Assembly (NCBI GenBank): GCA_963802335.1
Contig: CAWDIE010000009.1
Coordinates: 24,961-88,960 of the forward strand
DNA: 64,000 nt
Source of the DNA: an uncultured Planctomycetota bacterium
Lineage (GTDB): Bacteria; Planctomycetota; PLA2; JAEUHO01
Direction of reading: 5' to 3'
Shown: positions 1 through 64,000 of the stretch, piece by piece
Layout: the number at the start of each line of letters is the position of its first letter
How positions within the stretch are numbered: position 1 is the first letter of the stretch
The notes under the pieces: generated by a model
Seen by the model: the letters and a program-made list of their open reading frames with translations, nothing else
Database searches by the model: none
Told to the model about the DNA's origin: nothing
Translations under genes and position numbers: made by a program

Positions 1-1
1 T

Positions 2-1499
2 CCGCCGCGCGTTCGCGTGCCGGACCTCCGGGGGCGCGACCTCGTGACGGCGAGGCTTGCCCTGCTCCGGGCCGGCTTGCAGGGACGTCTCATCCACCGC
101 ATGGCGCCGGGGCAGCCGCTGCGGCGGGTCGTCGCGCAGACGCCGCGGCGCGGGACACCGCTCACGCTGGGGGACGTCGTGACGCTGGTCGTCCCGTCGG
201 AGGCCAGCGTGCCTGCGCTGCAGGGCCTCTCGGCGCCGGATGCCGTCCGGCGGCTCGAGGACGCCGGCTTCGAGGCCGAACCGCAGGGGCCCCCGGCCGC
301 GGGCCCGACCCGCGTTCGTGGAGCAGAGCTTCGGGCCGGGTACGCCGCTCGCCCGCGGCACTCGCGTCGCCTTCACCTACGTCGCGCGGGGTGGCCCGGC
401 GCTCGTTCGCGTACCGCAGGTGGCGACCCTGCGCCTCGACCTGGCCCAGGCCGAGCTCGCCGCGGCGGGTCTCGGCTACCGCGTCGGCGGGCCGGCCTTC
501 GGCCTCGGTCAGCGGCTGGTCGTTGCGCAGACCCCTGCGGCAGGGACCGCGCTGCCGCGGGGCGCCGAGGTTCACCTCCAGACCCGCTGGTCCGGTGGCG
601 GCGCGGGGCTGGGTGGGTTTCCGGGGCTCCGGCCGCCGTCCGCACCCGCCTCCGTGAAGGTGCCGGACCTGCGCGGACTGACCTTCAGCCGAGCGCTGCG
701 CAGCGTGACCGAGCGGGGGCTCCAGATCGACGGCCGCCACCTGCGCCATCCCGAGATGCGAGTCGTTGCGCAGGATCCGCCGCCGCATCGGCGCGTACCC
801 CGAGGCACGCGGATCCGCGTCGAGCTGGAGCGCCCGGATCGGCCGCCCGCGCCGAGTGGCACGATCGTGCCGCGACTCGTCGGGCACGAAGCCCAGGCGG
901 CGGCCCAGCTCCTCGCCCAACGGGGTCTGCGTGTCCGCTACGTGGACCAGCGCCCCGGCGGGGGACCGGCGACGGTCCGCCGACAGCATCCCGCGGTCGG
1001 GCGTCGTGTGCCCCCGAACAGCATCGTGACCCTGGCGCTCGAGTACCGCAACGCGCCCCCCGCCATGGAAGCCGTTCCGGTGCCCTCCGTCGTGGGCATG
1101 GAGGCACAAGCCGCGATGAAGCGGCTGAAGGCGGCGGGCCTGCAGGGGCGGATCGTGTCGTCTGGGACGCGCGGCAAGATCGTCCTGCGTCAGGCCCATG
1201 CGGGCGAGCAGGTGCCCCGGGGGACGACCATCCAGCTTCTCGTCGGTCGGGACCCGCGGGCCAAGCCGCACAAGAAGCCGCACGGCTCCGGCCAAGGGCA
1301 AGACGCCTCGCTGAGTCGCGGCTGGCCTACGGTGCCTGGCCTACGGTGCCAGGCACCCGTCCGCCAACTTCCACCATCAACACGCACCTGGATCAGGCGG
1401 ACACCACCACCAGGTCCCGGTCGGGAGCACGAAGGCGGGTTGCGCTTGGACCGCTTTGCCTTCGGGTATGGGCCGTACGCCAAGTTGGCGACATCGTGA
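2..1499 (+). pseudogene. PASTA-repeat protein (six PASTA modules). The 5' end lies outside the window and the reading frame breaks near 281-314.
   Basis: Frame 2 (nt 2 to about 300) and frame 3 (about 315-1499) both translate into repeated ~65-aa modules of the form VP.L.G....A...L...GL...(Q.P..G..L..G..V.L). The second module (VPALQGLSAPDAVRRLEDAGFEAEP... / ...FVEQSFGPGTPLARGTRVAFTYV) is split between the two frames. The last ~60 codons run through REP repeats. Confidence 0.6.
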
Positions 1500-1558
1500 C
1501 TGGCACCTTCCTTCGAGTTGGCGGCATGGTGACTGGCACCGTCCTGCTGGCACCGTCC
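1327..1558. repeat. REP-like repeat cluster A: an inverted unit at 1340-1372, direct units at 1482-1506 and 1515-1544, plus fragments.
   Basis: CCTACGGTGCCAGGCACCCGTCCGCCAACTTCC, and on the other strand (A/G)AGTTGGCG-N5-GTGACTGGCACC. The same core recurs at 8 loci in the window. Confidence 0.85.
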
Positions 1559-1614
1559 TCGTGTCTTGCGGATATGCTCGGTCTGCAGCAGGTGTCCAAG
1601 GGGAGGGCGGCGTC

Positions 1615-2118
1615 GTGAGCGACCTTCGTGTGCAGTTCATCCACGGGCTCGAGGGGAGTCCCCAGGGGTCGAAGGCCCGCTACCTGGCCGAGCACTTCGA
1701 GGCCATCACCCCGGCCATGGACACCTCCAGCTTCAAGGGCTGCATCGCCACGCAAGCCGAAGCGATCGAGGAGTTCAAACCGGACGTGCTGGTGGCGTCC
1801 TCCTTCGGCGGAGCGGTCGCCGTGGCGCTTCTCGATCAGGGCCTCTGGAAGGGGCCGACGCTCCTCCTGGCCCAGGCCGCCCTCATGTTTCCGACCTCGG
1901 GGAAGCTGCCCGCCGACGTGACCGTCTGGCTCGTCCATGGCGTGGGGGACCTCGTCGTGGACGTCGAGGACAGTCAGCGCCTCGCCGCCACGGGCTCCCC
2001 CGACCGCGTCCGCCTGATCGAGGTCGACGACGACCACCGGCTGTCGAAGAGCGTCGAAGCCGGCCTGCTCGCCGAGTGGGTGCGAGGCATCGTGGAGGCC
2101 GATCGCTCGATGGCGTAG
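1615..2118 (+). CDS. Small alpha/beta-hydrolase (YqiA/UPF0227-like esterase).
   Basis: GTG start preceded by GGGAGGG. VQFIHGLEGSP..., nucleophile-elbow-like SSFGG, and a late D...H (DDDHRL). Confidence 0.7.
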   Translation: MSDLRVQFIHGLEGSPQGSKARYLAEHFEAITPAMDTSSFKGCIATQAEAIEEFKPDVLVASSFGGAVAVALLDQGLWKGPTLLLAQAALMFPTSGKLPADVTVWLVHGVGDLVVDVEDSQRLAATGSPDRVRLIEVDDDHRLSKSVEAGLLAEWVRGIVEADRSMA

Positions 2119-2144
2119 AGACGCGAGCGGCGCGCCCGCCGGGG

Positions 2145-2648
2145 CTACTTCACGAAGTCGACGGCGGTGGCCGCGTAGGCCGCCGGCAGGGACACCAGGA
2201 CCGTGCGCGTCAGCGCGACTTGCAGATCGTCGAGCGGTGCCTTGTCGAACAAGTAGAGGAACGTGAAGGCGATGAGGCTCGTGACCAGGTACGCCGTCAC
2301 GACGCGGAGCAAGAACGTCCCCCGGTACGCGCGCAGGTTCCGTACGTAGAAAAGGCTCCAGATGAAGGCCGCCAGCGTCACCACGGAGATGCCCGCGATC
2401 GCTACGGTGCGGCCGACCGACAGCGTCTCGCCGAGATCCCACACCTCCCCCGTCAGGGCGATCGGAAGTGCCATGACCGATGCGCCGACGATGAGCTGCA
2501 CCAGATCCTCGGGGTGAAACTCGACCTTCAGGGCCCGGGTGACGCTGGTCAGCAGGTTGCCCGCCTCATCGAGCACGGGATGAACGGTGTGCAGGCGCCC
2601 ATTGATGCGGTGGGTGGTGGGAGGGCTCTTCGGGGGCCTGGTCGACAT
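2145..2648 (-). CDS. Integral membrane protein (DUF2391-like; family call tentative).
   Basis: 167-aa ORF with four hydrophobic helices and a TGEVWDLG motif. Confidence 0.65.
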   Translation of the reverse strand: MSTRPPKSPPTTHRINGRLHTVHPVLDEAGNLLTSVTRALKVEFHPEDLVQLIVGASVMALPIALTGEVWDLGETLSVGRTVAIAGISVVTLAAFIWSLFYVRNLRAYRGTFLLRVVTAYLVTSLIAFTFLYLFDKAPLDDLQVALTRTVLVSLPAAYAATAVDFVK

Positions 2649-2779
2649 GCGTACTCCTCTCGGAAGGCAACGAACGCGGGCCCCAGACCCACGCCGTCCG
2701 CCGACGGAAGCCTACGGGCGGACGCAGCCTCCCCGCGCGGAAACGAAGGTGCCGCAGGGCTCGGGCGGTGGTGTGTCGG

Positions 2780-5700
2780 TCACGCCTCCGCGTGTTCGAA
2801 CTGGGCCGCCAGCGCGTCCACCTGGTCTTCCGACGGGAGCTTTCGCGCCACGTACGCCTCGGCCGCAGGGCGCCCGAAGAGCTTGAACACGCCGGGCGTG
2901 AGCAGCACGTCCAGGAGCGTCGTCGAGACGAGCCCGCCGACGATCACCGACGCCACCGGGTAGAGCAGCTCGCGTCCGGGTTGATCGGGAGAGGCCACCA
3001 AGGGGATCAAGGCGATCCCGCTGGTGAGCGCCGTCATCAGCACCGGCACGATGCGCTCGCGGCCGGCACGAACGAGCATCTCCGTCCCGAAGGGCACGCC
3101 CTCCTCCTTCATCAAGTGCAGGTAGTGGTCGAGGAGCAGGATGCCGTTTCTCGATGCGATGCCGCCCAGCGACACGAAGCCGACGAGGGTCGCGATGCTC
3201 AGGGTCTGGTCCGTCCACAGCAGGAACGCCACCGCGCCGATGAAGGCCGCCGGGATGTTCAAGAGCACCTGGATCGCGAGGTTGATCGAGCGGAAGTGGA
3301 GCGCCAGCACCAGGAACATGATCGCCAGCGACACGAACGACAGCAGGAACACCGTGCGGGCGGCGGACTCCTGGGCCTCGAACTGGCCGCCCAGGCGGAT
3401 CGCGTAGCCGGCGGGGAGCTGCTGACGCATCGGCTCCAGCGCCACCTGCACGTCGGCCACCACCTCGCCGAGCGAGCGGCCGGTCACGTTGTGGTGGACG
3501 ATCATGCGGCGCGAGACGTCTTCGCGGTTGACCGCGTTGGGCGTCGGCTCCAGGCGAATGTCCGCCACGTCGCCGAGCTTCACCCAGGTGTCGAGCGGGG
3601 TCGCGAGCAAGAGGTTTCGCAGATCGTCGAGGCTCTCGCGGTCCTCCTGCCGGAGGCGCACCACGATCGGGTAGGCCATCGCGCCGTCGAGGAAGCGCCC
3701 CACGTGCGAGCCTTCCAGCGCGTGCTCGATCGTGCGGGTCACGTCGCCGATCGTGAGACCCAGTCGGGCGAGGCGCTCGCGGTCGGGATCGACGCGCACC
3801 TGATCGATGAGCACCTGCGACTCGACCATGAGGTCGGTGACGCCGTCCACGTCCTCGATCGTGTGCTCCACCTCCTCGGCGAGGCGCCGGAGCGTCGGCA
3901 GGTCCTCGCCGAAGATCTTGATCGCCACCTGGGCCTGGACGCCCGAGAGCATCGCGGACAGCAGGTGGGCCAGGGGCTGCTCCACCGAGAGCGGCACGCC
4001 GGGGAAGGCCTCGCCCGCCGCCTCGCGGATGTCGCCGATGATCTCGTCGCGCGAGCGATTCGAGTCTTCGTCGAACGACACGATCATCTCCGTGATGTTC
4101 ACGCCCATCGCGTGCGCATCGCCCTCGGCCCGTCCCGTGCGTCGGGCGAGCGCGGCGACGCCCTCGATGGGGGCCACCACGGCCTCCAGCCGCTTGCCGT
4201 AGTCGTCCGAGACATCGATGCTCGTGTCCGGCGGCAGGACCAGGTTGATCTGCGCCGAGCCCTCGTTGAAGGGGGGGAGGAACTCGGTGCCGCGCGTCGC
4301 AAGCGCCGCCACGCCCACCACCACGAGGGAACCGGTGAGTGTTGCGATCGCGATGGGGTACGTGGCACTGAGGCGGATGCCCTTCTCGGCGAGCCACTGG
4401 AGGCCGCGTACCAGGGCGCCCTCCTTGCCCTTGTGGCGCGCGGCCGTCGCCGGCAGGAGCAGGGAGCAGAGCACCGGCGTCACCGTGACCGCCACCAAGA
4501 GCGAGGCCACGATGCTGATGATGTAAGCGAGCCCGATCGGGGCGAAGAGTCTGCCCTCCATCCCGCTCATGGCGAAGAGGGGGATGTAGACCGTGATCAC
4601 GACCAGCGTGCCGATCAGGATGGGCTGGCGCACCTCGGCCGAGGCGCGGAACACGATCGACAGCGTCGACTGTGGATGCTCGCGTTTGGCGTTCTGTTTG
4701 AGTCGTCGGAAGACGTTCTCCACGTCCACGATCGCGTCATCCACCAGCGCGCCGATCGCCACGGCAAGGCCGCCGAGCGTCATCGTGTTGATCGAGATCC
4801 CGAACACGTGGAACACGATCGTCGTGATGGCGAGGGAGAGGGGAATCGCCGTCAAGGTGATGAACGTGGTCCGCAGGTTCAGCAGGAAGATCACCAGGAC
4901 GATCACCACGAGGAACGCGCCGTCGCGGACGGCTTCCTCCACGTTGTCCACGGCGCGGTTGATGAAGTCCGCCTGCCGATAGAGGCCGGGCACGAGCTCG
5001 ACGTCGTCGGGCAGGGTGGGGGCGATGGCGGCCAGCTCGGCGTCCACGCGGGACGTCAGGTCCAGGGTGTCCACGCCCGGCTGCTTCGTCACGATCAGCA
5101 GGACGCCCTTGGCGGCGTTCACGCCGGCATCGCCCACGCGGATCGCCGCGGGGCCCATCGTGACGTCGCCCACGTCCGCCATCCGTACCGGGCGTGTCCC
5201 CCTCGGCTTCACGACGGCATCGGCCAGGTCGGCGGCGTTGCGGGCGCGGCCGGTCACCGTGACCATCGGCGCGTTGGGGCCGTGGCGGAGCAGCCCGCCC
5301 GAGGCGTTCTCGTTCGCCTCGGCCAGTCCCTCGACGACGTCGGCCACGCCGACCTCGTGCGCGCGGAGCTTGTCCGCATCGAGCAGCGCCTGCACCTCCA
5401 AGGGCGCGCCGCCCGTGAGGATGACCGTGGCGATGCCGGGGACGCTCAGCAGACGGAGGCGGATGTCGCGCTCGGCGATCGTGCGCAGGCGCGCCGGATC
5501 GACTTCGCCTTCCTTGGCCCTCAGCCCCACGATCTGGACCTGCCCCATGATGCTCGTCATGGGGGCCATCTCGGGCACGACGTGGTCCGGGAGCTGGCGC
5601 CGGGCGAGCTGCAGCTTCTCCTGCACGATCTGGCGGTTGCGGTAGGGATCGGTGCCCCAGTCGAACTCGGCGGTCACGATCGACATGCCCATCGAGCTCG

Positions 5701-5953
5701 AAGACCGGACGCGCGTCACGCCCGTGGCGCCGTTCAGCGCCCGCTCGAGCGGCAGCGTGATCTGCCGCTCGATCTCCTCGGGGATCATGCCGTGCGCCTC
5801 GGTCAGGATGCTGACCGTGGGCCGGTTCAGGTCAGGCAGCACGTCGATCGGTAGCTGCTGGGCGGAGATGGCGCCCCACGCCCCGAGGGCGAGAGCCGCC
5901 AGGACCACGAGCAGTCGGTGCCCCAAGCACCACGCGATGATTCGATTGAGCAT
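2780..5953 (-). CDS. Heavy-metal efflux RND permease, CusA/CzcA family.
   Basis: 1057 aa. The N-terminus MLNRIIAWCL...LPIDVLPDLNRPTVSILTEAHGM.PEEIE..IT.PLE is typical of HME-RND pumps, with a 12-TM architecture. Confidence 0.93.
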   Translation of the reverse strand: MLNRIIAWCLGHRLLVVLAALALGAWGAISAQQLPIDVLPDLNRPTVSILTEAHGMIPEEIERQITLPLERALNGATGVTRVRSSSSMGMSIVTAEFDWGTDPYRNRQIVQEKLQLARRQLPDHVVPEMAPMTSIMGQVQIVGLRAKEGEVDPARLRTIAERDIRLRLLSVPGIATVILTGGAPLEVQALLDADKLRAHEVGVADVVEGLAEANENASGGLLRHGPNAPMVTVTGRARNAADLADAVVKPRGTRPVRMADVGDVTMGPAAIRVGDAGVNAAKGVLLIVTKQPGVDTLDLTSRVDAELAAIAPTLPDDVELVPGLYRQADFINRAVDNVEEAVRDGAFLVVIVLVIFLLNLRTTFITLTAIPLSLAITTIVFHVFGISINTMTLGGLAVAIGALVDDAIVDVENVFRRLKQNAKREHPQSTLSIVFRASAEVRQPILIGTLVVITVYIPLFAMSGMEGRLFAPIGLAYIISIVASLLVAVTVTPVLCSLLLPATAARHKGKEGALVRGLQWLAEKGIRLSATYPIAIATLTGSLVVVGVAALATRGTEFLPPFNEGSAQINLVLPPDTSIDVSDDYGKRLEAVVAPIEGVAALARRTGRAEGDAHAMGVNITEMIVSFDEDSNRSRDEIIGDIREAAGEAFPGVPLSVEQPLAHLLSAMLSGVQAQVAIKIFGEDLPTLRRLAEEVEHTIEDVDGVTDLMVESQVLIDQVRVDPDRERLARLGLTIGDVTRTIEHALEGSHVGRFLDGAMAYPIVVRLRQEDRESLDDLRNLLLATPLDTWVKLGDVADIRLEPTPNAVNREDVSRRMIVHHNVTGRSLGEVVADVQVALEPMRQQLPAGYAIRLGGQFEAQESAARTVFLLSFVSLAIMFLVLALHFRSINLAIQVLLNIPAAFIGAVAFLLWTDQTLSIATLVGFVSLGGIASRNGILLLDHYLHLMKEEGVPFGTEMLVRAGRERIVPVLMTALTSGIALIPLVASPDQPGRELLYPVASVIVGGLVSTTLLDVLLTPGVFKLFGRPAAEAYVARKLPSEDQVDALAAQFEHAEA

Positions 5954-5998
5954 TGGCTCGGTCTCCCGGCCGCACGCGGCCGTTCTCGTGGCGTTGGG

Positions 5999-7822
5999 CT
6001 AGTGGTGGCTGTGTCCGTGGCCGGCGTCGGGTTCGCCGCGGCCCTGCTGCAAGGCGAGATGGAGCGCGAACGCGCCGTGGACGACGACCTCCTGGCCCTC
6101 GAGCAGGGCGCCGTCGGCCGCGATCACGACCACGTTCTTCGTGTCGAGCTCGACGTGGACCGGCACGGGGTAGAAGTGCATCCCGTGGTGGTGGTCGTCG
6201 TCGTGGTCGTCGTGATCGTCGTGATCGTCCTCGGCATGATCTTCGTCGTGATCTTCGTCGTGGTCGTCGTGTTCGTCGTGACCCTCGTGGTCGTGATCGT
6301 GGTCTTCTTCGAGGACGTAGACGATCCGGTCCGGCCCGTCGCGGACGATCGCGTCCACCGGCAGCACGAAGCGGCCGGGCATCGTCTCGAGCGGGACGCG
6401 GACGAGGAACTCCGTCCCCGCCTGCAGCGACCACGAACGCCGCCCGCTCTCCTGCAGGAGGACGTGGTTGTCGATCTCGGCGTAGGCGACGGTGCCTCGC
6501 TCCTCGTGGGAGGCGAGGCGCCGGAAGTGGACGTTCGGCAGATCGGGGGCGGACCTCCGCAGGACGGGGACGGCCTGGCAGGAGAGGTGCTCCTGCACCG
6601 CGCGACGCACGTGCTCGATCTCGCCGCCGATCGGCTCGAGCCTCAGCCAGAGCCGGCGCGGGTCGTAGAGCTCGGCCACGGGATCGCCGGGCTGGAGGTG
6701 AAGGCCCACGCGGGCGCGCAGGCGCTCCAGGTCCCAGTGCTCGCCCCCCGTGTCCGGGGCGCGGATCACGAGATCGGGGTCGAGCCCGCCGAGCTTCGCG
6801 ATCATGAGGACGTTCTCGATGGAGTAGCCCTCGAGCAGCAACGCGGCCACTTCGCGGAAGCGCTCGGCGGCACGCGGCTGCTGCGAAACGAGCTCGAGCA
6901 GCCCGGGGCGGACCAGTCCCTGCATGCTCAGCTCGGCCAGGAGCAGCACGGGCCAGGGACGGACGCGCTCCTCCGCGGGGAGCTGGGCGAGGATCTTCTC
7001 CTCGAGGTCGCCCCACGCACCGTGCTTCTTCAGGGTCCGGCGCCAGAGGTCGAGCAGCGGCGGGTGCTCGCCGCCGGCGGCTGCGTGCGCGATCTCTCCC
7101 TCATCGAGGCCGTGGTGGTGGAGCTCGCTCTCGGCGTTCGTCGCGCGCCGCTCGGCGCGGGAGCGCTCGTAGCGGAGCTCGCGCAGGCGGCTGGCGAAGA
7201 GCTCGGGCATGTTCGACGCGGTGCCTTCGCCCAGCTTCTCGAGACGCGCGATCTCTCGGTTGGCGATGTCGAGGTCCGTGCGGGCGGAGCGAAGCGCGGC
7301 GAGGCTCTCGATCAAGTGCTTGCGCTCGGGCAGCACGATGCCCATCGCCGTGGACTGCTCCCCGACGGCGATGGGGTCGCGCACGAGCGACACGAGCGGC
7401 GCATCTGCGTCGACGACTTGCCCGCTCTCGACGTCGACCCGTCGCACGATCCCGCCCATCGGCGTCACCACGGTGCGCCGGTTCTCGGGTCGATCCACGA
7501 GCACGGCGCGGACGTCGACCGTCCGCACGTAGTCCTGGAGCCGGGCGTGCTCGATCACGACGCCGAGGGTCTTCAGCGTCTGCTCGCTGAGCTCGGCGTG
7601 ATCCTCGTCCTCGTGGTCGTCGTGTTCGTGATCGTGATCGTCGGCATGCTCGTCGTCGTGATCGTGGTCGTCATCCGCATGGTCGTCATGATCGTGATCG
7701 TCGTGCGCATGTTCGTCGTGATCGTCCATCGGCGCGACGTGGCTGCTCAGCTGCCAGCCGGCGAGGAGTCCGAGCACGGTGAGCAGGATGCCCAGGGCAA
7801 TGGTCGAGAGAGAGCGGAGCAT
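5999..7822 (-). CDS. Efflux RND periplasmic adaptor (CusB/CzcB-like) with His/Asp-rich tracts.
   Basis: Sits between the OMF and RND genes with an ATGA overlap to the OMF gene. N-terminal TM helix, adaptor-like beta-barrel segments (VPVDAIV...VYV), and H/D runs near both termini. Confidence 0.8.
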   Translation of the reverse strand: MLRSLSTIALGILLTVLGLLAGWQLSSHVAPMDDHDEHAHDDHDHDDHADDDHDHDDEHADDHDHEHDDHEDEDHAELSEQTLKTLGVVIEHARLQDYVRTVDVRAVLVDRPENRRTVVTPMGGIVRRVDVESGQVVDADAPLVSLVRDPIAVGEQSTAMGIVLPERKHLIESLAALRSARTDLDIANREIARLEKLGEGTASNMPELFASRLRELRYERSRAERRATNAESELHHHGLDEGEIAHAAAGGEHPPLLDLWRRTLKKHGAWGDLEEKILAQLPAEERVRPWPVLLLAELSMQGLVRPGLLELVSQQPRAAERFREVAALLLEGYSIENVLMIAKLGGLDPDLVIRAPDTGGEHWDLERLRARVGLHLQPGDPVAELYDPRRLWLRLEPIGGEIEHVRRAVQEHLSCQAVPVLRRSAPDLPNVHFRRLASHEERGTVAYAEIDNHVLLQESGRRSWSLQAGTEFLVRVPLETMPGRFVLPVDAIVRDGPDRIVYVLEEDHDHDHEGHDEHDDHDEDHDEDHAEDDHDDHDDHDDDHHHGMHFYPVPVHVELDTKNVVVIAADGALLEGQEVVVHGAFALHLALQQGRGEPDAGHGHSHH

Positions 7823-9276
7823 CAGACATCCTCCTCGGCGCGCGCGGTCGGGGCGGGCGTCGGTTCGTCGGGAAAGCGGAGCAGGGGGGCGCCGATCGCT
7901 CGTTCGAGCTCGGCCCAGGCGAGGTAGAGCTCGCGGGTGGCTTGGACCTTCTCGCGTTCCACCTCACGGGTGGAGCGGAGCAGGTCGATGAAGCGGAGCG
8001 CATCGGTCTCGCCGGCGAGCAGCGCCTGGCGACCGGTGCTGAGTGCCGCGACCGCTGCCGGCTCGACGTCCTCGTCGAAGCGGCGAGCGCGCTCGCGGCG
8101 GCGGAGCAGCAGGGCGTGCGCAGCTTCGAGCTCGCCGAGGATGCGGGTGTAGGCCGCCTCGAAGCGCTCCCGGAGCGCGTCGCGACGGGCCGTGGCCTCG
8201 GCGATTGCCGGCTGGTTGCGGTCGAAGATCGGCAGCTCGATCCCGAGCGGCAGGCCGAGGCGGTTCAGGCCGTAGGCGGCGTCTTCGCGCTCGTACGTGC
8301 CGGCGATGTCGAGATCGGGGATGGCGTTGGCGGCCTCGAGACGGAGCCGCTGCTCCGCCACGGCGTACTCGGCGCGGATGCGGTCGAGCGCGGGGTGGCC
8401 CGCGAGCGCCACGGCCCGGAGGCGAGCGATCGACGGCACGTCGGACGGGAGCGTCGGCAGCGACGCCATGGGGGGCGCGTCGACGTCGTCCGTGCGTGCG
8501 CCGATGCGCTGGGCAAGCGCGGCCCGCGCGGCGATCGTCTGCGCGACGGCGTCCACCTGATCGGCGTCGAGGCGCCGGGTGTCGAGATCGAGCAGCACGA
8601 GGTCGACGGCGGTGCTCGAGCGGACGCGCACGAGGTCCTCGACGCCGTCGCGGGCCTCGCGCGTCGTGGCGAGCAGCTTGGCCCGCACGGCCTCTTCGTA
8701 GGCGCCGAGCGCGGCCTGGATCCAGCTGCGGCGCAGGCCCAGGTACTCCTCGCGCTCCGTGGCGACCGCGCGAACGTTTGCGGCGCGTGCGTTCTGCGCG
8801 TTGAGTCCGTTCATCATCTGGCGCTTGCCGCCGAGCAGCACCTTCCAGCCGAGGGCTCCCTCCAGGCCCCAGGCGACGCTGCGCACGCCGTCGAGGCCCG
8901 AGAGCATCACCGGCCCGAGCGCGATCTCGGGATTGGGGAGCGGCGTCGCCGTGGAGCCGCGTGCCTGCGCGGGCCTCGCGTCGGCGCGCGCTTCGACGAC
9001 GCGGGGGTTGTGGTCGCGAAGGCGCCCCACGGCGGTCGAGAAGCGAAGGCTCGACGCGGGCGTCGCGGGCCGGGTCGACGGGGTCGACGGGCACGGGGTT
9101 GACGGGGGCGTGAGCGAGCGCGCCGCGTCGATCCGCGCGGGCAGGCAGGCGGTCTCCAACGGCACGCGGGGCACGGCGGGAGCGCGGCAGGCGGCCAGCG
9201 CCAGGCCGGCGAGGCCGGCGACGCACGTACGCGTGGCGAGCTGGGGCAGCGAAGCAAGGGGGCGGGGCGGGGACAT
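7822..9276 (-). CDS. TolC-like outer-membrane efflux protein (CusC/CzcC family).
   Basis: 484 aa. Lipoprotein-like signal (LALAAC), two coiled-coil/OEP-type repeats, and operon position. Confidence 0.85.
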   Translation of the reverse strand: MSPPRPLASLPQLATRTCVAGLAGLALAACRAPAVPRVPLETACLPARIDAARSLTPPSTPCPSTPSTRPATPASSLRFSTAVGRLRDHNPRVVEARADARPAQARGSTATPLPNPEIALGPVMLSGLDGVRSVAWGLEGALGWKVLLGGKRQMMNGLNAQNARAANVRAVATEREEYLGLRRSWIQAALGAYEEAVRAKLLATTREARDGVEDLVRVRSSTAVDLVLLDLDTRRLDADQVDAVAQTIAARAALAQRIGARTDDVDAPPMASLPTLPSDVPSIARLRAVALAGHPALDRIRAEYAVAEQRLRLEAANAIPDLDIAGTYEREDAAYGLNRLGLPLGIELPIFDRNQPAIAEATARRDALRERFEAAYTRILGELEAAHALLLRRRERARRFDEDVEPAAVAALSTGRQALLAGETDALRFIDLLRSTREVEREKVQATRELYLAWAELERAIGAPLLRFPDEPTPAPTARAEEDV

Positions 9277-9383
9277 CCATGTCTCCTGTCGAGGCCGGGG
9301 CGAATCACGAGCAAGCGGGGGGGCGGGACCCGAGGTCCAATCGGCACGACGGTGCCGGGCTCACTTCGATCGCGATAAGCGGC

Positions 9384-9785
9384 CTACAGGAGGAGGCAGG
9401 TGGCGAGCAGCACCGGGGAGTCCGGTTGCGGATCGCTGGGTGGCCAGACGAGCGGCGTGGAGGTGCTCGTGGGCCGGACGGGCGAGGTGACGCCCACAGC
9501 CAAGGCGTGAAGCGCGAGGGTGTCGCGCTCGCTCGGCGCGGGTAGGTCCTGCGCGGCGGCGGCGCGGCTCCCCTCGAACTGGAAGAGGTCGCCGCAGCTC
9601 TCCTCGGGGGCGCTCGTCGGCTCACCGGCGGCCTCGACGGGCGCGGGCCCGTCCGCGGGGTGGCAGTCGGCGACGTCCCAGAGGGGCTTCAGGTGGGGGC
9701 CGTCCTCGCCGCAATCGCAGATCTGCCACGGCAGCAGCATCACGGCTACGGCGAGCAGGATCGAGAGGGGGGCAACGGCCTTCAC
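9384..9785 (-). CDS. Small signal-anchored Cys-containing protein, first gene of the efflux operon.
   Basis: GTG start with a strong SD (GTAAGGAAGG-N4-GTG). Hydrophobic N-terminus, then WQICDCGEDGPH. No recognisable family. Confidence 0.5.
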   Translation of the reverse strand: MKAVAPLSILLAVAVMLLPWQICDCGEDGPHLKPLWDVADCHPADGPAPVEAAGEPTSAPEESCGDLFQFEGSRAAAAQDLPAPSERDTLALHALAVGVTSPVRPTSTSTPLVWPPSDPQPDSPVLLATCLLL

Positions 9786-9904
9786 GGCGCCTTCCTTACT
9801 CGCGGATCCGGCAATTGGCAAGCAACGGGTCGCCGTGGCGTGAACCAGGGATTGGCGAAATGTAGGCGTGGGTGTAGCAAAGAGCCACACGGGGAGCTCG
9901 CATC

Positions 9905-12900
9905 ATGGTGGGGATGCTGCGACGGCACGCGGGGCTGCTGCTCGGGTCGGGGCTGCTGATTCTGGCCATCCTGGGGCTCTCCTCGTGGTTGCTCCGGGAG
10001 CCGACGTTGCTCGATCCGACCGACCCGGTGGGCGGGGCAGCCGACGGCGGTCCCGCCGCCGCCGCGGCCGCCTACGTCTGCCGCGTGGTGGACGACGAGG
10101 GCCGTCCCTGCGCGGGCGTGCAGGTCGGCGCGTGGCTCCACCCGGCGCCCCAGGCGGTGGCCCGATTCGGCCGCGCCCCGCTGGAAGACGCTCGCGGCGC
10201 CCCCCCCCTCGGCGAGCCCGCCCCCGATGTCACGGCCACGACCGACGAGGACGGCCTTGCGCGCTTTGATGGACTCGCGATCGAGCGACTCTCCAGCCTG
10301 CGCCCGCTCGTGGAAGCGCCTCGCATCGGCATGCTCCACCGGCCGCCTTCTTCGCGCCTTTTCCGTGGCTCGGAAGCGCCTCCGCCGAGGCCCGTGCTCC
10401 GCGTCGAGCGGGGCCAGGAGGCGCAGGTGCGCGTGGTCGACGGCCGTGGCCGCGGAGTTCCGGCCTTCCTGCGCGTGCGGTGGTCGCCGTCGCGCGGCGA
10501 GCGGTGGCGGGGCGAGACCATGACCTTGCCCTGGGTCCGCTGCGACGCCGCCGGACGGGGCACGCTGGGCCCCCTTCCCTCGGGAACGGCCCTGATGGAC
10601 GTGTTCCTGCCGGGTGTGGGGTGTCGCGAGCGCGTGCGCGTCGAGTCCGATGGGGCGGGCGAACAGGTCGTCGCTCTGGGCGTACTGCCGGGCGCCCGGG
10701 TCGAGGGGCGCGTTCGGACCACGGACGGTGCACCCATCGAAGGGGCCACCGTTCATCTCTCCGCCCAGGCGCGCGAGAGGGATCCATCCGGTGACCGGTG
10801 GTGTCGCATCGCCGTGACCGACGCCGAGGGGCGCTACCACGTCGAGGGACTCCCCGAGGGCAGCCTGGCGGGGTCGTTCGTCGAGTGCCCGGGGTACGTC
10901 ACGCGCCTCGACGTCGGCGACTACCTGCCGCTGGATGCCAAGCAGCTGGCACGGCTCGACGTGCAGCTCGCCAAGGCCTGCACCTTCGTCGGTCGCACGT
11001 GCACCCCCGACGGGGCTCCACGCGCCGGCGTGCCCCTTCGGGTGCGCTACACGTTCTGGCGCCAGCATGTCCGCACCGTCGTGCCGCCCCGAACTCCGCA
11101 GATTGGCGTCGTGTCCGACGAGGAGGGGCGCTTTCGCCTCGAGGGGCTCCCCGCTACGGCGCTCTCCATTGAGCCCAGTGCCCACCGCACCCGCTATGCC
11201 GGCCCGGTGGGGGAGGACGCGTTCTCCATCGAGTTTCAAGCCGAGGGCGAGGTGCTGTCGGGCGACGTCGTCGTGGCTCCGGTGCCGTCGGCGCGGGCCG
11301 AGGGCCGGGTCATCGATGCCCGCGGGGACGCCGTCCCCGATGCCGTGGTGACGTGGTCGGCTCGCCGGTCCCTCGTCGCGTCAGGGCAGGTGGGAGCCGG
11401 ATCGGACGGCCGGTTCGTGGTCGACGACCTTCCGGGTGCGCGCGATTACACCTTCCGTGCTCGGCATGGCGAACTGCACTCGACGCCCCTGACCGTGACG
11501 ATTTCCGCGGAGACGCTCGAAGCCGCGGCGCCCATCGAGTTGGCGGTCCGCCCCTGGTGTCGAATCGAGGGGCAGGTACTCCAGGATGACGGCACACCGG
11601 CCGCGAGAATCAAGCTGACGGCCTCTCGCGAGAACGCGAAGAGCCGCATGGCTCACTCTGGCGTCAACGGACGCTTCACGTTTCCGATGCTCGAGCCGGG
11701 GACCTACAGCATCACCGCTCGCCACTACGTACAAGGGGGATGGTCCATCCCGCAAGAGGTTCCGCTCTGGCAGCTCGGGCAGTCGGAGCAGATCGAGGTG
11801 CGCTTGCCGCCGATCGCGCGCGTCGCGGGTGTGCTCCAGGACGAGGCTGGGCGTCCCTTCGCCGGGGAGCGGCCCGTGCTCAAACTCTCCGAGCCCAGCG
11901 CCAAGCGCGAGCGGCTCTTCATCGTGAGGGAGTTCCGAGGCCGCGACGCCACGGACGAGCAAGGGCGCTTCGCCATCGAGCTGATCTGGCCGGAGGGGGC
12001 CGAGCGGGCCAAGGTGGTGTTCGAGGTGGCCGGTGTCGAGCACGTCACCTCCATCGAGGGACCGAGCGAGGACCTGCGGATCGTGGTCCCGCGACCGCCG
12101 ACGCCGGGGAACACGGTCCGGGTCGAGGGGCGCGTGTCGACGCCCGACGGTGTGGACCTGGCCGAGGGGATGATCGGTCTCTTCGAGCGACGGGCGAACG
12201 AGACGGCCCGCGTGGGCTGGGTACGCGTGACGGACGGGCGCTTCGCCGCTCGCTTGAGGCTACTCGGCGACACCGTCATCGTCGTGGTCGATGGGGGCCG
12301 CGACCTGCACGGCCGCACCGTCCCCTTCGCTCCGTGGATGCGAAGCGACGTTCGGCCCGCGGGGGGGCCGCTGGACATCCGATTGACCCGCGGGAGGCGG
12401 GCACGCGTTCGTGTGCTGGACGCGCAGGGGCGACCCGTCCCCGGTGCGTCGGTCTCTCTCAGACAGGATAGCGAGGCGGAGCGGCGACTTCGTCATGCCC
12501 TCGACCGCTCGGTTCGAGGGACGACGGACGCGGAGGGACGCTTCGAGAGCTACGGATTTGGCCAGCGGACCGTGCGGGCGAGCGTGTTCGCACCGAGGCG
12601 ACGAAAGGGCAGCGGGCTCGCTTGGGAGCCGTTCACGTTCGCGCCGGGCGACGCCTGGGTCGATCTGTGGGCGCAAACGCCCCCGGAGGCGGGCGAGCAG
12701 GAAGTCGATCGCGCGAACGATGGATCCTGGCGTCATGCGCCGTGGCTCCTCGAGCGCCTGGCCGGCGCCGAAGTGGTGGTCCTGGCCGAGGTAGACCCCG
12801 CCGCCCACACGTCGCTTCGTGTGACCCAGGCGGATCCGATCGCGCGCTACAGGGCGCGCGTCGCGGCCTACCCCCGCGCGGTCGAGGAAGCGATGCGCAC

Positions 12901-13609
12901 GGTCTTGAAGGATCACGGCATCGATCGCGTCGTGCTCGTCCTGGAGCGTGAGATCCCGCGCGCGACGATGCAGGCGGCTGTGAACACGTACCTGAGGGAC
13001 CGCGACGCGGCGTCGTTCCAGAAAGCCATCTTCGGCATGCATCGCATGCGGCGGTGGGACGAACGGCGAGGCCATTCCAACAGCCACACGTACCGCGATG
13101 AGGATCACTACCGCTGCGTGGAAGAACGGGGGAGGGGTAGGGCGTACACGGTGGGCTACCCCGGCACGCCCCGCGTCGTCATCCCGCCTCAAAGCTACGG
13201 GGATTGGCTCTACCGGGACGCCTTCGCCGAGTACCGCATGCTCCTCGGCCTGGCCGACGCGGCGGCCGACGCCGGCCTGCCCCTCTACGTCTACAGCACG
13301 AATGCACGAGAGGGCATCCACGTCCCACCGGCCGAGGTGGACCGGCAGGCCCTCGAGCACCTATCGACCCACCTGCTCCAAGGCGTGCCACTCGTGTGCA
13401 GTCCGGCCATGGAGACGAGGCTGCGTGATCCGGCCTCCCTCCTGTCCCGCTGCTGCGCGCGCCTGGACGAGGCGCAGGCGGGTGCGCACCGCACGGTCGT
13501 CCAGGTCGTGGAGGTCGTGCGTGCACCCGAGGAAAGGAGCGGCCCGATCGGGGTGGAACTACGCGACGGAGGGCGGCGTCCCGCCACCCCGCTCGTCCGC
13601 GACGAGTAG
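9905..13609 (+). CDS. Large membrane-anchored protein with about 10 carboxypeptidase-regulatory-like (CarboxypepD_reg) beta-sandwich repeats and a C-terminal domain of unknown function.
   Basis: N-terminal TM helix. Recurrent G(R/Q)V.D..G.P..GA.V...... .TD..GRF....LP.G.Y motifs. The last ~350 aa have no recognisable family. Confidence 0.8.
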   Translation: MVGMLRRHAGLLLGSGLLILAILGLSSWLLREPTLLDPTDPVGGAADGGPAAAAAAYVCRVVDDEGRPCAGVQVGAWLHPAPQAVARFGRAPLEDARGAPPLGEPAPDVTATTDEDGLARFDGLAIERLSSLRPLVEAPRIGMLHRPPSSRLFRGSEAPPPRPVLRVERGQEAQVRVVDGRGRGVPAFLRVRWSPSRGERWRGETMTLPWVRCDAAGRGTLGPLPSGTALMDVFLPGVGCRERVRVESDGAGEQVVALGVLPGARVEGRVRTTDGAPIEGATVHLSAQARERDPSGDRWCRIAVTDAEGRYHVEGLPEGSLAGSFVECPGYVTRLDVGDYLPLDAKQLARLDVQLAKACTFVGRTCTPDGAPRAGVPLRVRYTFWRQHVRTVVPPRTPQIGVVSDEEGRFRLEGLPATALSIEPSAHRTRYAGPVGEDAFSIEFQAEGEVLSGDVVVAPVPSARAEGRVIDARGDAVPDAVVTWSARRSLVASGQVGAGSDGRFVVDDLPGARDYTFRARHGELHSTPLTVTISAETLEAAAPIELAVRPWCRIEGQVLQDDGTPAARIKLTASRENAKSRMAHSGVNGRFTFPMLEPGTYSITARHYVQGGWSIPQEVPLWQLGQSEQIEVRLPPIARVAGVLQDEAGRPFAGERPVLKLSEPSAKRERLFIVREFRGRDATDEQGRFAIELIWPEGAERAKVVFEVAGVEHVTSIEGPSEDLRIVVPRPPTPGNTVRVEGRVSTPDGVDLAEGMIGLFERRANETARVGWVRVTDGRFAARLRLLGDTVIVVVDGGRDLHGRTVPFAPWMRSDVRPAGGPLDIRLTRGRRARVRVLDAQGRPVPGASVSLRQDSEAERRLRHALDRSVRGTTDAEGRFESYGFGQRTVRASVFAPRRRKGSGLAWEPFTFAPGDAWVDLWAQTPPEAGEQEVDRANDGSWRHAPWLLERLAGAEVVVLAEVDPAAHTSLRVTQADPIARYRARVAAYPRAVEEAMRTVLKDHGIDRVVLVLEREIPRATMQAAVNTYLRDRDAASFQKAIFGMHRMRRWDERRGHSNSHTYRDEDHYRCVEERGRGRAYTVGYPGTPRVVIPPQSYGDWLYRDAFAEYRMLLGLADAAADAGLPLYVYSTNAREGIHVPPAEVDRQALEHLSTHLLQGVPLVCSPAMETRLRDPASLLSRCCARLDEAQAGAHRTVVQVVEVVRAPEERSGPIGVELRDGGRRPATPLVRDE

Positions 13610-13620
13610 GCCAGCCCACG

Positions 13621-14334
13621 CTAGGAGCGCTTGGGACCCAGCATTGCCAGGCCCTTGGCGGCTTTGCGCGTCAGGCGACGAAGACCGGCGCAGTCGTAGT
13701 GGTTGTAGTCGAGCAGCGAGAGCCAGGTCTGGCGGTCCGGCTCCGCGATCTTCTTCCAGCGCTGGGTCCTCCCGACGACGTCGTCCAAGCGGGCCAGCGC
13801 CTTGGCGGGCTTCCCCTCGACGTCACGGGGCCACTTGAACTTGATGAGCTTCAGGTACTCCTTGAGCGTCTCGGGGTCGGTCCGCCGGCCGCCGTGGATC
13901 CGTAGACGCCAGGGCTTCACGACCTCGACCTTCGCGTTCACGAGTCGGTGGGACTCGGGGTCGCTCAAGACCACCCTCGCCCGGGCGGCCACCTCGGGTG
14001 ACGCGTGCCGGTTGATGATCTCCTGTTCGTGGATGGAGTAGGCGAAGAGGCGCCGATCCTGGTCCTCGGCGCGCTCGAGCAGCAGCGAGAGCGCCTCGTC
14101 CAGCGTCGACATCTCGAAGTTGCCCCGTTCCCGCCTGAGGCGGACCTTCGCCCCACGGACCAGCGGGCCGTAGCGGGGGTGGAAGACGAACTGGTGGAAC
14201 TTCCCGCCGACCAGCGCCCCGAGCAGATGGGGGTGCGGGCGGGGATGCCCCGGCGAGCGACCGAGCCCCTCGAAGTCCAGGTAGATCCCCCGCTTGGCTT
14301 GCTCCGGAGTGATGAACGCCCGCGGCCTCGCCAT
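13621..14334 (-). CDS. RNase H-like superfamily protein (YprB/PolB-exonuclease-like predicted 3'-5' exonuclease).
   Basis: IYLDFEG (DxE), YSIHEQEII, and a C-terminal YNHYDCAGL motif. Confidence 0.6.
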   Translation of the reverse strand: MARPRAFITPEQAKRGIYLDFEGLGRSPGHPRPHPHLLGALVGGKFHQFVFHPRYGPLVRGAKVRLRRERGNFEMSTLDEALSLLLERAEDQDRRLFAYSIHEQEIINRHASPEVAARARVVLSDPESHRLVNAKVEVVKPWRLRIHGGRRTDPETLKEYLKLIKFKWPRDVEGKPAKALARLDDVVGRTQRWKKIAEPDRQTWLSLLDYNHYDCAGLRRLTRKAAKGLAMLGPKRS

Positions 14335-14378
14335 GGCCTCTCCCTCCCGCCATCGGGAGTGTAGCGAGAGAGGGCGCC

Positions 14379-14414
14379 AGCAGTACGGTGCCAGTCACCC
14401 GTCCGCCATCTTCC
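14379..14414. repeat. REP-like unit B (single, inverted orientation).
   Basis: AGCAGTACGGTGCCAGTCACCCGTCCGCCATCTTCC. Confidence 0.85.
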
Positions 14415-14460
14415 GTCAACCTCACACCGCAGGCAGCGACCCCTTGACAGGGGTCTTGAA

Positions 14461-14496
14461 ACTACATATGTAGTACTACATGAGTCGTAGGAAGTC
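14461..14496 (+). promoter_or_regulatory. Candidate BlaI/MecI/CopY-type operator overlapping the blaI-like start codon.
   Basis: Perfect 14-bp palindrome ACTACATATGTAGT (14461-14474), immediately followed by a second half-site pair ACTACATGAGTCGTAG. This is an AT-rich island in a GC-rich genome. Confidence 0.6.
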
Positions 14497-14884
14497 GGTC
14501 GTCGAGCTCTCCGATCTCCAGGTCGCCGTCATGCGCGTGCTCTGGGAGCAGGACGAAGCCACGGTGGCCGAGGTCCACGCGGCGCTCCTCAAGTCGCGGG
14601 GGCTCGCGCTCACCACCATCGCAACGACCTTGAAGCGTCTCGAAGCACGTGGGGTCGTCGATCACCGCACGGACGGTCGCCTCTTCGTCTACCGCCCGCT
14701 CCTCGACGAGGACGCCGTGCGCACGTCCATGCTCAGCGCGCTGACCGATCGCCTCTTCCGCGGCGATCCGGCCGCCGTCGTGAACCACCTGCTCGAAGAG
14801 CGAGACATCGATTCGCAGGAGTTGAAGCGCTTGAAAGCGCTCATCGATGCCCGGCAACGTGCATCGAAGCGGGGCCGTTCGTGA
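14480..14884 (+). CDS. BlaI/MecI/CopY family transcriptional repressor.
   Basis: 134 aa. Winged-helix N-terminus (LSDLQVAVMRVLWE...ATVAEVHAAL...LALTTIATTLKRLEARG.V) and a C-terminal dimerisation helix. Confidence 0.9.
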   Translation: MSRRKSVVELSDLQVAVMRVLWEQDEATVAEVHAALLKSRGLALTTIATTLKRLEARGVVDHRTDGRLFVYRPLLDEDAVRTSMLSALTDRLFRGDPAAVVNHLLEERDIDSQELKRLKALIDARQRASKRGRS

Positions 14885-16162
14885 GCGCGGTTGCCGACCA
14901 CGTCCTGCTCTGGGTCACGACCTACCTACTTCACTCCACCTTGCTGCTCGGCCTGACTGCGTTCCTGGTTCGGTTCGCGTGGCTCCGCCGTCCCGAACGC
15001 ACGGAGGTGCTCTGGCGCACAGCGCTCTTGGCTGGCGCTCTGACTGCAACCGCCCATGTCCTGGTGGGGGCGCCCGTTTGGACCACGCGGTCGCTCGTGG
15101 CGGTTACGCCGCCCGTGGCCCGTGTCCCTTCACCCAAGAGGGAGGTCGCGACGACGACCGGCCTGTCGAAGCCGGTGAGCGGGCGCGTCCCTGCCCTGTT
15201 GCCCTCGGAGACGCCGCCCTTGGGCGCGCCCGTTCCCCCCGCGGCAACGACGCGTGTGGAGAGCCCCGACGCACGATGGCTGCTGCTGGTCTGGCCCCTC
15301 GTGGCCGGCGTGCTCCTCCTGAGACTGGTGCGGCAGCGCCGCGCGCTGCGACGGGTCGGTGTCCGCTCGCCGGTCGAGGATGACCACGCGGCAGTCCTGG
15401 CCACGCTGGCGCGCGAGGCCGGCATCCGGCGACGGGTTCGATTGACCCGCACGACGTCCATGTCCTCGCCCATCACCCTGGGGACATGGCGTCCCGAGAT
15501 CTGCCTCCCCGAGCGCGCCCTGGAGAGTCTGCCTCCGGCGCAGCTCAGGGCGATGCTCGCCCACGAAGTCGCGCACGTTGCGCGTCACGATGACCTCTGG
15601 CTGCGGCTTACGAGTGCCGTCGCCTCACTCCTCTTCTTCCAGCCCCTGAACCACGTGGCGACCCGTCGCCTCCGCGACGCCGGCAGAGGTCCTCTGCGAC
15701 GAGTGGGCGGCACGGAGTGGTGAGGCGCGCCTCGCGCTCGCACGCTGCCTCACGACCGTCGCCGGCTGGATCTTGGAGCGCCCGGCGCCGCGCGGCGTAT
15801 CCGCCATGGCCGTGCGCCCGTCGCTGCTGACCCACCGCATTCGCCGTCTCGTCGACGAGCCGCACCACGCCCATCCCGTGCGGGCGGGGGCCGCCTGGGC
15901 CCTCGCGTTGCTGCTTCCGATCGCGGTGCTCGCGCTAGCGCCCGGACTGGCGGACAACGCCCGGGCCGAGCCGTCCACCCCGTCCGTCGTGCCGACGATC
16001 GACGCCGACCTCACGGCGCTCCAGCACGAACTCACCGAGGTCCACGACCTCCTCCTCGACGCGGGTCACGACGACCTGGCTCGCCGTCTCGAGGAACGAC
16101 TCCGGGCGCTGCGGAGCAAGCGCGCGACGTTGGCCCCGCCCCTGGCCGTCGAAGGAAGGTAA
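14881..16162 (+). pseudogene. BlaR1-like M56 peptidase/sensor, with a frame break near 15670-15690.
   Basis: Frame 1 gives TM helices and HEVAHVARHD (HExxH). The family-typical continuation AEVLCDEWAARSG...LARCLTTVAGW...THRIRRL is in frame 2 and runs to the stop at 16162. There is a 4-nt overlap with the blaI-like stop. Confidence 0.75.
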
Positions 16163-16165
16163 GCC

Positions 16166-17416
16166 ATGAAGCTCTCTGCCGCCGCCGCTCTCCTCTCCGT
16201 CGTCCTCCTTGTGCCCCAGGCCTTTGGTGGGGAGGAGGACGAACTCCAGCGGCAACTGCTCGAACTGGCCAAGGACATGGCCACACTCGAGCGCTCCCGC
16301 GTCGCAACGAAGGCGGACCTCTCCCGCGTCGCAGCGAAGTTCGATGCCTCGACGGATCACCCCGTGCCGCAGCAGATCCGGCGCCAACTCGCCTTGTTGG
16401 ACGCGAGGCTGGCCGACCGCCGCCAGCAGCTGGAGATGGTGATGGATCGGCGAATCGACCTCCGGCTCGCATCCCTCGAAGCCGGACGCGACGTTCCCGA
16501 CGATGGCTGGCTCTACGAGGCCCTGGCCGAGGACCGCGCGTACGAGGTGTTCGCCATCGAGGGCCGATCCCTCCTTCGTCGCCTCGCGGCGAGCACGGAT
16601 CCCCAGGAGATCGCCCAGTTGAAGCAGTGGGTCGATCGTCGAAAGGCCATCCAGGCGCGTCTGGTGGAGGAGGCCTCTTCCGCAGACCGCGTGAAGCCGA
16701 GCGTAGACGAGACCGTCCAGGCCAGAGGCGTGGTGATCAACACGTTCGGCGGCGAGCGGTCGGACCTGCCGCCGAAGGAGCTGAGCGTCGGTGAAGCCAA
16801 CGCCCTCGCTCGGCGTGAGTTCCTCGCCCGCACCCGGAAGGGACTCGAAGCGGACTCCCGTGGCGCACGTCGCCTCGACACGAGCCTCGCTCGCTTCGAG
16901 GAGGTCCTTCGTATTTACGACCGCGCACGCGAGGCGTGGTTCACCGGTCGGCGTGAGGAAGCTCACCAGCTCGTGACCGATGCCGGCGCCGCCCTGGAGA
17001 TCGCTCTCGAGGCAGCAGAGCGCGAGGAGGCGGGGCTGGCGCGCCTGCCGACACGGAGACCAGACGAGACCGGCCGCGTGTTCCTGCATGCGGAGGACGC
17101 GGCGGTCCGTCAGGTGCTGATGACGATCGGCCGCCAAGCCCCGGTCGGCGTGACCTGGCCGGCTGACCTCTACGGTCGCGTGACGCTCCAAGTCGAGGAC
17201 CTCCCCTGGCGTCGGGCACTTGACTTGGTCTTGGCCGCCGTCGGCTGGAAGGCCGTGGAAGACCGCCCCCCCGCCGAGGGCCAGATGGGATCGCTGCGGC
17301 TCGTGCGTGTCGCGGGAGGCCAGATCGAGCCCACCGCGCTCCAGTCGCTTCACGAGGAGATCCGGGCGCTTCGGCGCGAGGTGCAGGAGATCAAGCGGAT
17401 CCTCCTTGCACGCTAA
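16166..17416 (+). CDS. Secreted coiled-coil protein with a C-terminal STN (secretin/TonB short N-terminal)-like domain.
   Basis: Signal peptide, long heptad-rich region, and VFLHAEDAAVRQVLMTIGRQAPVGVTWPADLYGRVTLQVEDLPWRRALDLVL. Confidence 0.7.
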   Translation: MKLSAAAALLSVVLLVPQAFGGEEDELQRQLLELAKDMATLERSRVATKADLSRVAAKFDASTDHPVPQQIRRQLALLDARLADRRQQLEMVMDRRIDLRLASLEAGRDVPDDGWLYEALAEDRAYEVFAIEGRSLLRRLAASTDPQEIAQLKQWVDRRKAIQARLVEEASSADRVKPSVDETVQARGVVINTFGGERSDLPPKELSVGEANALARREFLARTRKGLEADSRGARRLDTSLARFEEVLRIYDRAREAWFTGRREEAHQLVTDAGAALEIALEAAEREEAGLARLPTRRPDETGRVFLHAEDAAVRQVLMTIGRQAPVGVTWPADLYGRVTLQVEDLPWRRALDLVLAAVGWKAVEDRPPAEGQMGSLRLVRVAGGQIEPTALQSLHEEIRALRREVQEIKRILLAR

Positions 17417-17426
17417 GGGGGAGGAG

Positions 17427-17564
17427 GGTGCCGGGAGGAGGGTGCCAGTCACCCGTCCGCCCGCGTCGCCGTGCGGTGGACCCGGTTCCTCGAGTTGGCG
17501 AAAGCGTGACTGGCACCGTACTTCGACTCCTCGAGTTGGCGAAAGCGTGACTGGCACCGTACTT
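17427..17564. repeat. REPIN-like composite C: an inverted arm at 17441-17461 plus two identical direct units at 17492-17521 and 17533-17562.
   Basis: A 38-bp perfect direct repeat TCCTCGAGTTGGCGAAAGCGTGACTGGCACCGTACTT with a period of 41 bp. The left arm is GGTGCCAGTCACCCGTCCGCC. Confidence 0.9.
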
Positions 17565-17614
17565 TAGTTCTGCGACTGCCCGCCGCGGCCTCGGGCGCGA
17601 CTATCATCCGCGAC

Positions 17615-18103
17615 ATGAGCGAGAACCCCGCGCGGCCGAGCGCCGTCGACGAACTCGAGTCCATCTACGGCGCCGCCAGCCAGGCAGGTTTCGGCAGCGC
17701 CGTGTTCTGGCTGCCCGTTTCTCCGCCGGAAGACCTCGAGCGCCTCGCACGTGAGGCCTACCGCGAATTCGTGGGCCCCCTCTGGGAGCGTTACGGCGAA
17801 GCCGCTTGGATGGAACCCTGGCGCCGCGTCCACGAGCGCCCTCCCGGCGCCGCAGACGAGCTCGTCACCGCGTTGCGTGGCCTCGAAGATGCCGACGCCG
17901 CGCGATCGACACCCCTGTTGCTCGACGCCGTCGACGAGCCCGCCAAGGCCGCCGCCGCCCTGGCGGCGGCTTTCGACACCGAGGCCTGCGCGCCGCTTGC
18001 CGTCTACAACGTGGGCGATGGCCAGGCGCTCTCCGGGCTGCTCGTCGCGGGCCTGTACCGCAAGGCCGGCCACGCGCTCTTGCTCGTCATGCTCATGGAT
18101 TGA
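17615..18103 (+). CDS. Hypothetical protein.
   Basis: 162-aa ORF with coding-like composition in an otherwise empty interval. No recognisable motif. Confidence 0.5.
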   Translation: MSENPARPSAVDELESIYGAASQAGFGSAVFWLPVSPPEDLERLAREAYREFVGPLWERYGEAAWMEPWRRVHERPPGAADELVTALRGLEDADAARSTPLLLDAVDEPAKAAAALAAAFDTEACAPLAVYNVGDGQALSGLLVAGLYRKAGHALLLVMLMD

Positions 18104-18468
18104 GGCCCGTCTGCGGCAGGAAGCGCCGCCATGCGGACTCGAGTCGGCCCTGCGTGAGCCCGGCACTCCGCGCCGCATCTCGCACGCGAATCCACACCGC
18201 CGCTCGTGGCCGCGTTCGCCCAAGACAGCCGAAACGCCGATTCGCCGATCACGATCCCCATTCGCTGTCGGACCTCGACGCGTCCCGGGGCTAGGATGGC
18301 GCTCGTCGGTGACACAGGGAGTCACGGGCGACCCATCGACATGCGCAGCTAGTCGGTTGGCGAGTTTGGCGCACGCGCGAGCGGCGACGAGGCCGACTCC
18401 GGTGCCCATGCATGCCACAGGGGCTCTCTCTCCTTCGTCATCGGCTAGACATCAGGAGGGAGTCTCCG

Positions 18469-18927
18469 ATGGCGACTCGGATGATCGCGGCAGTCGTTTT
18501 CGTCAGCGCCATGGCGTTCGTGGGCTGCAGGGCGCGGTACATCTCGCCGGAGATCGCACCCGCCGTGGGTACGCCCGCGAACGTGCAGCTCTACCTCTCG
18601 AACCAGAGTACGGAGCGACGGAACGTGACGCTGGCTGTGTACGTCGATGGCGCGTTGAGGCTCCGCCGGTCGTTGCGGTCGGTCTTCGCGGAACCCAACG
18701 TCGCCCACGGCTTCCCCGACGAAGTTTCGATTCACCTCGCGCCTGGTCCGCACACCATCCGGGTGGTCGCGGAAGGGACGACCGCCAGCGACGAGGTTCA
18801 GGTCACGACGGACGGTTCGCCCCTGTACGTCGACGCGGCGTTCTTCAACTCGTCGCGTGACAAGAGCGTGCCCGCCGGAGCGGACATCGAGATCGTCGTC
18901 TCGACCGAGCGACCGGGATTCTGTTAG
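18469..18927 (+). CDS. Lipoprotein, hypothetical.
   Basis: AGGAGGGAG SD followed by ATG. Signal peptide ending in the lipobox-like AFVGC. Confidence 0.65.
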   Translation: MATRMIAAVVFVSAMAFVGCRARYISPEIAPAVGTPANVQLYLSNQSTERRNVTLAVYVDGALRLRRSLRSVFAEPNVAHGFPDEVSIHLAPGPHTIRVVAEGTTASDEVQVTTDGSPLYVDAAFFNSSRDKSVPAGADIEIVVSTERPGFC

Positions 18928-18977
18928 CCGTCGACGTGCACCCCGTTCGACACCAAGCCGCTGCGTGCGTGCCTAGG

Positions 18978-19094
18978 GACGGTGCCAGCCACCCGTCCAC
19001 CAGCGCCGCCTTGCGGAGTACCCGGTCCCCCGAGTTGGCGTACGCGTGACTGGCACCGTACTGCTAGTTGGCGTAAGCGTGACTGGCACCGTAC
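18978..19094. repeat. REPIN-like composite D, with the same architecture as composite C.
   Basis: Left arm GACGGTGCCAGCCACCCGTCCACC, a conserved spacer (..TTGCGGAGTACCCGGTCCCC), and units at 19032-19061 and 19065-19094. Confidence 0.9.
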
Positions 19095-19099
19095 TGGCG

Positions 19100-19411
19100 T
19101 TAGCCATGGGCTGCCAGGCGCTCCCAGTGGGTCACGAGGGCGCGCGCGGTGAGGATCAGCTCGTTCGGGACGTCCACCGTCGTGGTCCCCTTGGCCGCGA
19201 GGTGCGTCGCCTCCGCGGGGGCGAGGTGGGCGACCTCCACGAGGAGGTCGGTGATCTCGCTTGCGGTCAGCAGGAACATGATGGACGACGGGTCCCGTGC
19301 CCGGGCCGCGGCGAAGCTCTGCGCCACGAGACCCAGGCCGAACAGGAAGCCGGCCTTGCGGGCCCAGAGATCCAGGTGGGAATCCAGCTCCCGGTCCTCG
19401 GATGTCCGCAT
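19100..19411 (-). CDS. Hypothetical protein (103 aa).
   Basis: ATG preceded by GGGGGAGG. The coding-like part of the longer listed ORF 19100-19855. Confidence 0.5.
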   Translation of the reverse strand: MRTSEDRELDSHLDLWARKAGFLFGLGLVAQSFAAARARDPSSIMFLLTASEITDLLVEVAHLAPAEATHLAAKGTTTVDVPNELILTARALVTHWERLAAHG

Positions 19412-19491
19412 GGTCTGCCTCCCCCGACTACGGGGTCTAGCGGAGAAGGCCGACGCGACCGGACGCAGACGGGACGGACATCCCGGGACCT

Positions 19492-20097
19492 TCAGGGACG
19501 ACGCGCCAGGGAGCCGTCGGTGCCCACGACGAGCGGGAGGGTGAAGCGCCGCGTATCGCCCTGGACGAGCTCGTCGATCGTGACGGAGAGGACGCGGGTG
19601 GCGGGGTCGTAGTCGAGGGCGCACGCCACCGTCGACCCGTCGCCTCGGCCGTTCGACTCCGGGAGCAGGTAGAAGGCGTACAAGGTCCCGTCGCCCGACA
19701 GGGCCCCCTCGAGACGGAGCGTGTAAGTCAGGGCGGGGCGATTGAACCCGTCGAGGATCACGCGCCGCACGACGTCGCGCTCGACGCGGGTGTAGGGGCC
19801 GGGATCGAAGCGGATGCGGCGGGTGCGGACCTCGCCGGCTTCGTCCGAAGTCCACGTGCTCACGGCGAAGCGCCCCTCGACGGGGGCCGTGCCCTCGGCG
19901 GAAACCTCCGCGTTCGTGGCGAGGCGTACCGTCTGGACGCCGAGGCCTTGTTTGAGCTCGGGGCCCGCGGTGGGGGTGAGCACGGCGGACGTCCCGAGGA
20001 CATCGAAGGTCTCATCGGGCTGAGGCAGCTTCATCCAGAAGAGGAGGGCGCCGCCGGCGACAGCCATCAACACGAACGCGATTAGTAGGTTACGCAT
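19492..20097 (-). CDS. Membrane-anchored hypothetical protein.
   Basis: 201 aa with an N-terminal TM helix (MRNLLIAFVLMAVAGGALLFW). Confidence 0.65.
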   Translation of the reverse strand: MRNLLIAFVLMAVAGGALLFWMKLPQPDETFDVLGTSAVLTPTAGPELKQGLGVQTVRLATNAEVSAEGTAPVEGRFAVSTWTSDEAGEVRTRRIRFDPGPYTRVERDVVRRVILDGFNRPALTYTLRLEGALSGDGTLYAFYLLPESNGRGDGSTVACALDYDPATRVLSVTIDELVQGDTRRFTLPLVVGTDGSLARRP

Positions 20098-20129
20098 CGC
20101 TGCACATCATAGTCTCCGCGAGTGCCCGT

Positions 20130-20522
20130 ATGCTCCCTCGAATGAGTTGCATCCTCTGCGAGCTACCGTCCCGCGTCGATCTCGTGGCCTCCACCGAGCT
20201 CACCGCGGCCTTCCTCGACGCTTTCCCCGTGAACCCGGGGCACACCCTCGTCATTCCTCGCCGCCACGTCGCCGATCCGATGGACCTCGAGGAGGCGGAG
20301 TGGGTCGATCTCTGGGCCGTCGCGCGGCGCGTCCGAGACGGCCTCGCCGAAGAGCATGCCCCGGCCGGCTTCAACGTGGGGTTCAACGCGGGCCTTGCTG
20401 CCGGACAGACCGTGGCCCACGCCCACGTCCACGTCATTCCCCGCTTCGAGGGCGACGTCGCCGATCCACGGGGCGGCATCCGGTGGGTCGTGCCGGATCG
20501 AGCGAAGTACTGGGAAGAGTAG
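20130..20522 (+). CDS. HIT-family nucleotide hydrolase/transferase.
   Basis: Histidine triad HAHVHVIPR and an N-terminal C.LC motif. The start could instead be the internal ATG at 20142. Confidence 0.85.
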   Translation: MLPRMSCILCELPSRVDLVASTELTAAFLDAFPVNPGHTLVIPRRHVADPMDLEEAEWVDLWAVARRVRDGLAEEHAPAGFNVGFNAGLAAGQTVAHAHVHVIPRFEGDVADPRGGIRWVVPDRAKYWEE

Positions 20523-20539
20523 GCTCTCGCTGCGAAGTC

Positions 20540-22021
20540 TCAGGACTTCTCGTCGTCGATCAGCTGCTTCACCTTCGCCAGGGCGTCCTTGCGATCGACC
20601 TGCTCGCCATCGTGATAGAAGTCGATGAGGCGTAGGGGCGCGTTGTCGCCAAAGGACTGCTCGGCGACCTGATCCGGGCTGATCGTGTGCTGCCCCAGGG
20701 TCTCCTCCGTCTCCCACGGGATGTCGGGGAACACGTGGTAGGGCAGCTCGGAACAGGTGATCTTGTCGATCGTCTCCACCTCGAAGTTGAAGTCATACTG
20801 CTTGCCGACCTGCTTGAAGCCACGGATCAGGGATGCGTACTTCTCCTCCGGCGACAGGCCCTGGGGACGGAAGATCGCGACATCGTCCACGTTGAGGAAC
20901 TCGCCGAGCGAGCTCACCTGGACGCCCGTGCGAAGCGCCTCGAGGACCGAGCGACCGGCACGCACCTGGTTCTCGCAGTCGTGGTACTTGGTCTCCTCGA
21001 AGAGCGGGTCCCGAAAGACGCCGAGGTCGTCGAGTTCCCGGGCGGTGCCCAGCCAGACCGCGACGTGGCCGAAGTGCCCGGGGATGAACTTGTCGGTCAG
21101 ACGGAAGGGCGTCTTCTCCAGCAGCAAGTCGAGCGGCTGGAGCTCCGCGTAGAGCGCATCCTCGACCTTCGCGTCGCCGTACAGCTTGCCCTTGCGAAGC
21201 TCGACCATCCCGATGCCGTTGCCGAACACTTCGCTCAGCGTTCCGATCGTGCTCTTCCCCAGCCCAGTGAGGACGTCCATGACCTTCTCGCGCCAGCGCT
21301 TGGAGGCGGTGGGCAGCTTCGTGGCCAGCGTGGCCTGGCGCGCGTAGCGGTACGCCGCGTTGGCCTCCACGGCCATCCGGAGCAGATCGATGTCGGGATC
21401 GTGCCGCGACGCAAGGTGCTCACTGAACCGCTCGTAGGCCTGGACGAGATCCTTGAGGCGCTTCTGCCGCGCCGGGGCGTTCAGCTCCTCGAGCATGTCG
21501 CGGACCTGGTCTTCCGTTTGGCCGTAGCCGCGCAGCGGATTGTCGATGAGGCGGCGCAGCCGGTCGTCCTTGAGGACCGTGCGCATCGACAGGTAGTTGT
21601 CGTAGAGCGTCAGCGATGCGAGGAAGGAGGTGAGGACCGCGCGCTCACGGAGCAGGGGATCCACCTGCAGCCGCTTCAGGTCGTCGGCATCGAGGTCGAG
21701 GAGCGGCTTGTAGTGCTTGGCCAACGAGATGAGCCGGCCCTGGAGCTTCAGGTAGGCCGAGCGTCCCGTGTCGAGTTTCTTCAAGGATCGCGGCGCGAGG
21801 GGCGTGCTGGCGGGCAAGCGGTCGTACCGCCCCCGGAACTCCACGATCTCCTCCTGCTCGGTGGCGCTCGTGGCGAGGAGGTGCTGCAGCTCGGGGATCG
21901 TGGTCTTCAAATCCTCCCGAAGGCGGTCGTTTCGCGCTGCCGGGGGGGTCTCGAGAAGCGGGAAGGGCGTCGGATCGGGTTGGCTCATGGCGGCAGAGGA
22001 TACGCCACGACGCTCAGGCAC
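20540..22021 (-). CDS. Helical domain plus permuted papain-like (YiiX/C92, NlpC/P60 superfamily) domain protein.
   Basis: C-terminal GHFGHVAVWLG...GKQYDFNFEVETIDKITCSELPYHVF. An alternative start is the ATG at 21988. Confidence 0.7.
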   Translation of the reverse strand: MPERRGVSSAAMSQPDPTPFPLLETPPAARNDRLREDLKTTIPELQHLLATSATEQEEIVEFRGRYDRLPASTPLAPRSLKKLDTGRSAYLKLQGRLISLAKHYKPLLDLDADDLKRLQVDPLLRERAVLTSFLASLTLYDNYLSMRTVLKDDRLRRLIDNPLRGYGQTEDQVRDMLEELNAPARQKRLKDLVQAYERFSEHLASRHDPDIDLLRMAVEANAAYRYARQATLATKLPTASKRWREKVMDVLTGLGKSTIGTLSEVFGNGIGMVELRKGKLYGDAKVEDALYAELQPLDLLLEKTPFRLTDKFIPGHFGHVAVWLGTARELDDLGVFRDPLFEETKYHDCENQVRAGRSVLEALRTGVQVSSLGEFLNVDDVAIFRPQGLSPEEKYASLIRGFKQVGKQYDFNFEVETIDKITCSELPYHVFPDIPWETEETLGQHTISPDQVAEQSFGDNAPLRLIDFYHDGEQVDRKDALAKVKQLIDDEKS

Positions 22022-25007
22022 GTCGTCGGAAGACGACCAGGCCGATCAAGAACAGAGCGGCCAGCGCGATGAGGATGGTGCGGGGGCCCCGCGCGCTGCC
22101 CCCGTGGGCCTGAAGCACGGTCAGGCCCGGGCGATCCAGGGTTTCGAGCAAGAGCGCCTCATCGCCGGGACGCGCGATGCCTTCGTCTTCCACGGAGTCG
22201 AGAAAACAGACGAAGTCGAGCTGGGCGTCGGGCTCGCCGCGCTCGTGGGCCCACTTGCGCAGGATCTCGAGCGCAGGCAGCGTCTTGCGGCCCATGATCT
22301 CCTGTAACTCGAAGTCGATGGGGCCTTGGTAGGCCTTGTAGACCAGCTCCGTGCAGACGAGCCGGTCCGCCGAGAAGAAGTCGAAGTCGAAGTCGTAGGG
22401 CTTGCCGTGATGGCGCATCGCCCGCGCCACGCACTCCGCGACCCGCTCCCGGCTCATGCGCGGCCGGAGCACGCACACGGCGTCCGCCTCGCCGACGGAG
22501 TACTCCAGGGTGTTGAGAACCACGCCGCCGCCGAGCGCTTCGAGGACGACTTTGGGGTTGCCGTGGTCGTCCGTCGCCGCGAGGGCCGCCAGGTGGGGTT
22601 TCACGCCTTCGTCGTCGAGGATGCCGAGATCGCTGAGGCCGTCGACGCCGCCGATGTACAGGGCCGCGTGGGTCCAGAAGCCGGGCAGGAAGGCGTTCGA
22701 CAGGGCCCAGTTGCGACGCTCGAGCAGGATGTCGCCCGGCTGGAGCTGAGTCTCGCCCAGCCAGTCCACCTGGGCCTGGTCGATCAGGCCGTGAGCGAGT
22801 TCTCCCGAGCGCACGCGTACCTCGCCGATCAGCACGGCGAAGAACTTCGAGAGCTGATAGCGGCCCGCGCCGAGCGAGCGCGTGGCCCGAGCAACCGCGG
22901 CTTCCCACTTGTACTTCTGCTGCGTATCCGCCAGACGGCCAAGGACCGCCTGTCCCGTCTCGGCATCCTCGTAGAGCCCGGCCCAGACCTCGTCGCCGCT
23001 CACGACCCGGTCTCGATCGAGACTCGCGAACCGCGCGGCGGCGGCCGCGAGCGCGTCGTAGAGCGCGTCGTTGGCCAGGTTGCTGCGAACGCGGTCGTAG
23101 GTGTCGGGCGGAAGGCCGAACGCGGGGTCGCCCTCGTTCAGCTTGCGAATGGATGCCTTCTTCCCGCGGAAGACCTCGATCAGCTGCATGCCGCGGCGGC
23201 AGAGCTCGAGACCGGAGGTGTACCCCAGGAGGAACGCCCTCTGGCTCGCCTGGTCCTCGCCCGCGCGCTCGGGCGCACGGTAGAACCACGCCATCCGGAA
23301 GAGGGTGGCGCGGCAGTTGAGGTAGGTGAGCAGGGCCTGGCGTACGTCGCGCGCATCGCCTTCGTCGAAGTACTCTCGCTCGTGCGCGTCGAACTCCGCT
23401 CTCAGCTTCCGCATGCGCTCGCGCAGGGCGTCCAGGGTCTCGATCACGCTGGCCAGGGCGCCGGCGTCCGAGGCGAGCACGGCCTCGGCCTGGGCGGCGT
23501 CCATCGTCGGCCACGGCGACGGCGGACCCGACAGCTCCTCGATCTCGACGTCGCGCAAGCCCCAGGCGAACCAGCCGATCCCGGCGATGAGCGCGGCCGT
23601 CGCGAGAGCCCGCCAGCGGATGCGCGCATGCCACTTGACCTTGCGCGGGGGAATGAGCGCCTTGTCCGTGGCTTCGGCGTACCGGCTGACGAGCCCGTTC
23701 ACGTGGTCGAGGAGGTCCGCCCGCGCAGCCGTCACGCGCCGAACGCCGGGGCGGACCAGCGGTCTCAAGCCCGCCATGCGCTCCTGCCACGTCTCCACGC
23801 GCTCGGCGTAGAAGCGGGCGTAGAACGCGCACGCCACCACGAGCAAGAGGAAGAAGAGCGTGAACCCCCACGACGAAGACCAGTGCCCCACGAGAGCGAG
23901 CAGGACTCCCCAGTACAAGCCGAAGAACACGGCACCCCACAGGATGCGGAGTGTCGGCAGGGACACGCTGCCCATCCGCTTCGCCGTGTGTCGCGCCGCC
24001 GCGTCGGTCGCGCGGTAGGGGATGTAGCTGGTGAGCGTTCCGAGCAGGAAGAGGGGGAACCCCAGCAGGAGGTGAAGTGCGAGGCCCAGGAAGGTGAGCC
24101 ACCCGCGTACCGGGTGTGCATGGCTGGCCAGCGCGGCGGGGCCCACACCGGTCTGCGCCTGGAGGCGCCGGTACCAGTCGTACTTCGACTGCGCGACGTC
24201 GACCGCCTGCGGATCGGTGACCAGGAAGTGGTTCAGGCATGCGCCCGCGATCTGGATGACCTCGGCCCGCGGGCGGGGATGGTACGCGCCCGATGCCGCC
24301 TTCTGCTCGTCGTCGTACACCTCGGCGACCCCGCGCACGAGCGGCTCGAGGTCCACGTTCTCGATGTGGAGCATCAGCGGACGGAGGCTCTCGGCGATGC
24401 GCTGTTGGATCGTGCGTATCGCCTTCGCACGGGGCACGTCCTTCTGGTCGACGATCGCGAAGGGGCGGCCGACGCGGACGTGGACCTCGCCGCGAAACTG
24501 CTGCGCCGGCTCGAAGTGCAGGCCCAGCGGGACGACCTGCAGGCCCAGGTCGAAGCCGGCCTCGGTCTCGGCGTCCAGCGCGAGCCGGGCCGCGCCCGAC
24601 TTCACCCCCTTGAGCTGGGGGTCGTGGTGACTCGCCCCCTCCGGGAAGAAGGCGACGGCGTCGCCGCCTCGAAACACCCTCGTGAAGGGCGTGAAGAGAC
24701 CCAGCGCCCCACGCTTCTTTCCGCGCACGCGTCGGGGGCGCTCCACGGGGAGGAGGCCGAGCGTGCGAAGGAACCACCCGACCACGGGAACGCGGAAGAG
24801 GCGGCTCCTGACCCCGATGCTCACCGGACGCGGCACGGCGCGGAGCACGACGCCGCCGTCGACGAGGCCGTTCGGATGGTTCACGACGAACAGGACCGGG
24901 CCGCGCTTCGGGATGCGATCGGCATTCTCGACGCGAAACGCGCGGTAGTAGGCCCCGACGCCGAGGGACGAGAACGCGCGCAGGGTCAGCCACCCGAGTC
25001 GAGACAT
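22014..25007 (-). CDS. Multidomain protein: PlsC-type (LPLAT) acyltransferase, TM segments, a helical domain, and a permuted papain-like (YiiX/C92) domain.
   Basis: N-terminal FVVNHPNGLVDG (Hx4D) with FPEG. Central hydrophobic helices. C-terminal FWTHAALYIGG...GKPYDFDFDFFSADRLVCTELVYKAY. Confidence 0.8.
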   Translation of the reverse strand: MSRLGWLTLRAFSSLGVGAYYRAFRVENADRIPKRGPVLFVVNHPNGLVDGGVVLRAVPRPVSIGVRSRLFRVPVVGWFLRTLGLLPVERPRRVRGKKRGALGLFTPFTRVFRGGDAVAFFPEGASHHDPQLKGVKSGAARLALDAETEAGFDLGLQVVPLGLHFEPAQQFRGEVHVRVGRPFAIVDQKDVPRAKAIRTIQQRIAESLRPLMLHIENVDLEPLVRGVAEVYDDEQKAASGAYHPRPRAEVIQIAGACLNHFLVTDPQAVDVAQSKYDWYRRLQAQTGVGPAALASHAHPVRGWLTFLGLALHLLLGFPLFLLGTLTSYIPYRATDAAARHTAKRMGSVSLPTLRILWGAVFFGLYWGVLLALVGHWSSSWGFTLFFLLLVVACAFYARFYAERVETWQERMAGLRPLVRPGVRRVTAARADLLDHVNGLVSRYAEATDKALIPPRKVKWHARIRWRALATAALIAGIGWFAWGLRDVEIEELSGPPSPWPTMDAAQAEAVLASDAGALASVIETLDALRERMRKLRAEFDAHEREYFDEGDARDVRQALLTYLNCRATLFRMAWFYRAPERAGEDQASQRAFLLGYTSGLELCRRGMQLIEVFRGKKASIRKLNEGDPAFGLPPDTYDRVRSNLANDALYDALAAAAARFASLDRDRVVSGDEVWAGLYEDAETGQAVLGRLADTQQKYKWEAAVARATRSLGAGRYQLSKFFAVLIGEVRVRSGELAHGLIDQAQVDWLGETQLQPGDILLERRNWALSNAFLPGFWTHAALYIGGVDGLSDLGILDDEGVKPHLAALAATDDHGNPKVVLEALGGGVVLNTLEYSVGEADAVCVLRPRMSRERVAECVARAMRHHGKPYDFDFDFFSADRLVCTELVYKAYQGPIDFELQEIMGRKTLPALEILRKWAHERGEPDAQLDFVCFLDSVEDEGIARPGDEALLLETLDRPGLTVLQAHGGSARGPRTILIALAALFLIGLVVFRRRA

Positions 25008-25077
25008 GGAGGCAAGGTACCAAGTTGCGCAGGATTCCCGCGCTTGCGGATGGGCGGAGCGCGCCGTGGCGCCTGCG

Positions 25078-25812
25078 TCAACGCGTTTGCGTCGTGCCGG
25101 TCGGGGCAGCCGCTTCCCGCTTACGCCTGGCGAGCATCGCCGCGATCGCCGCGGTGCCGAGCGCCGCGAAGATGTGCTTGAGGTTGTGTCCCGTGACCCA
25201 GCCGGTCGCCTCGAACACGGGCCAGTCCAGCCACTCGGCCACCTTCGCCGCCGCGTAGCCCAGGCCGGCCAGCCAGATGGCCTTCGACTGCCCGGGGAAG
25301 AGGAGAAGGAGGAGCAAAACGGTCATCAGGGGGACGTACTGGGCGATGATGTAGGGCCTCAGGTCGTCCGTGCGTGCCCAGTACCAGACACTCCACAGAC
25401 CAAAGGCGACGAGCGGCCACAGCAGCGCGCGGCCCCAGCGCTCGCTCACCCGTTCCCGGATGAGGGCGGACATCAAGCCTACGAACGCCACCGTCATGGG
25501 AGCCCGGTCCCATGCGAGCGACGCGTTGTTGGGATCGAGGTGGTAGTAGGCGGAACCGACCCCCGTGAAGAGGACACCGACGAAGAACACCGTGTAGTCG
25601 ATCGGAGGGCGGAGGCTGAGGCCCCAGAGGCCGACCAGCACGAAGGCGAGGTTGGTGGCGACATCGCCGAAGTTCTGAACGCCCGCCACCATCCGCGTGT
25701 CCGCGAAGTCGTGGTACGCGGGATCCTGGGGAATCGGTCCTTGAAGAAGGAGCACGGGAATCGCCACGGCGATCGGCAGGATCAGGAGCGTGATGCGTGT
25801 TCCGCGGCCCAT
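25078..25812 (-). CDS. Alkaline ceramidase-like (PAQR-type) 7-TM hydrolase.
   Basis: 244 aa, multi-TM. Contains YYHLDPNN and a C-terminal GHNLKHIFAALG motif. Confidence 0.55.
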   Translation of the reverse strand: MGRGTRITLLILPIAVAIPVLLLQGPIPQDPAYHDFADTRMVAGVQNFGDVATNLAFVLVGLWGLSLRPPIDYTVFFVGVLFTGVGSAYYHLDPNNASLAWDRAPMTVAFVGLMSALIRERVSERWGRALLWPLVAFGLWSVWYWARTDDLRPYIIAQYVPLMTVLLLLLLFPGQSKAIWLAGLGYAAAKVAEWLDWPVFEATGWVTGHNLKHIFAALGTAAIAAMLARRKREAAAPTGTTQTR

Positions 25813-25940
25813 GGGGTAGGGGTACCTGCTGCCGGCTCAATCGCCGCATGATCACCGGGAGCGGGGCGCCGTGCGCGTATGGTGAGCGAGCGTCCCCGTC
25901 CGAGAGAGGGACGCACTCTGGGGACTACCCCGTGACGACC

Positions 25941-26190
25941 CTAGCCTGCATAACCCATGAAGCGCGCGCCGTGACAACGGCAGAGTGCGATCGAGCGGGA
26001 GCTTGCGCGCTTCGTGGGGCCCGGCGAACGAACCACAGGGTGTCCTGGATGGGCCTGCGCCCGAAGGTCAAGGCGTGACGACGGATTCGATGCCAAAGCA
26101 TCGATGAGGAGGAGCAACGCAGAGATTCGGGATGCAGGGCCGTCCAGGACCGCGCGATTCACCAGAGGGTTCATGGGTTATGCAGGCTAG
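25941..26190. mobile_element. 250-bp element with perfect 21-bp terminal inverted repeats and nested internal palindromes (MITE-like or a structured RNA).
   Basis: CTAGCCTGCATAACCCATGAA at 25941-25961 and its exact reverse complement at 26170-26190. Inner inverted repeat 26042-26055 / 26137-26150. Central hairpin TCGATGC-CAAA-GCATCGA at 26087-26104. Confidence 0.6.
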
Positions 26191-26216
26191 CCCTCCTGCT
26201 GCCCGCCGTCCTCAGC

Positions 26217-26528
26217 TTGGGCCTTCTGGCGGCCCACCTCCTGCGAGCGGGGCTGTTCATCCTCATCCCCGCCCTGCTTCTGATGCTGCCGCTGTTGTTC
26301 GTGCCGCGGGGCTGGGTGGCTCGACTGTGGCAGCTCGTGCTCATGGCGTCTGCTCTCGAGTGGGTGCGCATGGGCGTCTTCGAGGCGGCCAAGCGTGAGG
26401 ATCAGGGGGCGCCATGGCTGCGCCTGGTTCTCATTCTCGCTGCCGTGGCGCTACTCGCGGTCGTGTCGGCTCTCCTGTTCGAGACGGAGACCCTGGAGCG
26501 TCGGTATCCGCGGCGCCCTCTCTACTGA
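26217..26528 (+). CDS. Small membrane protein (3 TM helices), hypothetical.
   Basis: 103 aa with a TTG start in the track. Strongly hydrophobic helices. Confidence 0.5.
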   Translation: MGLLAAHLLRAGLFILIPALLLMLPLLFVPRGWVARLWQLVLMASALEWVRMGVFEAAKREDQGAPWLRLVLILAAVALLAVVSALLFETETLERRYPRRPLY

Positions 26529-26623
26529 GGTCCCGCCTCGCCGCGAGGGAGCCGGGCGACCGTGAATTGGAGCTTGCAGGCTACGTGCGTTCTGTCTATC
26601 CGTAGCGGATCAGGGAGACACGC

Positions 26624-27280
26624 ATGCTTCTGGTTTGCCGGTCGGACCTCGAGCTGGCTGACTTTCAGCGGCTCAAGGATCGCGTCGCCACGATCCCCAA
26701 CGAAGTCCGCTGGGCGCGGCGTGGGGGGCGCCTCATCCTGCTCGTGAGTCGGGCGACGCCCGATCAGCCCGATGTCTCCACGCTCGTCGACGACCCGGCG
26801 ATCGACTACGTGCTCCGCGACCCCTCCGAACGCGAAATCGCCCGCCTGCTCTCCCGCCGCGATGTACTCGATTTCGCCCTCATCGGAACGGGCGTGTTGG
26901 CGGCCGCCGCGGTGCTCGCCCCGCTCGGGGTCTACCTGACCTCGCCCGTGGAGAACAGCACCCCCGGCGGGGACCTTTTCGTGGGGCGGCTGGAGCAGAT
27001 CCCGGTGAAGAAGTCGATCTCGAAGGTGATCGATGGGGAGGAGTTCCTCGTCGTCCGCGCCGACGAAGATCACCTGTACGCCCTGGGCTCGGTATGCACG
27101 CACTCGGAGGTTTGCCACGTCGCGTGGAATCCCGACCGCGAGCAACTGATCTGCCCCTGCCACCGTGGCGCGTTCGATCTCCACGGCAATGTCCTCTCCG
27201 GGCCGCCGCCGCGCCCGCTTCCCACCCGCGACGTCCTCGTTCGCGACGGGAACGTCTACGTGAAGCGAGCCCGCCAATGA
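26624..27280 (+). CDS. Rieske [2Fe-2S] subunit with an extra N-terminal ~75-aa alpha/beta module.
   Basis: CTHSEVCH and CPCHRGAF boxes, one TM helix, and a GGGAGA SD. Confidence 0.9.
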   Translation: MLLVCRSDLELADFQRLKDRVATIPNEVRWARRGGRLILLVSRATPDQPDVSTLVDDPAIDYVLRDPSEREIARLLSRRDVLDFALIGTGVLAAAAVLAPLGVYLTSPVENSTPGGDLFVGRLEQIPVKKSISKVIDGEEFLVVRADEDHLYALGSVCTHSEVCHVAWNPDREQLICPCHRGAFDLHGNVLSGPPPRPLPTRDVLVRDGNVYVKRARQ

Positions 27281-27966
27281 GTTCCTCGGACAGCAACGCC
27301 CGGCGCCTCGAGCGGGCCCGCACCGCATTCCTGGGGACCCGCTCGCGCTTGGGCCGCATGCTGCGTCGCACCGGCGCCATGCGGCTCTCGCCCGCCTACC
27401 GTGGCGCGCGTTGGGTCTCGGCCGCCATCCTGGTGCTGCTGGCCTTCCTGCTCGTGAGCGGCATTCTGTTGTCGCTCTACTACAACCCCGGGCCCCAGGA
27501 TGCCTACGCCTCCACCCGTGGTCTCGTGACCACCGTCGGCGTCGGCTGGCTCGTCCGAAGCATGCACTACTGGGCGGGCGAGCTGCTGCTCATCGCCGTG
27601 CTCATCCACCTCGCCCTGACCTTCTTCCGGCGGGCCTACGTGCGACCACGGGAGTACGTGTGGGTTGGCGGCGTGCTCCTCCTCGTCCTCACCCTGGCCT
27701 TTCGCTTCACCGGGCGGCTGCTGCCATGGGACGAGTTCGGCTACGAGGCGGGGCAGCAGAGCCTGGCCATGATCGCCTCGGTGCCGGTGCTCGGCGACCT
27801 CGCGGCCACGTGGCTGCGTGGCGGCGGGGAGTTCGGCGTCGGCACGCTCAGCCGCTTCTTCGCGACGCACGTGATGATCCTCCCCTGGATCACCCTGCTT
27901 GTCGCCGCCATCCATCTCTACCTCGTGAAGAGCCACGGTCTGAAGGAACGGGAGGACGACGAATGA
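27277..27966 (+). CDS. Cytochrome b, N-terminal (b6-like) subunit.
   Basis: ATGA overlap with the Rieske stop. Two His pairs in TM helices (HYWAGELLLIAVLIH; HVMILPWITLLVAAIH). Confidence 0.9.
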   Translation: MSSSDSNARRLERARTAFLGTRSRLGRMLRRTGAMRLSPAYRGARWVSAAILVLLAFLLVSGILLSLYYNPGPQDAYASTRGLVTTVGVGWLVRSMHYWAGELLLIAVLIHLALTFFRRAYVRPREYVWVGGVLLLVLTLAFRFTGRLLPWDEFGYEAGQQSLAMIASVPVLGDLAATWLRGGGEFGVGTLSRFFATHVMILPWITLLVAAIHLYLVKSHGLKEREDDE

Positions 27967-28556
27967 TCATCCTCCTCGATCACGCCGCCGCTCCCGCCGA
28001 GGTCAAGAGCCTGACCGAGGCGATCCGCGCCCTCGGGCTGGACGCCGTGCCGCTCGAGGACAACCGAGGCCAGGCCCTCGAAGTGCTCGGTGCCGACCCT
28101 GGGCGGGTGATGGAGCTGGCCGAGGCGCCGGGCGTGGCCAGCATCCTGACGCGCCGAACCGCGCTGGAAGGGGGGGAGCCCCTGTGGCCCCACGGGGCGC
28201 TCCGCATCGCGATCCTCGCCATCCTCCTCTTCGTGCTGCTGATGCTCCTCAGCGCGTTCCTCCCGCCCGGCCTCGGCGACCCCGCCGGGTCACAGACCGG
28301 CGCGCTCGACCCGACGCACGACGTGGAGTGGTACCTGAGGCCGTTGGCCTGGGTCTACCGCCTCTCCGGCGACGTCGGTCGTCGCATCGGTGGCACGGCG
28401 GTACTCTTGTTCTGGGTCGTGCTCTTCCTTCTGCCGTGGATCGATCGCGGGAGCCTCGACACGCCGCGCAGGCAGTGGGTGAACCGCATCGTGCGGGGCC
28501 TTGGCTTCGCGGTCCTTGCCATGTTCGTCCTGCTTGCCCTGGGGGTGCTTTCGTGA
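27963..28556 (+). CDS. Cytochrome b C-terminal (subunit IV-like) protein with an N-terminal ~70-aa alpha/beta module.
   Basis: ATGA overlap. VEWYLRPL (a PEWY-like motif) and three TM helices. Confidence 0.8.
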   Translation: MIILLDHAAAPAEVKSLTEAIRALGLDAVPLEDNRGQALEVLGADPGRVMELAEAPGVASILTRRTALEGGEPLWPHGALRIAILAILLFVLLMLLSAFLPPGLGDPAGSQTGALDPTHDVEWYLRPLAWVYRLSGDVGRRIGGTAVLLFWVVLFLLPWIDRGSLDTPRRQWVNRIVRGLGFAVLAMFVLLALGVLS

Positions 28557-29821
28557 GGCGCCGGGTCGCTATCCTCCTGTGCCTCGCCGGACTTGGCGTG
28601 GCCGCCGCGCCCACGTGGGCGGAGGAGGTACGCGTCTCGTGCGTCACGCACTGCCACGGGGAGGAGAGTCGAGCGTTCGAGGAGAGCGTCCACGCGAAGA
28701 CCCTCGGCTGCACCGATTGCCACGGCGGCGACCCGACGGCCCAGCGCGACAAGGAGGCTTCCCACAGCGCCGCCGCGAACTTCCGCGGACGCGTGCCCCG
28801 TGAAGCGATTCCCGACCTCTGTTCGTCCTGCCACGCCGATCCGGTTCGCATGCATCGTCACGGCCTGCCGACGGACCAGCGTGCGCACTACGAGCGATCG
28901 GCCCACGGTCGAGCCGTGCTCGAGCGCGGTGATGTGAAGGCCGCCGTCTGTACGGATTGCCACGGATCGCACGCCATTCGCCGCGCCAACGATCCGCTTT
29001 CCCCTTCCGCCGCGGCCAATCAACCCGCCACTTGCGGCGCATGCCACAGCGACGCGGAGGCCATGGCGCCCTACGGCCTGGCGACGGACGTGGTGGAGCG
29101 ATTCGTCGCCAGCGTGCACGGGGAGGCCCTGCTCCGCAACCGTACGCGGGGCGCGCCGACCTGCTCGAGTTGCCACGGGGCGCACGCGGCTTCGCCCCCC
29201 GGCGTCGCCGACATCGTGGACGTATGCAGCCACTGCCACGCCTCCACGGCGGATCACTACCGCACGAGCCCGCACTTCCAGAGCGAGGACATGAGCTGCC
29301 GGGCCTGCCACGAGGAGGAGGGTACGGAGTTTCGTCGGAGCGGCTGCGCCGCCTGCCATGGCGCGCACGACATCGCGTCGGCCGATCTCGACCTCTATGC
29401 GGGCGACGCGCCGGGTCACTGCGACCACTGCCACCGGGACGGCGACGCTGCGGTCGACCGCGTGCGCGACGCGATCCTCTCCGGACGCGCTGCTGTCAAG
29501 CAAGGCATGGAGGACACGCAGGCGCTGATCGAACAAGGCAAGGCCCGCGGCCTTTTTCTCGAGAACGAGAAGCTCTACGTGCGCGAGTCGGCGTTGACGC
29601 TCGTCTCCTACCGCCCGCTGGCGCACGGACTCGATGCGGATGCGCTGGAGAACCACCTCGATCTCGGACTCAGGCGCCAGGACCGTACGCGGGAGATGCT
29701 CGAGAAGAAGAGCGCCGTGTCGCGTGACCGTCGCATCGTCATCCTCGCGTTCTCGTTCATCCTCCTCCTCTTCGCCGCGCTGCTGTGGGTGAAGCTCCAG
29801 GCCATCCGGAGACTATCGTGA
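28553..29821 (+). CDS. Multihaem cytochrome c (9 CxxCH plus 1 CxxxCH) with a C-terminal TM anchor.
   Basis: GTGA overlap and a signal peptide. Motifs: CVTHCH, CTDCH, CSSCH, CTDCH, CGACH, CSSCH, CSHCH, CRACH, CAACH, CDHCH. Confidence 0.9.
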   Translation: MRRRVAILLCLAGLGVAAAPTWAEEVRVSCVTHCHGEESRAFEESVHAKTLGCTDCHGGDPTAQRDKEASHSAAANFRGRVPREAIPDLCSSCHADPVRMHRHGLPTDQRAHYERSAHGRAVLERGDVKAAVCTDCHGSHAIRRANDPLSPSAAANQPATCGACHSDAEAMAPYGLATDVVERFVASVHGEALLRNRTRGAPTCSSCHGAHAASPPGVADIVDVCSHCHASTADHYRTSPHFQSEDMSCRACHEEEGTEFRRSGCAACHGAHDIASADLDLYAGDAPGHCDHCHRDGDAAVDRVRDAILSGRAAVKQGMEDTQALIEQGKARGLFLENEKLYVRESALTLVSYRPLAHGLDADALENHLDLGLRRQDRTREMLEKKSAVSRDRRIVILAFSFILLLFAALLWVKLQAIRRLS

Positions 29822-31803
29822 GGCTACCGCGGCTTCCACTGGGGCGCCTGCTCGCCCTCGCCGCGATCGTCCTGGCGGCGGTCGTCGTCGTGGGCGGCGG
29901 CGGCACCTACGTCGCGATGAGCGTGACGACCAAGCCCGAGTTCTGCGCGAGCTGCCACATCATGGAGCCCTACGTCGAGTCGTGGCGTAACTCCAGCCAC
30001 AAGGACGTGGCGTGCGTGGACTGCCACTACGAACCCGGCCTGCTCGAGACCTTCGAAGGGAAGTTCAAGGCCTTGTCACAGCTCGCGAAGTACGTGACGA
30101 GTACACAGGGCACGAAGCCCTGGGCCGAAGTGAGCGACTTCTCGTGCATGCGGAGCGGGTGTCACTCGAACCGATTGCTGGAGGGTGAGATCCAGTTCGG
30201 TCGGATCCGCTTCGATCACCGCCACCACCTGATCGACCTGAAGCGGGGCAAGAAACTCCGCTGCACGTCGTGCCACAGCCAGATCGTCCAGGGCGAGAGC
30301 CACCTCACGGTGACGACGACGACCTGCATTCTCTGTCACTTCCGGGCGGGGGAGGGCGAGGAGAGCAACGACGACTGCAACACCTGCCACGGTCCGCCGC
30401 CCGAGGCCATCGACCTCGACGGGTTCGTGTTTCGCCACGGGGAGTACCTGGCCCGCGGTGTCGACTGCAAGGACTGCCACGGGGATATCACCCGCGGGAC
30501 CGGGGACGTCCCGCGTGCGCGCTGCGGATCCTGCCACAACCGCCAGGAGCACCTCGATCGCTACGACGACGTGGAGTTCATGCACCGCCACCACGTGACG
30601 GACCACTCGGTCGCCTGCCTCGAGTGCCACACGGAGATCGAGCACGGACTGACGCCGAGGAAAGAGCACTACGCCGGCGCATGCGCCGATTGCCACGAGA
30701 AGCCGCACGCCGTCTCGAGCGGCATCTACCAGGGGCTCGGTGGCCGCGAGGTGGAGGACGACCCGAGCGTGATGTTTCGCGCGCGCGTGACCTGCACCGG
30801 GTGCCACCGGCCGCCGTTTCCCGACGCGCCGACGCCGCCTCCGGGGACGACGTGGGCGGCGGATCCGCTCGCTTGTATTGACTGCCACGGCCCCGGTTTC
30901 GACGGGATGGCGGATCACTGGCAGGCCGAGATCCGGGCGACCACCGCCCAGACGAAGGCGGCGCTCGAGGTGCTCGCAGCTGCCATCGACGAGGCAGGGA
31001 AGGAGGCGCCGCCAGCCAGCCGCGAGGCCTATGCCGCGGCGGCCCACAACCTGGGCCTGGTGCTGCTCGATCGCAGCGATGGCGTTCACAACCTGACCTA
31101 CACGCGTGCTCTTCTCCAGCGCGCGGCCGAGGATCTCGCGACCGGGGCCGAAGCGCTTGGTACGCCGCCCACGTTGCCGAAGATCGAAGTCGGCCCGCGC
31201 GTCGCGTCGGACAACGAGTGCACGACGATGTGTCATACGGGGATCGAGTCGGTTGCCGTGCCCCGCTTTGGTCGCTACGGGTTCTCGCACGCACCGCACT
31301 TCCTGAAGGCGGGGCTCGACTGCTCGGACTGCCACGCGATGGAGCCCCACGGCACGACGATCGTGAAGCCTTCGATGTGCATCGAGTGCCACCACGAGGA
31401 CGCCGTCGAGGAGGAGAACTGCGACGTTTGCCACGTGGACGTCGTTGCGCTGCGCGAGTTGGACGCGCCCGACGACGAGGCGTCGATGCTGGGCGTCGAC
31501 TGCATCGGGTGCCACGAGTCCGTGGCGGATGAGCACTCGCTCGACGCGGTCATGAGCGCCTGCTTCGACTGCCACGACGAGGACGAGGGCATCGATACGG
31601 AAGCCTGGTTCACGCGCGTGGACCCGAGCCTGCGGATGGTCGAGAAGCGTCTGGCGGGCTCCACGCGATCCGAGGCGCGGGCGATCCGGCGCGAGCTCGT
31701 CGCGTTGCGCGCCGCGGGCCCCTTCCACCACGGGGCCGCCGCCGAGGCGGCCGTGGCCCGCTGGATGAAGCAGATGGACGACGCGGAGGCCGAGGAGGAC
31801 TGA
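29818..31803 (+). CDS. NapC/NirT(NrfH)-like membrane-anchored multihaem cytochrome c (16 CxxCH plus variant sites).
   Basis: GTGA overlap. N-terminal TM helix followed by CASCH...CVDCH, then 16 canonical CxxCH plus CTTMCH and CMRSGCH. Confidence 0.9.
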   Translation: MRLPRLPLGRLLALAAIVLAAVVVVGGGGTYVAMSVTTKPEFCASCHIMEPYVESWRNSSHKDVACVDCHYEPGLLETFEGKFKALSQLAKYVTSTQGTKPWAEVSDFSCMRSGCHSNRLLEGEIQFGRIRFDHRHHLIDLKRGKKLRCTSCHSQIVQGESHLTVTTTTCILCHFRAGEGEESNDDCNTCHGPPPEAIDLDGFVFRHGEYLARGVDCKDCHGDITRGTGDVPRARCGSCHNRQEHLDRYDDVEFMHRHHVTDHSVACLECHTEIEHGLTPRKEHYAGACADCHEKPHAVSSGIYQGLGGREVEDDPSVMFRARVTCTGCHRPPFPDAPTPPPGTTWAADPLACIDCHGPGFDGMADHWQAEIRATTAQTKAALEVLAAAIDEAGKEAPPASREAYAAAAHNLGLVLLDRSDGVHNLTYTRALLQRAAEDLATGAEALGTPPTLPKIEVGPRVASDNECTTMCHTGIESVAVPRFGRYGFSHAPHFLKAGLDCSDCHAMEPHGTTIVKPSMCIECHHEDAVEEENCDVCHVDVVALRELDAPDDEASMLGVDCIGCHESVADEHSLDAVMSACFDCHDEDEGIDTEAWFTRVDPSLRMVEKRLAGSTRSEARAIRRELVALRAAGPFHHGAAAEAAVARWMKQMDDAEAEED

Positions 31804-31860
31804 CCTCCTTAGGCGCTGCGAGGCGCGATAGACTCCCCGGCTCGATCCGGGAGCCCCTGC

Positions 31861-33441
31861 ATGCCTCGCCGTTCATTACCCGCCCTCCTGCTCGTCCTCG
31901 CGATCGGGGGGCTACTCGCCGTTCCCGTTCGGCCGGCCGGCGCCGACGGCCCCGCCCTCAAGCGCAACGGTGGCTACCTCGGCTTCTTCCTGCGGGAGAC
32001 GGACGACGGCGTCACCATCGAGCGGCTGCATCCGGGGAGCATGGCCGAGCAGGCCGGCTTCCGGGCCGGGGATGCTATTCGCGAGGTGAACGGCCGTCCG
32101 CTCGAGAACGGCGACGCCTTGATCCGCTGGCTCTGGAGCGGGCGGGAACTCAAGGTGGGCATCCGCCGGGGCGACGAGGATGTGACGATCACGACGTCCA
32201 CGCGCGACCTCGACGCGTTGCCGCAGCTCGAGGATGTGGCTTCGGACTTCACGTTGCCGTCCAAGGACGGGGACGGTACGCACAGCCTGAAGGCGCTGCT
32301 ATCCAAGGGGCGTCCCGTCGTCCTGGTGTTCGGGTCGTTCACCTGACCGCCGTTCCGGCGACAGTCGGGGACTGTCCAGGAACTCGCAACGCGCTACCAG
32401 GCCCACGCCGAGTTCCTCATCGTCTACATCCGCGAAGCGCATCCGATCGACAGCAACTGGGCCGACCCGACGCTCGACGTCCGCGACCCCACCACCGACG
32501 AGGAGCGCGCCGGTACGGCCAAGCAATGCGCCCAGTCGCTGGGGCTCGACCTGCCCATGGCCGTCGACGGCGTCGATGACGCCGTGGCTCTGGCCTACAA
32601 CGCCTGGCCCGAGCGCATCTACATCGTGCGCCCCGACGGGCGGATCCACTACAAGAGCGGCCTGGGTCCCTTCGGGTTCCGCCCGGCGGAAGCCGAAGCG
32701 TCGCTGGCGAAGTTGCTGGGGGTGTCCAGACCGACGTCCGAGAGCCCGGACGCCGAAGACGCCGCCGACGCAATCGAAGATGATGGCATCTCCGGCGTCT
32801 GGCGGGGACAGGGCGAAGGTTCCACCACGGGGGGGAAGCCGGTGCCCTTCCGCATCCTCATGCGGGTCGCGAAGGACGGGACGGTCAGCGGGCGCATCGA
32901 AGCGGGTAAGGCTCGCACCCGGCTTCGGCTGGCCGACGCGACGTTCGACCGCACGTCGGGGAAGCTCCACGCGAGCACCCGCTCGCAGGGACAGGCGCTG
33001 ACCGTCGATGCCACCCTCGAGGGCGAGGTGCTCGAGGGGGAGCTGCGCCGGCCGGAGGGGGAGGCGCTCTTCGCCTACGAGCTGAAGCGCGTGCGCAAAG
33101 CCGCGCCGCTCGTTCCGGGCATCGAGAACGCCACCGGCCGCTGGCACGGCGAGGCTACCGACAGCGATCCGGCCCAGGCCGGCAAGGCGGTGGAGCTCGT
33201 GTTGACCGAGGCGGACCCCGAGGCCCTGTCGGGGTCGATCACGATCGACGGCGAGACCGCGCACATCGAGCGCGGTCGCTACGATGCGAAGACCGGTGCC
33301 TTGAGCGGACTCGCGAGCACCGACGACGGCACCTCGTGGCGCATCGTCGCGCAGATCGAAGGGAAGAAGGCCAAGGGCAGCGCATCGATCGGCAACGTAG
33401 CCCTGGTGGTGCCGTTCACGCTGGTGCTCGAGGGGGAATAG
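31861..33441 (+). CDS. PDZ plus iodothyronine-deiodinase-like (thioredoxin-fold) candidate selenoprotein. TGA at 32344-32346 is read as Sec. The C-terminal half is an internal ~100-aa duplication.
   Basis: Listed ORFs 31861-32346 and 32557-33441 are in the same frame, and the only stop between them is that TGA. Read-through gives VVLVFGSFT-U-PPF...FLIVYIREAHPIDSNW, which matches the deiodinase active-site and downstream motifs. Confidence 0.7.
32352..32383 (+). promoter_or_regulatory. Candidate bacterial SECIS hairpin.
   Basis: GUUCCGG-C-GACAGUC-GGG-GACUGUC-CAGGAAC. The stem starts 6 nt after the UGA, and the G-rich apical loop lies about 20 nt downstream of it. Confidence 0.55.
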
Positions 33442-33583
33442 CCCCCAGGACGGTGCGTTGCTGCGCTCGACCGTGCGCCGAAGGGCCGTCTTCGCGACGT
33501 CTCGTTGCAACGGATTCCCGACGGCGATCCTCGTCGCGCAGTGCGCCTTGACTTCCGACGGACCCAGGCCTACACGAAGAGGT

Positions 33584-35356
33584 ATGAAGACGACTCCAGT
33601 TGGGTTGAGTGTCCTCGTTTTCGTGATGGGTCTACTGCTCCTGAGTGCGCCGGCGACGCCGGAGGCCCTCGCCGAGCCGCCGCCGGGTGAAGAGCCCGTT
33701 CCCACGCTCTCCGATGCCGAGGCGCGTGCGCTCGAAGACGCTCGGCGCCATGTAGCCTCGGGCGGCGCGGTCGACGCACCGTTGGGAGAAGGCCGGTCGC
33801 TCTTGGGCTGGCCGGCGTACCCCGTCACCCGCTTGCACGATGCCGTCGAGCACGGCTGGGAGGCCGTAGCGCGTTACCTGCTCGATCACGGCGCCGATCC
33901 CCGAGCCGTCGTCGAGTCGAAGAGCCACTACAACCAACTTCGCCCGACCGACATCGCGCTCCTCCAGGGACACAGGAACCTCCTCCGGTTGCTCAAGGAA
34001 CGCGGCCTTCCGGCCGTCGGACACGAGACGACCGTACAGATCGACGTCGGCGAGGCGGACGATGCACTCGCGTTCATCTCGTTGGACGAGGGGCGGTGGG
34101 CGCGACTCGACACGGACAACATCGGCACCACGACCGCGGCGGACTTCCTCATCTCCCCGAGCGACCGGTTCATCAGCGGCCTGGACGGCTATCACCAGAA
34201 CTTCAAGCACGTCGGGGACGACACGGCCGTCGCGCCGATCACTGCCGCGCAGCTTCCTCCCGGCAATCGGGCGCCGAGCGCAACCGCGTGGCGCTTGGGC
34301 GTGGAGCCCGAGGATGTCCGCGCCGGCCTGCTCTTCCTGGTGCGTACGTCGGTCGGCGCGGTGTTCCGCGTGCAGCTGGTGTCGTTCGACCGGCCGCGCG
34401 GCCGATGCGAGCTGCGGTACGCGCGGCTCGCGACCGGGACGGACGGCGTGGCCGAGCCCCCGGGGGCCCATCGTGAAGCCAGGCCCGAAGGCCCCGTGCA
34501 CGATGCGTCGAACTGGGACGCGATGGTCACGGCGGTCGGCCGGGGGGACTTGAGCACCGTCCAGCGGATGCTCCGGGGAGGCTTCGACTGGCGAAGGCGC
34601 TCCGCCCGCGGGCAAACGGTCCTGCATGCGGCCGTGTCCGCGAAGCAGCCCGCCATCGCGGACTGGATCCTCGAGTACGGGATGACCGGCGGCGAGGCGG
34701 GCATGCCGTCGGTGGATCAGTATCTGGATGTGCACGAGCGGCTGCTCGATGCGCCGGACGAGAACGGCTTCACGCCACTCCATCTCGCTTCGTATACGGG
34801 GCAACCGGATCTCGTGCGCGTGCTGCTCGCTCAAGGCGCTCTCATCCACGCGACGGACGCGAAGGGCCGGACGCCCCTTCACCTCGCGGCCTTGGGCGAT
34901 CACGCTCCCGTCGTGCAGGTCCTCATCGAGGAGGGAGCGCGGGTGCGGCTCGGGGATGCGCGGGGCAACGTGCCCGGGAGCCTCACCTCCAACCCGTCCC
35001 TGGCGGGCTACCTGGGCAAGATCGCCCAGGAGCAGCCGGACCCGGACGAGCGAGCCGTGCGCGCCCTGCTCGACCGGTTGGTCAAGGCGCTGCGCCGCGG
35101 GGACCGAGCGACGCTGTCACGCCTTCTTCCTCGCGGCGACGTCGCTGGTTTGCCGGATCCCTTGGTCCCCGTGGCGTTCACGTCGCGGACTCAGAGCTTC
35201 CGGTTGGGCCTCCGCGACGCGGAGGCAGCTGTCGTGCTTACGCTCGAGGAACCAACGCCTGTGGTCGCCGGATTCCGCTTGACGGTCTCGCTGGCGAAGG
35301 ATGTGGAGACGGATACCTGGCGCGTCCGGCACTCCGAACTCGCGCGTCAACTCTAG
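33584..35356 (+). CDS. Secreted ankyrin-repeat protein.
   Basis: Signal peptide. ANK motifs such as NGFTPLHLASYTGQPDLVRVLLAQGA and KGRTPLHLAALGDHAPVVQVLIEEGA. Confidence 0.8.
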   Translation: MKTTPVGLSVLVFVMGLLLLSAPATPEALAEPPPGEEPVPTLSDAEARALEDARRHVASGGAVDAPLGEGRSLLGWPAYPVTRLHDAVEHGWEAVARYLLDHGADPRAVVESKSHYNQLRPTDIALLQGHRNLLRLLKERGLPAVGHETTVQIDVGEADDALAFISLDEGRWARLDTDNIGTTTAADFLISPSDRFISGLDGYHQNFKHVGDDTAVAPITAAQLPPGNRAPSATAWRLGVEPEDVRAGLLFLVRTSVGAVFRVQLVSFDRPRGRCELRYARLATGTDGVAEPPGAHREARPEGPVHDASNWDAMVTAVGRGDLSTVQRMLRGGFDWRRRSARGQTVLHAAVSAKQPAIADWILEYGMTGGEAGMPSVDQYLDVHERLLDAPDENGFTPLHLASYTGQPDLVRVLLAQGALIHATDAKGRTPLHLAALGDHAPVVQVLIEEGARVRLGDARGNVPGSLTSNPSLAGYLGKIAQEQPDPDERAVRALLDRLVKALRRGDRATLSRLLPRGDVAGLPDPLVPVAFTSRTQSFRLGLRDAEAAVVLTLEEPTPVVAGFRLTVSLAKDVETDTWRVRHSELARQL

Positions 35357-35365
35357 GAGGCGACC

Positions 35366-35908
35366 ATGCGATCACGATGCACGCTCCTGTGCTTGCTCCT
35401 CGTTCTCGTCGCGTCGGGGTTCGCCGAAGCCGATGAGCTGGCGCGGGTGCGCGCCCAGATGCGCGACGAGCAGGCCACGATCCGCGACTGCATACTCAAG
35501 ATCGAGCAGGCGGAAAGGAACCTGACCGAGTGGCGCCTCGACGTGGAGATCGAGGGGGTTCCCCGGAAGGCGCTGAACGCGCACGAGAAGCGGATGGCCG
35601 CGCTGCGAGCTGAGGTGGCCAAGGCCGAGGCCGCGCGGCTGGCGGTCGAGCGAAAGTCCGGCTGGTGGGAACCGAGTTGGACGGGCAGGAAAGGAAGCAG
35701 GTCCTTGGCCTCGTGGATTCTGGCCAGCTTCTTCCCCGAGGGGCATCAGCCCTTTGCGGCGGAACTCGCGTCCACGAAGCTTGCCTGGGAGCAGGCCCAG
35801 CAGCGACTCGAGGACGAGGTCCCGGCCTTCGAGGAGCGACTCCGGGCGGGACGCGTTCAGCGTGGCGCAGGTCAAAGGCGGTGTCTGGGAGAAGAACGAC
35901 CCCGGTAA
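35366..35908 (+). CDS. Secreted coiled-coil protein. It may be the 5' part of a single gene that continues in another frame.
   Basis: Signal peptide. The last ~19 codons are Arg-rich and look non-coding. Confidence 0.55.
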   Translation: MRSRCTLLCLLLVLVASGFAEADELARVRAQMRDEQATIRDCILKIEQAERNLTEWRLDVEIEGVPRKALNAHEKRMAALRAEVAKAEAARLAVERKSGWWEPSWTGRKGSRSLASWILASFFPEGHQPFAAELASTKLAWEQAQQRLEDEVPAFEERLRAGRVQRGAGQRRCLGEERPR

Positions 35909-36590
35909 GCCGCACCCCGTGACCGCGAGGGGGATTCGACGCCTCGAGCAGATGGCGGACAAAGGGGACGCGAACCAGGCGGTGCTGCAAGCCAACATCG
36001 ACCTGGCGAGCAGCACCAAGCGCCGCCTGGAGGCCGAACGCAAGGCCGCCGAGGGTCGTCTTCGCGAGCTGCGTGTCAAGGAGCGCGGTCTCCTCCTGGA
36101 ACCCGTCGTCCCCGTCACGATCCGCTACCGCGGGGGAGCGAGCAAGTTCTTCAAGGACGCCATGCGGCAGGCGTGGAAGGACCTCGTCGCCCAGACCCGA
36201 AGCCGGCTGATCGAGAAGTCCTTCGTCGTGTCGCCCATGACCATGGAGGTCACGGAGTCCGAGGGCGGCGGGATCGCCACCATCACGCGCTGCACCATGA
36301 AGCTGAGCTACGCGGTCGAGGGCGCGACGGAAGCCAGCGGCTACATGAACATCAGCGTCACCTTCGAGCCGGGGCGCGGCGTCGTAGGCAAGGTGCTGCG
36401 AGGGAAGGCGACGCTCACCATCGAGGGCGTCGAGCGGGAAGGTGAGACGCCACGCGTGTACGCCCCTCAGACCCAGGAACACGCCTGGGTCGCGACGCCG
36501 GGAGATGCGTCGGGCCGTACGTACCTCGTGTCGTTCGGGAAGACCGGAAAGCCCCTCATGAAGTTCGAGCGGATCGACAGCGGGCCTTAG
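35862..36590 (+). CDS. Hypothetical protein. It may be the 3' part of the preceding gene after a frame break.
   Basis: Coding-like sequence starts at about 35850 in frame 3 (DAFSVAQVKGGVWEKNDPGK...). A GTG at 35862 is an alternative independent start. Confidence 0.5.
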   Translation: MAQVKGGVWEKNDPGKPHPVTARGIRRLEQMADKGDANQAVLQANIDLASSTKRRLEAERKAAEGRLRELRVKERGLLLEPVVPVTIRYRGGASKFFKDAMRQAWKDLVAQTRSRLIEKSFVVSPMTMEVTESEGGGIATITRCTMKLSYAVEGATEASGYMNISVTFEPGRGVVGKVLRGKATLTIEGVEREGETPRVYAPQTQEHAWVATPGDASGRTYLVSFGKTGKPLMKFERIDSGP

Positions 36591-36627
36591 GAGAGCGGAC
36601 CGGCGGCCGTGCGGTGTCCCCGCCTTC

Positions 36628-37002
36628 GTGCACCATGCGCGCATGGACGACTCCCTGGCTCGACTGCAGGCCCTGGCGGTCCACTTTCGTGACGAGCGTG
36701 ACTGGAAACAGTTCCACCGCCTGAAGGACCTGGCCTTGGGGCTCACGGCCGAGGCGGGCGAACTCGCCGAGCTCTTCCTCTGGAAGACGGACGAGGAACT
36801 CGCCTTGTTGAGGGAGGACTCGCCCGAGCGCCATCGCCTGGGCGAAGAGCTCGCCGACATCTTGATGTACCTGCTCTACCTCGCCGACGCGTCGGGCCTG
36901 GATCTGGCTGAGGCCTGCCGGGCGAAGATCCAGACGAACGGCTTGAAGTACCCCGTCGAGAAGGCCCGGGGAACGGCGCGCAAGTACACCGAGCTCGAGT
37001 AG
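36628..37002 (+). CDS. MazG-like nucleotide pyrophosphohydrolase.
   Basis: RDWKQFH..KDLAL.L..EAGEL.E.F.W......LGEELADILMYLL.LA...G.DL......K...N..KYP. Confidence 0.8.
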   Translation: MHHARMDDSLARLQALAVHFRDERDWKQFHRLKDLALGLTAEAGELAELFLWKTDEELALLREDSPERHRLGEELADILMYLLYLADASGLDLAEACRAKIQTNGLKYPVEKARGTARKYTELE

Positions 37003-37004
37003 CC

Positions 37005-37070
37005 CTACGGTGCCAGGCACGTTATCGCCAACTTCCAGTACGGTGCCAGGCACGCTTTCGCCAACTTCGG
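37005..37070. repeat. REP-like units E: two tandem units in inverted orientation, immediately upstream of the RAYT gene.
   Basis: CTACGGTGCCAGGCACGTTATCGCCAACTTCC followed by AGTACGGTGCCAGGCACGCTTTCGCCAACTTCGG. Confidence 0.9.
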
Positions 37071-37118
37071 CGTGACCGACCGGCTCCCCCAAGCGACTGA
37101 ACGCTGAAGGGAGTCCGC

Positions 37119-38090
37119 ATGACACGCCAGCATCGCTGGGACGAGCCCGGCCTCAAGCTCCACATCACGAACCGGGGGGGAGCGAAGCGCACGCTCATGG
37201 AAGTCCGGCGCGACTTCCGTACCTTCCTTGCAGCGCTTGCCTGTTCCGTGCGTCGCGGAGAAATCCAGGTTCTCGCGTACGCGCTCATGATGAACCACTT
37301 CCACCTCTTCGTGCAGAGCCTGGGGGCGCTGTCCGAGGCCATGCAGCGGATCCAGACGGCGTACGTGCGGTACTTCAATCGGTCGCGACGTCGGGACAGT
37401 CCCCTGCTTCGAGGGCGGTTCTTCTCCAAGCCGGTGATGACGTACGCCTACGAGGGCAACCTCCTCTTCTACATCCACGAGAACCCGGTCGGCGCGCGTC
37501 TCGTCGCACGCGCCGAAGACTGGGAGTGGAGTAGTGCCTACCACTTCGCCCGAGATGCCCTGCCTCCGTGGTTGACTCCCGACGTGTGGGAGCGTCACCG
37601 CGGGATCTGGGCTTCGAAAATGCGTGATAAGAGCGCGTCCCCGGAGCGCATCGAGCTGATCGAGCGACGGCTGATCATGCCGGCCCATGGCGAGGATCCT
37701 CTCGACACGCTTCTCTCCGACGTGCCGGAGCGTGTTTGGAGCTGGATGGTCCGCAAGGCGGCGCTGGCGGACGGCACGCGTCCGGGAATGCCGGCCGCCG
37801 GGATCAAAGCGGTCCGACGTGTGCTGGGCGAGGCCGCGGAGAGGCAACTTTCCCTCGTCGTTCACCTCGAAGGCTCGCGCGCGTATCCCTGCGGACGGCT
37901 GCTGGAGGCGGCCTTGCTGAGGGATGTGGCAGGCGCCACCTACACCGAGGTCGGACGCCTGATGGGGCAGAGCGCGGCAACGTGCAAGCGATTGCACCAG
38001 CTCCACGGCCGCGCGATTCAGGAGGATGAGGCGTACAGGCGCTTGGCCCAGGAGTTGGTCATGGCGTGCGTGCGGCCGCTGCGGGTGTGA
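37119..38090 (+). CDS. REP-associated tyrosine transposase (RAYT; IS200/IS605-like Y1 HUH transposase family).
   Basis: LHITNRG..., HUH motif MNHFHLFVQ, then YVRYFNRS.RR.SPLLRGRFFSKPV and the catalytic-Tyr motif FYIHENPV.ARLV...EDWEWSS. Flanked by REP units of opposite orientation. Confidence 0.85.
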   Translation: MTRQHRWDEPGLKLHITNRGGAKRTLMEVRRDFRTFLAALACSVRRGEIQVLAYALMMNHFHLFVQSLGALSEAMQRIQTAYVRYFNRSRRRDSPLLRGRFFSKPVMTYAYEGNLLFYIHENPVGARLVARAEDWEWSSAYHFARDALPPWLTPDVWERHRGIWASKMRDKSASPERIELIERRLIMPAHGEDPLDTLLSDVPERVWSWMVRKAALADGTRPGMPAAGIKAVRRVLGEAAERQLSLVVHLEGSRAYPCGRLLEAALLRDVAGATYTEVGRLMGQSAATCKRLHQLHGRAIQEDEAYRRLAQELVMACVRPLRV

Positions 38091-38101
38091 CGGCGGACGA
38101 T

Positions 38102-38156
38102 GGCGGACGGGTGACGGGCACCGACCGTACGCAGCGCCGGATATCCGGCGCTGCGT
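38102..38156. repeat. REP-like unit F (38102-38130, direct orientation) abutting a 28-bp perfect palindrome (38129-38156).
   Basis: GGCGGACGGGTGACGGGCACCGACCGTAC, then ACGCAGCGCCGGATATCCGGCGCTGCGT. Confidence 0.85.
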
Positions 38157-38242
38157 CACGTGTCCGGCCGACCGCCGCCGCGGCGGTAGCCGGCTGGGCC
38201 CGCGTTCGTCGAGGCGGCGGAGCTTTGTGGCACACTCGGGGC

Positions 38243-39047
38243 GTGAAACCCAAGCCGGCTCATCTGGGGAAGACCTACGCCGAGCAGTTCACGGACCCGT
38301 CCGTGGTCGAGGCCTACCGTCGTCGGCCGGCCTATCCCGACGAGACGTTTCTCTTCCTGCGGAGTCTCGTGCCCGATGGTCGGGGGTGCGTGCTCGACGT
38401 GGGTTGCGGTCGGGGCAACCTCACTCTGCCCATGGCGTCATGGGCCAAGCGGATCGACGCGCTCGATCCATCCGCCGGCATGCTCACCGAAGCGCGGCGC
38501 GCGGCGGGTGGAAAGGCCTCGAACATCCGCTGGATCCACGGCACCCTCGAAGATGCTCCTCTCGAAGGCGACTACGACCTGGCCACGGCGGGTGAGAGTC
38601 TGCACTGGACGGAGTGGGCGGTGACGCTGCCTCGCCTTGCCAGGCTACTCCGTCCTGGAGCGCGACTGGCCCTCGTCCAGCGGAGCTTCAGTTCGCCTCC
38701 CTGGGACGAGGAGCTGCTGGCGTTGATCCCGCGCTACTCCACCAGCCAGGCGTACCAGCCCTACGAGCTCGTCGACGAGCTGGCCGGACGTGGGCTCTTC
38801 GAGCTCGAGCAGTGCCACGACGTTCCCGGACGCGCCTTCTCACAGACCGTGGACGACTACGTCGAGTCGTTTCACTCGGCGAATGGCTTCTCACGAGATC
38901 GCATGTCGAAGCGCAGCGGCTCGCGCGTTCGATGGCGAGATCCGGCGCTTGGTCCAGAAGAGTGGAACGGGGGAGAACGTAACGCTGCAGGTCGGCGCGC
39001 GTATCCAGGTGGGGTGGCCGCGGAGAGCGATCTCCTCGAGGGACTAG
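38243..39047 (+). pseudogene. Class I SAM-dependent methyltransferase, with a frame break near 38895-38925.
   Basis: VLDVGCGRGNLT (motif I). After ...HSANGFSRDRMS the family-like C-terminus AARAFDGEIRRLVQKSGTGENVTLQVGARIQVGWP is in the next frame and stops at 39047, just before REP unit G. The uninterrupted frame would run into that REP. Confidence 0.7.
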
Positions 39048-39121
39048 CACGGCCGAACCGAGAACGAGCCCAGCCGGGCCCTGCTCCGGGGCTCGGGGAC
39101 TCACCGGCCGCGGACCGTGAG

Positions 39122-39164
39122 GTGGCGGAAAGGTGACTGGCACCGTATTGGTGTTGCACCGTAC
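39122..39164. repeat. REP-like unit G plus a fragment.
   Basis: GTGGCGGAAAGGTGACTGGCACCGTAT, with GTTGCACCGTAC following. Confidence 0.85.
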
Positions 39165-39345
39165 TAAGGCCCCGAGCGAGGGGGGAATCTCCGTCCGGTC
39201 GCCTGGGCCAGGCCCGCTGAACCCAGTGGGAAATGAGTCGTGCGGGCCCGGTGGACCTGTACCGGGTGCGGCCGTCCCTGCGCAGGGATGCGGGGGCGAG
39301 GTCCGCCGGCGGACGCGGGCTCGTCTTGCCCAGGAGGTGCCCGCC

Positions 39346-42192
39346 ATGAAGCCGTCCATCCTGTCCATTGCGAGCGTCTTGCTCGCCGTAGCGGCCCTCG
39401 GGCTTCCCCTCGCCGGATGCGGTGGGGGTGGAGAGTCGACGGGGGGCGCGCGCTCCATCACGGCCGACGTGCCGCAGGCCCCGGCCGTCCCGCCGGCGCC
39501 GGACACACCCCAGCCGGGGCCCGCACCGCAACCTGGTGACGACCCGGCCGAGGATCCGGCGGATCCCGGTGACGTGCAGGACGATCCCGCGCTGCCGCCG
39601 GACGGTAGCGACGTGACCCCGCTCGATGCGCCGGCTGAGTTGCTCCGGTGGTCCGGCCTGGAAGACGTCCGGGCCCTGGCGCTGGATGCCGAGGAACGCC
39701 TCCTCTACGCGGCGTCGTCGGAATCCGGCCAGCTGTGGCGGATCGCCATCGACCAGGTCGACGTCGAACAAGGGGGTCTGCTTGCCGTCGAAGGGAGCGT
39801 CCGCGCGCTTGCGTTCGACCCCGGCCGCAAGCTCGTCTTCGCCGTCCTCGATCCGGCACCCGGCCAGATCGACCGTCTGCTCCGGATCCAGCCCGCCGCC
39901 TTCGTCGCCGGCGCGGGCGCACCGGAGGCCGACGACCTCGGTCCGATCGGGGACTACGCGTCTATCGAGGCGCTCGCCTTCGACGCCGAGCAAGAGGTCC
40001 TCTACGCCGTCGACGGGGACACGGACGCCCTAATCTCGATCCACCCCGAGTCCGCTGCAACGCAACTCGTAGCCAAGCTCGAAGGACTCGGAGAAGTCGT
40101 GGGTCTGGCCCCGGACCGCGACGCACGCAACCTGCTCGCCACGGACGGCGAGGACAATGTCCTGGCCACGATTGATGTGAGCAGCGGCGCTGTGACCGTG
40201 CTCGCCGCGCTGGACGAGGAGCGTGTGGAAGGCCTGGCGGCCGACCCGGAGAGCGACGTGCTCTACGGCGCCACCGTTTCCCCCGCGGACGTGTTCGCCT
40301 TCGACCCCGTTGGTCGACGCTGGGCGTTCGCCGAGATTCGCGGCATGGCCTTCGATCCCGCGGACCAACGCTACTTCGGCGTCCACACCGCAAGCGGTGT
40401 CATCCTGAAGATCGACGCCGACACCAAGCAGCGGGAGATGATCGGGTTCGTGCCCGTGCCGGGCCTGGAAGGGCTCGCCTACGATGAAGGCCAGCGGCTC
40501 CTCTACGCTGTCTCACGGGCCACCCAGCATCTCTACACCTTGCCCGTCGACGGGCTCACGATCCAGGCCGACCAGCTGCTCCACGGCGCGGCCGCGCCGT
40601 ACCTGGGGCTTGCGGCCTTGACGTTCCACCGGGGGGCGCTCTACGCGGCTGACGTCGACGCCGGCAATCTCCTCCGGATCGAGCCGGACACCGGCAACGC
40701 CGTCGTCGTGGCGCCCACCGTCGGGTTCCCGCAGATCGAAGGTCTGGCGTCCGACTCGGTCGCCAACGTCCTCCACGCCTTCGACAACGCTCAGCGTGCC
40801 TACCTGCTCCTGGACCTGCGGGCGCCCAATGCGCCCGTGATCATCCATCGCGACCAGATCGGCGCCGTCGGGGGCCTGGCCTGGAACGCCCAGGCGCGCG
40901 AGCTCGTGGGCACCGACACCATCGAGAATGACCTCGTTCTCGTGCGCGCGGCTCCCGAGCCGTCGCCGGTGGGCTACCAGAGCCTCTCCGCACTGGGCTA
41001 CCGCACGGACACCCAGCAGATGCTTGCATTCGATCGCGACACCCGGACCCTCTTGGAGATCGACCCCGGACTCAAGATCGGGATCCCGGTTGCGACACTC
41101 GACGACGTGGCGGTCGAGGGCATGACCTTCCTGCCCGACAAGGGACGCCTCATCGCGGTGGATGCCGACGCGGGCAGTCTCTACCTGGTCGATGCCGAAG
41201 GCAGTCTCCTGCCGATCGGGCCGGCCGGCTTCCTCGCGCCCCGTCGCGTGAAGGCGCTCGCGCATGACGGCGAGCGAGGTGTGCTCTTCGGCGTGGACGT
41301 CGACGCCAACGTCCTGCTGGCGATCGATCCCGACCCGGGGAACGTCGACGTCATCGACCCCAGCGACGTCGGACTTGGTTACGCCACCGTGGAGGCCCTG
41401 GCCTTCGACGCCCAGACCGGCACACTGCTCGGCTTGGACCGTGCGACCCGGACGCTCCTCAGGATCGACCGCGACATCGGAACCGCCGAGCCGCTGGGCT
41501 TGGTCGATGCGATCGACGTAGCCGGCATGGAGAACCTGCCTGGCTCCGCCATCCTGTGGCTTGCGAGCGGCGGTGACCTCGTCTCCGTCGACAAGCACAG
41601 CGGCGATCCGCTCGAACCGGGGCCGACGTTGGCCCTCGAAGACACCGCCGGTGATGGCCTCGGTGACGTCAAGCTCTTCTGGCCGCAAGGGGACGTGCGT
41701 CGCGACGCGCTCGCTACCTGCGCCGTGGAAGTCGGCGCCAGCTACGAGGGTGCACTTGACCTCGAGCTCCGCTGTGGCGACCGCGTGCTGCACAGGTCCC
41801 AGCTGACGCCGGAGGGGGCGCTCGCTCGCTTCCAGATCCCCGAGGGGGTTCGTGCCGCCTTGGAGTCGGGTGCCGCGATCACCTGGCGGGTCGGCAACGT
41901 GAGCGCGGCCTTCCGCGTCGTGGACGAGACCAGTGGGCGAGCCGACATACAGGCCATCCTCGCTCACCCGACCGTCACCAGCCGATCCGACTGGCAGCGG
42001 CGCCTCGTCGAGGCGTACGCCTTGGACCGTGCGGGCCTCCACAGCGAGGCGCTCGTGGTGGGAATCGGTACCTACGAGACCTATCCCGATCACCCGACGT
42101 CGGCACGCGCGCTGCTCAAGACCCTCGAGCACCTGGGACTCGTGCAGACGCGGCTCGGGCGGGAGATCTTCCTGAAGGCGCTACGGCCTTAG
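39346..42192 (+). CDS. Lipoprotein with about 15 beta-propeller-type repeats and a C-terminal domain of unknown function.
   Basis: AGGAGG SD and lipobox LPLAGC. A recurrent ~45-aa unit (V/I)E(A/G)LAFD.....L(Y/L)A(V/A)D.....L..ID. Confidence 0.8.
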   Translation: MKPSILSIASVLLAVAALGLPLAGCGGGGESTGGARSITADVPQAPAVPPAPDTPQPGPAPQPGDDPAEDPADPGDVQDDPALPPDGSDVTPLDAPAELLRWSGLEDVRALALDAEERLLYAASSESGQLWRIAIDQVDVEQGGLLAVEGSVRALAFDPGRKLVFAVLDPAPGQIDRLLRIQPAAFVAGAGAPEADDLGPIGDYASIEALAFDAEQEVLYAVDGDTDALISIHPESAATQLVAKLEGLGEVVGLAPDRDARNLLATDGEDNVLATIDVSSGAVTVLAALDEERVEGLAADPESDVLYGATVSPADVFAFDPVGRRWAFAEIRGMAFDPADQRYFGVHTASGVILKIDADTKQREMIGFVPVPGLEGLAYDEGQRLLYAVSRATQHLYTLPVDGLTIQADQLLHGAAAPYLGLAALTFHRGALYAADVDAGNLLRIEPDTGNAVVVAPTVGFPQIEGLASDSVANVLHAFDNAQRAYLLLDLRAPNAPVIIHRDQIGAVGGLAWNAQARELVGTDTIENDLVLVRAAPEPSPVGYQSLSALGYRTDTQQMLAFDRDTRTLLEIDPGLKIGIPVATLDDVAVEGMTFLPDKGRLIAVDADAGSLYLVDAEGSLLPIGPAGFLAPRRVKALAHDGERGVLFGVDVDANVLLAIDPDPGNVDVIDPSDVGLGYATVEALAFDAQTGTLLGLDRATRTLLRIDRDIGTAEPLGLVDAIDVAGMENLPGSAILWLASGGDLVSVDKHSGDPLEPGPTLALEDTAGDGLGDVKLFWPQGDVRRDALATCAVEVGASYEGALDLELRCGDRVLHRSQLTPEGALARFQIPEGVRAALESGAAITWRVGNVSAAFRVVDETSGRADIQAILAHPTVTSRSDWQRRLVEAYALDRAGLHSEALVVGIGTYETYPDHPTSARALLKTLEHLGLVQTRLGREIFLKALRP

Positions 42193-42244
42193 CAGAACAC
42201 TTTCGAGACGCGGGTGGACGGACGTCTACTCGGGCCTCCTCCCA

Positions 42245-42271
42245 GGGGCGCGGCCTCGTTGGCCGCGCCCC
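42245..42271 (+). terminator. GC-rich hairpin downstream of the lipoprotein gene (terminator-like, no clear U-tract).
   Basis: GGGGCGCGGCC-TCGTT-GGCCGCGCCCC: a perfect 11-bp stem with a 5-nt loop. Confidence 0.45.
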
Positions 42272-42354
42272 GCCTCGTGTCCTGCGCGCGACCCCGGGGA
42301 GTCGGGCACCTCCCCCCCCTCGCATGCGCGTCCACGGGATGGACGTTGTCGTGC

Positions 42355-42375
42355 GAGTTGGCGGACCGGTGCCTG
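42355..42375. repeat. Left part of a REP unit interrupted by the IS element.
   Basis: GAGTTGGCGGACCGGTGCCTG. The remainder, GCACCGTAC, resumes at 43867. Confidence 0.8.
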
Positions 42376-42473
42376 ATGACCTAAACGGGCAATCCCTCCG
42401 GGCGGGGAACGATGTCCCCGATCGGGTTCAGAGTCCCAGTTGAGACGCAACTCAACACCCGAAGGGATGCCCG

Positions 42474-43571
42474 ATGAGGAAACTCGTACGACCGGTGCAG
42501 AAAGTCAACACAGCGTCGGTGGGTTTGGATGTCCACCAGAACGTCATCGTCTACGCCCGCCTGGACCGCCATGGCAACGAGGCCGGCAAGGGGGCCATTC
42601 GTTCCCGGCCGGAGGCCCTGACGAAGTTCCTGGCCAGCCTGGAGGAGCCCACCCATGTGGCGTTCGAGGCCGGCGGCTCGACGTTCTGGGTCTACGACCT
42701 ACTCGTTGACGAACTGGGTGCGGACTTCGTTCACGTGGCCCAACCCAAGAAGATCCGTGCCATCGCCAACAGCACACAGAAGAATGACAGCAACGATGCG
42801 TGGTGGCTGGCCTACCTCACCTACGAGGGCCGACTGCCCGAGTGCTTCATCCCCACGGGGAAGTTGCGCGAACTGCGGATCGCGGTTCGTGAGCGATTCG
42901 CCCTCGTGCAGCAGATCAGCAGGGTGAAGACGCGCATCAAGTCGCACCTCCGGCAGTTGGGGATCTCGCTGCCGGTCCGGAAGGTGGACTCGATCCGCGG
43001 CTGGAACTTCTTGGTGGACCTGGCCGAAGAGCGCTCGGACGTGCAGGGGATGGCGGTGATGCAGTCCCTGGTGCTACTCGAGTACCTACTGGAAGCCCGC
43101 GAGGCGTGGGAGGAGACCATCGACGACTTGGCCAAGTCCTTCCCAGAAGTCCACACGCTCCAAACCGAGATGCCGGGCATTGGCTGCCGGCTCGCCGCCG
43201 TGATCATCGCCGAGCTCGGGCCCGTGGACCGCTTCACGTCAGCCAAGGCCATGGGGCGCTTTGCTGGCCTCACGCCATCGGATCGAAGCTCCGCGGGGAA
43301 GACCCGCTATGGGGTGATCACGAGGGAGGGAAGCGAGCACCTGCGCTGGGCCCTCACCCAGGCTGCCATGGCATGCACGAGAGCACGATCCGGGCCAGGT
43401 CTTGCCGCGGGGAACTGGATCCGAGCTAAGCAGCGACGCATGGGAAGCAAGGGCAAGGCACGGGTGGCGGCCGCTCGGAAGATCACGGAGTCGATCTGGC
43501 GTCTGTTCCAATGGGGTGAGTGCTTCGACCCGGCCAAGCCCTTCGGTGGGATGCCCGCAGGCGCCCGCTAA
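42474..43571 (+). CDS. IS110-family DEDD transposase/recombinase.
   Basis: N-terminal VGLDVHQ...VAFEAGG...NDSNDAWWLA (RuvC-like DEDD). C-terminal MPGIGCRLAAVIIAELGPVDRFTSAKAMGRFAGLTPSDRSSAGK. Confidence 0.92.
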   Translation: MRKLVRPVQKVNTASVGLDVHQNVIVYARLDRHGNEAGKGAIRSRPEALTKFLASLEEPTHVAFEAGGSTFWVYDLLVDELGADFVHVAQPKKIRAIANSTQKNDSNDAWWLAYLTYEGRLPECFIPTGKLRELRIAVRERFALVQQISRVKTRIKSHLRQLGISLPVRKVDSIRGWNFLVDLAEERSDVQGMAVMQSLVLLEYLLEAREAWEETIDDLAKSFPEVHTLQTEMPGIGCRLAAVIIAELGPVDRFTSAKAMGRFAGLTPSDRSSAGKTRYGVITREGSEHLRWALTQAAMACTRARSGPGLAAGNWIRAKQRRMGSKGKARVAAARKITESIWRLFQWGECFDPAKPFGGMPAGAR

Positions 43572-43864
43572 GACAGCAGAGGTTTTGAGGAGAGATCGGA
43601 TAGGCGAGAGGGAGTCAGTTTCGGAAGGCAGCTGAGCCCGAGGTGCCAGTGGCGGCGCAAGCCGAGGGTCTTGGCCTCCAAGCCACGTGCCCCAAGCCGT
43701 GTGCCTGATTGGGAAGCTGCCCTCCGAAATCGACAGCATGGGACACGGAGCCCGAAGAGATGATTGGCTACGAGCTGCCTCCCTCCCGCCTGTCCACTAG
43801 GAGGGCCATGGCGTAGAAACTAGAAACCAGAGCTGGGGCTTGACTCGGATAGCCCGTTTAGAGA
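43572..43864 (+). ncRNA. Candidate bridge/seek RNA encoded in the 3' non-coding arm of the IS.
   Basis: A 15-bp stem (one mismatch), 43619-43633 paired with 43715-43729, encloses GGTGCCAG (43642-43649) and GTGCCTGAT (43701-43709). AGAGATGAT (43756-43764) equals the predicted circle junction. No transcription evidence is available. Confidence 0.35.
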
Positions 43865-43910
43865 TGGCACCGTACTCGAGTTGGCGGACTGGTGACTGGC
43901 ACCGTACTGC
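43864..43910. repeat. REP-like units H: the right part of the interrupted unit plus one intact direct unit (43878-43907).
   Basis: ..GCACCGTACTC followed by GAGTTGGCGGACTGGTGACTGGCACCGTAC. Confidence 0.85.
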
Positions 43911-43947
43911 TCGTGACGGTGGGGAGGGGGGCACGTACACTTCCGGC

Positions 43948-44619
43948 ATGCGCGTCCTCGTCGTGGAAGACGACCCCAAGATCGCCTCGTTCGTCGGCAA
44001 CGGCCTCAAGGAGGCCGGCTTCACCGTCGACGTCGCGGCCAACGGCGACGATGGTCTGGCCATGGCGCTCGACGCGAAGCACGACGCGGCCGTCGTGGAC
44101 ATCATGCTCCCCGGCATCGACGGGCTCGAGGTCATCGAGACCCTGCGAGCGCGCGGCGTGAACACGCCGGTCTTGATCCTCTCGGCGAAGCACTCCGTCG
44201 ACGACCGCATCCGCGGCCTCCAGGCCGGCGGCGACGACTACATGGTCAAACCCTTCTCCTTCGAAGAGGTCCTGGCGCGTGTGCAGGCGTTGATCCGTCG
44301 CTCGACGGGCACCTCGGAACCCACCACCCTGACCGTGGGCGAGGTCCAGATGGACCTTCTCGCACGCACCGTGACGCGGGAGGGCAAGAAGGTCGATCTA
44401 CGGCCGCGCGAGCTCTCGCTCCTGGAGCTCATGATGCGCAGCCCCGGGCGCATGTTGTCCAAGACCACGATTCTCGAGCGGGTCTTCGAGTACGACTTCG
44501 ATCCGCAAACCAACGTCGTCGGCGTTCTGGTGCACCGCCTCCGTGCGAAGCTGGACAAGGACTTCGAACGCAAGCTGATTCAGACTGTGCGTGGAGTGGG
44601 CTATGTCTTCGAGCCTTGA
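43948..44619 (+). CDS. OmpR-family response regulator.
   Basis: MRVLVVEDD...DAAVVDIMLPGIDG...DDYMVKPF, plus a winged-helix C-terminus ...TVRGVGYVF. Confidence 0.92.
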   Translation: MRVLVVEDDPKIASFVGNGLKEAGFTVDVAANGDDGLAMALDAKHDAAVVDIMLPGIDGLEVIETLRARGVNTPVLILSAKHSVDDRIRGLQAGGDDYMVKPFSFEEVLARVQALIRRSTGTSEPTTLTVGEVQMDLLARTVTREGKKVDLRPRELSLLELMMRSPGRMLSKTTILERVFEYDFDPQTNVVGVLVHRLRAKLDKDFERKLIQTVRGVGYVFEP

Positions 44620-45757
44620 ACGCCGCGCCTCGCTGCGGCTCGGTGTCAAGCTCAGCCTCGCGTTCATGCTCCTCTTCGGCGTCGTCGGATTGGCATTCGG
44701 TTACGGGATGTCCCGCCTCGTGTGGGAGGCCATGGAGGAGGAGTGGGACCAGGAGCTTCGGGCGTGCTTCGAGTCGAGCGAGCGCCCCGATGAGGACATG
44801 CGGCCGACCGTCCAGCGAATTCGCGCCTCGGCGGAGAAGCACTTCCAGGACAAGCTACCGCTGCTCCTCATTCCGTCTCTCGTCGTCGGGCTGGCCGGAG
44901 GTCTCGGCCTCACCTACCTCCTCACCCGCAACCAGCGAAACGTCCTGCGCGCCGTCCAGCGGATTCGGCGGACGGGGAGCTACGACGAACGCCTGCCGCT
45001 CACGAACCAACGCGGGGCCATGCGCGAGATGGTGGTTCTCTTCAACGAGATGTTCGAGCTGACCGAGAAGCAACTGAATCGATTCCGCGAGTCCCTGGAC
45101 AGCGTGGCCCACGACCTGAGGACGCCGCTCGCACGCTTGCGGGGAAGCGCGGAGAGCGTGCTCAAGAAGGGCAAGACCGTCGACGACTACCGGTCCACGA
45201 TGTCCGACTGTCTGGAAGAGAGCGAGCAGCTCGTCGGGATGCTCAACGCCCTCATGGCGATCGCGGAAGCCGAGGCCGGCGCCCTGGAGATCCAGTCGGT
45301 TCCCGTGCCCGTGTCCGAGCTCATCCAGAGCGTGGCCGACCTCTACGCCTTCGTCGGGGAGGACCGTGACGTCCGCGTGGAGGTGGATCTCGAGCCCGAC
45401 CTGGTCGTGGCCGGCCACCCCGAGCTGCTCCGCCAGGCGCTGGCCAATCTCGTCGACAACGCGGTCAAGTTCAGCCCCGATGGGGGACGCGTCGAAATCG
45501 CGGCCCGCAGGGAGGGCGACGAGGTCATCTTCCTGATCTGCGACGAAGGACCGGGGGTCCCGCCCGACGAAGCCGAGCGGATCTGGGAACGGCTCTACCG
45601 TGGGGACAAGAGTCGGCAGACCCCCGGATTGGGGCTGGGGCTCAGTTTCGTGCGCGCCATCGTGCACGCCCATAGGGGCAGCGTGGAGGCCGAGAACCGG
45701 CCGGATGGCGGTGCTGTCTTCACCGTCCACCTGCCGACCGGCGAGCGCGTTTCTTAG
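44603..45757 (+). CDS. Sensor histidine kinase (2 TM, HAMP, HisKA, HATPase).
   Basis: H-box SVAHDLRTPLARL, N-box LANLVDNAVKF, G-boxes DEGPGV and GLGLGLS. 17-nt overlap with the regulator gene. Confidence 0.9.
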   Translation: MSSSLERRASLRLGVKLSLAFMLLFGVVGLAFGYGMSRLVWEAMEEEWDQELRACFESSERPDEDMRPTVQRIRASAEKHFQDKLPLLLIPSLVVGLAGGLGLTYLLTRNQRNVLRAVQRIRRTGSYDERLPLTNQRGAMREMVVLFNEMFELTEKQLNRFRESLDSVAHDLRTPLARLRGSAESVLKKGKTVDDYRSTMSDCLEESEQLVGMLNALMAIAEAEAGALEIQSVPVPVSELIQSVADLYAFVGEDRDVRVEVDLEPDLVVAGHPELLRQALANLVDNAVKFSPDGGRVEIAARREGDEVIFLICDEGPGVPPDEAERIWERLYRGDKSRQTPGLGLGLSFVRAIVHAHRGSVEAENRPDGGAVFTVHLPTGERVS

Positions 45758-46530
45758 GTCGCAGCCTTCAGGCGCTCGAGGGGATCCTGGCGGTAGTAGT
45801 CCTTGAGCAGCGCGTAGAGCTCCTCGTGCTTCCGCGAGAGCTGGACGGGCTGCTCGAAGAACGTCTCCGTGGCGACGGCGAAGAACTCGCCTTCGTTCGT
45901 CGCGCCGTAGCGGTCGAGGACCGAGCGCTTCCCGCGCCGGGCCGCGTCCTGGAGACGCTGGTACTCCTCCGACATCACACGGCGCCACAGCTTGTAGTTC
46001 TCGCGTTGGTGAAGTGGAGGCGTGCCGTCCACGTACCCGTCCAGCATGTCCAGCTTGTGTGCGAACTCGTGATAGACGAGGTTGTGGCCGTCCTTGGGGT
46101 CGGCTGCACCCTGCCGCACACCGTCCCACGTGAGGATCACGGGACCGCGGTACCACGCCTCGCCAGCGTTGCGCTGTCCCTCGCTCACGATGCCCCCCGA
46201 CTGGTGGCGAGGCATGGGCGACTCGAACGCCGTCGGATAGACGAGGATCGTCTTCACCCGCTTGTAGTAGTCGTGTTCGATGTTCAGGATGAGAAGCGCC
46301 GCCTGGGCGGCGATGATCGCCTTCTTCTCGTCATCGAGGTCGACGCCGGCGAGGCCCTCCCAGTGCTTCTCGTCCACGATGACGCGGAGGATGTCGTCGA
46401 GTCGACGGCGCTCGTCATCGCTCAGACCCTCATAGAAGGGCAAGGCCTCGAGCGCCGGCCGCCACGCCTCGGGGAACGGCGTGGCCAGGAGCTTCGCGCG
46501 TCGTCGTCGTTTCAGCCAGCGGAAGATCAT
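45754..46530 (-). CDS. mtfA: MtfA-like zinc metallopeptidase (M90 family).
   Basis: HEFAHKLD and NEGEFFAVATETFFE motifs. 258 aa. Confidence 0.8.
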   Translation of the reverse strand: MIFRWLKRRRRAKLLATPFPEAWRPALEALPFYEGLSDDERRRLDDILRVIVDEKHWEGLAGVDLDDEKKAIIAAQAALLILNIEHDYYKRVKTILVYPTAFESPMPRHQSGGIVSEGQRNAGEAWYRGPVILTWDGVRQGAADPKDGHNLVYHEFAHKLDMLDGYVDGTPPLHQRENYKLWRRVMSEEYQRLQDAARRGKRSVLDRYGATNEGEFFAVATETFFEQPVQLSRKHEELYALLKDYYRQDPLERLKAAT

Positions 46531-46638
46531 CGTGCCTCGAAGTCCTCGTCCGGGGAGGCGCCGATCCTACCCACGGTAGGCGGGGCTGATTCCGGCGCTG
46601 CGCCTGGCAGAGCCGGCGGGCGTAGACTCGGGGCGAAG

Positions 46639-47559
46639 ATGGACCCGATCCTCGTTCGCGTTCCAGGAATCAACCTGCCGATCCAGGCATACAGCGGCAT
46701 GCTTGCCCTGTCGTTCCTCGTGGGTTGGTACGTGGTGATGCGCCTAGGGCGACAGGCCGGCTTGGAGCGGAGCTTCATGGCCGGCGCTTTCACCTGGACC
46801 GCGGTCAGCGCCATCGTCGGCTCCCGCGTGCTCTACATCCTCGCGAACCCATCCCAGTTCCACGGTGCGAGCGCGCTCGAGTGGATCAACATCCGCAATG
46901 GAGGGATCGTGGCCTACGGAGGGTTCCTGGGGGGCTTTCTCGGCTCGTGGATCTACGTCAAGCTCCGGGGCGTACCCTTCATCGCGTGGGCGGACACGGT
47001 GGTGCCCGGGGTGGCGTCTGGCCTCGGCATCACGCGCATCGGGTGCTTCCTCCAGGGGTGCGACTACGGGCGCCCCGTCGCCGCCGACGCTCCATCGTGG
47101 CTGAAGGCGACCGCCGTACGGTTTCCCAATTGGGACATCGCCTACCCCGACCTCCAGGCGAAGGCGGACGTCGGGCTCGGTTGGCTCGCCGAGGGCCTTC
47201 GAGGCGCGCCCGCCTACCTTCACCATCTACGCCTCGGGCTCGTGGACGAGGGCAGCGCCACATCCTTGCCCGTCTACCCGACGCAGCTCCTCGAGTCGGC
47301 TGTCGGGTGGAGCGCCCTGATCCTCCTGCTCGTCTTGCGGCGCCGCCAGCGCTTTGACGGGCAGCTCCTGCTCGTGTTCGCCATCTACTACGGCGTCTTG
47401 CGCTTCCTGCTCGAGTTCCTTCGCGGCGACGCACAGCGAGGGGGGCTCGGGCCCCTCTCGACGTCACAAATCGTTGCCGCTGCGACCGTGGGCATCGCCG
47501 CCGTCGCCTGGCCCTGGCTCGCACGCCGCCCCCGCGCGCCTTCCGCGCGCCCGAGCTAG
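46639..47559 (+). CDS. lgt: Prolipoprotein diacylglyceryl transferase.
   Basis: Multi-TM. GGIVAYGGFLGGFLG, ITRIGCFLQGCDYG, YPTQLLES, and LRFLLEFLRGD. Confidence 0.88.
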   Translation: MDPILVRVPGINLPIQAYSGMLALSFLVGWYVVMRLGRQAGLERSFMAGAFTWTAVSAIVGSRVLYILANPSQFHGASALEWINIRNGGIVAYGGFLGGFLGSWIYVKLRGVPFIAWADTVVPGVASGLGITRIGCFLQGCDYGRPVAADAPSWLKATAVRFPNWDIAYPDLQAKADVGLGWLAEGLRGAPAYLHHLRLGLVDEGSATSLPVYPTQLLESAVGWSALILLLVLRRRQRFDGQLLLVFAIYYGVLRFLLEFLRGDAQRGGLGPLSTSQIVAAATVGIAAVAWPWLARRPRAPSARPS

Positions 47560-48801
47560 CTCGAGGAACACCTCGACGTCGGTCTCCAGATCCTTCGGCG
47601 CCCCGTCGAAGTAGAAACTCCGAATGGGAAGGCCGCCGAGGTCTCTCGACACGCGCGGATAGATCGCCTCGCTCACGATGCCGTTCATGCAGGTGAAGGG
47701 ACTGATGTCGACGATGCCGTGCACGCCACGCTGGGCGAGGCAGACGGCCCGTCCCACGTTGAGCACCATCTCCCCGGAGACCGCCGTGGCCGGGATGTAC
47801 GGCTGGGCCGCGGCGAACACCTCGTCGAGGGAGGGCTCCTCCCATCCCGCGAAGTCCTCCGCGAAGGGCGCGAGCAGCGCGTGCTCGTCCGCCCGTTGGA
47901 GGCGGGCGCGTAGCCATGCGGATAGCCGCTCCCGGGACCACGCCCGGCCTCGGAGCCGGAGGGACTGGACGTGCTGCACATGCGTGTAGCCGACCCACTC
48001 GGTGATGTCCGCCAGCCACGTCTCGGCGCCGCCTGCCTCGAGTTTGCGGATGAGGTCCTCGTTCGAGAACGTGTTGAGCCGGCAGAAGATCTCGCCCACG
48101 ACGCCGATCCGCGGTGTGTCCATCGCGCGCGTGATCGCGAGCGTGCGGAAGCGGTCCCGGCAAGCGACGAGCGTCTCCCGCAATGCGTCGAGCTGGGCGG
48201 CGGAGCTCAATCCTGCCGACCGGAGCGTGGCGGCGCAGCGGTCCAGGCATGCGTCGTACAGGCGGTCGGCCTCACCGGCCTCCTCCTCGTGAGGTCGGTG
48301 CTTCAGGAGGAGCTTGCGCAGGATGTCCGCCGCGACCAGGGCGCGCCACTGTGTGCGGAAAAACGACAAGGCTCCCTCTCCCAAGACCTCGTACCCATTG
48401 CGGCTGCTGAGGGAGAGGATGACCGTGCGCTCGTACCCCAAGGCGTCCAGCGTGCGACGCAGGCTCGGTGCGTACTGCCCGAAGCGGCAGGGACCGTTCG
48501 CGGTCGGCATGAACAGGACGACCCGCGCCGGGTCCGTGCCCGGTAGCCGCAGCGCGCGGAGAAAGTCGCCCAGCGTGACCTTCGCCGGCAGGCACTCGTC
48601 GCCCGCCGTGTGCCGGGCACCGAGGTCGAGCGTCTCCTCGTCGCTCGGCGGCGTCGGTGACGCGTCGATCCCATGGGCCTGGAAACCGGCACAGAAGAGC
48701 CGGCTGCTGCCCTGGGCCATCGGGGGGACGAACACATGTTTTCCGTGCAGCGGCCCGAGGCCGTGGCGCGCGCGCCGCGAGGTGGGGAGCCGACTTAGCA
48801 T
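47464..48801 (-). CDS. Partner protein of the activase: 2-hydroxyacyl-CoA dehydratase-like / DUF2229-type (family call tentative).
   Basis: 445 aa, 7-nt overlap with the upstream activase gene. Contains ...GDECLPAKVTLGDF... and ...ISPFTCMNG.... Confidence 0.6.
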   Translation of the reverse strand: MLSRLPTSRRARHGLGPLHGKHVFVPPMAQGSSRLFCAGFQAHGIDASPTPPSDEETLDLGARHTAGDECLPAKVTLGDFLRALRLPGTDPARVVLFMPTANGPCRFGQYAPSLRRTLDALGYERTVILSLSSRNGYEVLGEGALSFFRTQWRALVAADILRKLLLKHRPHEEEAGEADRLYDACLDRCAATLRSAGLSSAAQLDALRETLVACRDRFRTLAITRAMDTPRIGVVGEIFCRLNTFSNEDLIRKLEAGGAETWLADITEWVGYTHVQHVQSLRLRGRAWSRERLSAWLRARLQRADEHALLAPFAEDFAGWEEPSLDEVFAAAQPYIPATAVSGEMVLNVGRAVCLAQRGVHGIVDISPFTCMNGIVSEAIYPRVSRDLGGLPIRSFYFDGAPKDLETDVEVFLELARARGRRAGAACEPGPGDGGDAHGRSGNDL

Positions 48802-51800
48802 CGCAAGACCCCCTTGCTCTCCAGGAACGCCTCGCAGCGCGTGAGGTAGCCCGCATCCCCGGCGTGTCCATCGAACTGGAGGTGAAGGAGGGGGGCGGCG
48901 AGCACGTCACGCACGATCGACTTCAGATACGAGTCCGGGCCGCACTTGAAGTTGGTGATGTAGATGACATGGAAATTGGGAACGGCCCGGGCGTGCTCGG
49001 CGGCCGCGAGGATCCGTCGCCCGCTGGCCCAGTACATGTTGGGGTGTAGATGGGAGACCGCCGTGCCGGCCGGCACGAGGTAGTCCAAGGGAAGGACGTT
49101 GGCGCCGTAGCGCGAGCGGAGCTTCCGGGGAATGTCGCAGTTGACCATCCGGTCGTAGAGGTTGTACGTGCGTCCCAGCAGGAGGAGGCCCGGCTCCCCG
49201 GTATCCCGCAAGGCCTCGAGGGCATCGGCTCCCGCGGCCAGGGTCTCTCGACGGAATGCCTGCTCGCGCTCGTACGCCGCCCGCACGGCACGATCGGACA
49301 CACGTCGTGCAATGCCGATCTTGGCCGCCAGCCCAGCCAGGGCTTCCTGTACGTGGCGGCGTCCAAGGCGGAAGTGCACGGTGGGGGCCAGGATTCGTTC
49401 TCGTGCATGCTCCAGGCCAGGGCAGGACCGAAGGACGAAGGGAAGCACCTGGTTCCATGGACAGAGGTGGGAAGGTAGGCCGTCGTCCTCACGCATCGCC
49501 TCGTCGCGTACGTTGGGAACCAGCAGTGCCTCCACGCCCTCGTCGAGCAGGGCTGCTGCTTGCCCATGCGCCACCTGGATCGGATGGCAAGGGGCGGCCA
49601 GCGCCAGCGCCGCGCCTCGGGTGGCGGTCGGCGTGTCCGTCGGCGGGGAGAACACGGGTGAGAGCCCCAGCGCGCGCACGTAGGTGTGCCAGAACACCGG
49701 CCGATCCATGACGGAAGAGCAGCGAAGCATACCGACCGGCCGCTCGCCCTGCGGGCCCGTATCCCCCGCGTCCGATACGACGGAGCCGGTGAAACGTGCA
49801 ATCGTGTCCTCTCGGTGCGCCATGAGGTCCGGAATCACAGGACGACGGTCGGTGAGAGCCGGCTTGCGATACCTCTCCGAGCATCGATCTCCCCAGTAGG
49901 TCCTCTGGCCTTCGACCGTGTACTGCCGCACGTCGCAACGATTCGTGCAGCCCTTGCAGACGAACGACCGGCACGTCATGGGCACCGCGTCGAGGTCGTA
50001 TCCGCGGAACCGTGTCGCACGCGGGCGACGCCGAAGCTCCTCTCGGGCCTTCAAGGCGGCCCCGATGGCTCCCAGCACGCCGCAGTGAGGCGGCACCGTG
50101 ATGCGCTTGCCCGTCAAGGACGCGAACGCGGCGGCGACGGCCTGATTGTAGGCGGTTCCCCCTTGAAAGAAGATAGCCTCACCGACGCGGCGTCCACGCA
50201 CGACGCGGTTCAAGTAGTTCAGGGCCACGGCGTAGGCCAGACCGGCAGCGAGATCCTGGGGCGCGGCTCCCTGCTGCCGCCGGTGCACGACCTCGCGCTC
50301 CATGAACACGGTACATCGCTCGCCCAGTCCACAGGGAGACGTCGACGCGAAGGCGAGATCGGCAAACTCCCGCTCGATGCAGATACCGAGCTTCTCGGCC
50401 TGTTCCTCGAGGAAGCTGCCGGTGCCCGCGGCGCACGCCTCGTTCATGGTGAAGTCCACCACGATGCCGTCTTCGAGCGCGATGAACTTCGAGTCCTGCC
50501 CGCCGATCTCGAAGATCGTGTCGACCAACGGGCCGTCCAGGGCGCGCGACACGGAGACCGCGCCTATCTTGTGCGCGGTGATCTCGTCGCACACGACGTC
50601 CGCGCCCACGATCTCGCCGATCAGCTCGCGTCCACTGCCCGTCGTGCCCACGCCGAGGACGTCGAGCGCGCTGCCTGAGCGAGCGGCGAGCTCACGCAGG
50701 CCCTGTTTGACCGCGTCGATCGGCTTTCCTGCGGTGCGGAGGTAGCTCTCGTGCCAGACATCACCCGATTCGTCCAGGACGACGACGTTGGTGCTGATGG
50801 AACCGACGTCGACGCCGAGATAACCGCGGCTGAGAACCTCCGGATTGGGCTTCATCGCGTCGCCGTTGGTGACGATGCGTACCGCGTCTCGACAGAGACG
50901 TGCCGTACGGGTGGGGGAGGCCGCCGTGACGCGCGACCGGCTACGAGGTGGCCGAGCTCGCGTCGAAGTCGCCATCGGGTCGCCTGAGAGCAGCGCGGCT
51001 CCGACGGCGCCGAGTGACGTCGGATGCCGGGGCACGAAGCACTGCTCCTCCGTCATGCGCAGTCGATCGCGAAGCGCGCGCACGACTCCTTCGTTGAGAG
51101 CCACGCCACCAATCAGGGCCACCGGCGCCACGACGTCGTGCCCCTTCAGGAGCCCGTTCACGATGTTCCGAGCGATCGCGTCGCACAATCCACGCAGTAC
51201 CTCGGCCGGCGTATGGCCCCGTTGCTGAGCATGGATCATGTCGCTCTCGGCGAACACGGAGCACCGACCGGCGATGCGGGCGGCGCTGGGAGCCTCCTTC
51301 GTCGCCGCGGCCATCCGCTCGACCGGGATGCCCAGTCGCGTGGCCTGCGTATCGAGAAACGATCCCGTACCGGCGGCGCAGTCTCCACTCTGGGCATGGT
51401 CCTGGATGCAGAGCTTCCCGTCGCTCGCATTGGGTTCGAGTCGCAGGAAGCGAGCGCTCTCCGCGCCGATCTCTATGACCGTTCGCACCGACGGGTGCAG
51501 TCGTGCCATTGCGTGGGTCAGTGCCCGGCAGGCGTTGACGCGCTGGCCTGCGACATGGGGCGCGAGCAAGGCTGCACCCGATCCAACGACGGCCGTTGCG
51601 GAGATTTCGTCCGGCGCGATGCGGGACTGCAGGGAGTCGAAGAGTCGTCGGGCCGCATCGGCGGGGCTCACGCGCGGCTCTGCAACCTCGCTCAGCAGGG
51701 TCCAGCAAGACGGTCGTGGTGAAGCGTCTTCGTGGCTCGCCAGAAACGGCGAGGGCGTCACGAGCAGCGACTGCTGCAAGGAGGTGTCCTTGCGACTGCC

Positions 51801-51857
51801 GCGCACGGCCATACGTGCGCCCGCCGCGCCGACGTCGATGCCTACGTGCAGTCCCAT
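48795..51857 (-). CDS. CoA-substrate-specific enzyme activase-like protein: two BcrAD/BadFG (ASKHA) ATPase domains plus a C-terminal extension.
   Basis: GIDVGAAG.. and GVDVGSISTNVVVLDESG. Twice CAAGTGSFL. A Cys cluster CKGCTNRCDV. Confidence 0.8.
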   Translation of the reverse strand: MGLHVGIDVGAAGARMAVRGSRKDTSLQQSLLVTPSPFLASHEDASPRPSCWTLLSEVAEPRVSPADAARRLFDSLQSRIAPDEISATAVVGSGAALLAPHVAGQRVNACRALTHAMARLHPSVRTVIEIGAESARFLRLEPNASDGKLCIQDHAQSGDCAAGTGSFLDTQATRLGIPVERMAAATKEAPSAARIAGRCSVFAESDMIHAQQRGHTPAEVLRGLCDAIARNIVNGLLKGHDVVAPVALIGGVALNEGVVRALRDRLRMTEEQCFVPRHPTSLGAVGAALLSGDPMATSTRARPPRSRSRVTAASPTRTARLCRDAVRIVTNGDAMKPNPEVLSRGYLGVDVGSISTNVVVLDESGDVWHESYLRTAGKPIDAVKQGLRELAARSGSALDVLGVGTTGSGRELIGEIVGADVVCDEITAHKIGAVSVSRALDGPLVDTIFEIGGQDSKFIALEDGIVVDFTMNEACAAGTGSFLEEQAEKLGICIEREFADLAFASTSPCGLGERCTVFMEREVVHRRQQGAAPQDLAAGLAYAVALNYLNRVVRGRRVGEAIFFQGGTAYNQAVAAAFASLTGKRITVPPHCGVLGAIGAALKAREELRRRPRATRFRGYDLDAVPMTCRSFVCKGCTNRCDVRQYTVEGQRTYWGDRCSERYRKPALTDRRPVIPDLMAHREDTIARFTGSVVSDAGDTGPQGERPVGMLRCSSVMDRPVFWHTYVRALGLSPVFSPPTDTPTATRGAALALAAPCHPIQVAHGQAAALLDEGVEALLVPNVRDEAMREDDGLPSHLCPWNQVLPFVLRSCPGLEHARERILAPTVHFRLGRRHVQEALAGLAAKIGIARRVSDRAVRAAYEREQAFRRETLAAGADALEALRDTGEPGLLLLGRTYNLYDRMVNCDIPRKLRSRYGANVLPLDYLVPAGTAVSHLHPNMYWASGRRILAAAEHARAVPNFHVIYITNFKCGPDSYLKSIVRDVLAAPLLHLQFDGHAGDAGYLTRCEAFLESKGVLRC

Positions 51858-52164
51858 TCCGGGCCCAGCCTAGTCGGCTCAACCGTCAAACGCCCCACGC
51901 CAAACCTCGCACGTCTTCGATGCAATACATTGGCAGGCTGGGTACTTGGGGAGCGAGGACGTATCCTGTCCGCAGGAAGAACGCCTCGCCGGGCGCGTGC
52001 GTGGGGGTGCATACGTACGCGGAGCCCGCCTCGCTCCGATCGGCGACGACGGGGAATCTCGACGTTGACCTTCGCGCGGCGCGGATTTGCAATGGCGGGC
52101 GTGAGCGCCCCGTCGTCCGACGTGTGGCTCGACGACGTTCTCGCGCGAAGAAAGGGGTCGTGCG

Positions 52165-54183
52165 ATGAGCAGATTCGGCACTGCAGTCAGGGTGTTGTCT
52201 ATCGTGGCCGTTGGGATGGCGGGACTCGTTTGTGGACCGGCAACGTCGGATCCACTCCAGGTCATGAGCGTATCTCCCCGCGATGGCCAAGAACGGGTGG
52301 ACGTGAGATCGAATCTGGAGATCACGTTCAATCACGAGGTGTGGGAATACTCGCTCCGGATCGGTGAGCCATCCCCTCGCATCGTGCTCACGTCCACGGA
52401 GGACGGCCTCTCCGTGGACCTCGCGGTAACCGCCCGGGACAACCACGTGCTCGTCGATCCCGTCGGCGTCCTTGCTCCCAACACGACCTACGAGATTGCC
52501 ATTCACCGCGGCATCCAGGGCCCCAATGGGGCGGAGCTTCCAACGAGCATGACGAGCTACTTCGCCACCGGAGGCGACGTCGAGTGGTACATGAGCGTCA
52601 CCGATGCGGACGTCGCGGTCACCATCGACGAATCCATGGTCAAGGCCGATGTCATCGTGACCCTGGATCACGATCTCGACTACGCGACGGTGACGTCGAG
52701 CAGTTGCGTCTTGCGAGACCCCGCACTCGCTCACGTGCCCTGCTCACTCGACAAGGGCGTCGAGGTCGGCCCCAATCAGATCGGGATCAAACCAGTGGAT
52801 GATCTGCGCGAGGGGGAAACGTACACCGTCACCCTCACCCGGGACATCGTCTCCGAGGACGGCGCGAGTCTTCTCGAAGACTACACCTTGTCCTTCGCTG
52901 CGCAGCAGGACACGCCCACACCCGAATTGCCCGTTGCATGCGGGGAGCCGACCGTGTTGGAAGTCGACACGGGCTACGGCCTGTACCCCGACCTTGGTGG
53001 CGATGGCCTCGGCAACGCCATGATCGTGTGGCTTCAGGAGGAACTCTCTTCCACGTCCTCCGCCTACATTCGGCGGCCGTACGTCGTCCTGGTGGATTCG
53101 GACGGGACGCTCACTGCGCCCTTGAGGCTCGTCGAAGACGCCCAGGATCAAGGTGCTCCCTCCGTCAGCATGAACGCGGAGGGCGAAGCGATCGTCGCAG
53201 GACCCTACCGGGATCCCACGAGCTCGCTGCATGGGTTTTATGCGAAGCACTACGACACCGGGCTCGGATGGGACGCTGCGGTCTCGGGTCCGCCGGCGAG
53301 TCATGCGGTCGCGGTCCGTGGCGTACAGGCAGGGTTGGATGCCGAAGGAAATGCACTTGTCGCATATCTCGTGGAGCCGACAGCGACCATCGAGCAACAC
53401 CACATCGAGTACTCAACGTACTCGGCGACCGCAGCGTCTTGGGAGGCACCCGTCACGTTCCAGACGTCCCTGGACCTGGGAGAGCCGCGTGTCGCGATGA
53501 GTGCGGCCGGGGAGGCCATGGTCGTTACGTACCAGGACGAGGATGGTGGTGGACTTCGCGTACTGAGCCTCCCGTCGACCGAGACCCGTTTCGATGATGC
53601 GGGATGGAGCGCCTCGCAGCCCGAAGCGTCGGTCGATGCCGACGGAGACGGCTTCATCGTCTGGCGTGTAGAGAGCTCGAACGACGCGCGCATTCGGACG
53701 GCGCCCGTGGCTGGCTGCGTGCCCGAAGAGACCGCCGCGTTCCTCGATGGAGACCAGCCCGGACTCTGCTGCGAGCCGGCCATTGCCGTGGGTCATGACG
53801 GCACGGCCGTGGCCGTCTGGGAACTGCGCAACCCGCCGGCGGGCTACGCCATTCGCGCGAGCCGGTACGCACCCAGCACTGGATGGAGCGCCCCGGTCAC
53901 GATCGACATGGGCGTCGGCATGCTCTTGAACCCGCAGGTGAGCGTAGGCGCCGGCGGCTTGACGGCGGTCACCTGGCAAGGACCCGAGTTCGTCTACGTC
54001 GCCTACGCCACAGGCGATGGTAGGTTCACGGACCCGATCGTCGTGAGCGAACTGTCGGATCCCCTCTCCGTGTACTACGCGATCAACCCCGTGGTGTTCG
54101 TCAATCCGTTCGGTGCCGTGACGACGGCCTACGAGTTAAGCGATGCGGGTATCCAAGATGTGTATGCCACCGTGTGTGACTAG
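52165..54183 (+). CDS. Secreted protein or lipoprotein with N-terminal SbsA/Big_5-type Ig-like domains and a C-terminal repeat region.
   Basis: Signal peptide with GLVCG. LQVMSVSPRDGQERVDVRSNLEITFNHEV, and a second similar module. Confidence 0.75.
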   Translation: MSRFGTAVRVLSIVAVGMAGLVCGPATSDPLQVMSVSPRDGQERVDVRSNLEITFNHEVWEYSLRIGEPSPRIVLTSTEDGLSVDLAVTARDNHVLVDPVGVLAPNTTYEIAIHRGIQGPNGAELPTSMTSYFATGGDVEWYMSVTDADVAVTIDESMVKADVIVTLDHDLDYATVTSSSCVLRDPALAHVPCSLDKGVEVGPNQIGIKPVDDLREGETYTVTLTRDIVSEDGASLLEDYTLSFAAQQDTPTPELPVACGEPTVLEVDTGYGLYPDLGGDGLGNAMIVWLQEELSSTSSAYIRRPYVVLVDSDGTLTAPLRLVEDAQDQGAPSVSMNAEGEAIVAGPYRDPTSSLHGFYAKHYDTGLGWDAAVSGPPASHAVAVRGVQAGLDAEGNALVAYLVEPTATIEQHHIEYSTYSATAASWEAPVTFQTSLDLGEPRVAMSAAGEAMVVTYQDEDGGGLRVLSLPSTETRFDDAGWSASQPEASVDADGDGFIVWRVESSNDARIRTAPVAGCVPEETAAFLDGDQPGLCCEPAIAVGHDGTAVAVWELRNPPAGYAIRASRYAPSTGWSAPVTIDMGVGMLLNPQVSVGAGGLTAVTWQGPEFVYVAYATGDGRFTDPIVVSELSDPLSVYYAINPVVFVNPFGAVTTAYELSDAGIQDVYATVCD

Positions 54184-54215
54184 ACGGCGCGCGCTTCATG
54201 AATCATCCAGGCTAG
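54184..54215. repeat. Solo copy of the terminal repeat of the 25941-26190 element.
   Basis: The reverse complement CTAGCCTGGATGATTCATGAAGCGCGCGCCGT matches CTAGCCTGCATAACCCATGAAGCGCGCGCCGT at 25941, apart from a 5-nt block. It fills the gap between two convergent genes and contains the lnt stop codon. Confidence 0.7.
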
Positions 54216-55738
54216 GGAGACGCCAATGACGTGGCGCGGCGTCGCGCGAGCAGCATGCCCGCCGCCGCCGCGATGCTGAGCCATCCGATGACGTCGCCAT
54301 GTCGTGCGTAGGGGGTCGCCGTGGCGGTCAGGAGCGGGACATCCACGGCACGCACGGCGACCTGGCCCGGGGGCAGCTGTGCAAGCACGCACCCGTCCGG
54401 TCCGTAGACCACGCTGACGCCTGTCGTCGTTGCGCGCACGAGACAGGTGCGGTGCTCGATCGCGCGGAAGCGAGCAAGGGCCGCGTGGATGCGCGGCTGC
54501 GTGGTCTGGCCAAACCAGGCGTCGTTCGTCAGGTTGATGAGGCACTGGGGCGAAGCGCGTGCGACCACACGACGGACGTACCCCGGCAGGATGTCCTCAT
54601 AGCAGATCAGAACGGAGATCGGGATGTTCCCAAGCCGAAGCGGATCGTGCGCTACGCCCGGCGTGATCCAGGAGCCGAGCGACGGTGCGAGGCTCATGTC
54701 CAGGTCGAGGCGCTCGACCGGACTCCGTTCGCTGAAGGCCACCAGGCGGTTCTTGTCGTAGCGGCCCAGCACCCGGCCATCCACGCCGGCGAGCAGGGCG
54801 GCGTTGTACGTCCGTCGGGTCCGCCCCGTGTCGTCGAGGACCGCGGTACCGAAGAGGACGGGCGCCTGGAGGCGGCGCTTGAATGGAGGGCGCACCGTCA
54901 CCACCGGCGCTCGCAGGCGATCCCCGCATGCGTTCTCCGGCCAGACGAGGAGATCGACGGGGCCGCGGCGCAGCAGGTCCTCCGACCGAGCGATGTGACT
55001 CGCCAGCCGACTCGAGTTCGTGTCTCTCTCGAGGGTGGCCGGGAGATTCGCCTGGATCAGACCCAGGCGCAGGGTCGTTGCCTCCCGCACCCGGTCCTGA
55101 ACCTGCTCCATGCGTACGGCGCCGTACAGGAGGGACACGGTCCCGAGGCCGGCCACGACGAAGGGTGCAGTGAGCGGGCGACGTCCCGTCGCTCGCGGGA
55201 GGAGGAAGGCCTCGTAGAGGGCGCCGTTGACGGCGATGCAGAGCACGGAGAGGAGGATCGGCCCGCCCAGCTCGGCCAGCTGCATCAGCGGAAGCAGGTC
55301 CTGGAGTGAGGCACCGTAGTAGCTGGGGAACATCTGCGGATAGCTCAGCTCGATAGCGCCGAAGGCCGCCGCGGCCGACGGCGTGGGCGCCCATCCGCGA
55401 CGACGCAGGGCGCACCAGAGCACACCGAAGAGCACGGCGTGCCCAGCCTGCAACATCCAGAAGCCCACGGCGAGCGCCAGACTGAAAGGCAGGGAGAAGC
55501 CGGCGAATCGCTCCAGCGTCGGGAGCATCCAGTAGTAGCCGCCGGTCCACCAGACGAGGCCGAAAGTGAGCGCGTGCAGAACGACGGACGCCCAGCCGCG
55601 CCGGCGAGCGCGGTCGAGGGCCAGGAAGAAGGGCACGTAGGCCACGAACGCGAGAGGCCAGATGCCCACGCCCGGGAAAGCGAGCCAGGCGAGGACGCCG
55701 GCGCTTGCCGCGAGCAGGTACCCGCCCATCCCCTTCAC
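54212..55738 (-). CDS. lnt: Apolipoprotein N-acyltransferase.
   Basis: 508 aa. N-terminal multi-TM region, then a CN-hydrolase domain (..WPENA.., ..ICYEDI..). Confidence 0.88.
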   Translation of the reverse strand: MKGMGGYLLAASAGVLAWLAFPGVGIWPLAFVAYVPFFLALDRARRRGWASVVLHALTFGLVWWTGGYYWMLPTLERFAGFSLPFSLALAVGFWMLQAGHAVLFGVLWCALRRRGWAPTPSAAAAFGAIELSYPQMFPSYYGASLQDLLPLMQLAELGGPILLSVLCIAVNGALYEAFLLPRATGRRPLTAPFVVAGLGTVSLLYGAVRMEQVQDRVREATTLRLGLIQANLPATLERDTNSSRLASHIARSEDLLRRGPVDLLVWPENACGDRLRAPVVTVRPPFKRRLQAPVLFGTAVLDDTGRTRRTYNAALLAGVDGRVLGRYDKNRLVAFSERSPVERLDLDMSLAPSLGSWITPGVAHDPLRLGNIPISVLICYEDILPGYVRRVVARASPQCLINLTNDAWFGQTTQPRIHAALARFRAIEHRTCLVRATTTGVSVVYGPDGCVLAQLPPGQVAVRAVDVPLLTATATPYARHGDVIGWLSIAAAAGMLLARRRATSLASP

Positions 55739-55903
55739 CCGTCCTCACCCTCCAGCAGGTACGCGCGGTAGCGATCCAAGACCTGGGACCATGGAACTGC
55801 CGCTCGGCACTCGACGCAACCGTCTTCCGCCTCCGGCGTTGACCACGGGCGGGACGGGCGCGTAGGTTTCAGGCGTCCGATGATGAAACGGAAGGGGTCC
55901 GCC

Positions 55904-57571
55904 ATGCGTACCGTCCTCGTCGCCATTCTGTGTCTCGTCGCCTCCGTTGCGCTTCTTCTGGAAGCGTCCGCGGACCGCGGGGGGAGCCTCGAGGAGGCCA
56001 CGAAGCTCCGCGAGGCCTCGGCGGCCGACTGGAACGCCGGCCAGTACGCGGCCGCGGTCGAGAAGCTCAGTCGAGCCGCGGAGATCTACCGAGGGCTGCG
56101 GGGCGACTACAACTCGGACCTCGCCACCGTGCACCGCGCTCTTGTGTACAACCAGATCCGAGCGGGGACCGCCGACGATGCGCTCGACTCGCTTCGGGTG
56201 CTGATGGACCTGGTCAAGGAAACACCCTCGCTCGAAGGCGAGCTCCGCACCGCGAACGCCGCCTTCTACAACGCAGCCAAGGCGCAGCGATCACTCGACG
56301 AACAGCTGGCGATCCTGGCGCCCGTCCGCGCCGCCGCGCTCGAGCAGGAAAGCGACAAGCTCGCCGCGCAGGTGGCGCACGACATGGCGGGCATGTCCCG
56401 CGACGGAGGCAAGGTCCCGCAGGCCGTCGATCTCTTCGAGACGGCCATCGCCGAGCGCGACCGCATCGGCGACCTCGTCGGCAAGGCCTGGAGCCTCAAC
56501 AACCTGGCCAACATGTACCTCCGCGAGGGCATGCCGGATCAGGCGATGTTCCCGTTGATCGAAGCCTACCGCCTCGTGCACGAGGACCAGGTCGTGGACG
56601 TGCAGGCGACACTCGCCGTCAACCTGAAGGACGCGCTGAAGCAGCTGAAGGAGCGCCCGGGCATCACGGCGGATCACGCACGCTGGCTCTGGCGACTGGC
56701 CGAGGCCGGGGCCGAGAGCGCCGTGGCCGAAGTGATCCCCAGCGACTACCTCCTCCGCGAGGCGTGCGCCATGACCGAGCACCTCGAAGGGAGTCGGGCG
56801 GGGCACGTGCTGGCCAAGCGTCTCGACAAGAATCCGCTGACGGGGCAGCCGGTCGAAGTCCGGGCGAACCTGGATCTGGCCGCCGCGCGCATGGCCATCG
56901 ATGCCGGCAAGGCCGCGGACGCCCAGACCGTGCTGAAGAAGATGGACGTGGGGGAAGGGCTCTGCGCTGCCCATCTCCAGGCCCGTGTGCACACGCTCGG
57001 CGCCCTCGCCGCTGCGTGGCGCAAGCAGAAGGGCGCGTTCGATGAACAGGCCCGCCAGGCCGTCGAGGCCTGGGACGCCGTGGGGGACCGCGGCGGTCAG
57101 GAAGAGGCGCTCGCCAAGCTCGCCCCCGTGGCCGCCAAGCTGAAGGCCTCGAGCGCGCCCGAGCTCGAGGCACTCCACGCGCGTCTGAGCCAAGCGGGGA
57201 AGCCGGGCGGCCTCGGCGGCTCTGCGAGCGGGGGCGGCGATCGCAGCGGCTACAAGGACCTCGGCCTCCACGATCCCTTGTTCGAGATCGAGGCCGTGGA
57301 CGGCGCGATCGTCATCCGCGACGTCAACGCGAAGCACGAGACCAAGGTGGATGTGCGTTGGCAGCCGCGCAGCGTCGGGCTCAACGGCTTGTCGCTGACC
57401 GTGTTCGGGGGATGGGTCCGCATCGACTCACTGGCCTACGGCGGCGGCGCCGTGACGAGCGGTCAGCCGGGAACGACCACGGTCGAGGAAATGGGCGCCG
57501 TGATTCCCGTGCCCGGCGCAGGGAAGCTCGTCATCCTCAAGAACGGAGCGGTCACCTACGTCGCGGACTGA
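55904..57571 (+). CDS. Secreted TPR-like helical-repeat protein.
   Basis: GGAAGGGG SD before the ATG at 55904 (the track start at 55880 is less likely). Signal peptide and Ala/Leu-rich helical repeats. Confidence 0.7.
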   Translation: MRTVLVAILCLVASVALLLEASADRGGSLEEATKLREASAADWNAGQYAAAVEKLSRAAEIYRGLRGDYNSDLATVHRALVYNQIRAGTADDALDSLRVLMDLVKETPSLEGELRTANAAFYNAAKAQRSLDEQLAILAPVRAAALEQESDKLAAQVAHDMAGMSRDGGKVPQAVDLFETAIAERDRIGDLVGKAWSLNNLANMYLREGMPDQAMFPLIEAYRLVHEDQVVDVQATLAVNLKDALKQLKERPGITADHARWLWRLAEAGAESAVAEVIPSDYLLREACAMTEHLEGSRAGHVLAKRLDKNPLTGQPVEVRANLDLAAARMAIDAGKAADAQTVLKKMDVGEGLCAAHLQARVHTLGALAAAWRKQKGAFDEQARQAVEAWDAVGDRGGQEEALAKLAPVAAKLKASSAPELEALHARLSQAGKPGGLGGSASGGGDRSGYKDLGLHDPLFEIEAVDGAIVIRDVNAKHETKVDVRWQPRSVGLNGLSLTVFGGWVRIDSLAYGGGAVTSGQPGTTTVEEMGAVIPVPGAGKLVILKNGAVTYVAD

Positions 57572-57939
57572 GCCGCCCGGCGGGCCTGGATGAACGAGCG
57601 GATGGCCAGCACGAGATAGACGAGACAAGCCACGGCCACGAGAGCCTGAGCGATCGCGGCCTGCGGGCGCTCGAGCGCTTCGCCCCCGGCGAGCCGCGCG
57701 ACCTTCACCAGGCCCGACGCCGTGCCTCCGAGCCCAACCAGGGCGAGTACCGCCGCGATGTGCATCGCCATCTTGCGGGCGCTCTCCTTCCGGCCCCAGA
57801 GGCCCAGCGCGAGCATCGGCAGCCCCAGGAACGTCGGGATGAGCGCGGTCACGCTCTGCCGGCCCGTACCGAAGTACGCGGCGATCCCCAGGGCGATCAG
57901 GAAGAGAGCAAGCAGCTGGGTCCAGCGCGGCATGGACAT
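57556..57939 (-). CDS. Small 4-TM membrane protein.
   Basis: 127 aa, four hydrophobic helices, GGAG SD. Confidence 0.7.
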   Translation of the reverse strand: MSMPRWTQLLALFLIALGIAAYFGTGRQSVTALIPTFLGLPMLALGLWGRKESARKMAMHIAAVLALVGLGGTASGLVKVARLAGGEALERPQAAIAQALVAVACLVYLVLAIRSFIQARRAAQSAT

Positions 57940-57964
57940 GACGATCTCCGTTTGTGGAGGAGGG

Positions 57965-57994
57965 ATCCTACGTAGAATCGGGCGGTATGTCCAA
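57965..57994 (-). promoter_or_regulatory. Sigma-70-like promoter candidate for the small membrane protein gene.
   Basis: On the minus strand: TTGGAC-N18-TAGGAT, about 25 nt upstream of the ATG. It overlaps an AT-rich inverted repeat. Confidence 0.35.
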
Positions 57995-58032
57995 GTTTTT
58001 ATATGGACATAATGCCGGCGGATGCGCCGGGT

Positions 58033-58377
58033 CTAGAGCCCGCGCTCGGCGCGGAGCTGGCGCTCGGCCTCGAACCAATCCTCGTTCGCGTGGCCGACGC
58101 GGCACCCTGACTCTTCCCAGATCTGGCGGGCGCGTTCGCGAATCTCGGCGTCCGTCGGGGCCACCACCGCAGCCTTGGCCGCGGTCTTCTTGGTGACGCG
58201 CGGGGTCCGGGTCGCCTTCTTCGCCGGGCGCGGGGTCGCGGGGCGCTTGCGGGCCGCCGCCTTCTTCGCCTTGGTGGGCTGAGCCTTCTTCGAAGCACGC
58301 GCCTTGGCGGTCTTCGTCGGCTTGGTTGCCTTCTTCTTGGTCGTCGTCTTCTTGGACTTCTTCTTCGGGCTGGCCAT
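58033..58377 (-). CDS. Lys/Ala-rich histone-H1-like N-terminus fused to a DUF2934-like C-terminal domain.
   Basis: MASPKKKSKKTTTKKKATKPTK... followed by EIRERARQIWEESG...HANEDWFEAERQLR. GGGGAG SD before the ATG at 58377. Confidence 0.75.
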   Translation of the reverse strand: MASPKKKSKKTTTKKKATKPTKTAKARASKKAQPTKAKKAAARKRPATPRPAKKATRTPRVTKKTAAKAAVVAPTDAEIRERARQIWEESGCRVGHANEDWFEAERQLRAERGL

Positions 58378-58531
58378 CGAGCTGCGCTCCCCGGACCGCG
58401 TGTTCCGGTCCACTCATTTCCGTCCACGCGAGAAACGCATGGAAGTCCCGCATTGGACCACATCCGGCCGGAAGCGGAAGTGAAGATCGGGGCAGCGTCG
58501 CGCCAGGGCGGCCGGGCGCGTTGGGCCGTAG

Positions 58532-59496
58532 CTACCCGTCGGCGGCCCAATACGCCCGGAACCCGGCGGCCAGGGCGCGGGCCATGCGCTCCGTTCGCTC
58601 TGGATCGCCGGGCATCTCCTCGAAGGGGGTGAACGTGTCCACGAGGAGGTCGCGGCGCATCTCCAGACAGAGCGTTCGCCCGGGGTGCTGGGCGGCAAAG
58701 TGGTGGGCAAGCGTACTCGGGTGGAGCGCGTAGGTGCTGCCCTCCTGCGTGTCGTAGCCGGCGGCGCGTAGGCTGCCGCCCAGGGCTGCGACCAGGTCGC
58801 CGTTGGCGAGGCGCGTGCCCTCGGCCGTGCGGGTGATCATGTCGATCTCGGCGCGCAATGGCCACGCCTCCACCTGATCGGGTGCGTACGCGGCGCGCAA
58901 CCGCTCTACGATCCGCTCGTCGACTGGAACGTCCACCTCGCGCGGCGCGTAACTGTGGAGCATCAGCCCGACACCTCGTGCACCGACGATACGCGCGAAG
59001 GCTCGCTCCACGAGGCTTCGATAGGCGCCGTAGTGTGACAGGAGCACGCTCAGGTCGCCGGGGTCGCGCACGTACTCGACGATCCCCGGCGTCACCCCAC
59101 CCTCCGCGCTGCGGGTTGCCGGCGCCGCCGCATCGATCAGGCGGTTGCAGTCGACGAAGGTCCGCGGGAGGAGGCAACGCACCACCAGGACCGAGCGCGT
59201 GGGCTCCGCTACGACGAGAGCCCGCGCGAGCCCCTCGGCGACCTCGGGCGCGCCCACGTCCGTGTTGACGAAGAAGAAGTCCCGCAGGCCCTCGGGAAAC
59301 GGGCCCACGAGGTCGGCGGCCAACCGGTCGAAGTCCTCGGCGCGCGTGGCCCCATGCGGGACCTCGATCAGGAGATCGGGTCGCGCAGAGGCCGATGCGT
59401 CCCCCCCTCGATGGACGACGACGTCGCAGACCCGCGGAATCGAGGTGAGGCCGTCCAGGTCGAAGGCGTCAGCGGCCGGCGTGGGGGGGGCGTCAT
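58532..59496 (-). pseudogene. N-formylglutamate amidohydrolase-like (FGase family) protein. The 5' end is out of frame at a G8/C8 homopolymer.
   Basis: The conserved-looking N-terminus (..LLIEVPHGATRAEDF..) lies upstream of the first in-frame start. The only ATG (59496) is one frame off, separated by the C8 run (59483-59490 on the plus strand as G8). RTFVDCNR motif. Confidence 0.6.
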
Positions 59497-59551
59497 GCGC
59501 GAGACTCCGGGGCCAAGCAGCGCATCCTACGGCCCGGGGTCCGCGGTGACC

Positions 59552-60745
59552 TCACGCCAGCCAGAGGATCATCCACTTGACGATGAAGACGTGGATCACA
59601 TCGAAGAAGGCCAAGCCGATCAACGGCACGATCAGCATGGCCCGCGGCGACGGGCCCACGCTCTGCGTGATGGCCGCCATGTTCGCCACCCCGATCGGCG
59701 TGGCACCCATCGCCAAGCCGAAGTAGCCCGACGACACGACCGCCGCGTCGTAGTTCGAGCCCATGGCCCGAAACACCACGAACACCACGTACAGGGTCAA
59801 CACCAGCGTCTCGAGGGCCAGAAGGACGACGATTTCCTTCAGCGAGATGAAGACCATCGCGAGCGGAACCGCCATGATCGCCATCGCCACGAACAGGTTC
59901 AGCGAGACCTTCGCCCAGAGCCTCACGGCGGGACTGAGCGCCGGGGACGCCGCGTGAGGAAGCAGGAACGGCGCGAGGTTCGTAATGGCCGCGCCCGCGA
60001 GCAGCGTGGTTGCGAACGCCGGGATGTCGAGACCGACACGGAGCAAGAGGTCGTGCAGGAGTAGACCGAGACCCACGGATGCGGCGCCGGCCAGCGTCGC
60101 TCCCAGGAAGTCGTCGACGGAGATGGTGGGCTCGCTCGCGTTGGCTTCCTGGGAGGTGAGGACGACCTCGGCTTCTCCCTTCGGACGGAGACCGTGCCGA
60201 CGAATCAACCAGCGCCCGAGCGGTCCTCCGATCACGGCACCGAGCAACATGCCCATGGCCGCGACCGCAAGTCCCAGCTCTTCTGCCTGCAACAGACCCA
60301 GCTTCTCGAAGGTGGGGGCCCACGCGAGCACCGTGCCTGCCCCACCGCTGAGCGCGACCGAGCCGCCGAGCACACCGTAGACCGCCCGTCCACCGGTCAA
60401 GTGCACCGCACCCGCGCCGACCATGCTCTGGATGGGCAGCATCAGCACGGCGAGCGCAACGATGAGGAGAAGCGTCTTGCCGCCTTCCGCCAGGCGTTGC
60501 CACCGCGCGGAGAGGCCGACCGTCGCGAAGAACGCCAGGAGGAGCGTGTCGCGGCCGGCCGTCTCGAAGCGCAACTCGAGGCCTAGGGCTGTGAGCGTGG
60601 AGAAGAGGATGGCGGCGAGGAACCCGCCCGTGACCGCTTCCGGCACGCTGTTTCGCTGCAACCACGGGATGCGGCGCGTCAGGGCCCGCCCGGCGAAGTA
60701 CGCGAGCAGTGCAACGATCAGCGTTTCGTTGCGATTCAGGCTCAC
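59552..60745 (-). CDS. gltS: Sodium/glutamate symporter.
   Basis: Multi-TM GltS-like sequence (..ATVGLSA.., ..MGATPIGVANM..). GTGA start/stop overlap with the upstream gene. Confidence 0.8.
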   Translation of the reverse strand: MSLNRNETLIVALLAYFAGRALTRRIPWLQRNSVPEAVTGGFLAAILFSTLTALGLELRFETAGRDTLLLAFFATVGLSARWQRLAEGGKTLLLIVALAVLMLPIQSMVGAGAVHLTGGRAVYGVLGGSVALSGGAGTVLAWAPTFEKLGLLQAEELGLAVAAMGMLLGAVIGGPLGRWLIRRHGLRPKGEAEVVLTSQEANASEPTISVDDFLGATLAGAASVGLGLLLHDLLLRVGLDIPAFATTLLAGAAITNLAPFLLPHAASPALSPAVRLWAKVSLNLFVAMAIMAVPLAMVFISLKEIVVLLALETLVLTLYVVFVVFRAMGSNYDAAVVSSGYFGLAMGATPIGVANMAAITQSVGPSPRAMLIVPLIGLAFFDVIHVFIVKWMILWLA

Positions 60746-63426
60746 CGTGCCGGTCTCGTCGCGGTGCGGCAACCGCAGGCCCGTCGCGGGAGGGCGGCGG
60801 CCGGCGGGGTCGAAGGGGCCTCGTCGGGGATGGCCACATGCGTGGACTGCACGATCGGCTTCTGCCCCGGTCGGGGGTAGACGGTGATCAGGTGAAAGCC
60901 GTGGTCGTCGCTCCCATTGTCGCCGAGGTCGTCGAGGCGCGTGACCTTCGCATTCCGGCCCGCGTCGACCTTCATGTCGAGCCCCCAGTCGAACGGCTCG
61001 ACCGTCCGCTGCTTGACGAAGGGGCGCAGCGTGGACGTCTTGCCGTAGGGACAACCCGTCCAGCGCTGACCGGGGTCCTTCTGGAACACGGCGCCTCCCT
61101 GTTCCACGGATGCCCACGTCCCCTCGGCCACGTCATCGTTGTGGCCGAAGAACACGTGGTGGATGCCGCCTTCGTCCTGGCCCGAACCCTCCAGGTTGTC
61201 GTTCATCGCCTCGACCAGGAGGCGGGCGTGGTGGCAATGCTCGTCGGCCACCCACGAAGGGCCCATCCACTCCTGGTTGAACCGGTCGCCGGTCGTGAGA
61301 AGACGGGTCAGGTTGGCCCCGGCCGGCGTCACGACGGGCACGAAGAGCGGGTTCAGCGCCGAGTAGTTGATGCCGCCCCAGCCGAAGGTGAGTGTGTTGA
61401 ACGGCGTGTCGCCGTCGTCGTAGTGACCGTAGCCAACCTCCTTGCCGCTTCCCCCCGGATCCGGCACGGCCGCGCGCGGGTCGTGATGCATGAACACGAA
61501 CTGCAGGCCAGGCCCCTCGCCCGTCTGCCGCATGCGGGCGTTCTGCCTCCGGACGATGGCATCGAACCAGATGGCGTCCGCCGGGTCCACACCGCCCCCC
61601 CAGTTGTTGGCGATCGGCCCGATCTGGTCCCGGTAGAGCTGCGGAAGGTCGTACGTGTTCATCGCGAGGAACGAACACCCTCGGTAGTCGAACGCGACGT
61701 TGAGCGGTCCGAACTCGAAGACCCACTGCACCAGGCCGTCGTAGTAGGGATGGCGGGCCAGCCGGCCGACCTTCACCAGGGTCGGGAGGCGTTGGCCGAC
61801 CTCCTGCAGGCCGTGACCTACGGGGTAGGTGAGGAAGCGGATCGGCTCCGGTGGCACCTTCAGGATCTCACCGGCCCAGTCGAAGGCGTTGTTCAGCAAA
61901 CCGCCGTAGTTGGCGAAGCCGTCGTGGTTCCCGGGGACCGCGACCACCGGAATGCGCGCGCGCTCGAGTTCGTCTCGGACGAAGGGGAACTCGGTGTCGT
62001 AGGGCGAGCGAGGTGGGAGCAGCCCGAGCCCCGCCACGATTGCCGTGTGCGGCGAGGAGCTCAGACCCTCGCCGTCGCCCAGGTCTCCGGCGATGACGAT
62101 GAACTTGAGGCTCGCGAGCCGGGCCCGGATCTCGGGGCTCAGATGGGGCGAGGACTGCACCTCGGCGGTGTTGTCGTAGGCCCCCACCAGGCGCAGGAAG
62201 CGGTGGAGGTGGGTGCGATCGTCGTGAAACTGGAGGTCGCCGGCGGCGATGAACGAGAACGGTTCATCCTTCGTCGCCGGGTCATCCAGGAGGACCGGGA
62301 TGGGCTGGTGGCTGCGCGCGAGGAAGCGGGCGAGCATGCAGTCGACGTTCGTCGGGGCGCGGTCCGAGGCATGCCGCGGGTCGGGCGTACGCCAGGCCCA
62401 GTGGAGGATCACGGAGCGTGCGGCGTTCAGGTAGGCGTCGAAGCGCGTGGGAAGGTAACCGTCGATGCCCTCGGCGATCCGGAGGAGGTCCCGCTCGACG
62501 GGGCCGCGGCCTCCCTCGAACCGTGCCCCGCGAAACGCGCGTACGGCCTCGCGGAACCCGTACCAGTCGCCCTTGTCGAGCAAGGCGGCCACGGACCGGC
62601 CCCACGCCGTCTCGCAGTGCTCGATCTCACGGATCCGGGGGAAGAGCTGGATGTCGTAGTAGCCCGGCTGCAGGCCTGTGCCCTGCGCGTCCCCCACGGG
62701 CAAGGCATAGGCCCCCGCCCAGCGGTCGGGTTTGACGTGCGGGAGCGAGAGGGTCTTGCCGTTCGAGAGCGTCACCTCCACGGGATCCAGCGCCAGCTCG
62801 TAGGGTGCGAGCTCTACGGGGCGCCGCCGGTCTACGTCCTGCTCGCCGTGCGCGACGAGCCAGCCGCTGACCTTGCCGCGGGGATCGTTGCCGAGATTGC
62901 GGCGCGGCGAACGCCCCAGCCAGACCGTCTCGGCCGACAGGTCCCAGAAGAACGCGTCCGTGTCCAGGACAGCGGGAACGATCCACCGGAGCGCGTCGCC
63001 GTCGGGCAAGCGTACCCGCTCGGCTTCCACGATGGCCGGGGCGGTGAGGCGCGGGTAGAGCACCAGCGGGGGATACGGAGGCGTGTCGATCTGGGGGGGC
63101 TCGGTCGTCGAGATCCTCTCCGCGGCGAGTGCCAGGTGGGCATCGACGATGGCCCTGAGCGCGGCAGTCTGGACGGGAACGGGAGGCGCCTGCTCGGTCG
63201 CTCCCGCGTGCTGAGTCGAGCCAGCGGTCTTTTCGACCGCCGCGTCGATACGGTCCAGGTCCGTCTTGATGGCCGCCGACACGTCGCGGAGCCCGGTTGC
63301 GCCCGCGCCCCGCGGGTACACGGGGAACCCCTCCAGCGTGGTGCGGCACTTCACGCAGCCACCGGTGAGCAAGGCCCACGCGAGGAGAACGGCCGTCGTC
63401 GCTAGTCGCCTGGTGCCTCGCCGCAT
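60742..63426 (-). CDS. Large lipoprotein with a calcineurin-like metallophosphoesterase domain.
   Basis: AGGAGG SD before the ATG at 63426. Lipobox LLTGGC. Motifs FIAAGDLQFHD, IAGDLGDG, VPGNHDG, and FMHHDPR. Confidence 0.8.
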   Translation of the reverse strand: MRRGTRRLATTAVLLAWALLTGGCVKCRTTLEGFPVYPRGAGATGLRDVSAAIKTDLDRIDAAVEKTAGSTQHAGATEQAPPVPVQTAALRAIVDAHLALAAERISTTEPPQIDTPPYPPLVLYPRLTAPAIVEAERVRLPDGDALRWIVPAVLDTDAFFWDLSAETVWLGRSPRRNLGNDPRGKVSGWLVAHGEQDVDRRRPVELAPYELALDPVEVTLSNGKTLSLPHVKPDRWAGAYALPVGDAQGTGLQPGYYDIQLFPRIREIEHCETAWGRSVAALLDKGDWYGFREAVRAFRGARFEGGRGPVERDLLRIAEGIDGYLPTRFDAYLNAARSVILHWAWRTPDPRHASDRAPTNVDCMLARFLARSHQPIPVLLDDPATKDEPFSFIAAGDLQFHDDRTHLHRFLRLVGAYDNTAEVQSSPHLSPEIRARLASLKFIVIAGDLGDGEGLSSSPHTAIVAGLGLLPPRSPYDTEFPFVRDELERARIPVVAVPGNHDGFANYGGLLNNAFDWAGEILKVPPEPIRFLTYPVGHGLQEVGQRLPTLVKVGRLARHPYYDGLVQWVFEFGPLNVAFDYRGCSFLAMNTYDLPQLYRDQIGPIANNWGGGVDPADAIWFDAIVRRQNARMRQTGEGPGLQFVFMHHDPRAAVPDPGGSGKEVGYGHYDDGDTPFNTLTFGWGGINYSALNPLFVPVVTPAGANLTRLLTTGDRFNQEWMGPSWVADEHCHHARLLVEAMNDNLEGSGQDEGGIHHVFFGHNDDVAEGTWASVEQGGAVFQKDPGQRWTGCPYGKTSTLRPFVKQRTVEPFDWGLDMKVDAGRNAKVTRLDDLGDNGSDDHGFHLITVYPRPGQKPIVQSTHVAIPDEAPSTPPAAALPRRACGCRTATRPAR

Positions 63427-63892
63427 GCCGCCTCCTGGATCCGGATGGTGCCTCCGCGTTGTCATGTTCGGGTCCTGCCGCGTCCAGATGGGGGCGAAGC
63501 GGGTCGCGCGTGAGGGAAGGGTGTCCTCCGACCTCGTCCCTTTCACCGGGAATGTCCGGCCGGTTCACGCAATCGCCACAATCGGGGGGCATACCCGAGG
63601 CCGAGGCGCCGGGTTCTCCGGCGTCACGCGCGAGGACGTCCCATGCAACTCTGCAAGCTCGCCTCGGTACTCGGCATCGTGTTCGTGCTCTTCTGGATCG
63701 ACGTGCTGCTCGTCGGCCCGGCGCGGGAGGCTCGATGAGCGTTCGTGCCGGACCTCGACCTGACTTCGCTTCTCATTCTCCGAGATGAGCGCGTGCAAGC
63801 TACATCGTTCGTGTGCGAACGATGGGCGTTGCGCACACGGAGGCGCGCCGGTTGTGTGCGGTCGCCCGGCTGATTGGCAATACGATGCAACC

Positions 63893-64000
63893 GTGGAACG
63901 CCTAGCGAAAGCCGTGTGTCCGTACTGTGGCGTGGGCTGCGTCTTCGACGTGCACATCGAAGACGGCCATGCGAAGCGCCTCGAGTACGCGCTTGACCAT
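63893..64000 (+). CDS. N-terminus of a molybdopterin (bis-MGD) oxidoreductase such as nitrate reductase or formate dehydrogenase. Truncated by the window edge; the start is uncertain.
   Basis: KAVCPYCGVGCVFDVHIEDG... matches the Cx2Cx3C 4Fe-4S Mo/W-bisMGD-type motif. Confidence 0.5.
   Translation, partial: MERLAKAVCPYCGVGCVFDVHIEDGHAKRLEYALDH

Follow-up and report, generated by a model that had tools for sequence, protein, structure and literature searches.

The deiodinase fold is best known through vertebrate thyroid-hormone metabolism. Bacterial deiodinase-like selenoproteins (PF00837) were described from the Sargasso Sea (Zhang, Fomenko & Gladyshev, 2005; PMC1088965), and bacterial deiodinase-like proteins with Sec or Cys and a bacterial SECIS are now an established family (PMC1088965; PMC13188914), which the prokaryotic selenoproteome reviews of 2022 and 2026 list with a presumed redox function (PMC9312934, PMC13188914). 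The literature searched contains no experimental characterisation of any PF00837 protein from bacteria; the matches found concern an unrelated flavin iodotyrosine deiodinase. The fusion to a PDZ domain and the twin C-terminal barrels described below are not mentioned in PMC1088965, PMC9312934 or PMC13188914, where PDZ appears only for the unrelated Trx7/PDZ family.

The window analysed here, a stretch of 64,000 nucleotides (64 kb), contains a gene that shares with these bacterial selenoproteins the Pfam family, Sec/Cys pairs in one catalytic column and a SECIS directly 3' of the UGA. However, the family motif given in the reviews is UxxC, and the 38 Sec forms compared here all show U-[P/G]-P-[F/Y], without Cys at +3. 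Because the bacterial family has been established since 2005 (PMC1088965), the novelty of the locus is reduced, and its new part is the domain architecture: a signal peptide, a PDZ domain, a deiodinase domain with Sec and two barrels form a previously undescribed layout. It is very probable that 31861-33441 is one gene, with UGA codon 162 recoded to selenocysteine by SelB and tRNA-Sec through a small G-loop stem-loop, and that its product is an exported, probably periplasmic, four-part protein with a proposed Sec162/Cys223 cycle.

Gene structure and domain layout

The gene runs in a single frame from ATG 31861 to TAG 33439-33441, with 526 sense codons including Sec162. Its lone internal stop is TGA 32344-32346, codon 162, with VVLVFGSFT before it and PPFRRQSGTVQEL...FLIVYIREAHPIDSNW after it. 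In the ORF track and in public gene calls, the gene is cut in two at this TGA; the initial annotation had joined both parts in one frame that reaches 33441 without another stop, and the reading-frame check agrees. The features, all on the plus strand, are the following:

31849-31853, plus strand: Shine-Dalgarno-like GGGAG, 7 nt 5' of the ATG, a putative site read from the sequence
31861-33441, plus strand: complete gene of the predicted selenoprotein, one open frame save for TGA 32344
31861-31944, plus strand: predicted Sec-type signal peptide, residues 1-28, cleavage after PAGA, recognised by eye
31960-32199, plus strand: PDZ domain, residues 34-113 (Pfam PDZ, PDZ_2 and PDZ_6, E = 4e-9 to 1e-8)
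32221-32712, plus strand: deiodinase-fold (Prx/Trx-like) catalytic domain, residues 121-284 (PF00837, NF038285, Dio3/Dio2)
32344-32346, plus strand: UGA codon 162, almost certainly read as selenocysteine, the putative active-site nucleophile (TGA/TGY column; aligned with Dio3 Sec170)
32359-32377, plus strand: conserved bacterial SECIS core, 7-bp stem (32359-32365/32371-32377) with apical loop C-GGG-G (pairing and covariation in the clade of the window)
32434-32445, plus strand: R-E-A-H (Arg191, Glu192, Ala193, His194), whose Glu and His correspond to those of the deiodinase proton-relay/loop-D edge (aligned with Dio3 Glu200 and His202; roles after PMC11592359), invariant in 84/84 homologs
32527-32529, plus strand: Cys223, the sole cysteine of the protein, candidate resolving residue by its conservation
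32713-32778, plus strand: acidic low-complexity linker, residues 285-306 (from the translation; low pLDDT where the model starts)
32779-33108, plus strand: beta-barrel module 1, residues 307-416, opening with DDGISGVWRG (AF2 model, hhalign, fold matches)
33109-33438, plus strand: beta-barrel module 2, residues 417-526, opening with ...ATGRWHG (evidence as for module 1)

At the N-terminus, the orthologs keep a basic n-region, a hydrophobic core and an AxA site (PAAA/DG, AFA/RK, ARA/QE and VHA/QE), and the product is predicted to be exported. Export through Tat is unlikely, since conservation does not extend to the twin-Arg. The PDZ domain that the initial annotation had placed upstream of the TGA is recovered by Pfam, and its view that the PDZ fusion and the C-terminal modules are atypical for the family is shared here.

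The read-through protein (U replaced by C) matches T4_deiodinase PF00837 with 95.3 bits (gathering cut-off 27), and its PDB matches are Dio3 (4TR3, E = 2e-21) and Dio2 (9H48, E = 4.5e-19), over about 135-150 residues. The segments FGSxT-U/C-PPF and (V/I)YI.EAHP, by which the family is recognised, are present and invariant across homologs, and the active-site motif equals that of mouse Dio3 (FGSCTcPPF...IIYIEEAHPSDGW) and of Dio2, aligned residue for residue. The protein shares with vertebrate Dio1-3 FGSxT-U-PPF, (V/I)YI.EAHP.D.W and the Ser, Thr, Sec, Tyr, Glu, His and Trp of the catalytic network. In contrast, its SECIS is within the coding region, as in bacteria, and that of the vertebrate deiodinases is in the 3' UTR; it has a predicted cleavable signal peptide and a PDZ domain where Dio has an N-terminal membrane anchor; and Arg191 replaces the E/D that precedes EAH in Dio1-3. 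The proton relay of Dio2 consists of Ser127, Thr129, Tyr157, Glu160, His162 and His182 (PMC11592359), and five of these six residues are conserved here. The distal relay His (Dio3 His219/Dio2 His182) is Pro210, and Pro is found in 82 of the 84 bacterial homologs among the matches listed. Dio3 Phe258 and Arg275, of the thyronine cleft/clamp, are Pro (in AWPER) and Leu (in KSGLGP), and Dio3 Cys239 is not conserved either. Since His219, Phe258 and Arg275 are Pro, Pro and Leu here, thyronine-type deiodination is not simply transferable, and the membership that these alignments establish is that of the deiodinase fold/superfamily, not of the thyronine deiodinase enzymes. The bacteria-specific Cys223 stands where Dio2 and Dio3 have Leu; among the matches listed it is conserved in 77/84 homologs (34/38 Sec forms and 43/46 Cys forms). 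The redox residues of the protein are limited to Sec162 and Cys223, and it contains no CxxC motif of the TlpA/ResA/CcmG type.

Three neighbouring families resemble the protein in part. NF038285, the 'deiodinase family protein' with EF-hand and deiodinase domains found mainly in Planctomycetota (for example P0005-P0010), has a homologous catalytic domain and shares the Cys223 column. However, its members show an EF-hand N-terminus, are mostly Cys forms with Asn159/Gly163 and have no C-terminal barrels, whereas the protein of the window has a PDZ domain; the match covers residues 121-284 (only positions 176-342 of the 347 in the model) and scores 184 bits, below the curated cut-off of 250, and membership is rejected. 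Atypical 2-Cys peroxiredoxins (PF00578; PDB match to BCP 2CX3, E = 5e-5) belong to the same thioredoxin-like fold class, and the proposed nucleophile with a distant resolving Cys parallels their cycle. The AhpC-TSA PF00578 match (34.9 bits, cut-off 26) lies under the far higher-scoring PF00837 match, the deiodinase-specific insertion is present, and a peroxiredoxin identity is rejected because PxxxT/SxxC is absent and VFGSFT-U has its Thr at -1, not at -3. The Trx7/PDZ selenoprotein NF041199 is an earlier example of a bacterial selenoprotein of thioredoxin fold with a fused PDZ domain, but the score is 19.7 bits against a cut-off of 300 and covers the PDZ region only, and that family has CxxU and a different catalytic domain.

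The UGA column in orthologs and homologs

Orthologs from five independent assemblies (the window, L001, L002, L003 and L084; 51-100 % identity) show the same gene structure with exactly one in-frame stop each, which in all five is TGA, in one column, in the context GSFT-TGA-PPFRRQSGTVQ. The frame downstream of the TGA, whose loss the initial annotation had named as evidence against its reading, is retained in 5/5. Identical TGA codons are found in independent samples (Logan SRR30301719, ENA ERZ25039600, JGI 3300041024 and three SRR142194xx runs) and TGA also occurs in 33 further loci. The catalytic column of the 84 homologous domains among the matches listed contains TGA in 38 and TGC/TGT in 46, and these homologs span at least six phyla: Planctomycetota, Gaiellales/Thermoleophilia, Armatimonadota, Acidobacteriota, Chloroflexota and others. 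The closest named relatives, among the matches listed (at least 80 genome loci), are Planctomycetota MAGs with 60 % identity. The alignments to PF00837 and to Cys homologs, suggested in the initial annotation as a check, place the stop where it had been claimed to fall, on the catalytic Sec/Cys position, with the 95.3-bit match, the Dio3/Dio2 alignment and the 38 TGA against 46 TGC/TGT domains all in accord. Sec and Cys forms also differ in their active-site signature, Ser159/Pro163 in the former and Asn159/Gly163 in the latter, as would be expected if the residue in this column differs in its chemistry.

If the TGA were a true stop, as the split in the ORF track and in the public gene calls would have it, the locus would encode a PDZ protein of 161 residues and a separate downstream gene (starting, for example, at ATG 32557) for a truncated deiodinase fragment with the C-terminal modules. 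This is extremely improbable: a single thioredoxin-fold domain would be severed at its active site, the Cys-form homologs are uninterrupted proteins, and the frame is maintained across the TGA in every orthologous assembly. Moreover, neither the window nor L001 has an ATG, GTG or TTG among the 70 codons 3' of the TGA, and these start-less codons are under strong purifying selection, with a dN/dS of 0.16-0.28, as low as in the remaining gene. By this measure, translation continues past the UGA.

A pseudogene, or a sequencing or assembly error that turned a TGC/TGT Cys codon into TGA, would need one base change only (TGY to TGA). Its probability is nevertheless vanishingly small, and the comparisons effectively refute it, since the same TGA recurs in the independent samples and assemblies and in the 33 further loci, the frame is free of further stops and of frameshifts, and dN/dS is low along the whole gene. 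A scan of the 64-kb window for TGAs that join two same-frame coding-like stretches (high GC3, low GC2) finds TGA 32344 alone, and no other TGA-split coding pair is present in the window. Gene callers break or shorten this gene at its Sec codon, as they do with at least 37 more in reference genomes; all of these should be merged and marked as selenoproteins, and the Sec-form genes predict selenium use in Planctomycetota, Gaiellales, Armatimonadota and others.

The hairpin downstream of the UGA

The initial annotation had proposed a 32-nt hairpin at 32352-32383 with a G-rich loop as the SECIS. Its inner 7-bp stem and G-rich loop (32359-32377) hold up in the comparison, but the outer stem neither covaries nor is conserved. 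By itself, the window hairpin has a folding energy that is not significant in DNA of 69 % GC (z = -0.18). As this energy is unremarkable at such a GC content, the support for the element comes from the comparison with relatives. The core starts 12 nt past the UGA and spans about 13-31 nt downstream, with the loop at 21-23 nt. For the 50 nt that follow the codon, the mean MFE is -16.5 kcal/mol in TGA forms and -10.6 kcal/mol in TGY forms (Mann-Whitney p = 2e-9), and the G-rich-loop hairpin is present in TGA forms and absent from TGY (Cys) forms. In an ungapped, codon-anchored alignment of the clade of the window, 91.8 % of cells pair, against 27-45 % when the alignment is slid, with three compensatory pairs; the rare Thr codon ACT within the stem is invariant in 7/7 sequences. 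Other clades show an equivalent hairpin with different stem sequences in which the position and the G-containing loop are kept; their alignment, also ungapped and codon-anchored, is 92 % paired, against 30-57 % when slid, with four compensatory pairs and a score that 0/500 shuffles reach. By covariation, the element is a conserved bacterial SECIS. It resembles the canonical one (E. coli fdhF type; bSECISearch consensus) as an in-ORF stem-loop that follows directly on the UGA and has a small G-containing apical loop about 20 nt downstream (PMC1088965, PMC9312934), and differs in its loop, which in the clade of the window is GGG/CGGGS, without the U found in most other clades. The loop is a putative SelB target, and none of the Rfam models covers the element at gathering or permissive thresholds.

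The UGA could also be read through without Sec, by near-cognate Trp, Cys or Arg or by an organism-wide reassignment of UGA. The UGA here precedes C, and UGA-C is a leaky context. Sec machinery is not observed around the gene: a Pfam scan of about 30 window genes finds no selA, selB or selD within the 64 kb, no tRNA-Sec is found in the window or in 37 Sec-form loci, and no Sec-machinery genes adjoin any Sec-form locus. This reading is still very improbable. TGA is the ordinary stop of many other genes of the window, such as the Rieske and 16-haem genes, which excludes reassignment; the UGA sits at the catalytic Cys column; the Sec forms have a signature of their own; and the covarying, TGA-specific hairpin, in the position and shape of a SECIS, would have no role in simple leakiness. 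It is thus almost certain that the internal TGA is the codon for an active-site selenocysteine, and the organism is presumably able to decode it. The initial proposal of a selenoprotein is backed by four independent comparative tests: the TGA in orthologs, the Sec/Cys pairing, purifying selection and the covarying hairpin restricted to TGA forms.

Barrel modules, neighbourhood and possible function

The C-terminal region belongs to no Pfam or NCBIfam family. An AF2 model of the C-terminal 225 residues shows nine strands in module 1, with a pLDDT of about 80-89. The duplication of a module of about 100 residues, claimed initially, is real in a profile-profile comparison by hhalign (98 columns, probability 83 %, E = 8.5e-6, 18 % identity), but it is remote, and pairwise BLASTP of the two C-terminal halves is insignificant and blind to it. 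Foldseek comparison of the modelled barrels with the PDB gives weak calycin-type matches only (E = 1e-4 to 1e-2), with a low TM because of the orientation of the two domains; these weak fold matches suggest that the two remotely homologous modules are calycin-like. Only eight relatives of the module are found among 1.84 billion clusters. It occurs in tandem in P0018 and P0020 and is also present in secreted, PDZ-containing proteases and propeller proteins, and a metagenome scan for more twin-module orthologs gives a single distant match, the tricorn-type protease L088, with one module. The module is a new, very rare domain which merits a family definition.

The gene starts 57 nt past the 16-haem gene, on the same strand and without a terminator-like site in between; a scan for promoters and terminators around the gene finds nothing. 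The upstream operon contains Rieske, cytochrome b, 9-haem and 16-haem genes. The order from this cytochrome operon to the gene, from which the initial annotation had suggested a redox role, is preserved in the two closest relatives (L001 and L002), but no CXXCH-rich genes are found within 6-8 kb upstream in L003, L004 and L040, and the upstream gene of L084 has the opposite orientation. The linkage is lineage-specific. The short gap and the conserved order would fit an enzyme that is not stand-alone but serves the Rieske/cytochrome b/9-haem/16-haem complex as its dedicated accessory or redox partner, keeping thiols of the apocytochrome or complex reduced or acting as a terminal reductase. This is unlikely, given that the linkage is missing in the other loci, that the order shared by such close relatives may be simple inheritance and that the TlpA/ResA/CcmG-type CxxC is absent.

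In the cycle proposed for the Sec162 enzyme, the selenolate would be activated by the conserved Ser159/Thr161/Tyr189/Glu192/His194 network and would attack an electrophilic substrate atom: a peroxide oxygen, an aromatic-ring halogen or an oxidised sulfur. The Se-X intermediate would be resolved by Cys223 to give a selenenylsulfide, which would be reduced by a periplasmic thiol or electron donor, and the PDZ domain and the two barrels may serve to bring in or retain the substrate or a partner. Both this chemistry and the role of Cys223 are suggested by residue conservation.

It is doubtful that the enzyme genuinely works as a reductive dehalogenase of halogenated phenolics, a deiodinase or debrominase with the chemistry of the animal deiodinases. 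Its active-site segment is nearly identical to that of Dio2/Dio3, with the five relay residues kept (PMC11592359), and the calycin-type barrels are similar to binding folds for small hydrophobic molecules. Against this, the relay His219 and the cleft/clamp residues Phe258 and Arg275 of Dio3 are replaced, the fold matches of the barrels are weak and there is no bacterial experimental precedent in the literature searched. A broader and quite improbable proposal makes the PDZ-Dio(Sec) clade an obligately selenium-dependent, exported reductive dehalogenase/redox enzyme, with barrels that would take up a ligand that is small, hydrophobic and possibly a halogenated phenolic, and with electrons that would come, in this lineage, from the adjacent Rieske/cytochrome b/25-haem complex. 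No Cys form with the same architecture is found among 5.8 billion clusters, which fits a strict Sec requirement. If this were true, the animal thyroid-hormone deiodinases would have in PDZ-Dio(Sec) a bacterial counterpart with a respiratory or detoxifying role, and possibly an evolutionary precursor. The sub-family offers several experimental handles: an enzyme predicted to be exported, two redox residues, a PDZ domain, two novel ligand-binding-like barrels and, in one lineage, a conserved location downstream of a large multihaem respiratory operon.

Reading frame and family membership

The gene under study shows 526 sense codons in a single frame with one stop inside, a TGA at codon 162, preceded by ...KGRPVVLVFGSFT and followed by PPFRRQSGTVQELATRYQAHAEFLIVYIREAHPIDSNW...:

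31861-33441, + strand, PDZ-fused deiodinase-like gene
32344-32346, + strand, in-frame TGA (codon 162)

With the stop replaced by Cys, Pfam places a PDZ domain at residues 34-113 and, after it, the catalytic domain T4_deiodinase (PF00837) at residues 143-284, with 95.3 bits (cut-off 27). The NCBIfam model NF038285, 'deiodinase family protein', scores 184 bits, under its cut-off of 250. The domain aligns with mouse Dio3 and with Dio2, as represented by the sequences of their crystal structures (4TR3, E = 2e-21; 9H48, E = 4.5e-19), and their catalytic Sec position is the exact place of the codon-162 TGA. Translation, domain matches and alignment thus bear out the initial annotation, which had read a single frame with an internal TGA on the deiodinase Sec/Cys position. 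The GC content of the window is 65-74 % and many of its ordinary genes end in TGA; by a GC3/GC2 criterion, no TGA in the 64 kb other than codon 162 connects two coding-looking stretches of the same frame.

The window gene is a real, mis-split selenoprotein gene belonging to an already known selenoprotein family, and its architecture is a new variant. The family goes back to a 2005 Sargasso Sea study (PMC1088965), which reported deiodinase-like selenoproteins of bacteria that use bacterial SECIS elements and have Cys homologs; the 2022 and 2026 prokaryotic selenoproteome reviews (PMC9312934, PMC13188914) list it with the motif UxxC. Those papers do not describe the U-[P/G]-P-[F/Y] motif, without Cys at +3, that all 38 Sec forms found in this analysis show, nor the PDZ fusion and the twin C-terminal barrel modules of the present protein; the last two had been judged atypical of the family from the sequence. 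The unrelated Trx7/PDZ family (NF041199) is a precedent for a PDZ domain joined to a Trx-fold selenoprotein. No experimental characterisation of any bacterial deiodinase-like member was found in the literature searched, and the gene, besides its annotation value, offers a tractable way to study what bacterial deiodinase-fold proteins do.

Conservation of the TGA and the SECIS element

Four comparative tests (orthologs, Sec/Cys pairing, purifying selection and RNA structure) indicate that the UGA is decoded. In databases, the nearest three relatives of the downstream ORF, with 90, 64 and 51 % identity, are called as C-terminal fragments, as is another ortholog found later; the four contigs belong to separate samples and separate sequencing projects. 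Each contig shows a PDZ ORF of 161-162 codons, then a TGA in the codon-162 column and an unbroken frame beyond it, with GSFT-TGA-PPFRRQSGTVQ(E/D)L kept; the loss of frame after the TGA, which the initial annotation had named as evidence against a selenoprotein, was not seen. A homolog scan in which a single genome stood for each GTDB species gave at least 80 loci, and the 80 listed, together with the window and its orthologs, form a comparison set of 84 domains. Among these listed matches, the codon-162 column is TGA in 38 of the 84 (Sec forms) and TGC or TGT in the other 46 (Cys forms), so that Cys-containing homologs carry their Cys codon at the TGA column. TGA forms were found in Planctomycetota, Gaiellales/Thermoleophilia, Armatimonadota, Acidobacteriota (Bryobacterales), Chloroflexota and others. 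An internal start cannot account for translation of the 70 codons after the TGA, since neither the window nor the orthologous locus L001 has an in-frame ATG, GTG or TTG among them; dN/dS in these codons is 0.16-0.28, a constraint equal to that of the rest of the gene.

The hairpin which had been proposed after the TGA (32352-32383) is not significant by itself (z = -0.18 against dinucleotide shuffles), and no Rfam family was found in the window. With the TGC/TGT homologs as internal control, the mean folding energy of the 50 nt past the codon is -16.5 kcal/mol for TGA forms versus -10.6 for Cys forms (Mann-Whitney p = 2e-9). In all TGA forms the codon is followed by a compact hairpin with a G in its apical loop; the hairpin's centre lies 22-31 nt from the U of UGA, and its stem varies by clade (GACAGUC/GACUGUC, CGAGAGU/ACUCUCG, GAUCCCA/UGGGAUC, GGCGUCA/UGGCGCC, GGGGAC/GUCUCC and others). 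Covariation was scored on ungapped, codon-anchored alignments, hence without fitting to the structure. In the window's clade, 91.8 % of cells are paired versus 27-45 % with the 3' partners slid, and three pairs are altered on both sides; a 13-sequence group shows 92.3 % versus 30-57 %, four compensatory pairs and 15 compensatory cells, a score attained by none of 500 shuffles. A rare Thr codon within the stem, ACT, is unchanged in seven of seven sequences of the window's clade despite a GC3 of about 0.87. The proposed hairpin stands in its core, which is conserved and specific to TGA forms, but not in its outer stem, which is 77 % paired versus 54-63 % slid and has zero compensatory changes:

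32359-32377, + strand, conserved SECIS core (covariation in the window's clade)

No tRNA was found in the 64-kb window, no selA, selB or selD among its approximately 30 annotated genes, and no tRNA-Sec adjoining any Sec-form locus. Because the TGA and the SECIS are conserved, we infer that the organism would possess the Sec machinery.

Active site, predicted export and C-terminal modules

F157, G158, T161, U/C162, P164, F165, Y189, R191, E192, A193, H194 and P195 are invariant or nearly so in the 84 homologs listed plus Dio2 and Dio3. A deiodinase proton relay of six residues has been proposed (PMC11592359), and by alignment Ser159, Thr161, Tyr189, Glu192 and His194 are equivalents of five of them; the sixth, a distal His (His219 in Dio3), is replaced by Pro in 82 of the 84 bacterial sequences among the matches listed. 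Two further Dio3 residues, Phe258 and Arg275, form the lining or clamp of the thyronine site; the window protein has Pro and Leu at their positions. This loss of thyronine-contact residues argues against thyroid-hormone-like substrates, and dehalogenation chemistry in general would not be disfavoured. Sec162 and Cys223 are the only redox-capable residues in all 526. Among the matches listed, Cys223 is kept in 34 of 38 Sec forms and 43 of 46 Cys forms (it is Leu in Dio2 and Dio3), position 159 is Ser in 38/38 Sec forms and Asn in 42/46 Cys forms, and position 163 is mostly Pro in Sec forms and Gly in 44/46 Cys forms. The active-site surroundings (159, 163) co-vary with the chalcogen, and animal deiodinases share the Ser/Pro state.

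The N-terminus, MPRRSLPALLLVLAIGGLLAVPVRPAGA/DG, shows by eye a basic n-region, a hydrophobic core and an AxA site, all three kept in the orthologs. Its twin Arg is not conserved in them, which points to the Sec pathway as the predicted export route.

Residues 307-526 match no model in Pfam or NCBIfam. When 1.84 billion cluster representatives were searched exhaustively with phmmer, only eight relatives reached E <= 1e-3: five orthologous fragments, two large propeller-type proteins and one small repeat protein. The large proteins, P0018 and P0020, have Sortilin/BNR-type propeller matches (one also a PDZ domain) and three separate module stretches each. The metagenome scan added one carrier, a tricorn-type protease (L088 6141-9806; PD40, Tricorn_C1, PDZ_Tricorn, S41) in which the module is inserted once. 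P0018, P0020 and the L088 protease are large secreted-type proteins, mostly with a PDZ domain, and the module of about 100 residues has the signature sGxWxG...G.(Y/F)D..tG.L. The duplication noted earlier, between the two halves of the extension, is detected only when profiles are compared (hhalign, 98 columns, probability 83 %, E = 8.5e-6) and not by BLASTP. In an AlphaFold2 model from a four-sequence alignment both modules are all-beta, with 8-9 strands (mean pLDDT 81, pTM 0.48), and Foldseek gives weak, consistent matches to calycin-type barrels (kievitone hydratase, TbpB, nitrobindin, FABP, Cap15; E = 1e-4 to 1e-2).

The PDZ-deiodinase(Sec) arrangement with a DSNW signature is also present in four further homologous loci: L004, L005 and L040 lack the C-terminal extension, and L006 (1126), of the same clade, shows an unusual fusion to a sialate O-acetylesterase-type domain (SASA, PF03629) in its place. 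A 5.8-billion-cluster search gave no full-length protein of the PDZ architecture with Cys in place of Sec. Some Planctomycetota genomes have two deiodinase-like paralogs about 1.2 kb apart, with TGA in both (L051, 4891 and 6121) or one TGC and one TGA, a Sec beside a Cys form (L024, 4759 and 6121). EF-hand plus deiodinase-like proteins, both Sec and Cys forms, occur in L048, L051 (6121), L017 and L018, with an extra C-terminal domain of about 330 residues and a conserved end ...CFY.

In the mechanism we propose, the Sec162 selenolate, held in place by the conserved Ser/Thr/Tyr/Glu/His network, would attack an electrophile, the Se-X intermediate would be resolved by Cys223 to give a selenenylsulfide, and the enzyme would be regenerated by a reductant of the periplasm; the PDZ domain and barrels may recruit or hold a substrate or partner.

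Genomic context

A five-gene operon (26624-31803, + strand), a bc-type complex with 25 c-haems attached, lies upstream of the selenoprotein gene, and an ankyrin-repeat gene directly downstream:

26624-27280, + strand, Rieske 2Fe-2S protein
27277-27966 and ~27963-28556, + strand, cytochrome b, split into separate genes for the N and C parts
to 29821, + strand, 9-CXXCH cytochrome
29785-31803, + strand, 16-CXXCH NapC/NirT-type cytochrome
33458-35356, + strand, ankyrin-repeat protein with N-terminal hydrophobic segment
37119-38090, + strand, IS200-like gene (Y1_Tnp, weak match), 4-10 kb downstream region
42474-43571, + strand, IS110-family transposase, 4-10 kb downstream region
2780-9276, - strand, RND efflux system (AcrB-type pump, HlyD-type adaptor, outer-membrane factor)
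48795-51857, - strand, large BadF/BadG/BcrA/BcrD-type ATPase and DUF2229 fusion (CoA-enzyme activase type)

The 16-CXXCH cytochrome gene ends 57 nt before the selenoprotein gene on the same strand, and the junction between them showed no site resembling a promoter or terminator. The link to the multihaem operon suggested in the initial annotation is kept, in the same order, in the orthologous loci L001 and L002. In L003, L004 and L040, by contrast, the selenoprotein gene has no CXXCH-rich gene before it, and in L084 the neighbour gene is on the opposite strand. The linkage is thus lineage-specific and gives weak evidence for functional coupling. In L002, ceramidase-like and Peptidase_C92 genes precede the operon, as in the window, and a MazG-like gene takes the downstream place of the ankyrin-repeat gene. 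The IS200-like and IS110 genes overlap bins of lowered GC content (36-38 kb and 42-46 kb, 0.65-0.66). The HlyD-type adaptor ORF ends in TAG and is followed at once by the pump ORF in the same frame, an adjacency that is probably coincidental. The BadF-type/DUF2229 protein, judged by its domains, hints at an activator of an anaerobic, radical-type dehydratase or reductase.

Follow-up and report, generated by a model that had tools for sequence, protein, structure and literature searches.

A single-copy gene for a RAYT-like protein, bracketed by inverted copies of a repeat unit of about 30 nt, lies in a 64-kb stretch of DNA from an uncultured planctomycete (the whole stretch analysed, hereafter the window). 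Sequence evidence suggests that this locus, at 37006-38127, is probably an element of the TIRtron/REPtron type whose protein would mobilise the units in trans. Assignment of the protein as RAYT-like is supported by its catalytic signature, by profile and predicted-fold matches to E. coli TnpA-REP, by its single copy and by the lack of a TnpB partner. An earlier reading made from the sequence alone (the sequence-only reading) had called the units REPs; this label needs correcting, since the units are not demonstrable palindromic REPs and, judged by sequence, behave as terminal inverted repeats and gene-less mini-elements.

Results

The RAYT-like gene and its product

The RAYT-like gene (Table 1) is preceded by a Shine-Dalgarno sequence, GAAGGGAG, at 37106-37113, and has a MazG-like gene (36628-37002) on one side and, on the other, the gene of a SAM methyltransferase, which ends at 39136. 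No TnpB partner is present at the locus, no second copy of the gene occurs within the 64-kb window, and none of the orthologous loci compared contains two copies. Both the identification of a 323-aa RAYT-like gene without tnpB and, for the window and the loci compared, the expectation that it would not be multi-copy in the manner of IS200 were borne out. An identical protein, P0097, is encoded in 13 contigs, each time in one and the same housekeeping setting, and two metatranscriptome contigs of 151 nt match the gene at 100% identity, indicating that it is expressed.

The N-terminal domain of the protein contains the motifs N-H60-F-H62 and Y118-IHENPV, the latter a Y-x-x-x-N-P sequence, which is the signature of class 2 TnpA-Y1 proteins (PMC6006769). 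Residues H60, H62, Y118 and N122 are invariant in an alignment of 46 homologues, as is the SS motif, suggesting that the nuclease chemistry is under selection. The tyrosine motif reads YIHENP in the window protein and YIDxNP in the family. A profile search of the PDB gave 4ER8, E. coli TnpA-REP, as the best match (aa 40-141, E 0.0018); a PDB search with the single sequence returned no relevant match. The AlphaFold model (pLDDT 87) likewise has 4er8_A TnpA-REP as its top Foldseek match (E 1.4e-5; target-normalised TM 0.73), and the TnpA structures of IS608 and ISDra2 come next. Scores against curated models fall below their cut-offs, at 51.3 bits (E 1.1e-13) against 80 for NCBIfam REP_Tyr_transpos NF047646 and at 22.7 bits against 23 for Pfam Y1_Tnp PF01797, and Y1_Tnp is matched by all 46 of the 46 family members at E values up to 0.05. 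In the profile alignment, the window protein has L-L-R-G at the W/Q position of E. coli TnpA-REP.

The remainder of the protein is a family-specific domain that ends in a sigma70-region-4-like helix-turn-helix (HTH) at about aa 258-302, where the model places helices at 258-269, 275-282 and 286-302. Sigma70_r4_2 is matched by 10 of the 46 family members, and HTH_38, Sigma70_r4 or HTH_23 by others; the domain also has weak profile matches in region 4 of sigma-E and in the C-terminal domain of DnaA. It is present in 416 cluster representatives, nearly always as residues ~170-325 of proteins of about 330 aa.

Repeat units in the window

The 16-mer GTGMCTGGCACCGTAC has 11 matches in the 64 kb at no more than one mismatch, against 0.00 expected, and the 11-mer gives 16 strand-hits against 0.18 expected. 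There are 13 core units, and with a 34-nt profile the count is 13 strong and three weak ones; they are spread over eight loci, as the sequence-only reading had found, plus one weak locus (42354-42375), and lie at gene ends (Table 1). Twelve of the 16 units are outside any ORF, although the over-generous ORF calls cover 86% of the window. The earlier statement that units avoid gene bodies thus holds for most of them, but its single exception, in the tail of the PASTA ORF, has to be extended: the units at 1342-1545 lie both in that tail and under an over-extended start, the unit at 43877-43909 lies beneath another over-extended start, and that at 39119-39149 supplies a stop codon. Within the window, then, the units are short, present in many copies and mostly extragenic.

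The two minus-strand units upstream of the RAYT-like gene, which had been described as inverted with respect to it, were recovered as a direct tandem with a period of 33 nt and 93% identity that ends about 49 nt before the ATG. The direct unit reported downstream was also recovered, together with the 28-bp perfect palindrome beyond it. This downstream unit begins 3 nt past the stop codon, deviates by a central T>G change and a 3-nt insertion, and is 74% complementary to the upstream unit over 31 nt, the two forming an inverted repeat; its sequence also aligns with that of the mini-element B units described below. The palindrome folds better than shuffled sequence (z = -3.05) and is unique within the window, which ruled it out as a second repeat family.

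Table 1. Coordinates of the RAYT-like locus, its protein domains and the repeat units within the window
Feature	Position	Strand	Remarks
RAYT-like gene	37119-38090	+	323-aa ORF, ATG at 37119; single copy within the 64-kb window
N-terminal HUH/Y1 catalytic domain	37128-37553	+	aa 4-145; H60-F-H62, Y118-IHE-N122-P, W-S-S139
Family-specific C-terminal domain	37569-38087	+	aa 151-323, ~170 aa; conserved W209..RKAaLADGT220 motif; terminal HTH
Upstream unit 1, type A	37006-37035	-	GTAG end facing away from gene
Upstream unit 2, type A (AGTTGGCGAAAGC-GTGCCTGGCACCGTAC)	37036-37068	-	Left terminal repeat of RAYT locus
Downstream degenerate unit, type B (GATGGCGGACGG-GTGACGGGCACCGACCGTAC)	38093-38127	+	Right terminal repeat; nhmmer E 5.6e-4
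28-bp perfect palindrome, 14+14	38129-38156		Abuts GTAC end of downstream unit
Composite 3	1328-1559	-	B(-) 1342-1371, ~110-nt spacer, A-like(+) 1481-1512 and 1514-1545, partial tails
Solo unit, type B	14381-14413	-	Divergent intergenic region
Mini-element 1, B(-)/26-nt spacer/A(+)A(+)	17436-17563	-	No gene
Mini-element 2, architecture as in 17436-17563	18977-19096	-	No gene
Solo unit and partial tail repeat	39119-39165	+	Unit 39119-39149 supplies TGA stop of methyltransferase ORF
Weak, truncated unit (GAGTTGGCGGACCGGTGCCTGA...)	42354-42375	+	nhmmer E 0.01
Partial tail (GATGGCACCGTAC) then full unit	43865-43909	+	Full unit 43877-43909

Flanking repeats at orthologous loci

Relatives of the RAYT-like gene were found in about 70 other genomes, mostly planctomycete. 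Related loci were retrieved with a nine-sequence alignment, and about 75 orthologous loci were compared. An alignment-free test with 20 shuffles per locus (shuffle maxima 9-15) detected inverted repeats around the gene, at a score of at least 14, in 40 of the 45 loci that have both flanks. These repeats end outward in ...CCTGG-C(A/T)C-(C/G)GTA(C/T), the same orientation as in the window, and inverted units also flank the gene at loci L119, L121, L122, L126, L127 and L128. The absence of flanking repeats at orthologous loci had been proposed as grounds for rejecting the association; they are present. A strict regular expression placed outward-facing motifs upstream of the gene at 30 of 60 loci and downstream at 25 of 53, and inward-facing motifs at four loci upstream and three downstream, with a background of 0.06 per kb; the outward counts are underestimates, because the expression misses unit variants, and the inverted-repeat test is the better measure. 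The terminal motif CCTGG-CAC-CGTAC is almost unchanged although the proteins have diverged to 36-49% identity. Orthologues are thus flanked alike, which argues that gene and repeat form a real pair.

Dispersal of the units varies. Dispersed copies accompany the gene at six of 16 long orthologous loci, and at nine of the 16 the units are found solely beside it. Among the matches listed, several further genomes of Planctomycetota contain multiple exact copies of the 16-mer, which also form inverted pairs 65-81 bp apart and arrays.

Sequence conservation and folding of the units

The units had been interpreted as REPs with a head resembling the GTAG of enterobacterial REPs, and neither the structure nor the sequence of the units agrees with this. 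Single and double units fold no better than shuffled sequence (z -1.8 to +0.8). No hairpin is conserved in the family: all five central pairs are present in only 12 of 80 family units, and over the 80 the central pairs are barely above shuffle expectation. Placement of the core in the loop of species-specific hairpins was considered and dropped, as outer stems occur in some species with no hairpin position conserved. The variant GTGCCAGGCAC, previously pointed out as an 11-bp palindrome, is indeed a 5+1+5 palindrome, but by itself it is unable to form a hairpin, and the majority variant GTGACTGGCAC is not palindromic. To our knowledge, every Y1 enzyme characterised so far acts on a hairpin substrate.

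The terminal tetranucleotide of the 80 units is GTAC in 49 and GTAT in 31, not GT[AG]G; within the window, GTAG is the terminal sequence of two units. The CCTGG centre, which was not part of the search pattern used to collect the units, is conserved, position by position, in 56, 67, 57, 77 and 59 of the 80.

Gene-less mini-elements

Mini-elements without a gene are present at three loci in the window, and they align with the left as well as the right end of the RAYT locus. In reverse complement, the element at 17436-17563 aligns to the left end over A A and roughly 25 nt more, and to the right end over B; the composite at 1328-1559 runs into the 3' tail of the PASTA ORF (240-1499). Two ends joined by a short spacer, here at three different intergenic positions, are the hallmark of a non-autonomous mobile derivative.

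Low-depth metagenome contigs contain joints at 37066/38102, 37067/39123 and 38097/39120. We considered excision or insertion as their origin and read them instead as cross-matches between copies, because the joints link repeat-unit positions and two of the loose ends map to another copy in the window, at the 17.4-kb locus.

The units also affect gene annotation in planctomycete MAGs, as they extend or terminate ORFs, exemplified by the PASTA ORF tail and the methyltransferase stop codon. A unit is likewise the cause of a false C-terminal extension of the protein P0087. Contigs of planctomycete MAGs often end at unit copies.

Discussion

We propose that the product of the single-copy gene is a RAYT-like HUH/Y1 nuclease-ligase for single-strand DNA, fused to a family-specific C-terminal domain with an HTH, and that the inverted units bracketing the gene are its candidate substrate. 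The units have their GTAC ends outward, in the arrangement 5'-GTACGGTGCCAGG...gene...CC(T/G)GGCACC..GTAC-3'. Recognition is most likely directed at the terminal motif CCTGG-C(A/T)C-(C/G)GTA(C/T), and the protein may cut and rejoin one strand at or beside the GTAC end. The gene-less mini-elements and the solo and tandem units would be derivatives that it mobilises or duplicates in trans. New insertions are predicted directly 3' of a GTAC-like tetranucleotide, and this would account for the tandem copies and partial tails as well. Catalysis, the cleavage position, the strandedness of the substrate, the role of the HTH domain and the spread of units by this protein rather than by another process are inferred. 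Several observations count against the proposal: the units fold no better than shuffled sequence, unlike the hairpins on which characterised Y1 enzymes act, the W-Q residues of E. coli TnpA-REP are replaced, the window protein scores below the curated cut-offs, and at nine of 16 long orthologous loci units are present beside the gene only.

Relation to known systems

The locus shares with the E. coli TnpA-REP/REPtron (RAYT group 2; subclass 2.2; 4ER8) an HUH/Y1 fold, the Y-x-x-x-N-P and SS motifs, and a gene in single copy that has a short, intergenically dispersed repeat in inverted orientation on its two sides. Both systems have two flanking unit subtypes, A and B here and Y and Z2 in E. coli. 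Classical RAYTs are 150-190 aa in length; the window protein is twice as long as E. coli TnpA-REP, carries a C-terminal HTH-containing domain, and has replaced the W-Q residues near the GTAG guide. Unlike E. coli REPs, the window units have no stable hairpin, end in GTAC or GTAT rather than in a GTAG foot, and are often in direct tandem.

The lack of a REP hairpin, the GTAC foot and the C-terminal HTH domain make the system resemble TIRYT/TIRtron (Di Nocera et al. 2013, PMC3733652), which is equivalent to TnpA-Y1 subclass 2.1 (Quentin et al. 2018, PMC6006769) and to RAYT Group 1 (Bertels et al. 2017, PMC5581495). Likened by published description, this appears to be the closest of the known systems. 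In both, the RAYT-like core has a HuH motif of the form NH[YF]H together with an SS motif and is extended at its C terminus by an HTH, the gene is positioned between terminal inverted repeats instead of canonical REP hairpins, and the inverted repeats form repeat families in some genomes only. The differences are in the terminal sequence (...CCTGGCACCGTAC here, GGGGWSAS in TIRYT), in protein length (323 aa against a median of 238), in a C-terminal domain specific to the window family, and in the key motifs, which are W[EQ]/FQ and Y[IV]HLNP/YIELNP in TIRYT and L-L-R-G and YIHENP here. Furthermore, subclass 2.1 has been reported without associated REP-like sequences, whereas in the window family repeats nearly always flank the gene, and this genome has a dense family of dispersed copies as well.

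The mini-elements are similar to REPINs (Bertels and Rainey 2011, PMC3116915) and MITEs in being non-coding and intergenic, with inverted end-units around a short spacer, and in presumably being mobilised in trans by a single-copy gene. In REPINs, however, the arms are two copies of one REP hairpin; in the composites here they are two different locus ends (A A and B), one of them duplicated, as in a deletion-derived MITE.

The sequence-only reading suggested that the system might be undescribed in this lineage. This cannot stand for REP/RAYT systems in general: GTAG REPs and RAYT/TIRYT genes have been reported in Rhodopirellula baltica and Planctomyces species (PMC3733652). Those GTAG-20/21 REPs are also short, dispersed and tied to tyrosine-transposase genes in the same phylum, but they are GTAG-tagged stem-loops, whereas the units here are GTAC-ended with a CCTGG centre. 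For the present family the suggestion holds, in that our literature search found no sequence match to the motif and no description of these RAYT-like proteins.

Alternative explanations

The repeats could instead be cis-regulatory, the C-terminal HTH binding CCTGG...CGTAC boxes in autoregulation and the dispersed copies arising by slippage or recombination, or constituting a regulon, instead of stemming from Y1-catalysed transposition. An HTH domain is present, and the nine long orthologous loci with units next to the gene only would fit a role of the repeats for that gene, such as HTH operators. Conservation of the motif is seen in its sequence and not in a structure, which would be expected if it were bound in double-stranded form, and tandem arrays with periods of 27-76 nt could stem from slippage. 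We nevertheless consider this explanation unlikely: the HUH and tyrosine residues are invariant, the repeats are on both sides of the gene, even past the stop codon and always facing outward, and mini-elements containing both ends occupy three separate intergenic sites.

More improbable still is an ordinary autonomous insertion sequence of the IS200/IS605 type, with the repeats as its ends and decayed copies. The protein belongs to the same Y1_Tnp catalytic superfamily as the TnpA proteins of IS608 and ISDra2 and shares their fold, and the locus is a 1.1-kb unit between inverted ends. Yet the signature is Y-x-x-x-N-P rather than Y-x-x-x-Q (PMC6006769), TnpB is lacking, the gene is present once in the window and once at each locus elsewhere, and the housekeeping context of the identical protein is the same across 13 contigs. 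Moreover, IS200/IS605 elements have asymmetric subterminal hairpins and no terminal inverted repeats (PMC6006769). The least probable of the alternatives, and one to which we give very little weight, is that the units are host signals (sigma-54 -24/-12 promoters of the form TGGCAC-N5-TTGC, terminators or a small RNA) whose proximity to the RAYT-like gene is coincidental. TGGCAC does occur inside the unit, four units run on into ...CGTACTGCT, and units sit in intergenic spacers, but the GG-to-GC spacing is one base short and the canonical promoter pattern has one match against 2.7 expected. The units are also on both strands and in tandem, do not fold, and match no Rfam family or tRNA, and dozens of genomes have the motif on the flanks of the orthologous gene. 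A TIRtron/REPtron-type element accordingly remains the reading that we favour.

Implications

Among Y1 HUH proteins, those that are RAYT-like and carry a C-terminal HTH form the second largest group. For this group, reported to be without cognate repeats, the deeply conserved terminal motif of about 20 nt is a candidate substrate. The gene-plus-ends architecture conserved across dozens of genomes, together with the mini-elements in the window, makes the question of enzyme and substrate testable with oligonucleotides. We put forward, tentatively and with rather less confidence than the assignment of the locus itself, that the family may represent an unclassified, Planctomycetota-centred TnpA-Y1 subclass of at least 400 clusters at 50% identity, in which an HTH-fused HUH/Y1 nuclease is paired with a hairpin-poor terminal motif and deletion-derived mini-elements. 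If so, it would constitute a third mode beside the hairpin-guided IS200/IS605 and REP/RAYT systems, and would answer why the long, HTH-bearing relatives of RAYTs seemed to be without cognate repeats.

Results

A RAYT-like protein with a family-specific C-terminal domain

The N-terminal 145 residues of the protein encoded within the RAYT locus match the NCBIfam family REP_Tyr_transpos (E 1.1e-13, 51 bits, under the 80-bit cut-off) and score 22.7 bits against Pfam Y1_Tnp, for which the cut-off is 23. A search among 5.8 billion proteins recovered a full-length family of ~315-350 aa, in which the closest relative is just 49% identical to the window protein. All relatives for which the source names an organism come from Planctomycetota MAGs, and relatives carry the JGI label 'REP element-mobilizing transposase RayT'. 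Among 46 aligned members, all of which match Y1_Tnp, the invariant residues include H60 and H62 of the HUH motif, Y118 and N122 of the Y-x-x-x-N-P signature, S139, and part of a C-terminal motif, RKAxLADGTxPG. The top PDB match of the family profile is E. coli TnpA-REP (4ER8, E 0.0018), and the AlphaFold model of the window protein (pLDDT 87, pTM 0.84) likewise retrieves 4er8_A first in Foldseek (E 1.4e-5), with the IS608 and ISDra2 transposases next.

The C-terminus of the family profile weakly matches sigma-E region 4 and the DnaA C-terminal HTH in the PDB, and Sigma70_r4_2, HTH_38, Sigma70_r4 or HTH_23 is matched by the C-terminal region in subsets of the 46 members. With the C-terminal half as query, 416 cluster representatives were found among 1.84 billion proteins, nearly all aligning at residues ~170-325 of ~330-aa proteins; the domain is therefore specific to the RAYT-like family. 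The DNA of its most conserved motif (37743-37777, WMVRKAALADGT) is matched at ≥90% in short metagenome contigs with unrelated flanks, which are probably other family members from the same salt-marsh samples.

The gene is adjoined by a MazG-like gene and a SAM methyltransferase gene, without a TnpB partner. The window contains one copy of the gene, and no second copy occurs in any long orthologous locus examined.

Repeat units and mini-elements in the window

The 16-mer GTGMCTGGCACCGTAC occurs 11 times in the window with at most one mismatch, against 0.00 expected, and its 11-mer core identifies 13 units. The actual unit is ~33 nt long and has two subtypes (Table). A profile search of the window yielded 13 strong and 3 weak copies at 8-9 loci, and partial tails (GGCACCGTAC) are present besides full units. 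The two sides of the RAYT-like gene are 74% complementary over 31 nt.

Coordinates and composition of the RAYT locus, repeat units and mini-elements
Feature	Position	Strand	Description
RAYT-like gene	37119-38090	+	ORF, 323 aa, good ribosome-binding site
Type A unit			AGTTGGCG-(A/T)AAGC-GTGACTGGCACCGTAC
Type B unit			(A/G)NTGGCGGACGG-GTG(A/C)CTGGCACCGTAC
Two type A units, direct tandem	end ~49 nt 5' of RAYT-like gene	-	
Degenerate type B unit	begins 3 nt past RAYT-like stop codon	+	
Mini-element 1	17436-17563		B(-), ~26-nt spacer, A(+)A(+)
Mini-element 2	18977-19096		B(-), ~26-nt spacer, A(+)A(+)
Third mini-element	1328-1559		B(-)/A(+)A(+) layout, spacer ~110 nt
Perfect 28-bp palindrome	38129-38156		adjoins GTAC end of downstream unit

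Three gene-less mini-elements carry both ends of the RAYT locus, and in these, as in the locus itself, the GTAC ends point outward. When mini-elements 1 and 2 are reverse-complemented, their A-A part plus ~25 nt aligns with the RAYT upstream flank and their B unit with the downstream flank, so that they resemble the RAYT locus minus its 1-kb gene. From this alignment, they look like non-autonomous derivatives that retain both ends.

Even generous ORF calls, which take up 86% of the window, leave 12 of 16 units uncovered; the others are at ORF ends. The last ~55 codons of a PASTA-domain ORF (240-1499, + strand) run through a repeat cluster, especially at 1327-1499 (...GWPTVPGLRCQAPV...), and the original 3' end of this gene seems to have been replaced or lengthened by repeat insertion. 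The TGA stop of the methyltransferase ORF, which ends at 39136, lies within the unit at 39119-39149 (..AGG TGA CTGGCAC..), and this gene's stop thus comes from the repeat.

Of these elements, only the 28-bp palindrome has a fold clearly more stable than shuffled sequence (z -3.05), and no further copies of it were found within the window. Contigs from two different runs have loose ends at its edges, GTCCAGAGA before 38133 and TCTCTGGAC after 38152, which combined would place the inner part AGCGCCGGATATCCGGCGCT in a different outer stem. The palindrome may therefore be part of another repeat family, beyond the window, that is truly palindromic.

Inverted repeats flank orthologous genes

DNA surrounding homologues was obtained through exact-protein look-up for loci L119-L128 and through a scan of metagenomes for L129-L196. 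Of 45 loci with sequence on both sides of the gene, 40 carry an inverted repeat spanning it that scores at least 14 (~35/40 after removal of duplicate loci); the maximum in 20 shuffles per locus was 9-15. In plus-strand orientation, the copy upstream of the gene has the sequence (A/G)TAC(G/C)G..., and the one downstream ends in ...C(C/G)GTA(C/T), frequently 0-60 nt from the stop codon. An outward-facing strict motif is present in 30/60 upstream flanks and 25/53 downstream flanks, an inward-facing one in 4 and 3, respectively; the background away from the gene is 0.06 per kb. Thus the repeats proposed to accompany the gene are indeed present, and outward-facing, at orthologous loci.

The consensus of 80 distinct units is ..gaAtTG-N-CCTGG-C(A/T)C-(C/G)GTA(C/T), whose CCTGG center, not imposed by the search, is conserved in 56, 67, 57, 77 and 59 units by position. 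The palindrome GTGCCTGGCAC depends on five central pairs, which are complementary barely more often than in shuffles of these units; all five are complementary in only 12/80. Outer stems or neighboring palindromes occur in some species, at positions that are not conserved. Copies distant from the gene were found at 6 of 16 long loci, the window excluded, and one identical protein (P0097) occurs in a single housekeeping context on 13 contigs.

Individual loci provided further observations. The annotated 384-aa homologue P0087 (L127, 10001-11155) has a C-terminal extension containing ...CCPGTVR..., which by the genetic code corresponds to the unit sequence CCTGGCACCGTAC; deduced in this way, the extension seems to come from reading on into the downstream repeat and not to be genuine protein. 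At L169, a ~109-nt near-perfect palindrome lies on both sides of the homologue (~4818-4915 and 6015-6112), composed of two inverted units (GTACCGAACCCGACCC...) around a GC-rich center. At L142, a RAYT-neighboring gene (85-1520, aligned with window 42372-43792) shares ~68% DNA identity with the gene at 42444-43571 of the window, situated ~4.3 kb past the RAYT-like gene; this hints at a loosely conserved neighborhood.

Distribution in genomes and metagenomes

In a scan of one genome per species, the matches listed place the exact 16-mer in many species of Planctomycetota, among them Engelhardtia mirabilis Pla133; in several of these it is found at multiple loci, as inverted pairs spaced 65-81 bp, and in arrays. 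The matches listed in other phyla are mainly singletons, in agreement with an estimated few hundred chance matches in 596 Gb. Planctomycetota MAG BC3.89 (JAWKSY010000002.1) contains, at L017 199-675, a head-to-tail array of six copies (76-nt period, all with the exact GTGACTGGCACCGTAC core) and then one inverted copy; many inverted pairs 65-81 bp apart occur elsewhere in this MAG. Clusters of GGTGCCTGGCACC(GTAC) copies are found in an Anaerolineaceae MAG (L104, ~5150-5960) and a Steroidobacteraceae MAG (L036, ~6226-6290), and thus the motif family may extend past Planctomycetota, or these contigs may be mis-binned.

Salt-marsh and sediment metagenomes contain near-identical sequence. The homologues and the shared motif point to a planctomycete as the source of the window. 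In one metatranscriptome, two 151-nt contigs match 37151-37301 and 37328-37478 at 100% identity, although they may stem from carried-over DNA. Metagenome contigs also join window-like units to flanks absent from the window, indicating that additional copies exist. Apparent joints in metagenome contigs were read as cross-matches between copies and rejected as evidence of excision.

Discussion

The sequence-only reading described a RAYT gene with cognate REPs. What it observed is confirmed, and the Y-x-x-x-N-P signature, the 4ER8 fold and the inverted units flanking orthologous genes bear out a RAYT-type gene to which the repeats belong. The repeats, however, are not canonical palindromic REPs but terminal inverted repeats and mini-elements; the protein, a RAYT relative, is long and HTH-bearing. 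Judged from sequence, and with unit counts that cover the 64-kb window, the interpretation is correct in substance and its labels need to change.

TnpA-Y1 proteins have been sorted into classes, of which class 2 (Y-x-x-x-N-P) holds the RAYTs (Quentin et al. 2018, PMC6006769). Subclass 2.1, which corresponds to Bertels' Group 1, is characterized by NH[YF]H, SS, a C-terminal HTH and a median length of 238 aa (PMC6006769). No REP-like sequences are reported near its members, which are equated with the TIRYTs of Di Nocera et al. 2013 (PMC6006769; PMC3733652), and TIRYT genes have flanking terminal inverted repeats with a GGGGWSAS motif (PMC3733652). Strong repeat association was found for Groups 2 and 3 only (Bertels et al. 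2017, PMC5581495). The window family shares the general description of subclass 2.1, an assignment made by motifs rather than the published HMMs. It differs in its length, its own C-terminal domain, W/Q and Tyr-motif details, a different and very conserved terminal sequence, and the nearly constant presence of flanking repeats. The suggestion that the system is undescribed survives at the level of the family, since a literature search found neither the motif strings nor a description of it. The phylum itself is not new territory, because REPs and tyrosine-transposase genes are on record in Planctomycetes (GTAG-20/GTAG-21 of R. baltica and two Planctomyces species; PMC3733652 and supplement).

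In this family, an HUH/Y1 protein that has the RAYT fold and whose catalytic residues are intact lies within outward-facing inverted units, an architecture that is conserved together with the terminal motif, and units and both-ended mini-elements are dispersed at gene ends in the source genome. By analogy with the established chemistry of IS608/ISDra2 TnpA and E. coli TnpA-REP (PMC6006769), the RAYT-like protein would recognize the terminal motif and cut one strand at or beside GTAC via Tyr118. Insertion beside an existing GTAC end would fit the tandem copies and the partial tails ahead of full units, as at 43865-43909. A role of the HTH domain may be to bind duplex DNA of the motif, or to target the enzyme. 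On the same analogy, gene-less derivatives would be moved or copied in trans, while the RAYT-like gene itself would stay single copy.

What the first reader, a model, noticed from the sequence alone, without database searches (positions are those of the whole stretch)
43572..43864. Candidate guide (bridge/seek) RNA in the long 3' arm, with strings matching both target and donor junctions
The arm has a 15-bp stem with one mismatch (TTTCGGAAGGCAGCT at 43619-43633 pairing with AGCTGCCCTCCGAAA at 43715-43729). The stem encloses an internal region with three features:
- GGTGCCAG (43642-43649), the complement of the REP core CTGGCACC.
- GTGCCTGAT (43701-43709), identical to the left junction: target GTGCC, core TG, and the IS start AT.
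- About 50 nt further on, AGAGATGAT (43756-43764), identical to the predicted circle junction: right end AGAGA, core TG, left end AT.

Both of the last two strings are followed by the same TTGG. This layout, with two loops that each pair a variable guide with a shared core, is what bridge RNAs of IS110 elements and seekRNAs of IS1111 elements look like. The long 3' arm and the subterminal 9-bp inverted repeats fit the IS1111 subgroup.
Basis: inference. Interest (0 to 1): 0.65.

Follow-up and report, generated by a model that had tools for sequence, protein, structure and literature searches.

The report
Guide RNA gene of an IS1111-type element
The long tail of this mobile element encodes a folded guide RNA of the known seekRNA/bridge RNA kind.

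Summary
Every string and the 15-bp stem are present at the stated coordinates. In 200,000 shuffles of the arm, the three strings never occurred together.

The region is the 3' non-coding arm of a 1,489-bp IS110-family element of the IS1111 type. The element spans 42376-43864 and its transposase gene 42474-43571. It sits in a REP-like repeat at a TG core. A metagenome contig that joins 42373 directly to 43865 confirms the boundaries.

I compared 49 related loci, which fall into 26 lineages with different guide sets.
- The right-target guide (43642-43648) tracks the right flank: 102 of 110 positions match, against 70 when flanks are shuffled between lineages.
- The left-target guide (43701-43707) tracks the left flank: 87 of 110, against 53.
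- In one lineage the core dinucleotide changes together in all three guide strings and at both junctions.
- The donor string follows the last base of the right end.
- The helices keep pairing through compensatory changes: 79% of cells paired, against 35-45% when partners are slid.

The guide order, with the top-strand match 5' of the bottom-strand match, and donor-matching bases in a multiloop both fit published IS1111 seekRNAs and bridge RNAs.

Three things are not shown: the transcript itself, its strand, and a convincing right-donor guide.

This is a new member of a known kind, of moderate interest.

The parts
42376..43864 (+). Insertion sequence, 1,489 bp, IS110 family, IS1111 type. It shares one TG core with the target.
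   Evidence: The junctions were read. An empty-site contig in DNA run X5 joins 42373 to 43865, skipping 1,491 bases with a 2-nt overlap. Only one copy is in the window.
42369..42375 (+). Left target half GTGCC plus the core TG. This is half of a REP-like repeat.
   Evidence: An intact neighbouring repeat at 43878-43908 has the same sequence without an IS.
43865..43871 (+). Core TG plus the right target half GCACC.
   Evidence: (D8).
42381..42395 (+). Left subterminal inverted repeat (CTAAACGGGC core), 5 nt in from the IS end.
   Evidence: I8: 15 nt, 93% complementary to 43847-43861. Conserved in relatives.
43847..43861 (+). Right subterminal inverted repeat (GCCCGTTTAG core), 3 nt in from the IS end.
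   Evidence: I8. Conserved in relatives.
42474..43571 (+). Transposase/recombinase gene, 365 aa.
   Evidence: Pfam DEDD_Tnp_IS110 (3e-18) and Transposase_20 (1e-21). NCBIfam NF033542 'IS110 family RNA-guided transposase', 208 bits against a cutoff of 140. D19, E65, D105 and D108 are invariant and the motif GLTPSDRS[S/T]xG is present.
43598..43795 (+). Conserved structured region: the predicted long seekRNA/bridge RNA, from the P1 5' strand to the P1 3' strand.
   Evidence: nhmmer with the 28-relative alignment hits 43599-43795 at E = 1.5e-53 and nowhere else in the window.
43598..43618 (+). P1 outer stem, 5' strand. Pairs with 43775-43795.
   Evidence: I3 (21 nt, 86%). 19 of 21 pairs show changes on both sides among relatives.
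43775..43795 (+). P1 outer stem, 3' strand.
43619..43633 (+). P2 stem, 5' strand.
   Evidence: (I5). 8 pairs have compensatory changes and 84% of cells are paired.
43715..43729 (+). P2 stem, 3' strand.
43637..43639 (+). CCC that closes the target-binding loop by pairing with GGG at 43711-43713.
   Evidence: RNAalifold pairs 48-50/125-127, invariant in all 28 sequences. This gives no covariation information.
43642..43649 (+). Right-target guide (RTG). [quoted passage not shown]
   Evidence: 102 of 110 positions match across 22 lineages. Flank shuffles give a mean of 70.1 and a maximum of 88, with 0 of 100,000 reaching the observed value. The blind column scan ranks 43646, 43645 and 43644 against right flank +1, +2 and +3 (complementary) among the strongest signals, 43646/+1 being first.
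43651..43698 (+). Inner hairpin (P3 GGC/GCC plus a variable P4) that separates the two target guides.
   Evidence: P3 is 100% paired with 15 cells changed on both sides. P4 has 5 of 6 pairs with changes on both sides.
43701..43709 (+). Left-target guide (LTG). [quoted passage not shown] The invariant AT that follows equals the first two bases of the IS.
   Evidence: 87 of 110 positions match across 22 lineages. Flank shuffles give a mean of 52.8 and a maximum of 78, with 0 of 100,000 reaching the observed value. The blind scan picks 43702, 43703 and 43704 against left flank -4, -3 and -2 (identical). This guide is looser than the RTG.
43731..43738 (+). Tentative right-donor guide (RDG), CGACAGCA. 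It could pair with the top strand of core plus IS left end (TG ATGTCC in most relatives).
   Evidence: the pairing pattern is x||||x|| in most lineages. GA changes to AG in the RNA together with TC to CT in the left end in one clade. The pairing is not compensated in the window element (left end ATGACC), L043 or L046, and the core complement is not kept in several lineages. This is weak evidence from a single evolutionary event.
43740..43753 (+). Possible mini-hairpin P5 (GGG / CCC) between the two donor segments. The CCC belongs to a second copy of the GAGCCCGA motif.
   Evidence: RNAalifold pairs 154-156/165-167, invariant. There is no covariation information.
43756..43764 (+). Left-donor guide (LDG). 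AGAGA+TG is identical to the IS right end plus core. The AT that follows equals the IS left end, so the whole string equals the circle junction.
   Evidence: Identical to the predicted junction. The string arises by chance in 0.4% of shuffles. Position 5 (A or G) follows the last base of the right end in 27 of 27 relatives. The core changes to AG in L011 together with the RTG, the LTG and both junctions.
43840..43845 (+). TTGACT, a -35-like hexamer in the right end. It is a candidate half of a junction promoter.
   Evidence: On the circle, TTGACT plus 17 nt plus GA|TG|AT gives GATGAT (9 of 12 matches to the consensus). On the linear element the second hexamer is GATGGC. No promoter-like site was found in the linear IS. 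This is inference only.
43878..43908 (+). Intact neighbouring copy of the target repeat (GAGTTGGCGGACTGGTGAC TG GCACCGTACT).
   Evidence: (D2, D8).

Best explanation
The 3' arm encodes the seekRNA/bridge RNA of an IS1111-type insertion sequence. The RNA is most likely cut out of a read-through transcript on the same strand as the transposase gene.

It folds into two stacked helices, P1 and P2. P2 carries an 11 x 12-nt internal loop, the target-binding loop.
[quoted passage not shown] The junction between P2 and P1 carries AGAGA-UG. [quoted passage not shown] A weaker candidate for the left end lies just upstream.

The transposase has a DEDD domain and a serine-bearing C-terminal domain. Bound to this RNA, it would bring the circle junction and a REP-like site GTGCC-TG-GCACC together and exchange strands at the TG. 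That inserts the element without a target duplication.

Shown here:
- the element and its exact boundaries;
- the strings;
- the conserved fold;
- co-variation of guides with flanks, with the core and with the right end.

Inferred from the characterised family:
- that the arm acts as RNA, and on the + strand;
- binding by the transposase;
- the chemistry of strand exchange.
For: - Transposase domains.
- Subterminal repeats and arm lengths.
- Exact boundaries from an empty-site contig, plus a second insertion site with the same target in another metagenome.
- Target is a repeat family with 11 copies in the window against 0.01 expected.
- RTG against right flank: 102/110, with a shuffle mean of 70. 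LTG against left flank: 87/110, with a shuffle mean of 53. None of 100,000 shuffles reached either value.
- The blind scan of all alignment columns against all junction positions returns these registers among its strongest signals; the only others as strong involve right end -1.
- In L011 the core is AG at both junctions and in the RTG (CT), LTG (AG) and LDG (AG).
- The LDG follows the last base of the right end.
- Fold: 79% of cells are paired, against 35-45% when partners are slid. 34 pairs change on both sides, against 17-24 in the slid controls. No shuffle reached the observed values (0 of 500).
- The top-then-bottom order matches IS1111 seekRNAs (PMC11187229). The definitions of LTG, RTG, LDG and RDG, and donor bases in a multiloop for IS1111, come (PMC11208160).
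- Metatranscriptome contigs about 95% identical cover 43578-43725.
Against: - No transcript is shown for this element. The RNA-library contigs have depth of about 2.5, carry no strand information, could be contaminating DNA, and the runs were selected because they hold arm sequence.
- Folding does not decide the strand. The - strand has the lower MFE in 20 of 28 relatives.
- Wobble pairs give mixed signals: P3 favours the + strand, while one P2 pair favours the - strand.
- Rfam 15 has no matching family.
- The LTG is imperfect. In two multi-copy relatives most insertions mismatch it, at -3 in both and also at -5 in one of them.
- The LDG evidence rests on a few evolutionary events. L001 has an uncompensated mismatch (right end AGACA against guide AGAGA).
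- No convincing RDG was found, and the window element's own left end (ATGACC) mismatches the candidate.
Confidence: 0.85

Rival explanations
1. Target-only seekRNA. The P2 hairpin with its two target guides is the functional RNA. The donor-like string AGAGATGAT is scaffold or coincidence. The IS ends are recognised by the transposase through the subterminal repeats and through the target-like flanks, as proposed for ISEc11, where an 82-nt RNA was sufficient.
For: - Siddiquee et al. found that a short seekRNA carrying only target matches supports transposition, and that the donor flanks must match the target.
- TGATTGG follows both strings and GAGCCCGA precedes both the RTG and the LDG, so part of the donor string is a repeated scaffold motif.
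- AGAG never varies.
- No convincing RDG was found.
- L001 tolerates a mismatch between the LDG and its right end.
Against: - The core inside the donor string changes to AG in L011 together with the junction cores.
- Position 5 follows the last base of the right end in 27 of 27 relatives.
- The 9-mer equals the circle junction, at a chance of about 0.4%.
- Durrant et al. report donor-binding bases in multiloops of IS1111 bridge RNAs.
Confidence: 0.12
2. The guide RNA is transcribed from the - strand. The same two loops would then read the opposite strands of each target half.
For: - The - strand folds at least as well in 20 of 28 relatives.
- A conserved A.C in P2 would be a G.U pair on the - strand.
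- Guide co-variation and the top-then-bottom order are the same for either strand.
Against: - All characterised IS1111 seekRNAs are sense to the transposase gene and lie downstream of it.
- No promoter-like site was found on either strand of the linear element.
- The only candidate promoter, the junction promoter, drives the + strand.
- P3 shows 10 G.U cells and no A.C cell on the + strand.
Confidence: 0.06
3. The arm acts as DNA, for example as a protein-binding end or a folded single strand during transposition, and not through a transcript.
For: Nothing found here speaks for it; it stays open only because the comparative data cannot formally separate a DNA fold from an RNA fold and no RNA is shown for this element.
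Against: - Homologous arms of IS1111 elements give RNAs that co-purify with the transposase and work in trans.
- NCBIfam places the protein in the RNA-guided transposase model.
- G.U-compatible changes occur in P3.
Confidence: 0.03
4. The matches are chance, or leftovers of junction sequence, with no function.
For: The single-sequence folding z-score is only -1.89.
Against: - In 200,000 shuffles the three strings never occurred together.
- Co-variation holds across 22 lineages.
- The fold is conserved through compensatory changes.
Confidence: 0.01

Closest known systems
seekRNAs of IS1111-family elements ISEc11, ISPa11, ISKpn4 and ISPst6 (Siddiquee et al. 2024, PMC11187229)
   Same: - The RNA is encoded in the long non-coding region downstream of the transposase gene.
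- Subterminal inverted repeats are present.
[quoted passage not shown]
- Relatives are naturally re-targeted by changes in those matches while the stems stay the same.
- ISPa11 also inserts into REP sequences.
   Different: - The transposase is only about 23-33% identical to named plasmid-borne IS110-family members and is longer, at 365 aa against the quoted 330-350.
- The serine motif reads S[S/T]xG rather than S(T)G.
- The conserved RNA is about 198 nt with a distinct outer helix.
- The RNA has a donor-junction string that co-varies, which the seekRNA paper does not describe.
- Nothing has been tested experimentally here.
Bridge RNA of IS621 and other IS110-group elements (Durrant et al. 2024, PMC11208160; Hiraizumi et al. 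2024, PMC11208158)
   Same: [quoted passage not shown]
- The core dinucleotide is shared by the target and donor guides.
- The enzyme is a DEDD plus serine recombinase.
- The target is a REP.
   Different: - The RNA lies in the right end, not the left end.
- The guide order within the loop is reversed.
- The donor bases sit in a three-way junction, not in a second internal loop.
- The only candidate for the two bases past the core sits on the bottom-strand guides and never varies. In IS621 the handshake guides flank the top-strand guides.
- With a single sequence the protein matches IS621/ISCro4 only over the C-terminal part (E about 1e-10); a family profile raises this to 1e-17 to 1e-20 and adds a weak N-terminal match.
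ISHvo10 and ISMch4 families (the closest named transposases found)
   Same: Full-length similarity of about 32% identity over 93-95% of the protein. Siddiquee et al. list ISHvo10 among the IS1111 relatives, as a more diverged one.
   Different: They are distant. Their RNAs and targets were not compared here.

Membership tests
IS110 family, IS1111 group (the element) | An N-terminal DEDD (RuvC-like) domain and a C-terminal Transposase_20 domain with a conserved Ser/Thr motif. | tested here: met
   PF01548 and PF02371 are both above their cutoffs. NF033542 scores 208 bits against a cutoff of 140. D19, E65, D105 and D108 are invariant. GLTPSDRS[S/T]xG is present; the window protein has SSAG.
IS110 family, IS1111 group (the element) | Subterminal inverted repeats of about 7-17 bp, set in from the ends. 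| tested here: met
   10 bp perfect, or 15 nt at 93%, lying 5 nt and 3 nt in from the ends. Conserved in relatives.
IS110 family, IS1111 group (the element) | The longer non-coding region lies downstream of the transposase gene. | tested here: met
   The 5' arm is 98 nt (42376-42473) and the 3' arm is 293 nt (43572-43864).
IS110 family, IS1111 group (the element) | Site-specific insertion without a target duplication, with a shared core at both junctions. | tested here: met
   The empty-site contig skips 1,491 bases with a 2-nt overlap. TG is present at both junctions. A second site in run X2 has the same target.
IS110 family, IS1111 group (the element) | A circular intermediate with abutted ends, often forming a junction promoter. 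| not testable with these tools
   No circle-junction joint was seen in the contigs of four DNA runs, but contigs drop rare forms. The candidate promoter, TTGACT-17-GATGAT, was found only by inspection.
IS110 family, IS1111 group (the element) | The transposase is related over its full length to IS1111-group transposases. | tested here: inconclusive
   Full-length matches of 23-33% identity to many plasmid IS110-family genes, including ISHvo10, which the seekRNA paper groups with the IS1111 relatives. No phylogeny against ISfinder reference sequences was possible.
seekRNA / bridge RNA | Two loop segments complementary to the top strand (right half) and the bottom strand (left half) of the target, overlapping at the core. 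| tested here: met
   Present in the window and co-varying with the flanks in 22 lineages.
seekRNA / bridge RNA | In IS1111, the top-strand match lies 5' of the bottom-strand match. | tested here: met
   The RTG at 43642-43648 lies 5' of the LTG at 43701-43707. This order holds for either strand, so it does not fix the strand.
seekRNA / bridge RNA | Guides sit in loops of a conserved stem scaffold that is kept through compensatory changes. | tested here: met
   79% of cells paired, 34 pairs changed on both sides, covariation score 0.301 against 0.09-0.12 with partners slid.
seekRNA / bridge RNA | Donor-binding guides for both IS ends (LDG and RDG). | tested here: inconclusive
   The LDG is supported (identity, core change in L011, last base of the right end). 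The RDG is only tentative and is mismatched in the window element.
seekRNA / bridge RNA | A transcript that is bound by the transposase and required for transposition. | not testable with these tools
   Only low-depth, unstranded metatranscriptome contigs of close relatives are available.
seekRNA / bridge RNA | A match to a published covariance model. | not testable with these tools
   Rfam 15 gives no hit in 42200-44000 even at E <= 10. The models of Durrant et al. are not available here.

The most novel reading that the evidence does not exclude
This subfamily may use a differently wired donor site from IS621. The donor guides sit in a three-way junction built from a duplicated GAGCCCGA...UGAUUGG module. 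The two bases beyond the core (AU) lie on the bottom-strand guides of both loops. The target loop would then already match the insertion product (left target-core-IS start), and the donor loop would match the circle. That would imply a handshake on the bottom strand, or a different order or directionality of strand exchange from the top-strand-first IS621 mechanism.
Probability: 0.15. Interest if true: 0.6.

Novelty: new member of a known kind. Interest (0 to 1): 0.38.

Why it matters
It adds a clearly readable, naturally re-targeted set of IS1111-type guide RNAs from uncultured sediment bacteria. There are 26 lineages on one scaffold with many different 5+2+5-nt targets.

Sets like this help in three ways:
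- to work out the guide rules of the less-studied IS1111 branch, including mismatch tolerance on the left guide and how the donor is read;
- to annotate such arms in genomes, where they are usually left unannotated;
- to choose candidates for programmable recombinases.

For this genome, it explains why the element sits in a REP-like repeat. Three more sites in the window match both guides perfectly and could be hit.

Tried and rejected
- An Rfam scan at a permissive threshold gave only noise, from miRNA and sbcD models.
- Single-sequence folding z-score was too weak to use.
- GGGACA(C/T) (43740-43746) and CAGCAT (43734-43739) were considered as right-donor guides. Both were rejected because they behave as scaffold and do not follow the left-end variants. 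The shifted register CGACAGCA was kept only as tentative.
- Strand determination from folding energy and wobble counts was inconclusive.
- The genome-contig scan gave only 4 loci.
- The exact protein of the window is not on record for contig look-up.
- No sigma-70-like promoter or terminator was found inside the linear element.
- No circle-junction contig was found in four DNA runs.
- The right-flank bases +6 to +9 (GTA[CT]) are conserved across relatives, but an extension of the RTG does not pair with them.

Full report
**Observation**

- The 15-bp stem is 43619-43633 / 43715-43729, with one A.C mismatch.
- GGTGCCAG is at 43642-43649, GTGCCTGAT at 43701-43709 and AGAGATGAT at 43756-43764. The last two are each followed by TTGG.
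- The left junction is GTGCC|TG|ATGACC and the right junction is AGAGA|TG|GCACC.
- So the strings equal the left junction, the predicted circle junction, and the reverse complement of C-TG-GCACC.

These matches are not chance.
- In the 64-kb window GTGCCTGAT occurs only at the junction and in the arm. AGAGATGAT occurs only in the arm.
- In 200,000 dinucleotide shuffles of the arm, the three strings appeared 360, 756 and 2,685 times singly and never together.

**The element**

- The ORF at 42474-43571 encodes a 365-aa protein with DEDD_Tnp_IS110 and Transposase_20 domains.
- It passes the NCBIfam model 'IS110 family RNA-guided transposase'.
- D19, E65, D105 and D108 are invariant among relatives, and the motif GLTPSDRS[S/T]xG is present.
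- Solved structures of IS621 and ISCro4 match mainly the C-terminal part.
- Named plasmid IS110-family genes, with ISMch4 and ISHvo10 closest, match over the full length at about 23-33% identity.
- Subterminal inverted repeats lie at 42381-42395 and 43847-43861.
- The 5' arm is 98 nt and the 3' arm is 293 nt.

**The target**

The target is a REP-like repeat. GTG[A/C]CTGGCACCGTA occurs 11 times in the window against 0.01 expected. An intact copy lies next door at 43878-43908.

**Boundaries and mobility**

- In DNA run X5 a contig joins 42373 directly to 43865, skipping 1,491 bases with a 2-nt overlap. This is the unoccupied site exactly as predicted for a 1,489-bp element plus one TG.
- The same run also holds the occupied form.
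- In run X2 the same element has different outer flanks beyond GGTGCC...TGGCACCGTAC. That is a second insertion into the same kind of site.

**Relatives**

Protein searches and contig look-ups gave 49 loci with transposases 50-87% identical. The arms align well, with a constant scaffold and variable short segments. Parsing guides and junctions gave 26 lineages with different guide sets.

**Guide co-variation**

- Right-target guide. The correct register is one pad base after AGCCCG, then 5 nt, then the core complement. It matches right-flank positions +1 to +5 at 102 of 110 positions in 22 lineages. Shuffling flanks among lineages gives a mean of 70.1 and a maximum of 88 in 100,000 trials.
- Left-target guide. 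It matches left-flank positions -5 to -1 at 87 of 110 positions, against a shuffle mean of 52.8 and a maximum of 78.
- Blind scan. Every alignment column was tested against every junction position. Among the strongest signals it returned 43646, 43645 and 43644 (complementary to right flank +1, +2, +3) and 43702, 43703 and 43704 (identical to left flank -4, -3, -2). The pair 43646/+1 ranked first. The only other signals as strong involve right end -1 and are confounded by clade.
- Core. In L011 the core is AG at both junctions. The RTG has CT, the LTG has AG and the donor string has AG.
- Caveat. The shuffles ignore relatedness between lineages. The guide changes are scattered across clades, however, so relatedness is unlikely to explain the signal.

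**Looseness of the left guide**

Two relatives occur at several different sites (L024-L033 and L034-L042). In both, the right flank always matches the RTG. Most left flanks mismatch the LTG, at -3 in both relatives and also at -5 in one of them.

**Donor side**

- AGAGA-TG (43756-43762) equals the right end plus core. The AT that follows equals the first two bases of the element.
- Position 5 is A or G in step with the last base of the right end in 27 of 27 relatives. This is essentially one clade-level event and is confounded with other clade markers.
- L001 carries an uncompensated mismatch (right end AGACA).
- A right-donor guide is not established. The obvious candidates are scaffold.
- The shifted register CGACAGCA (43731-43738) pairs x||||x|| with TG-ATGTCC in most lineages. 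In one clade GA swaps to AG together with TC to CT in the left end.
- That candidate is mismatched in the window element, whose left end ATGACC is unique, and in its two closest relatives.

**Fold**

- RNAalifold recovers P2, a CCC/GGG closure of the loop, and P3 and P4.
- With the outer stem P1 added, 79% of cells are paired, against 35-45% when partners are slid by 1-3 columns.
- 34 pairs show changes on both sides, against 17-24 in the slid controls.
- The covariation score is 0.301, against 0.09-0.12 in the slid controls. No shuffle out of 500 reached the observed values.

The picture is as follows.
- P1 is 43598-43618 / 43775-43795.
- P2 is 43619-43633 / 43715-43729 and stacks on P1.
- An 11 x 12-nt internal loop holds the RTG on its 5' side and the LTG on its 3' side.
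- An inner hairpin spans 43651-43698.
- A 45-nt junction strand (43730-43774) between P2 and P1 carries the donor segments around a possible mini-hairpin.
- GAGCCCGA precedes both the RTG and the LDG, and TGATTGG follows both the LTG and the LDG. The two sites therefore look like a duplicated module.

**Comparison with the literature**

- Siddiquee et al. show that IS1111 seekRNAs lie downstream of the transposase gene and co-purify with the transposase. They also show that these RNAs carry a top-strand match 5' of a bottom-strand match, and that relatives are naturally re-targeted.
- Durrant et al. define the LTG, RTG, LDG and RDG and predict bridge RNAs in 93% of IS1111 elements, in the right end. 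They note donor-binding bases in multiloops for many IS1111 members.
- Hiraizumi et al. describe handshake guides next to the top-strand guides of IS621.
- The present arm fits the IS1111 pattern on every point that could be tested.

**What is not shown**

- Rfam has no matching family.
- No promoter-like site lies in the linear element. By inspection, the circle would create TTGACT-17-GATGAT.
- Metatranscriptome contigs about 95% identical cover 43578-43725 and neighbouring parts. They are low depth, unstranded and subject to selection bias.
- Folding energies and wobble counts do not fix the strand.
- The + strand is therefore inferred from the characterised family and from G.U pairs in P3.

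**Verdict**

This is a new, distant member of the known seekRNA/bridge RNA class of IS1111-type elements. It has a well-defined target loop and a partly resolved donor site.

Noticed in passing
window 1342-1356, 14384-14398, 17506-17561, 19046-19093, 37006-37053, 39133-39147, 43892-43906: A REP-like repeat family (GTG[A/C]CTGGCACCGTA, often preceded by GAGTTGGCGGAC) has 11 copies in the window, several in pairs 33-41 bp apart. Three unoccupied copies match both guides perfectly (1342-1356, 37006-37020, 37039-37053, all on the - strand).
   Followed up: partly
right flanks of relatives (L001-L047) and window 43870-43876: Right-flank positions +4 to +9 read C[CG]GTA[CT] in most independent insertion sites of different lineages, although the RTG covers only +1 to +5. 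It is unexplained whether this reflects a REP family shared by the hosts or read-out by the protein.
   Followed up: partly
window 42373/43865 in DNA run X5; 42368 and 43875 in run X2: Empty-site and occupied alleles coexist in one soil metagenome. A salt-marsh metagenome holds the same IS at a different locus with the same target. The element therefore appears to have been active recently.
   Followed up: yes
window 42376-42381: The window element's left end is ATGACC. Relatives have ATGTCC, ATGCTC, ATGCTG or ATGTCG. The A at position +4 is unique and breaks the candidate pairing with 43733.
   Followed up: partly
L009 and L002 junctions: In two relatives the core differs between the two junctions (TG on one side, CG on the other). 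In L009 the RTG carries the CG version. This may be a trace of mismatched-core recombination.
   Followed up: no
window 43626/43722: An A.C mismatch in the middle of P2 is conserved in 15 of 28 relatives and replaced by C-G or A-U in the others. It would be a G.U pair on the opposite strand.
   Followed up: partly
window 43948-45757 and 39133-42192: The IS lies between a 1,019-aa ORF (39133-42192) upstream and two ORFs downstream that overlap at 44591-44619 (reading from ATG 43948 to 44619, and 44591-45757). From their translated sequences alone these look like a repeat-rich secreted protein, a response regulator and a sensor kinase; no domain search was run on them. The outward-facing TTGACT in the right end lies about 100 bp upstream of the first downstream ORF.
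   Followed up: no
L019 and L023 (same 882-kb metagenome contig): Two copies of one relative lie on one contig. In L023 the match to the transposase begins only at residue 82, so that copy may be partial or degraded. Its arm and guides are intact.
   Followed up: no
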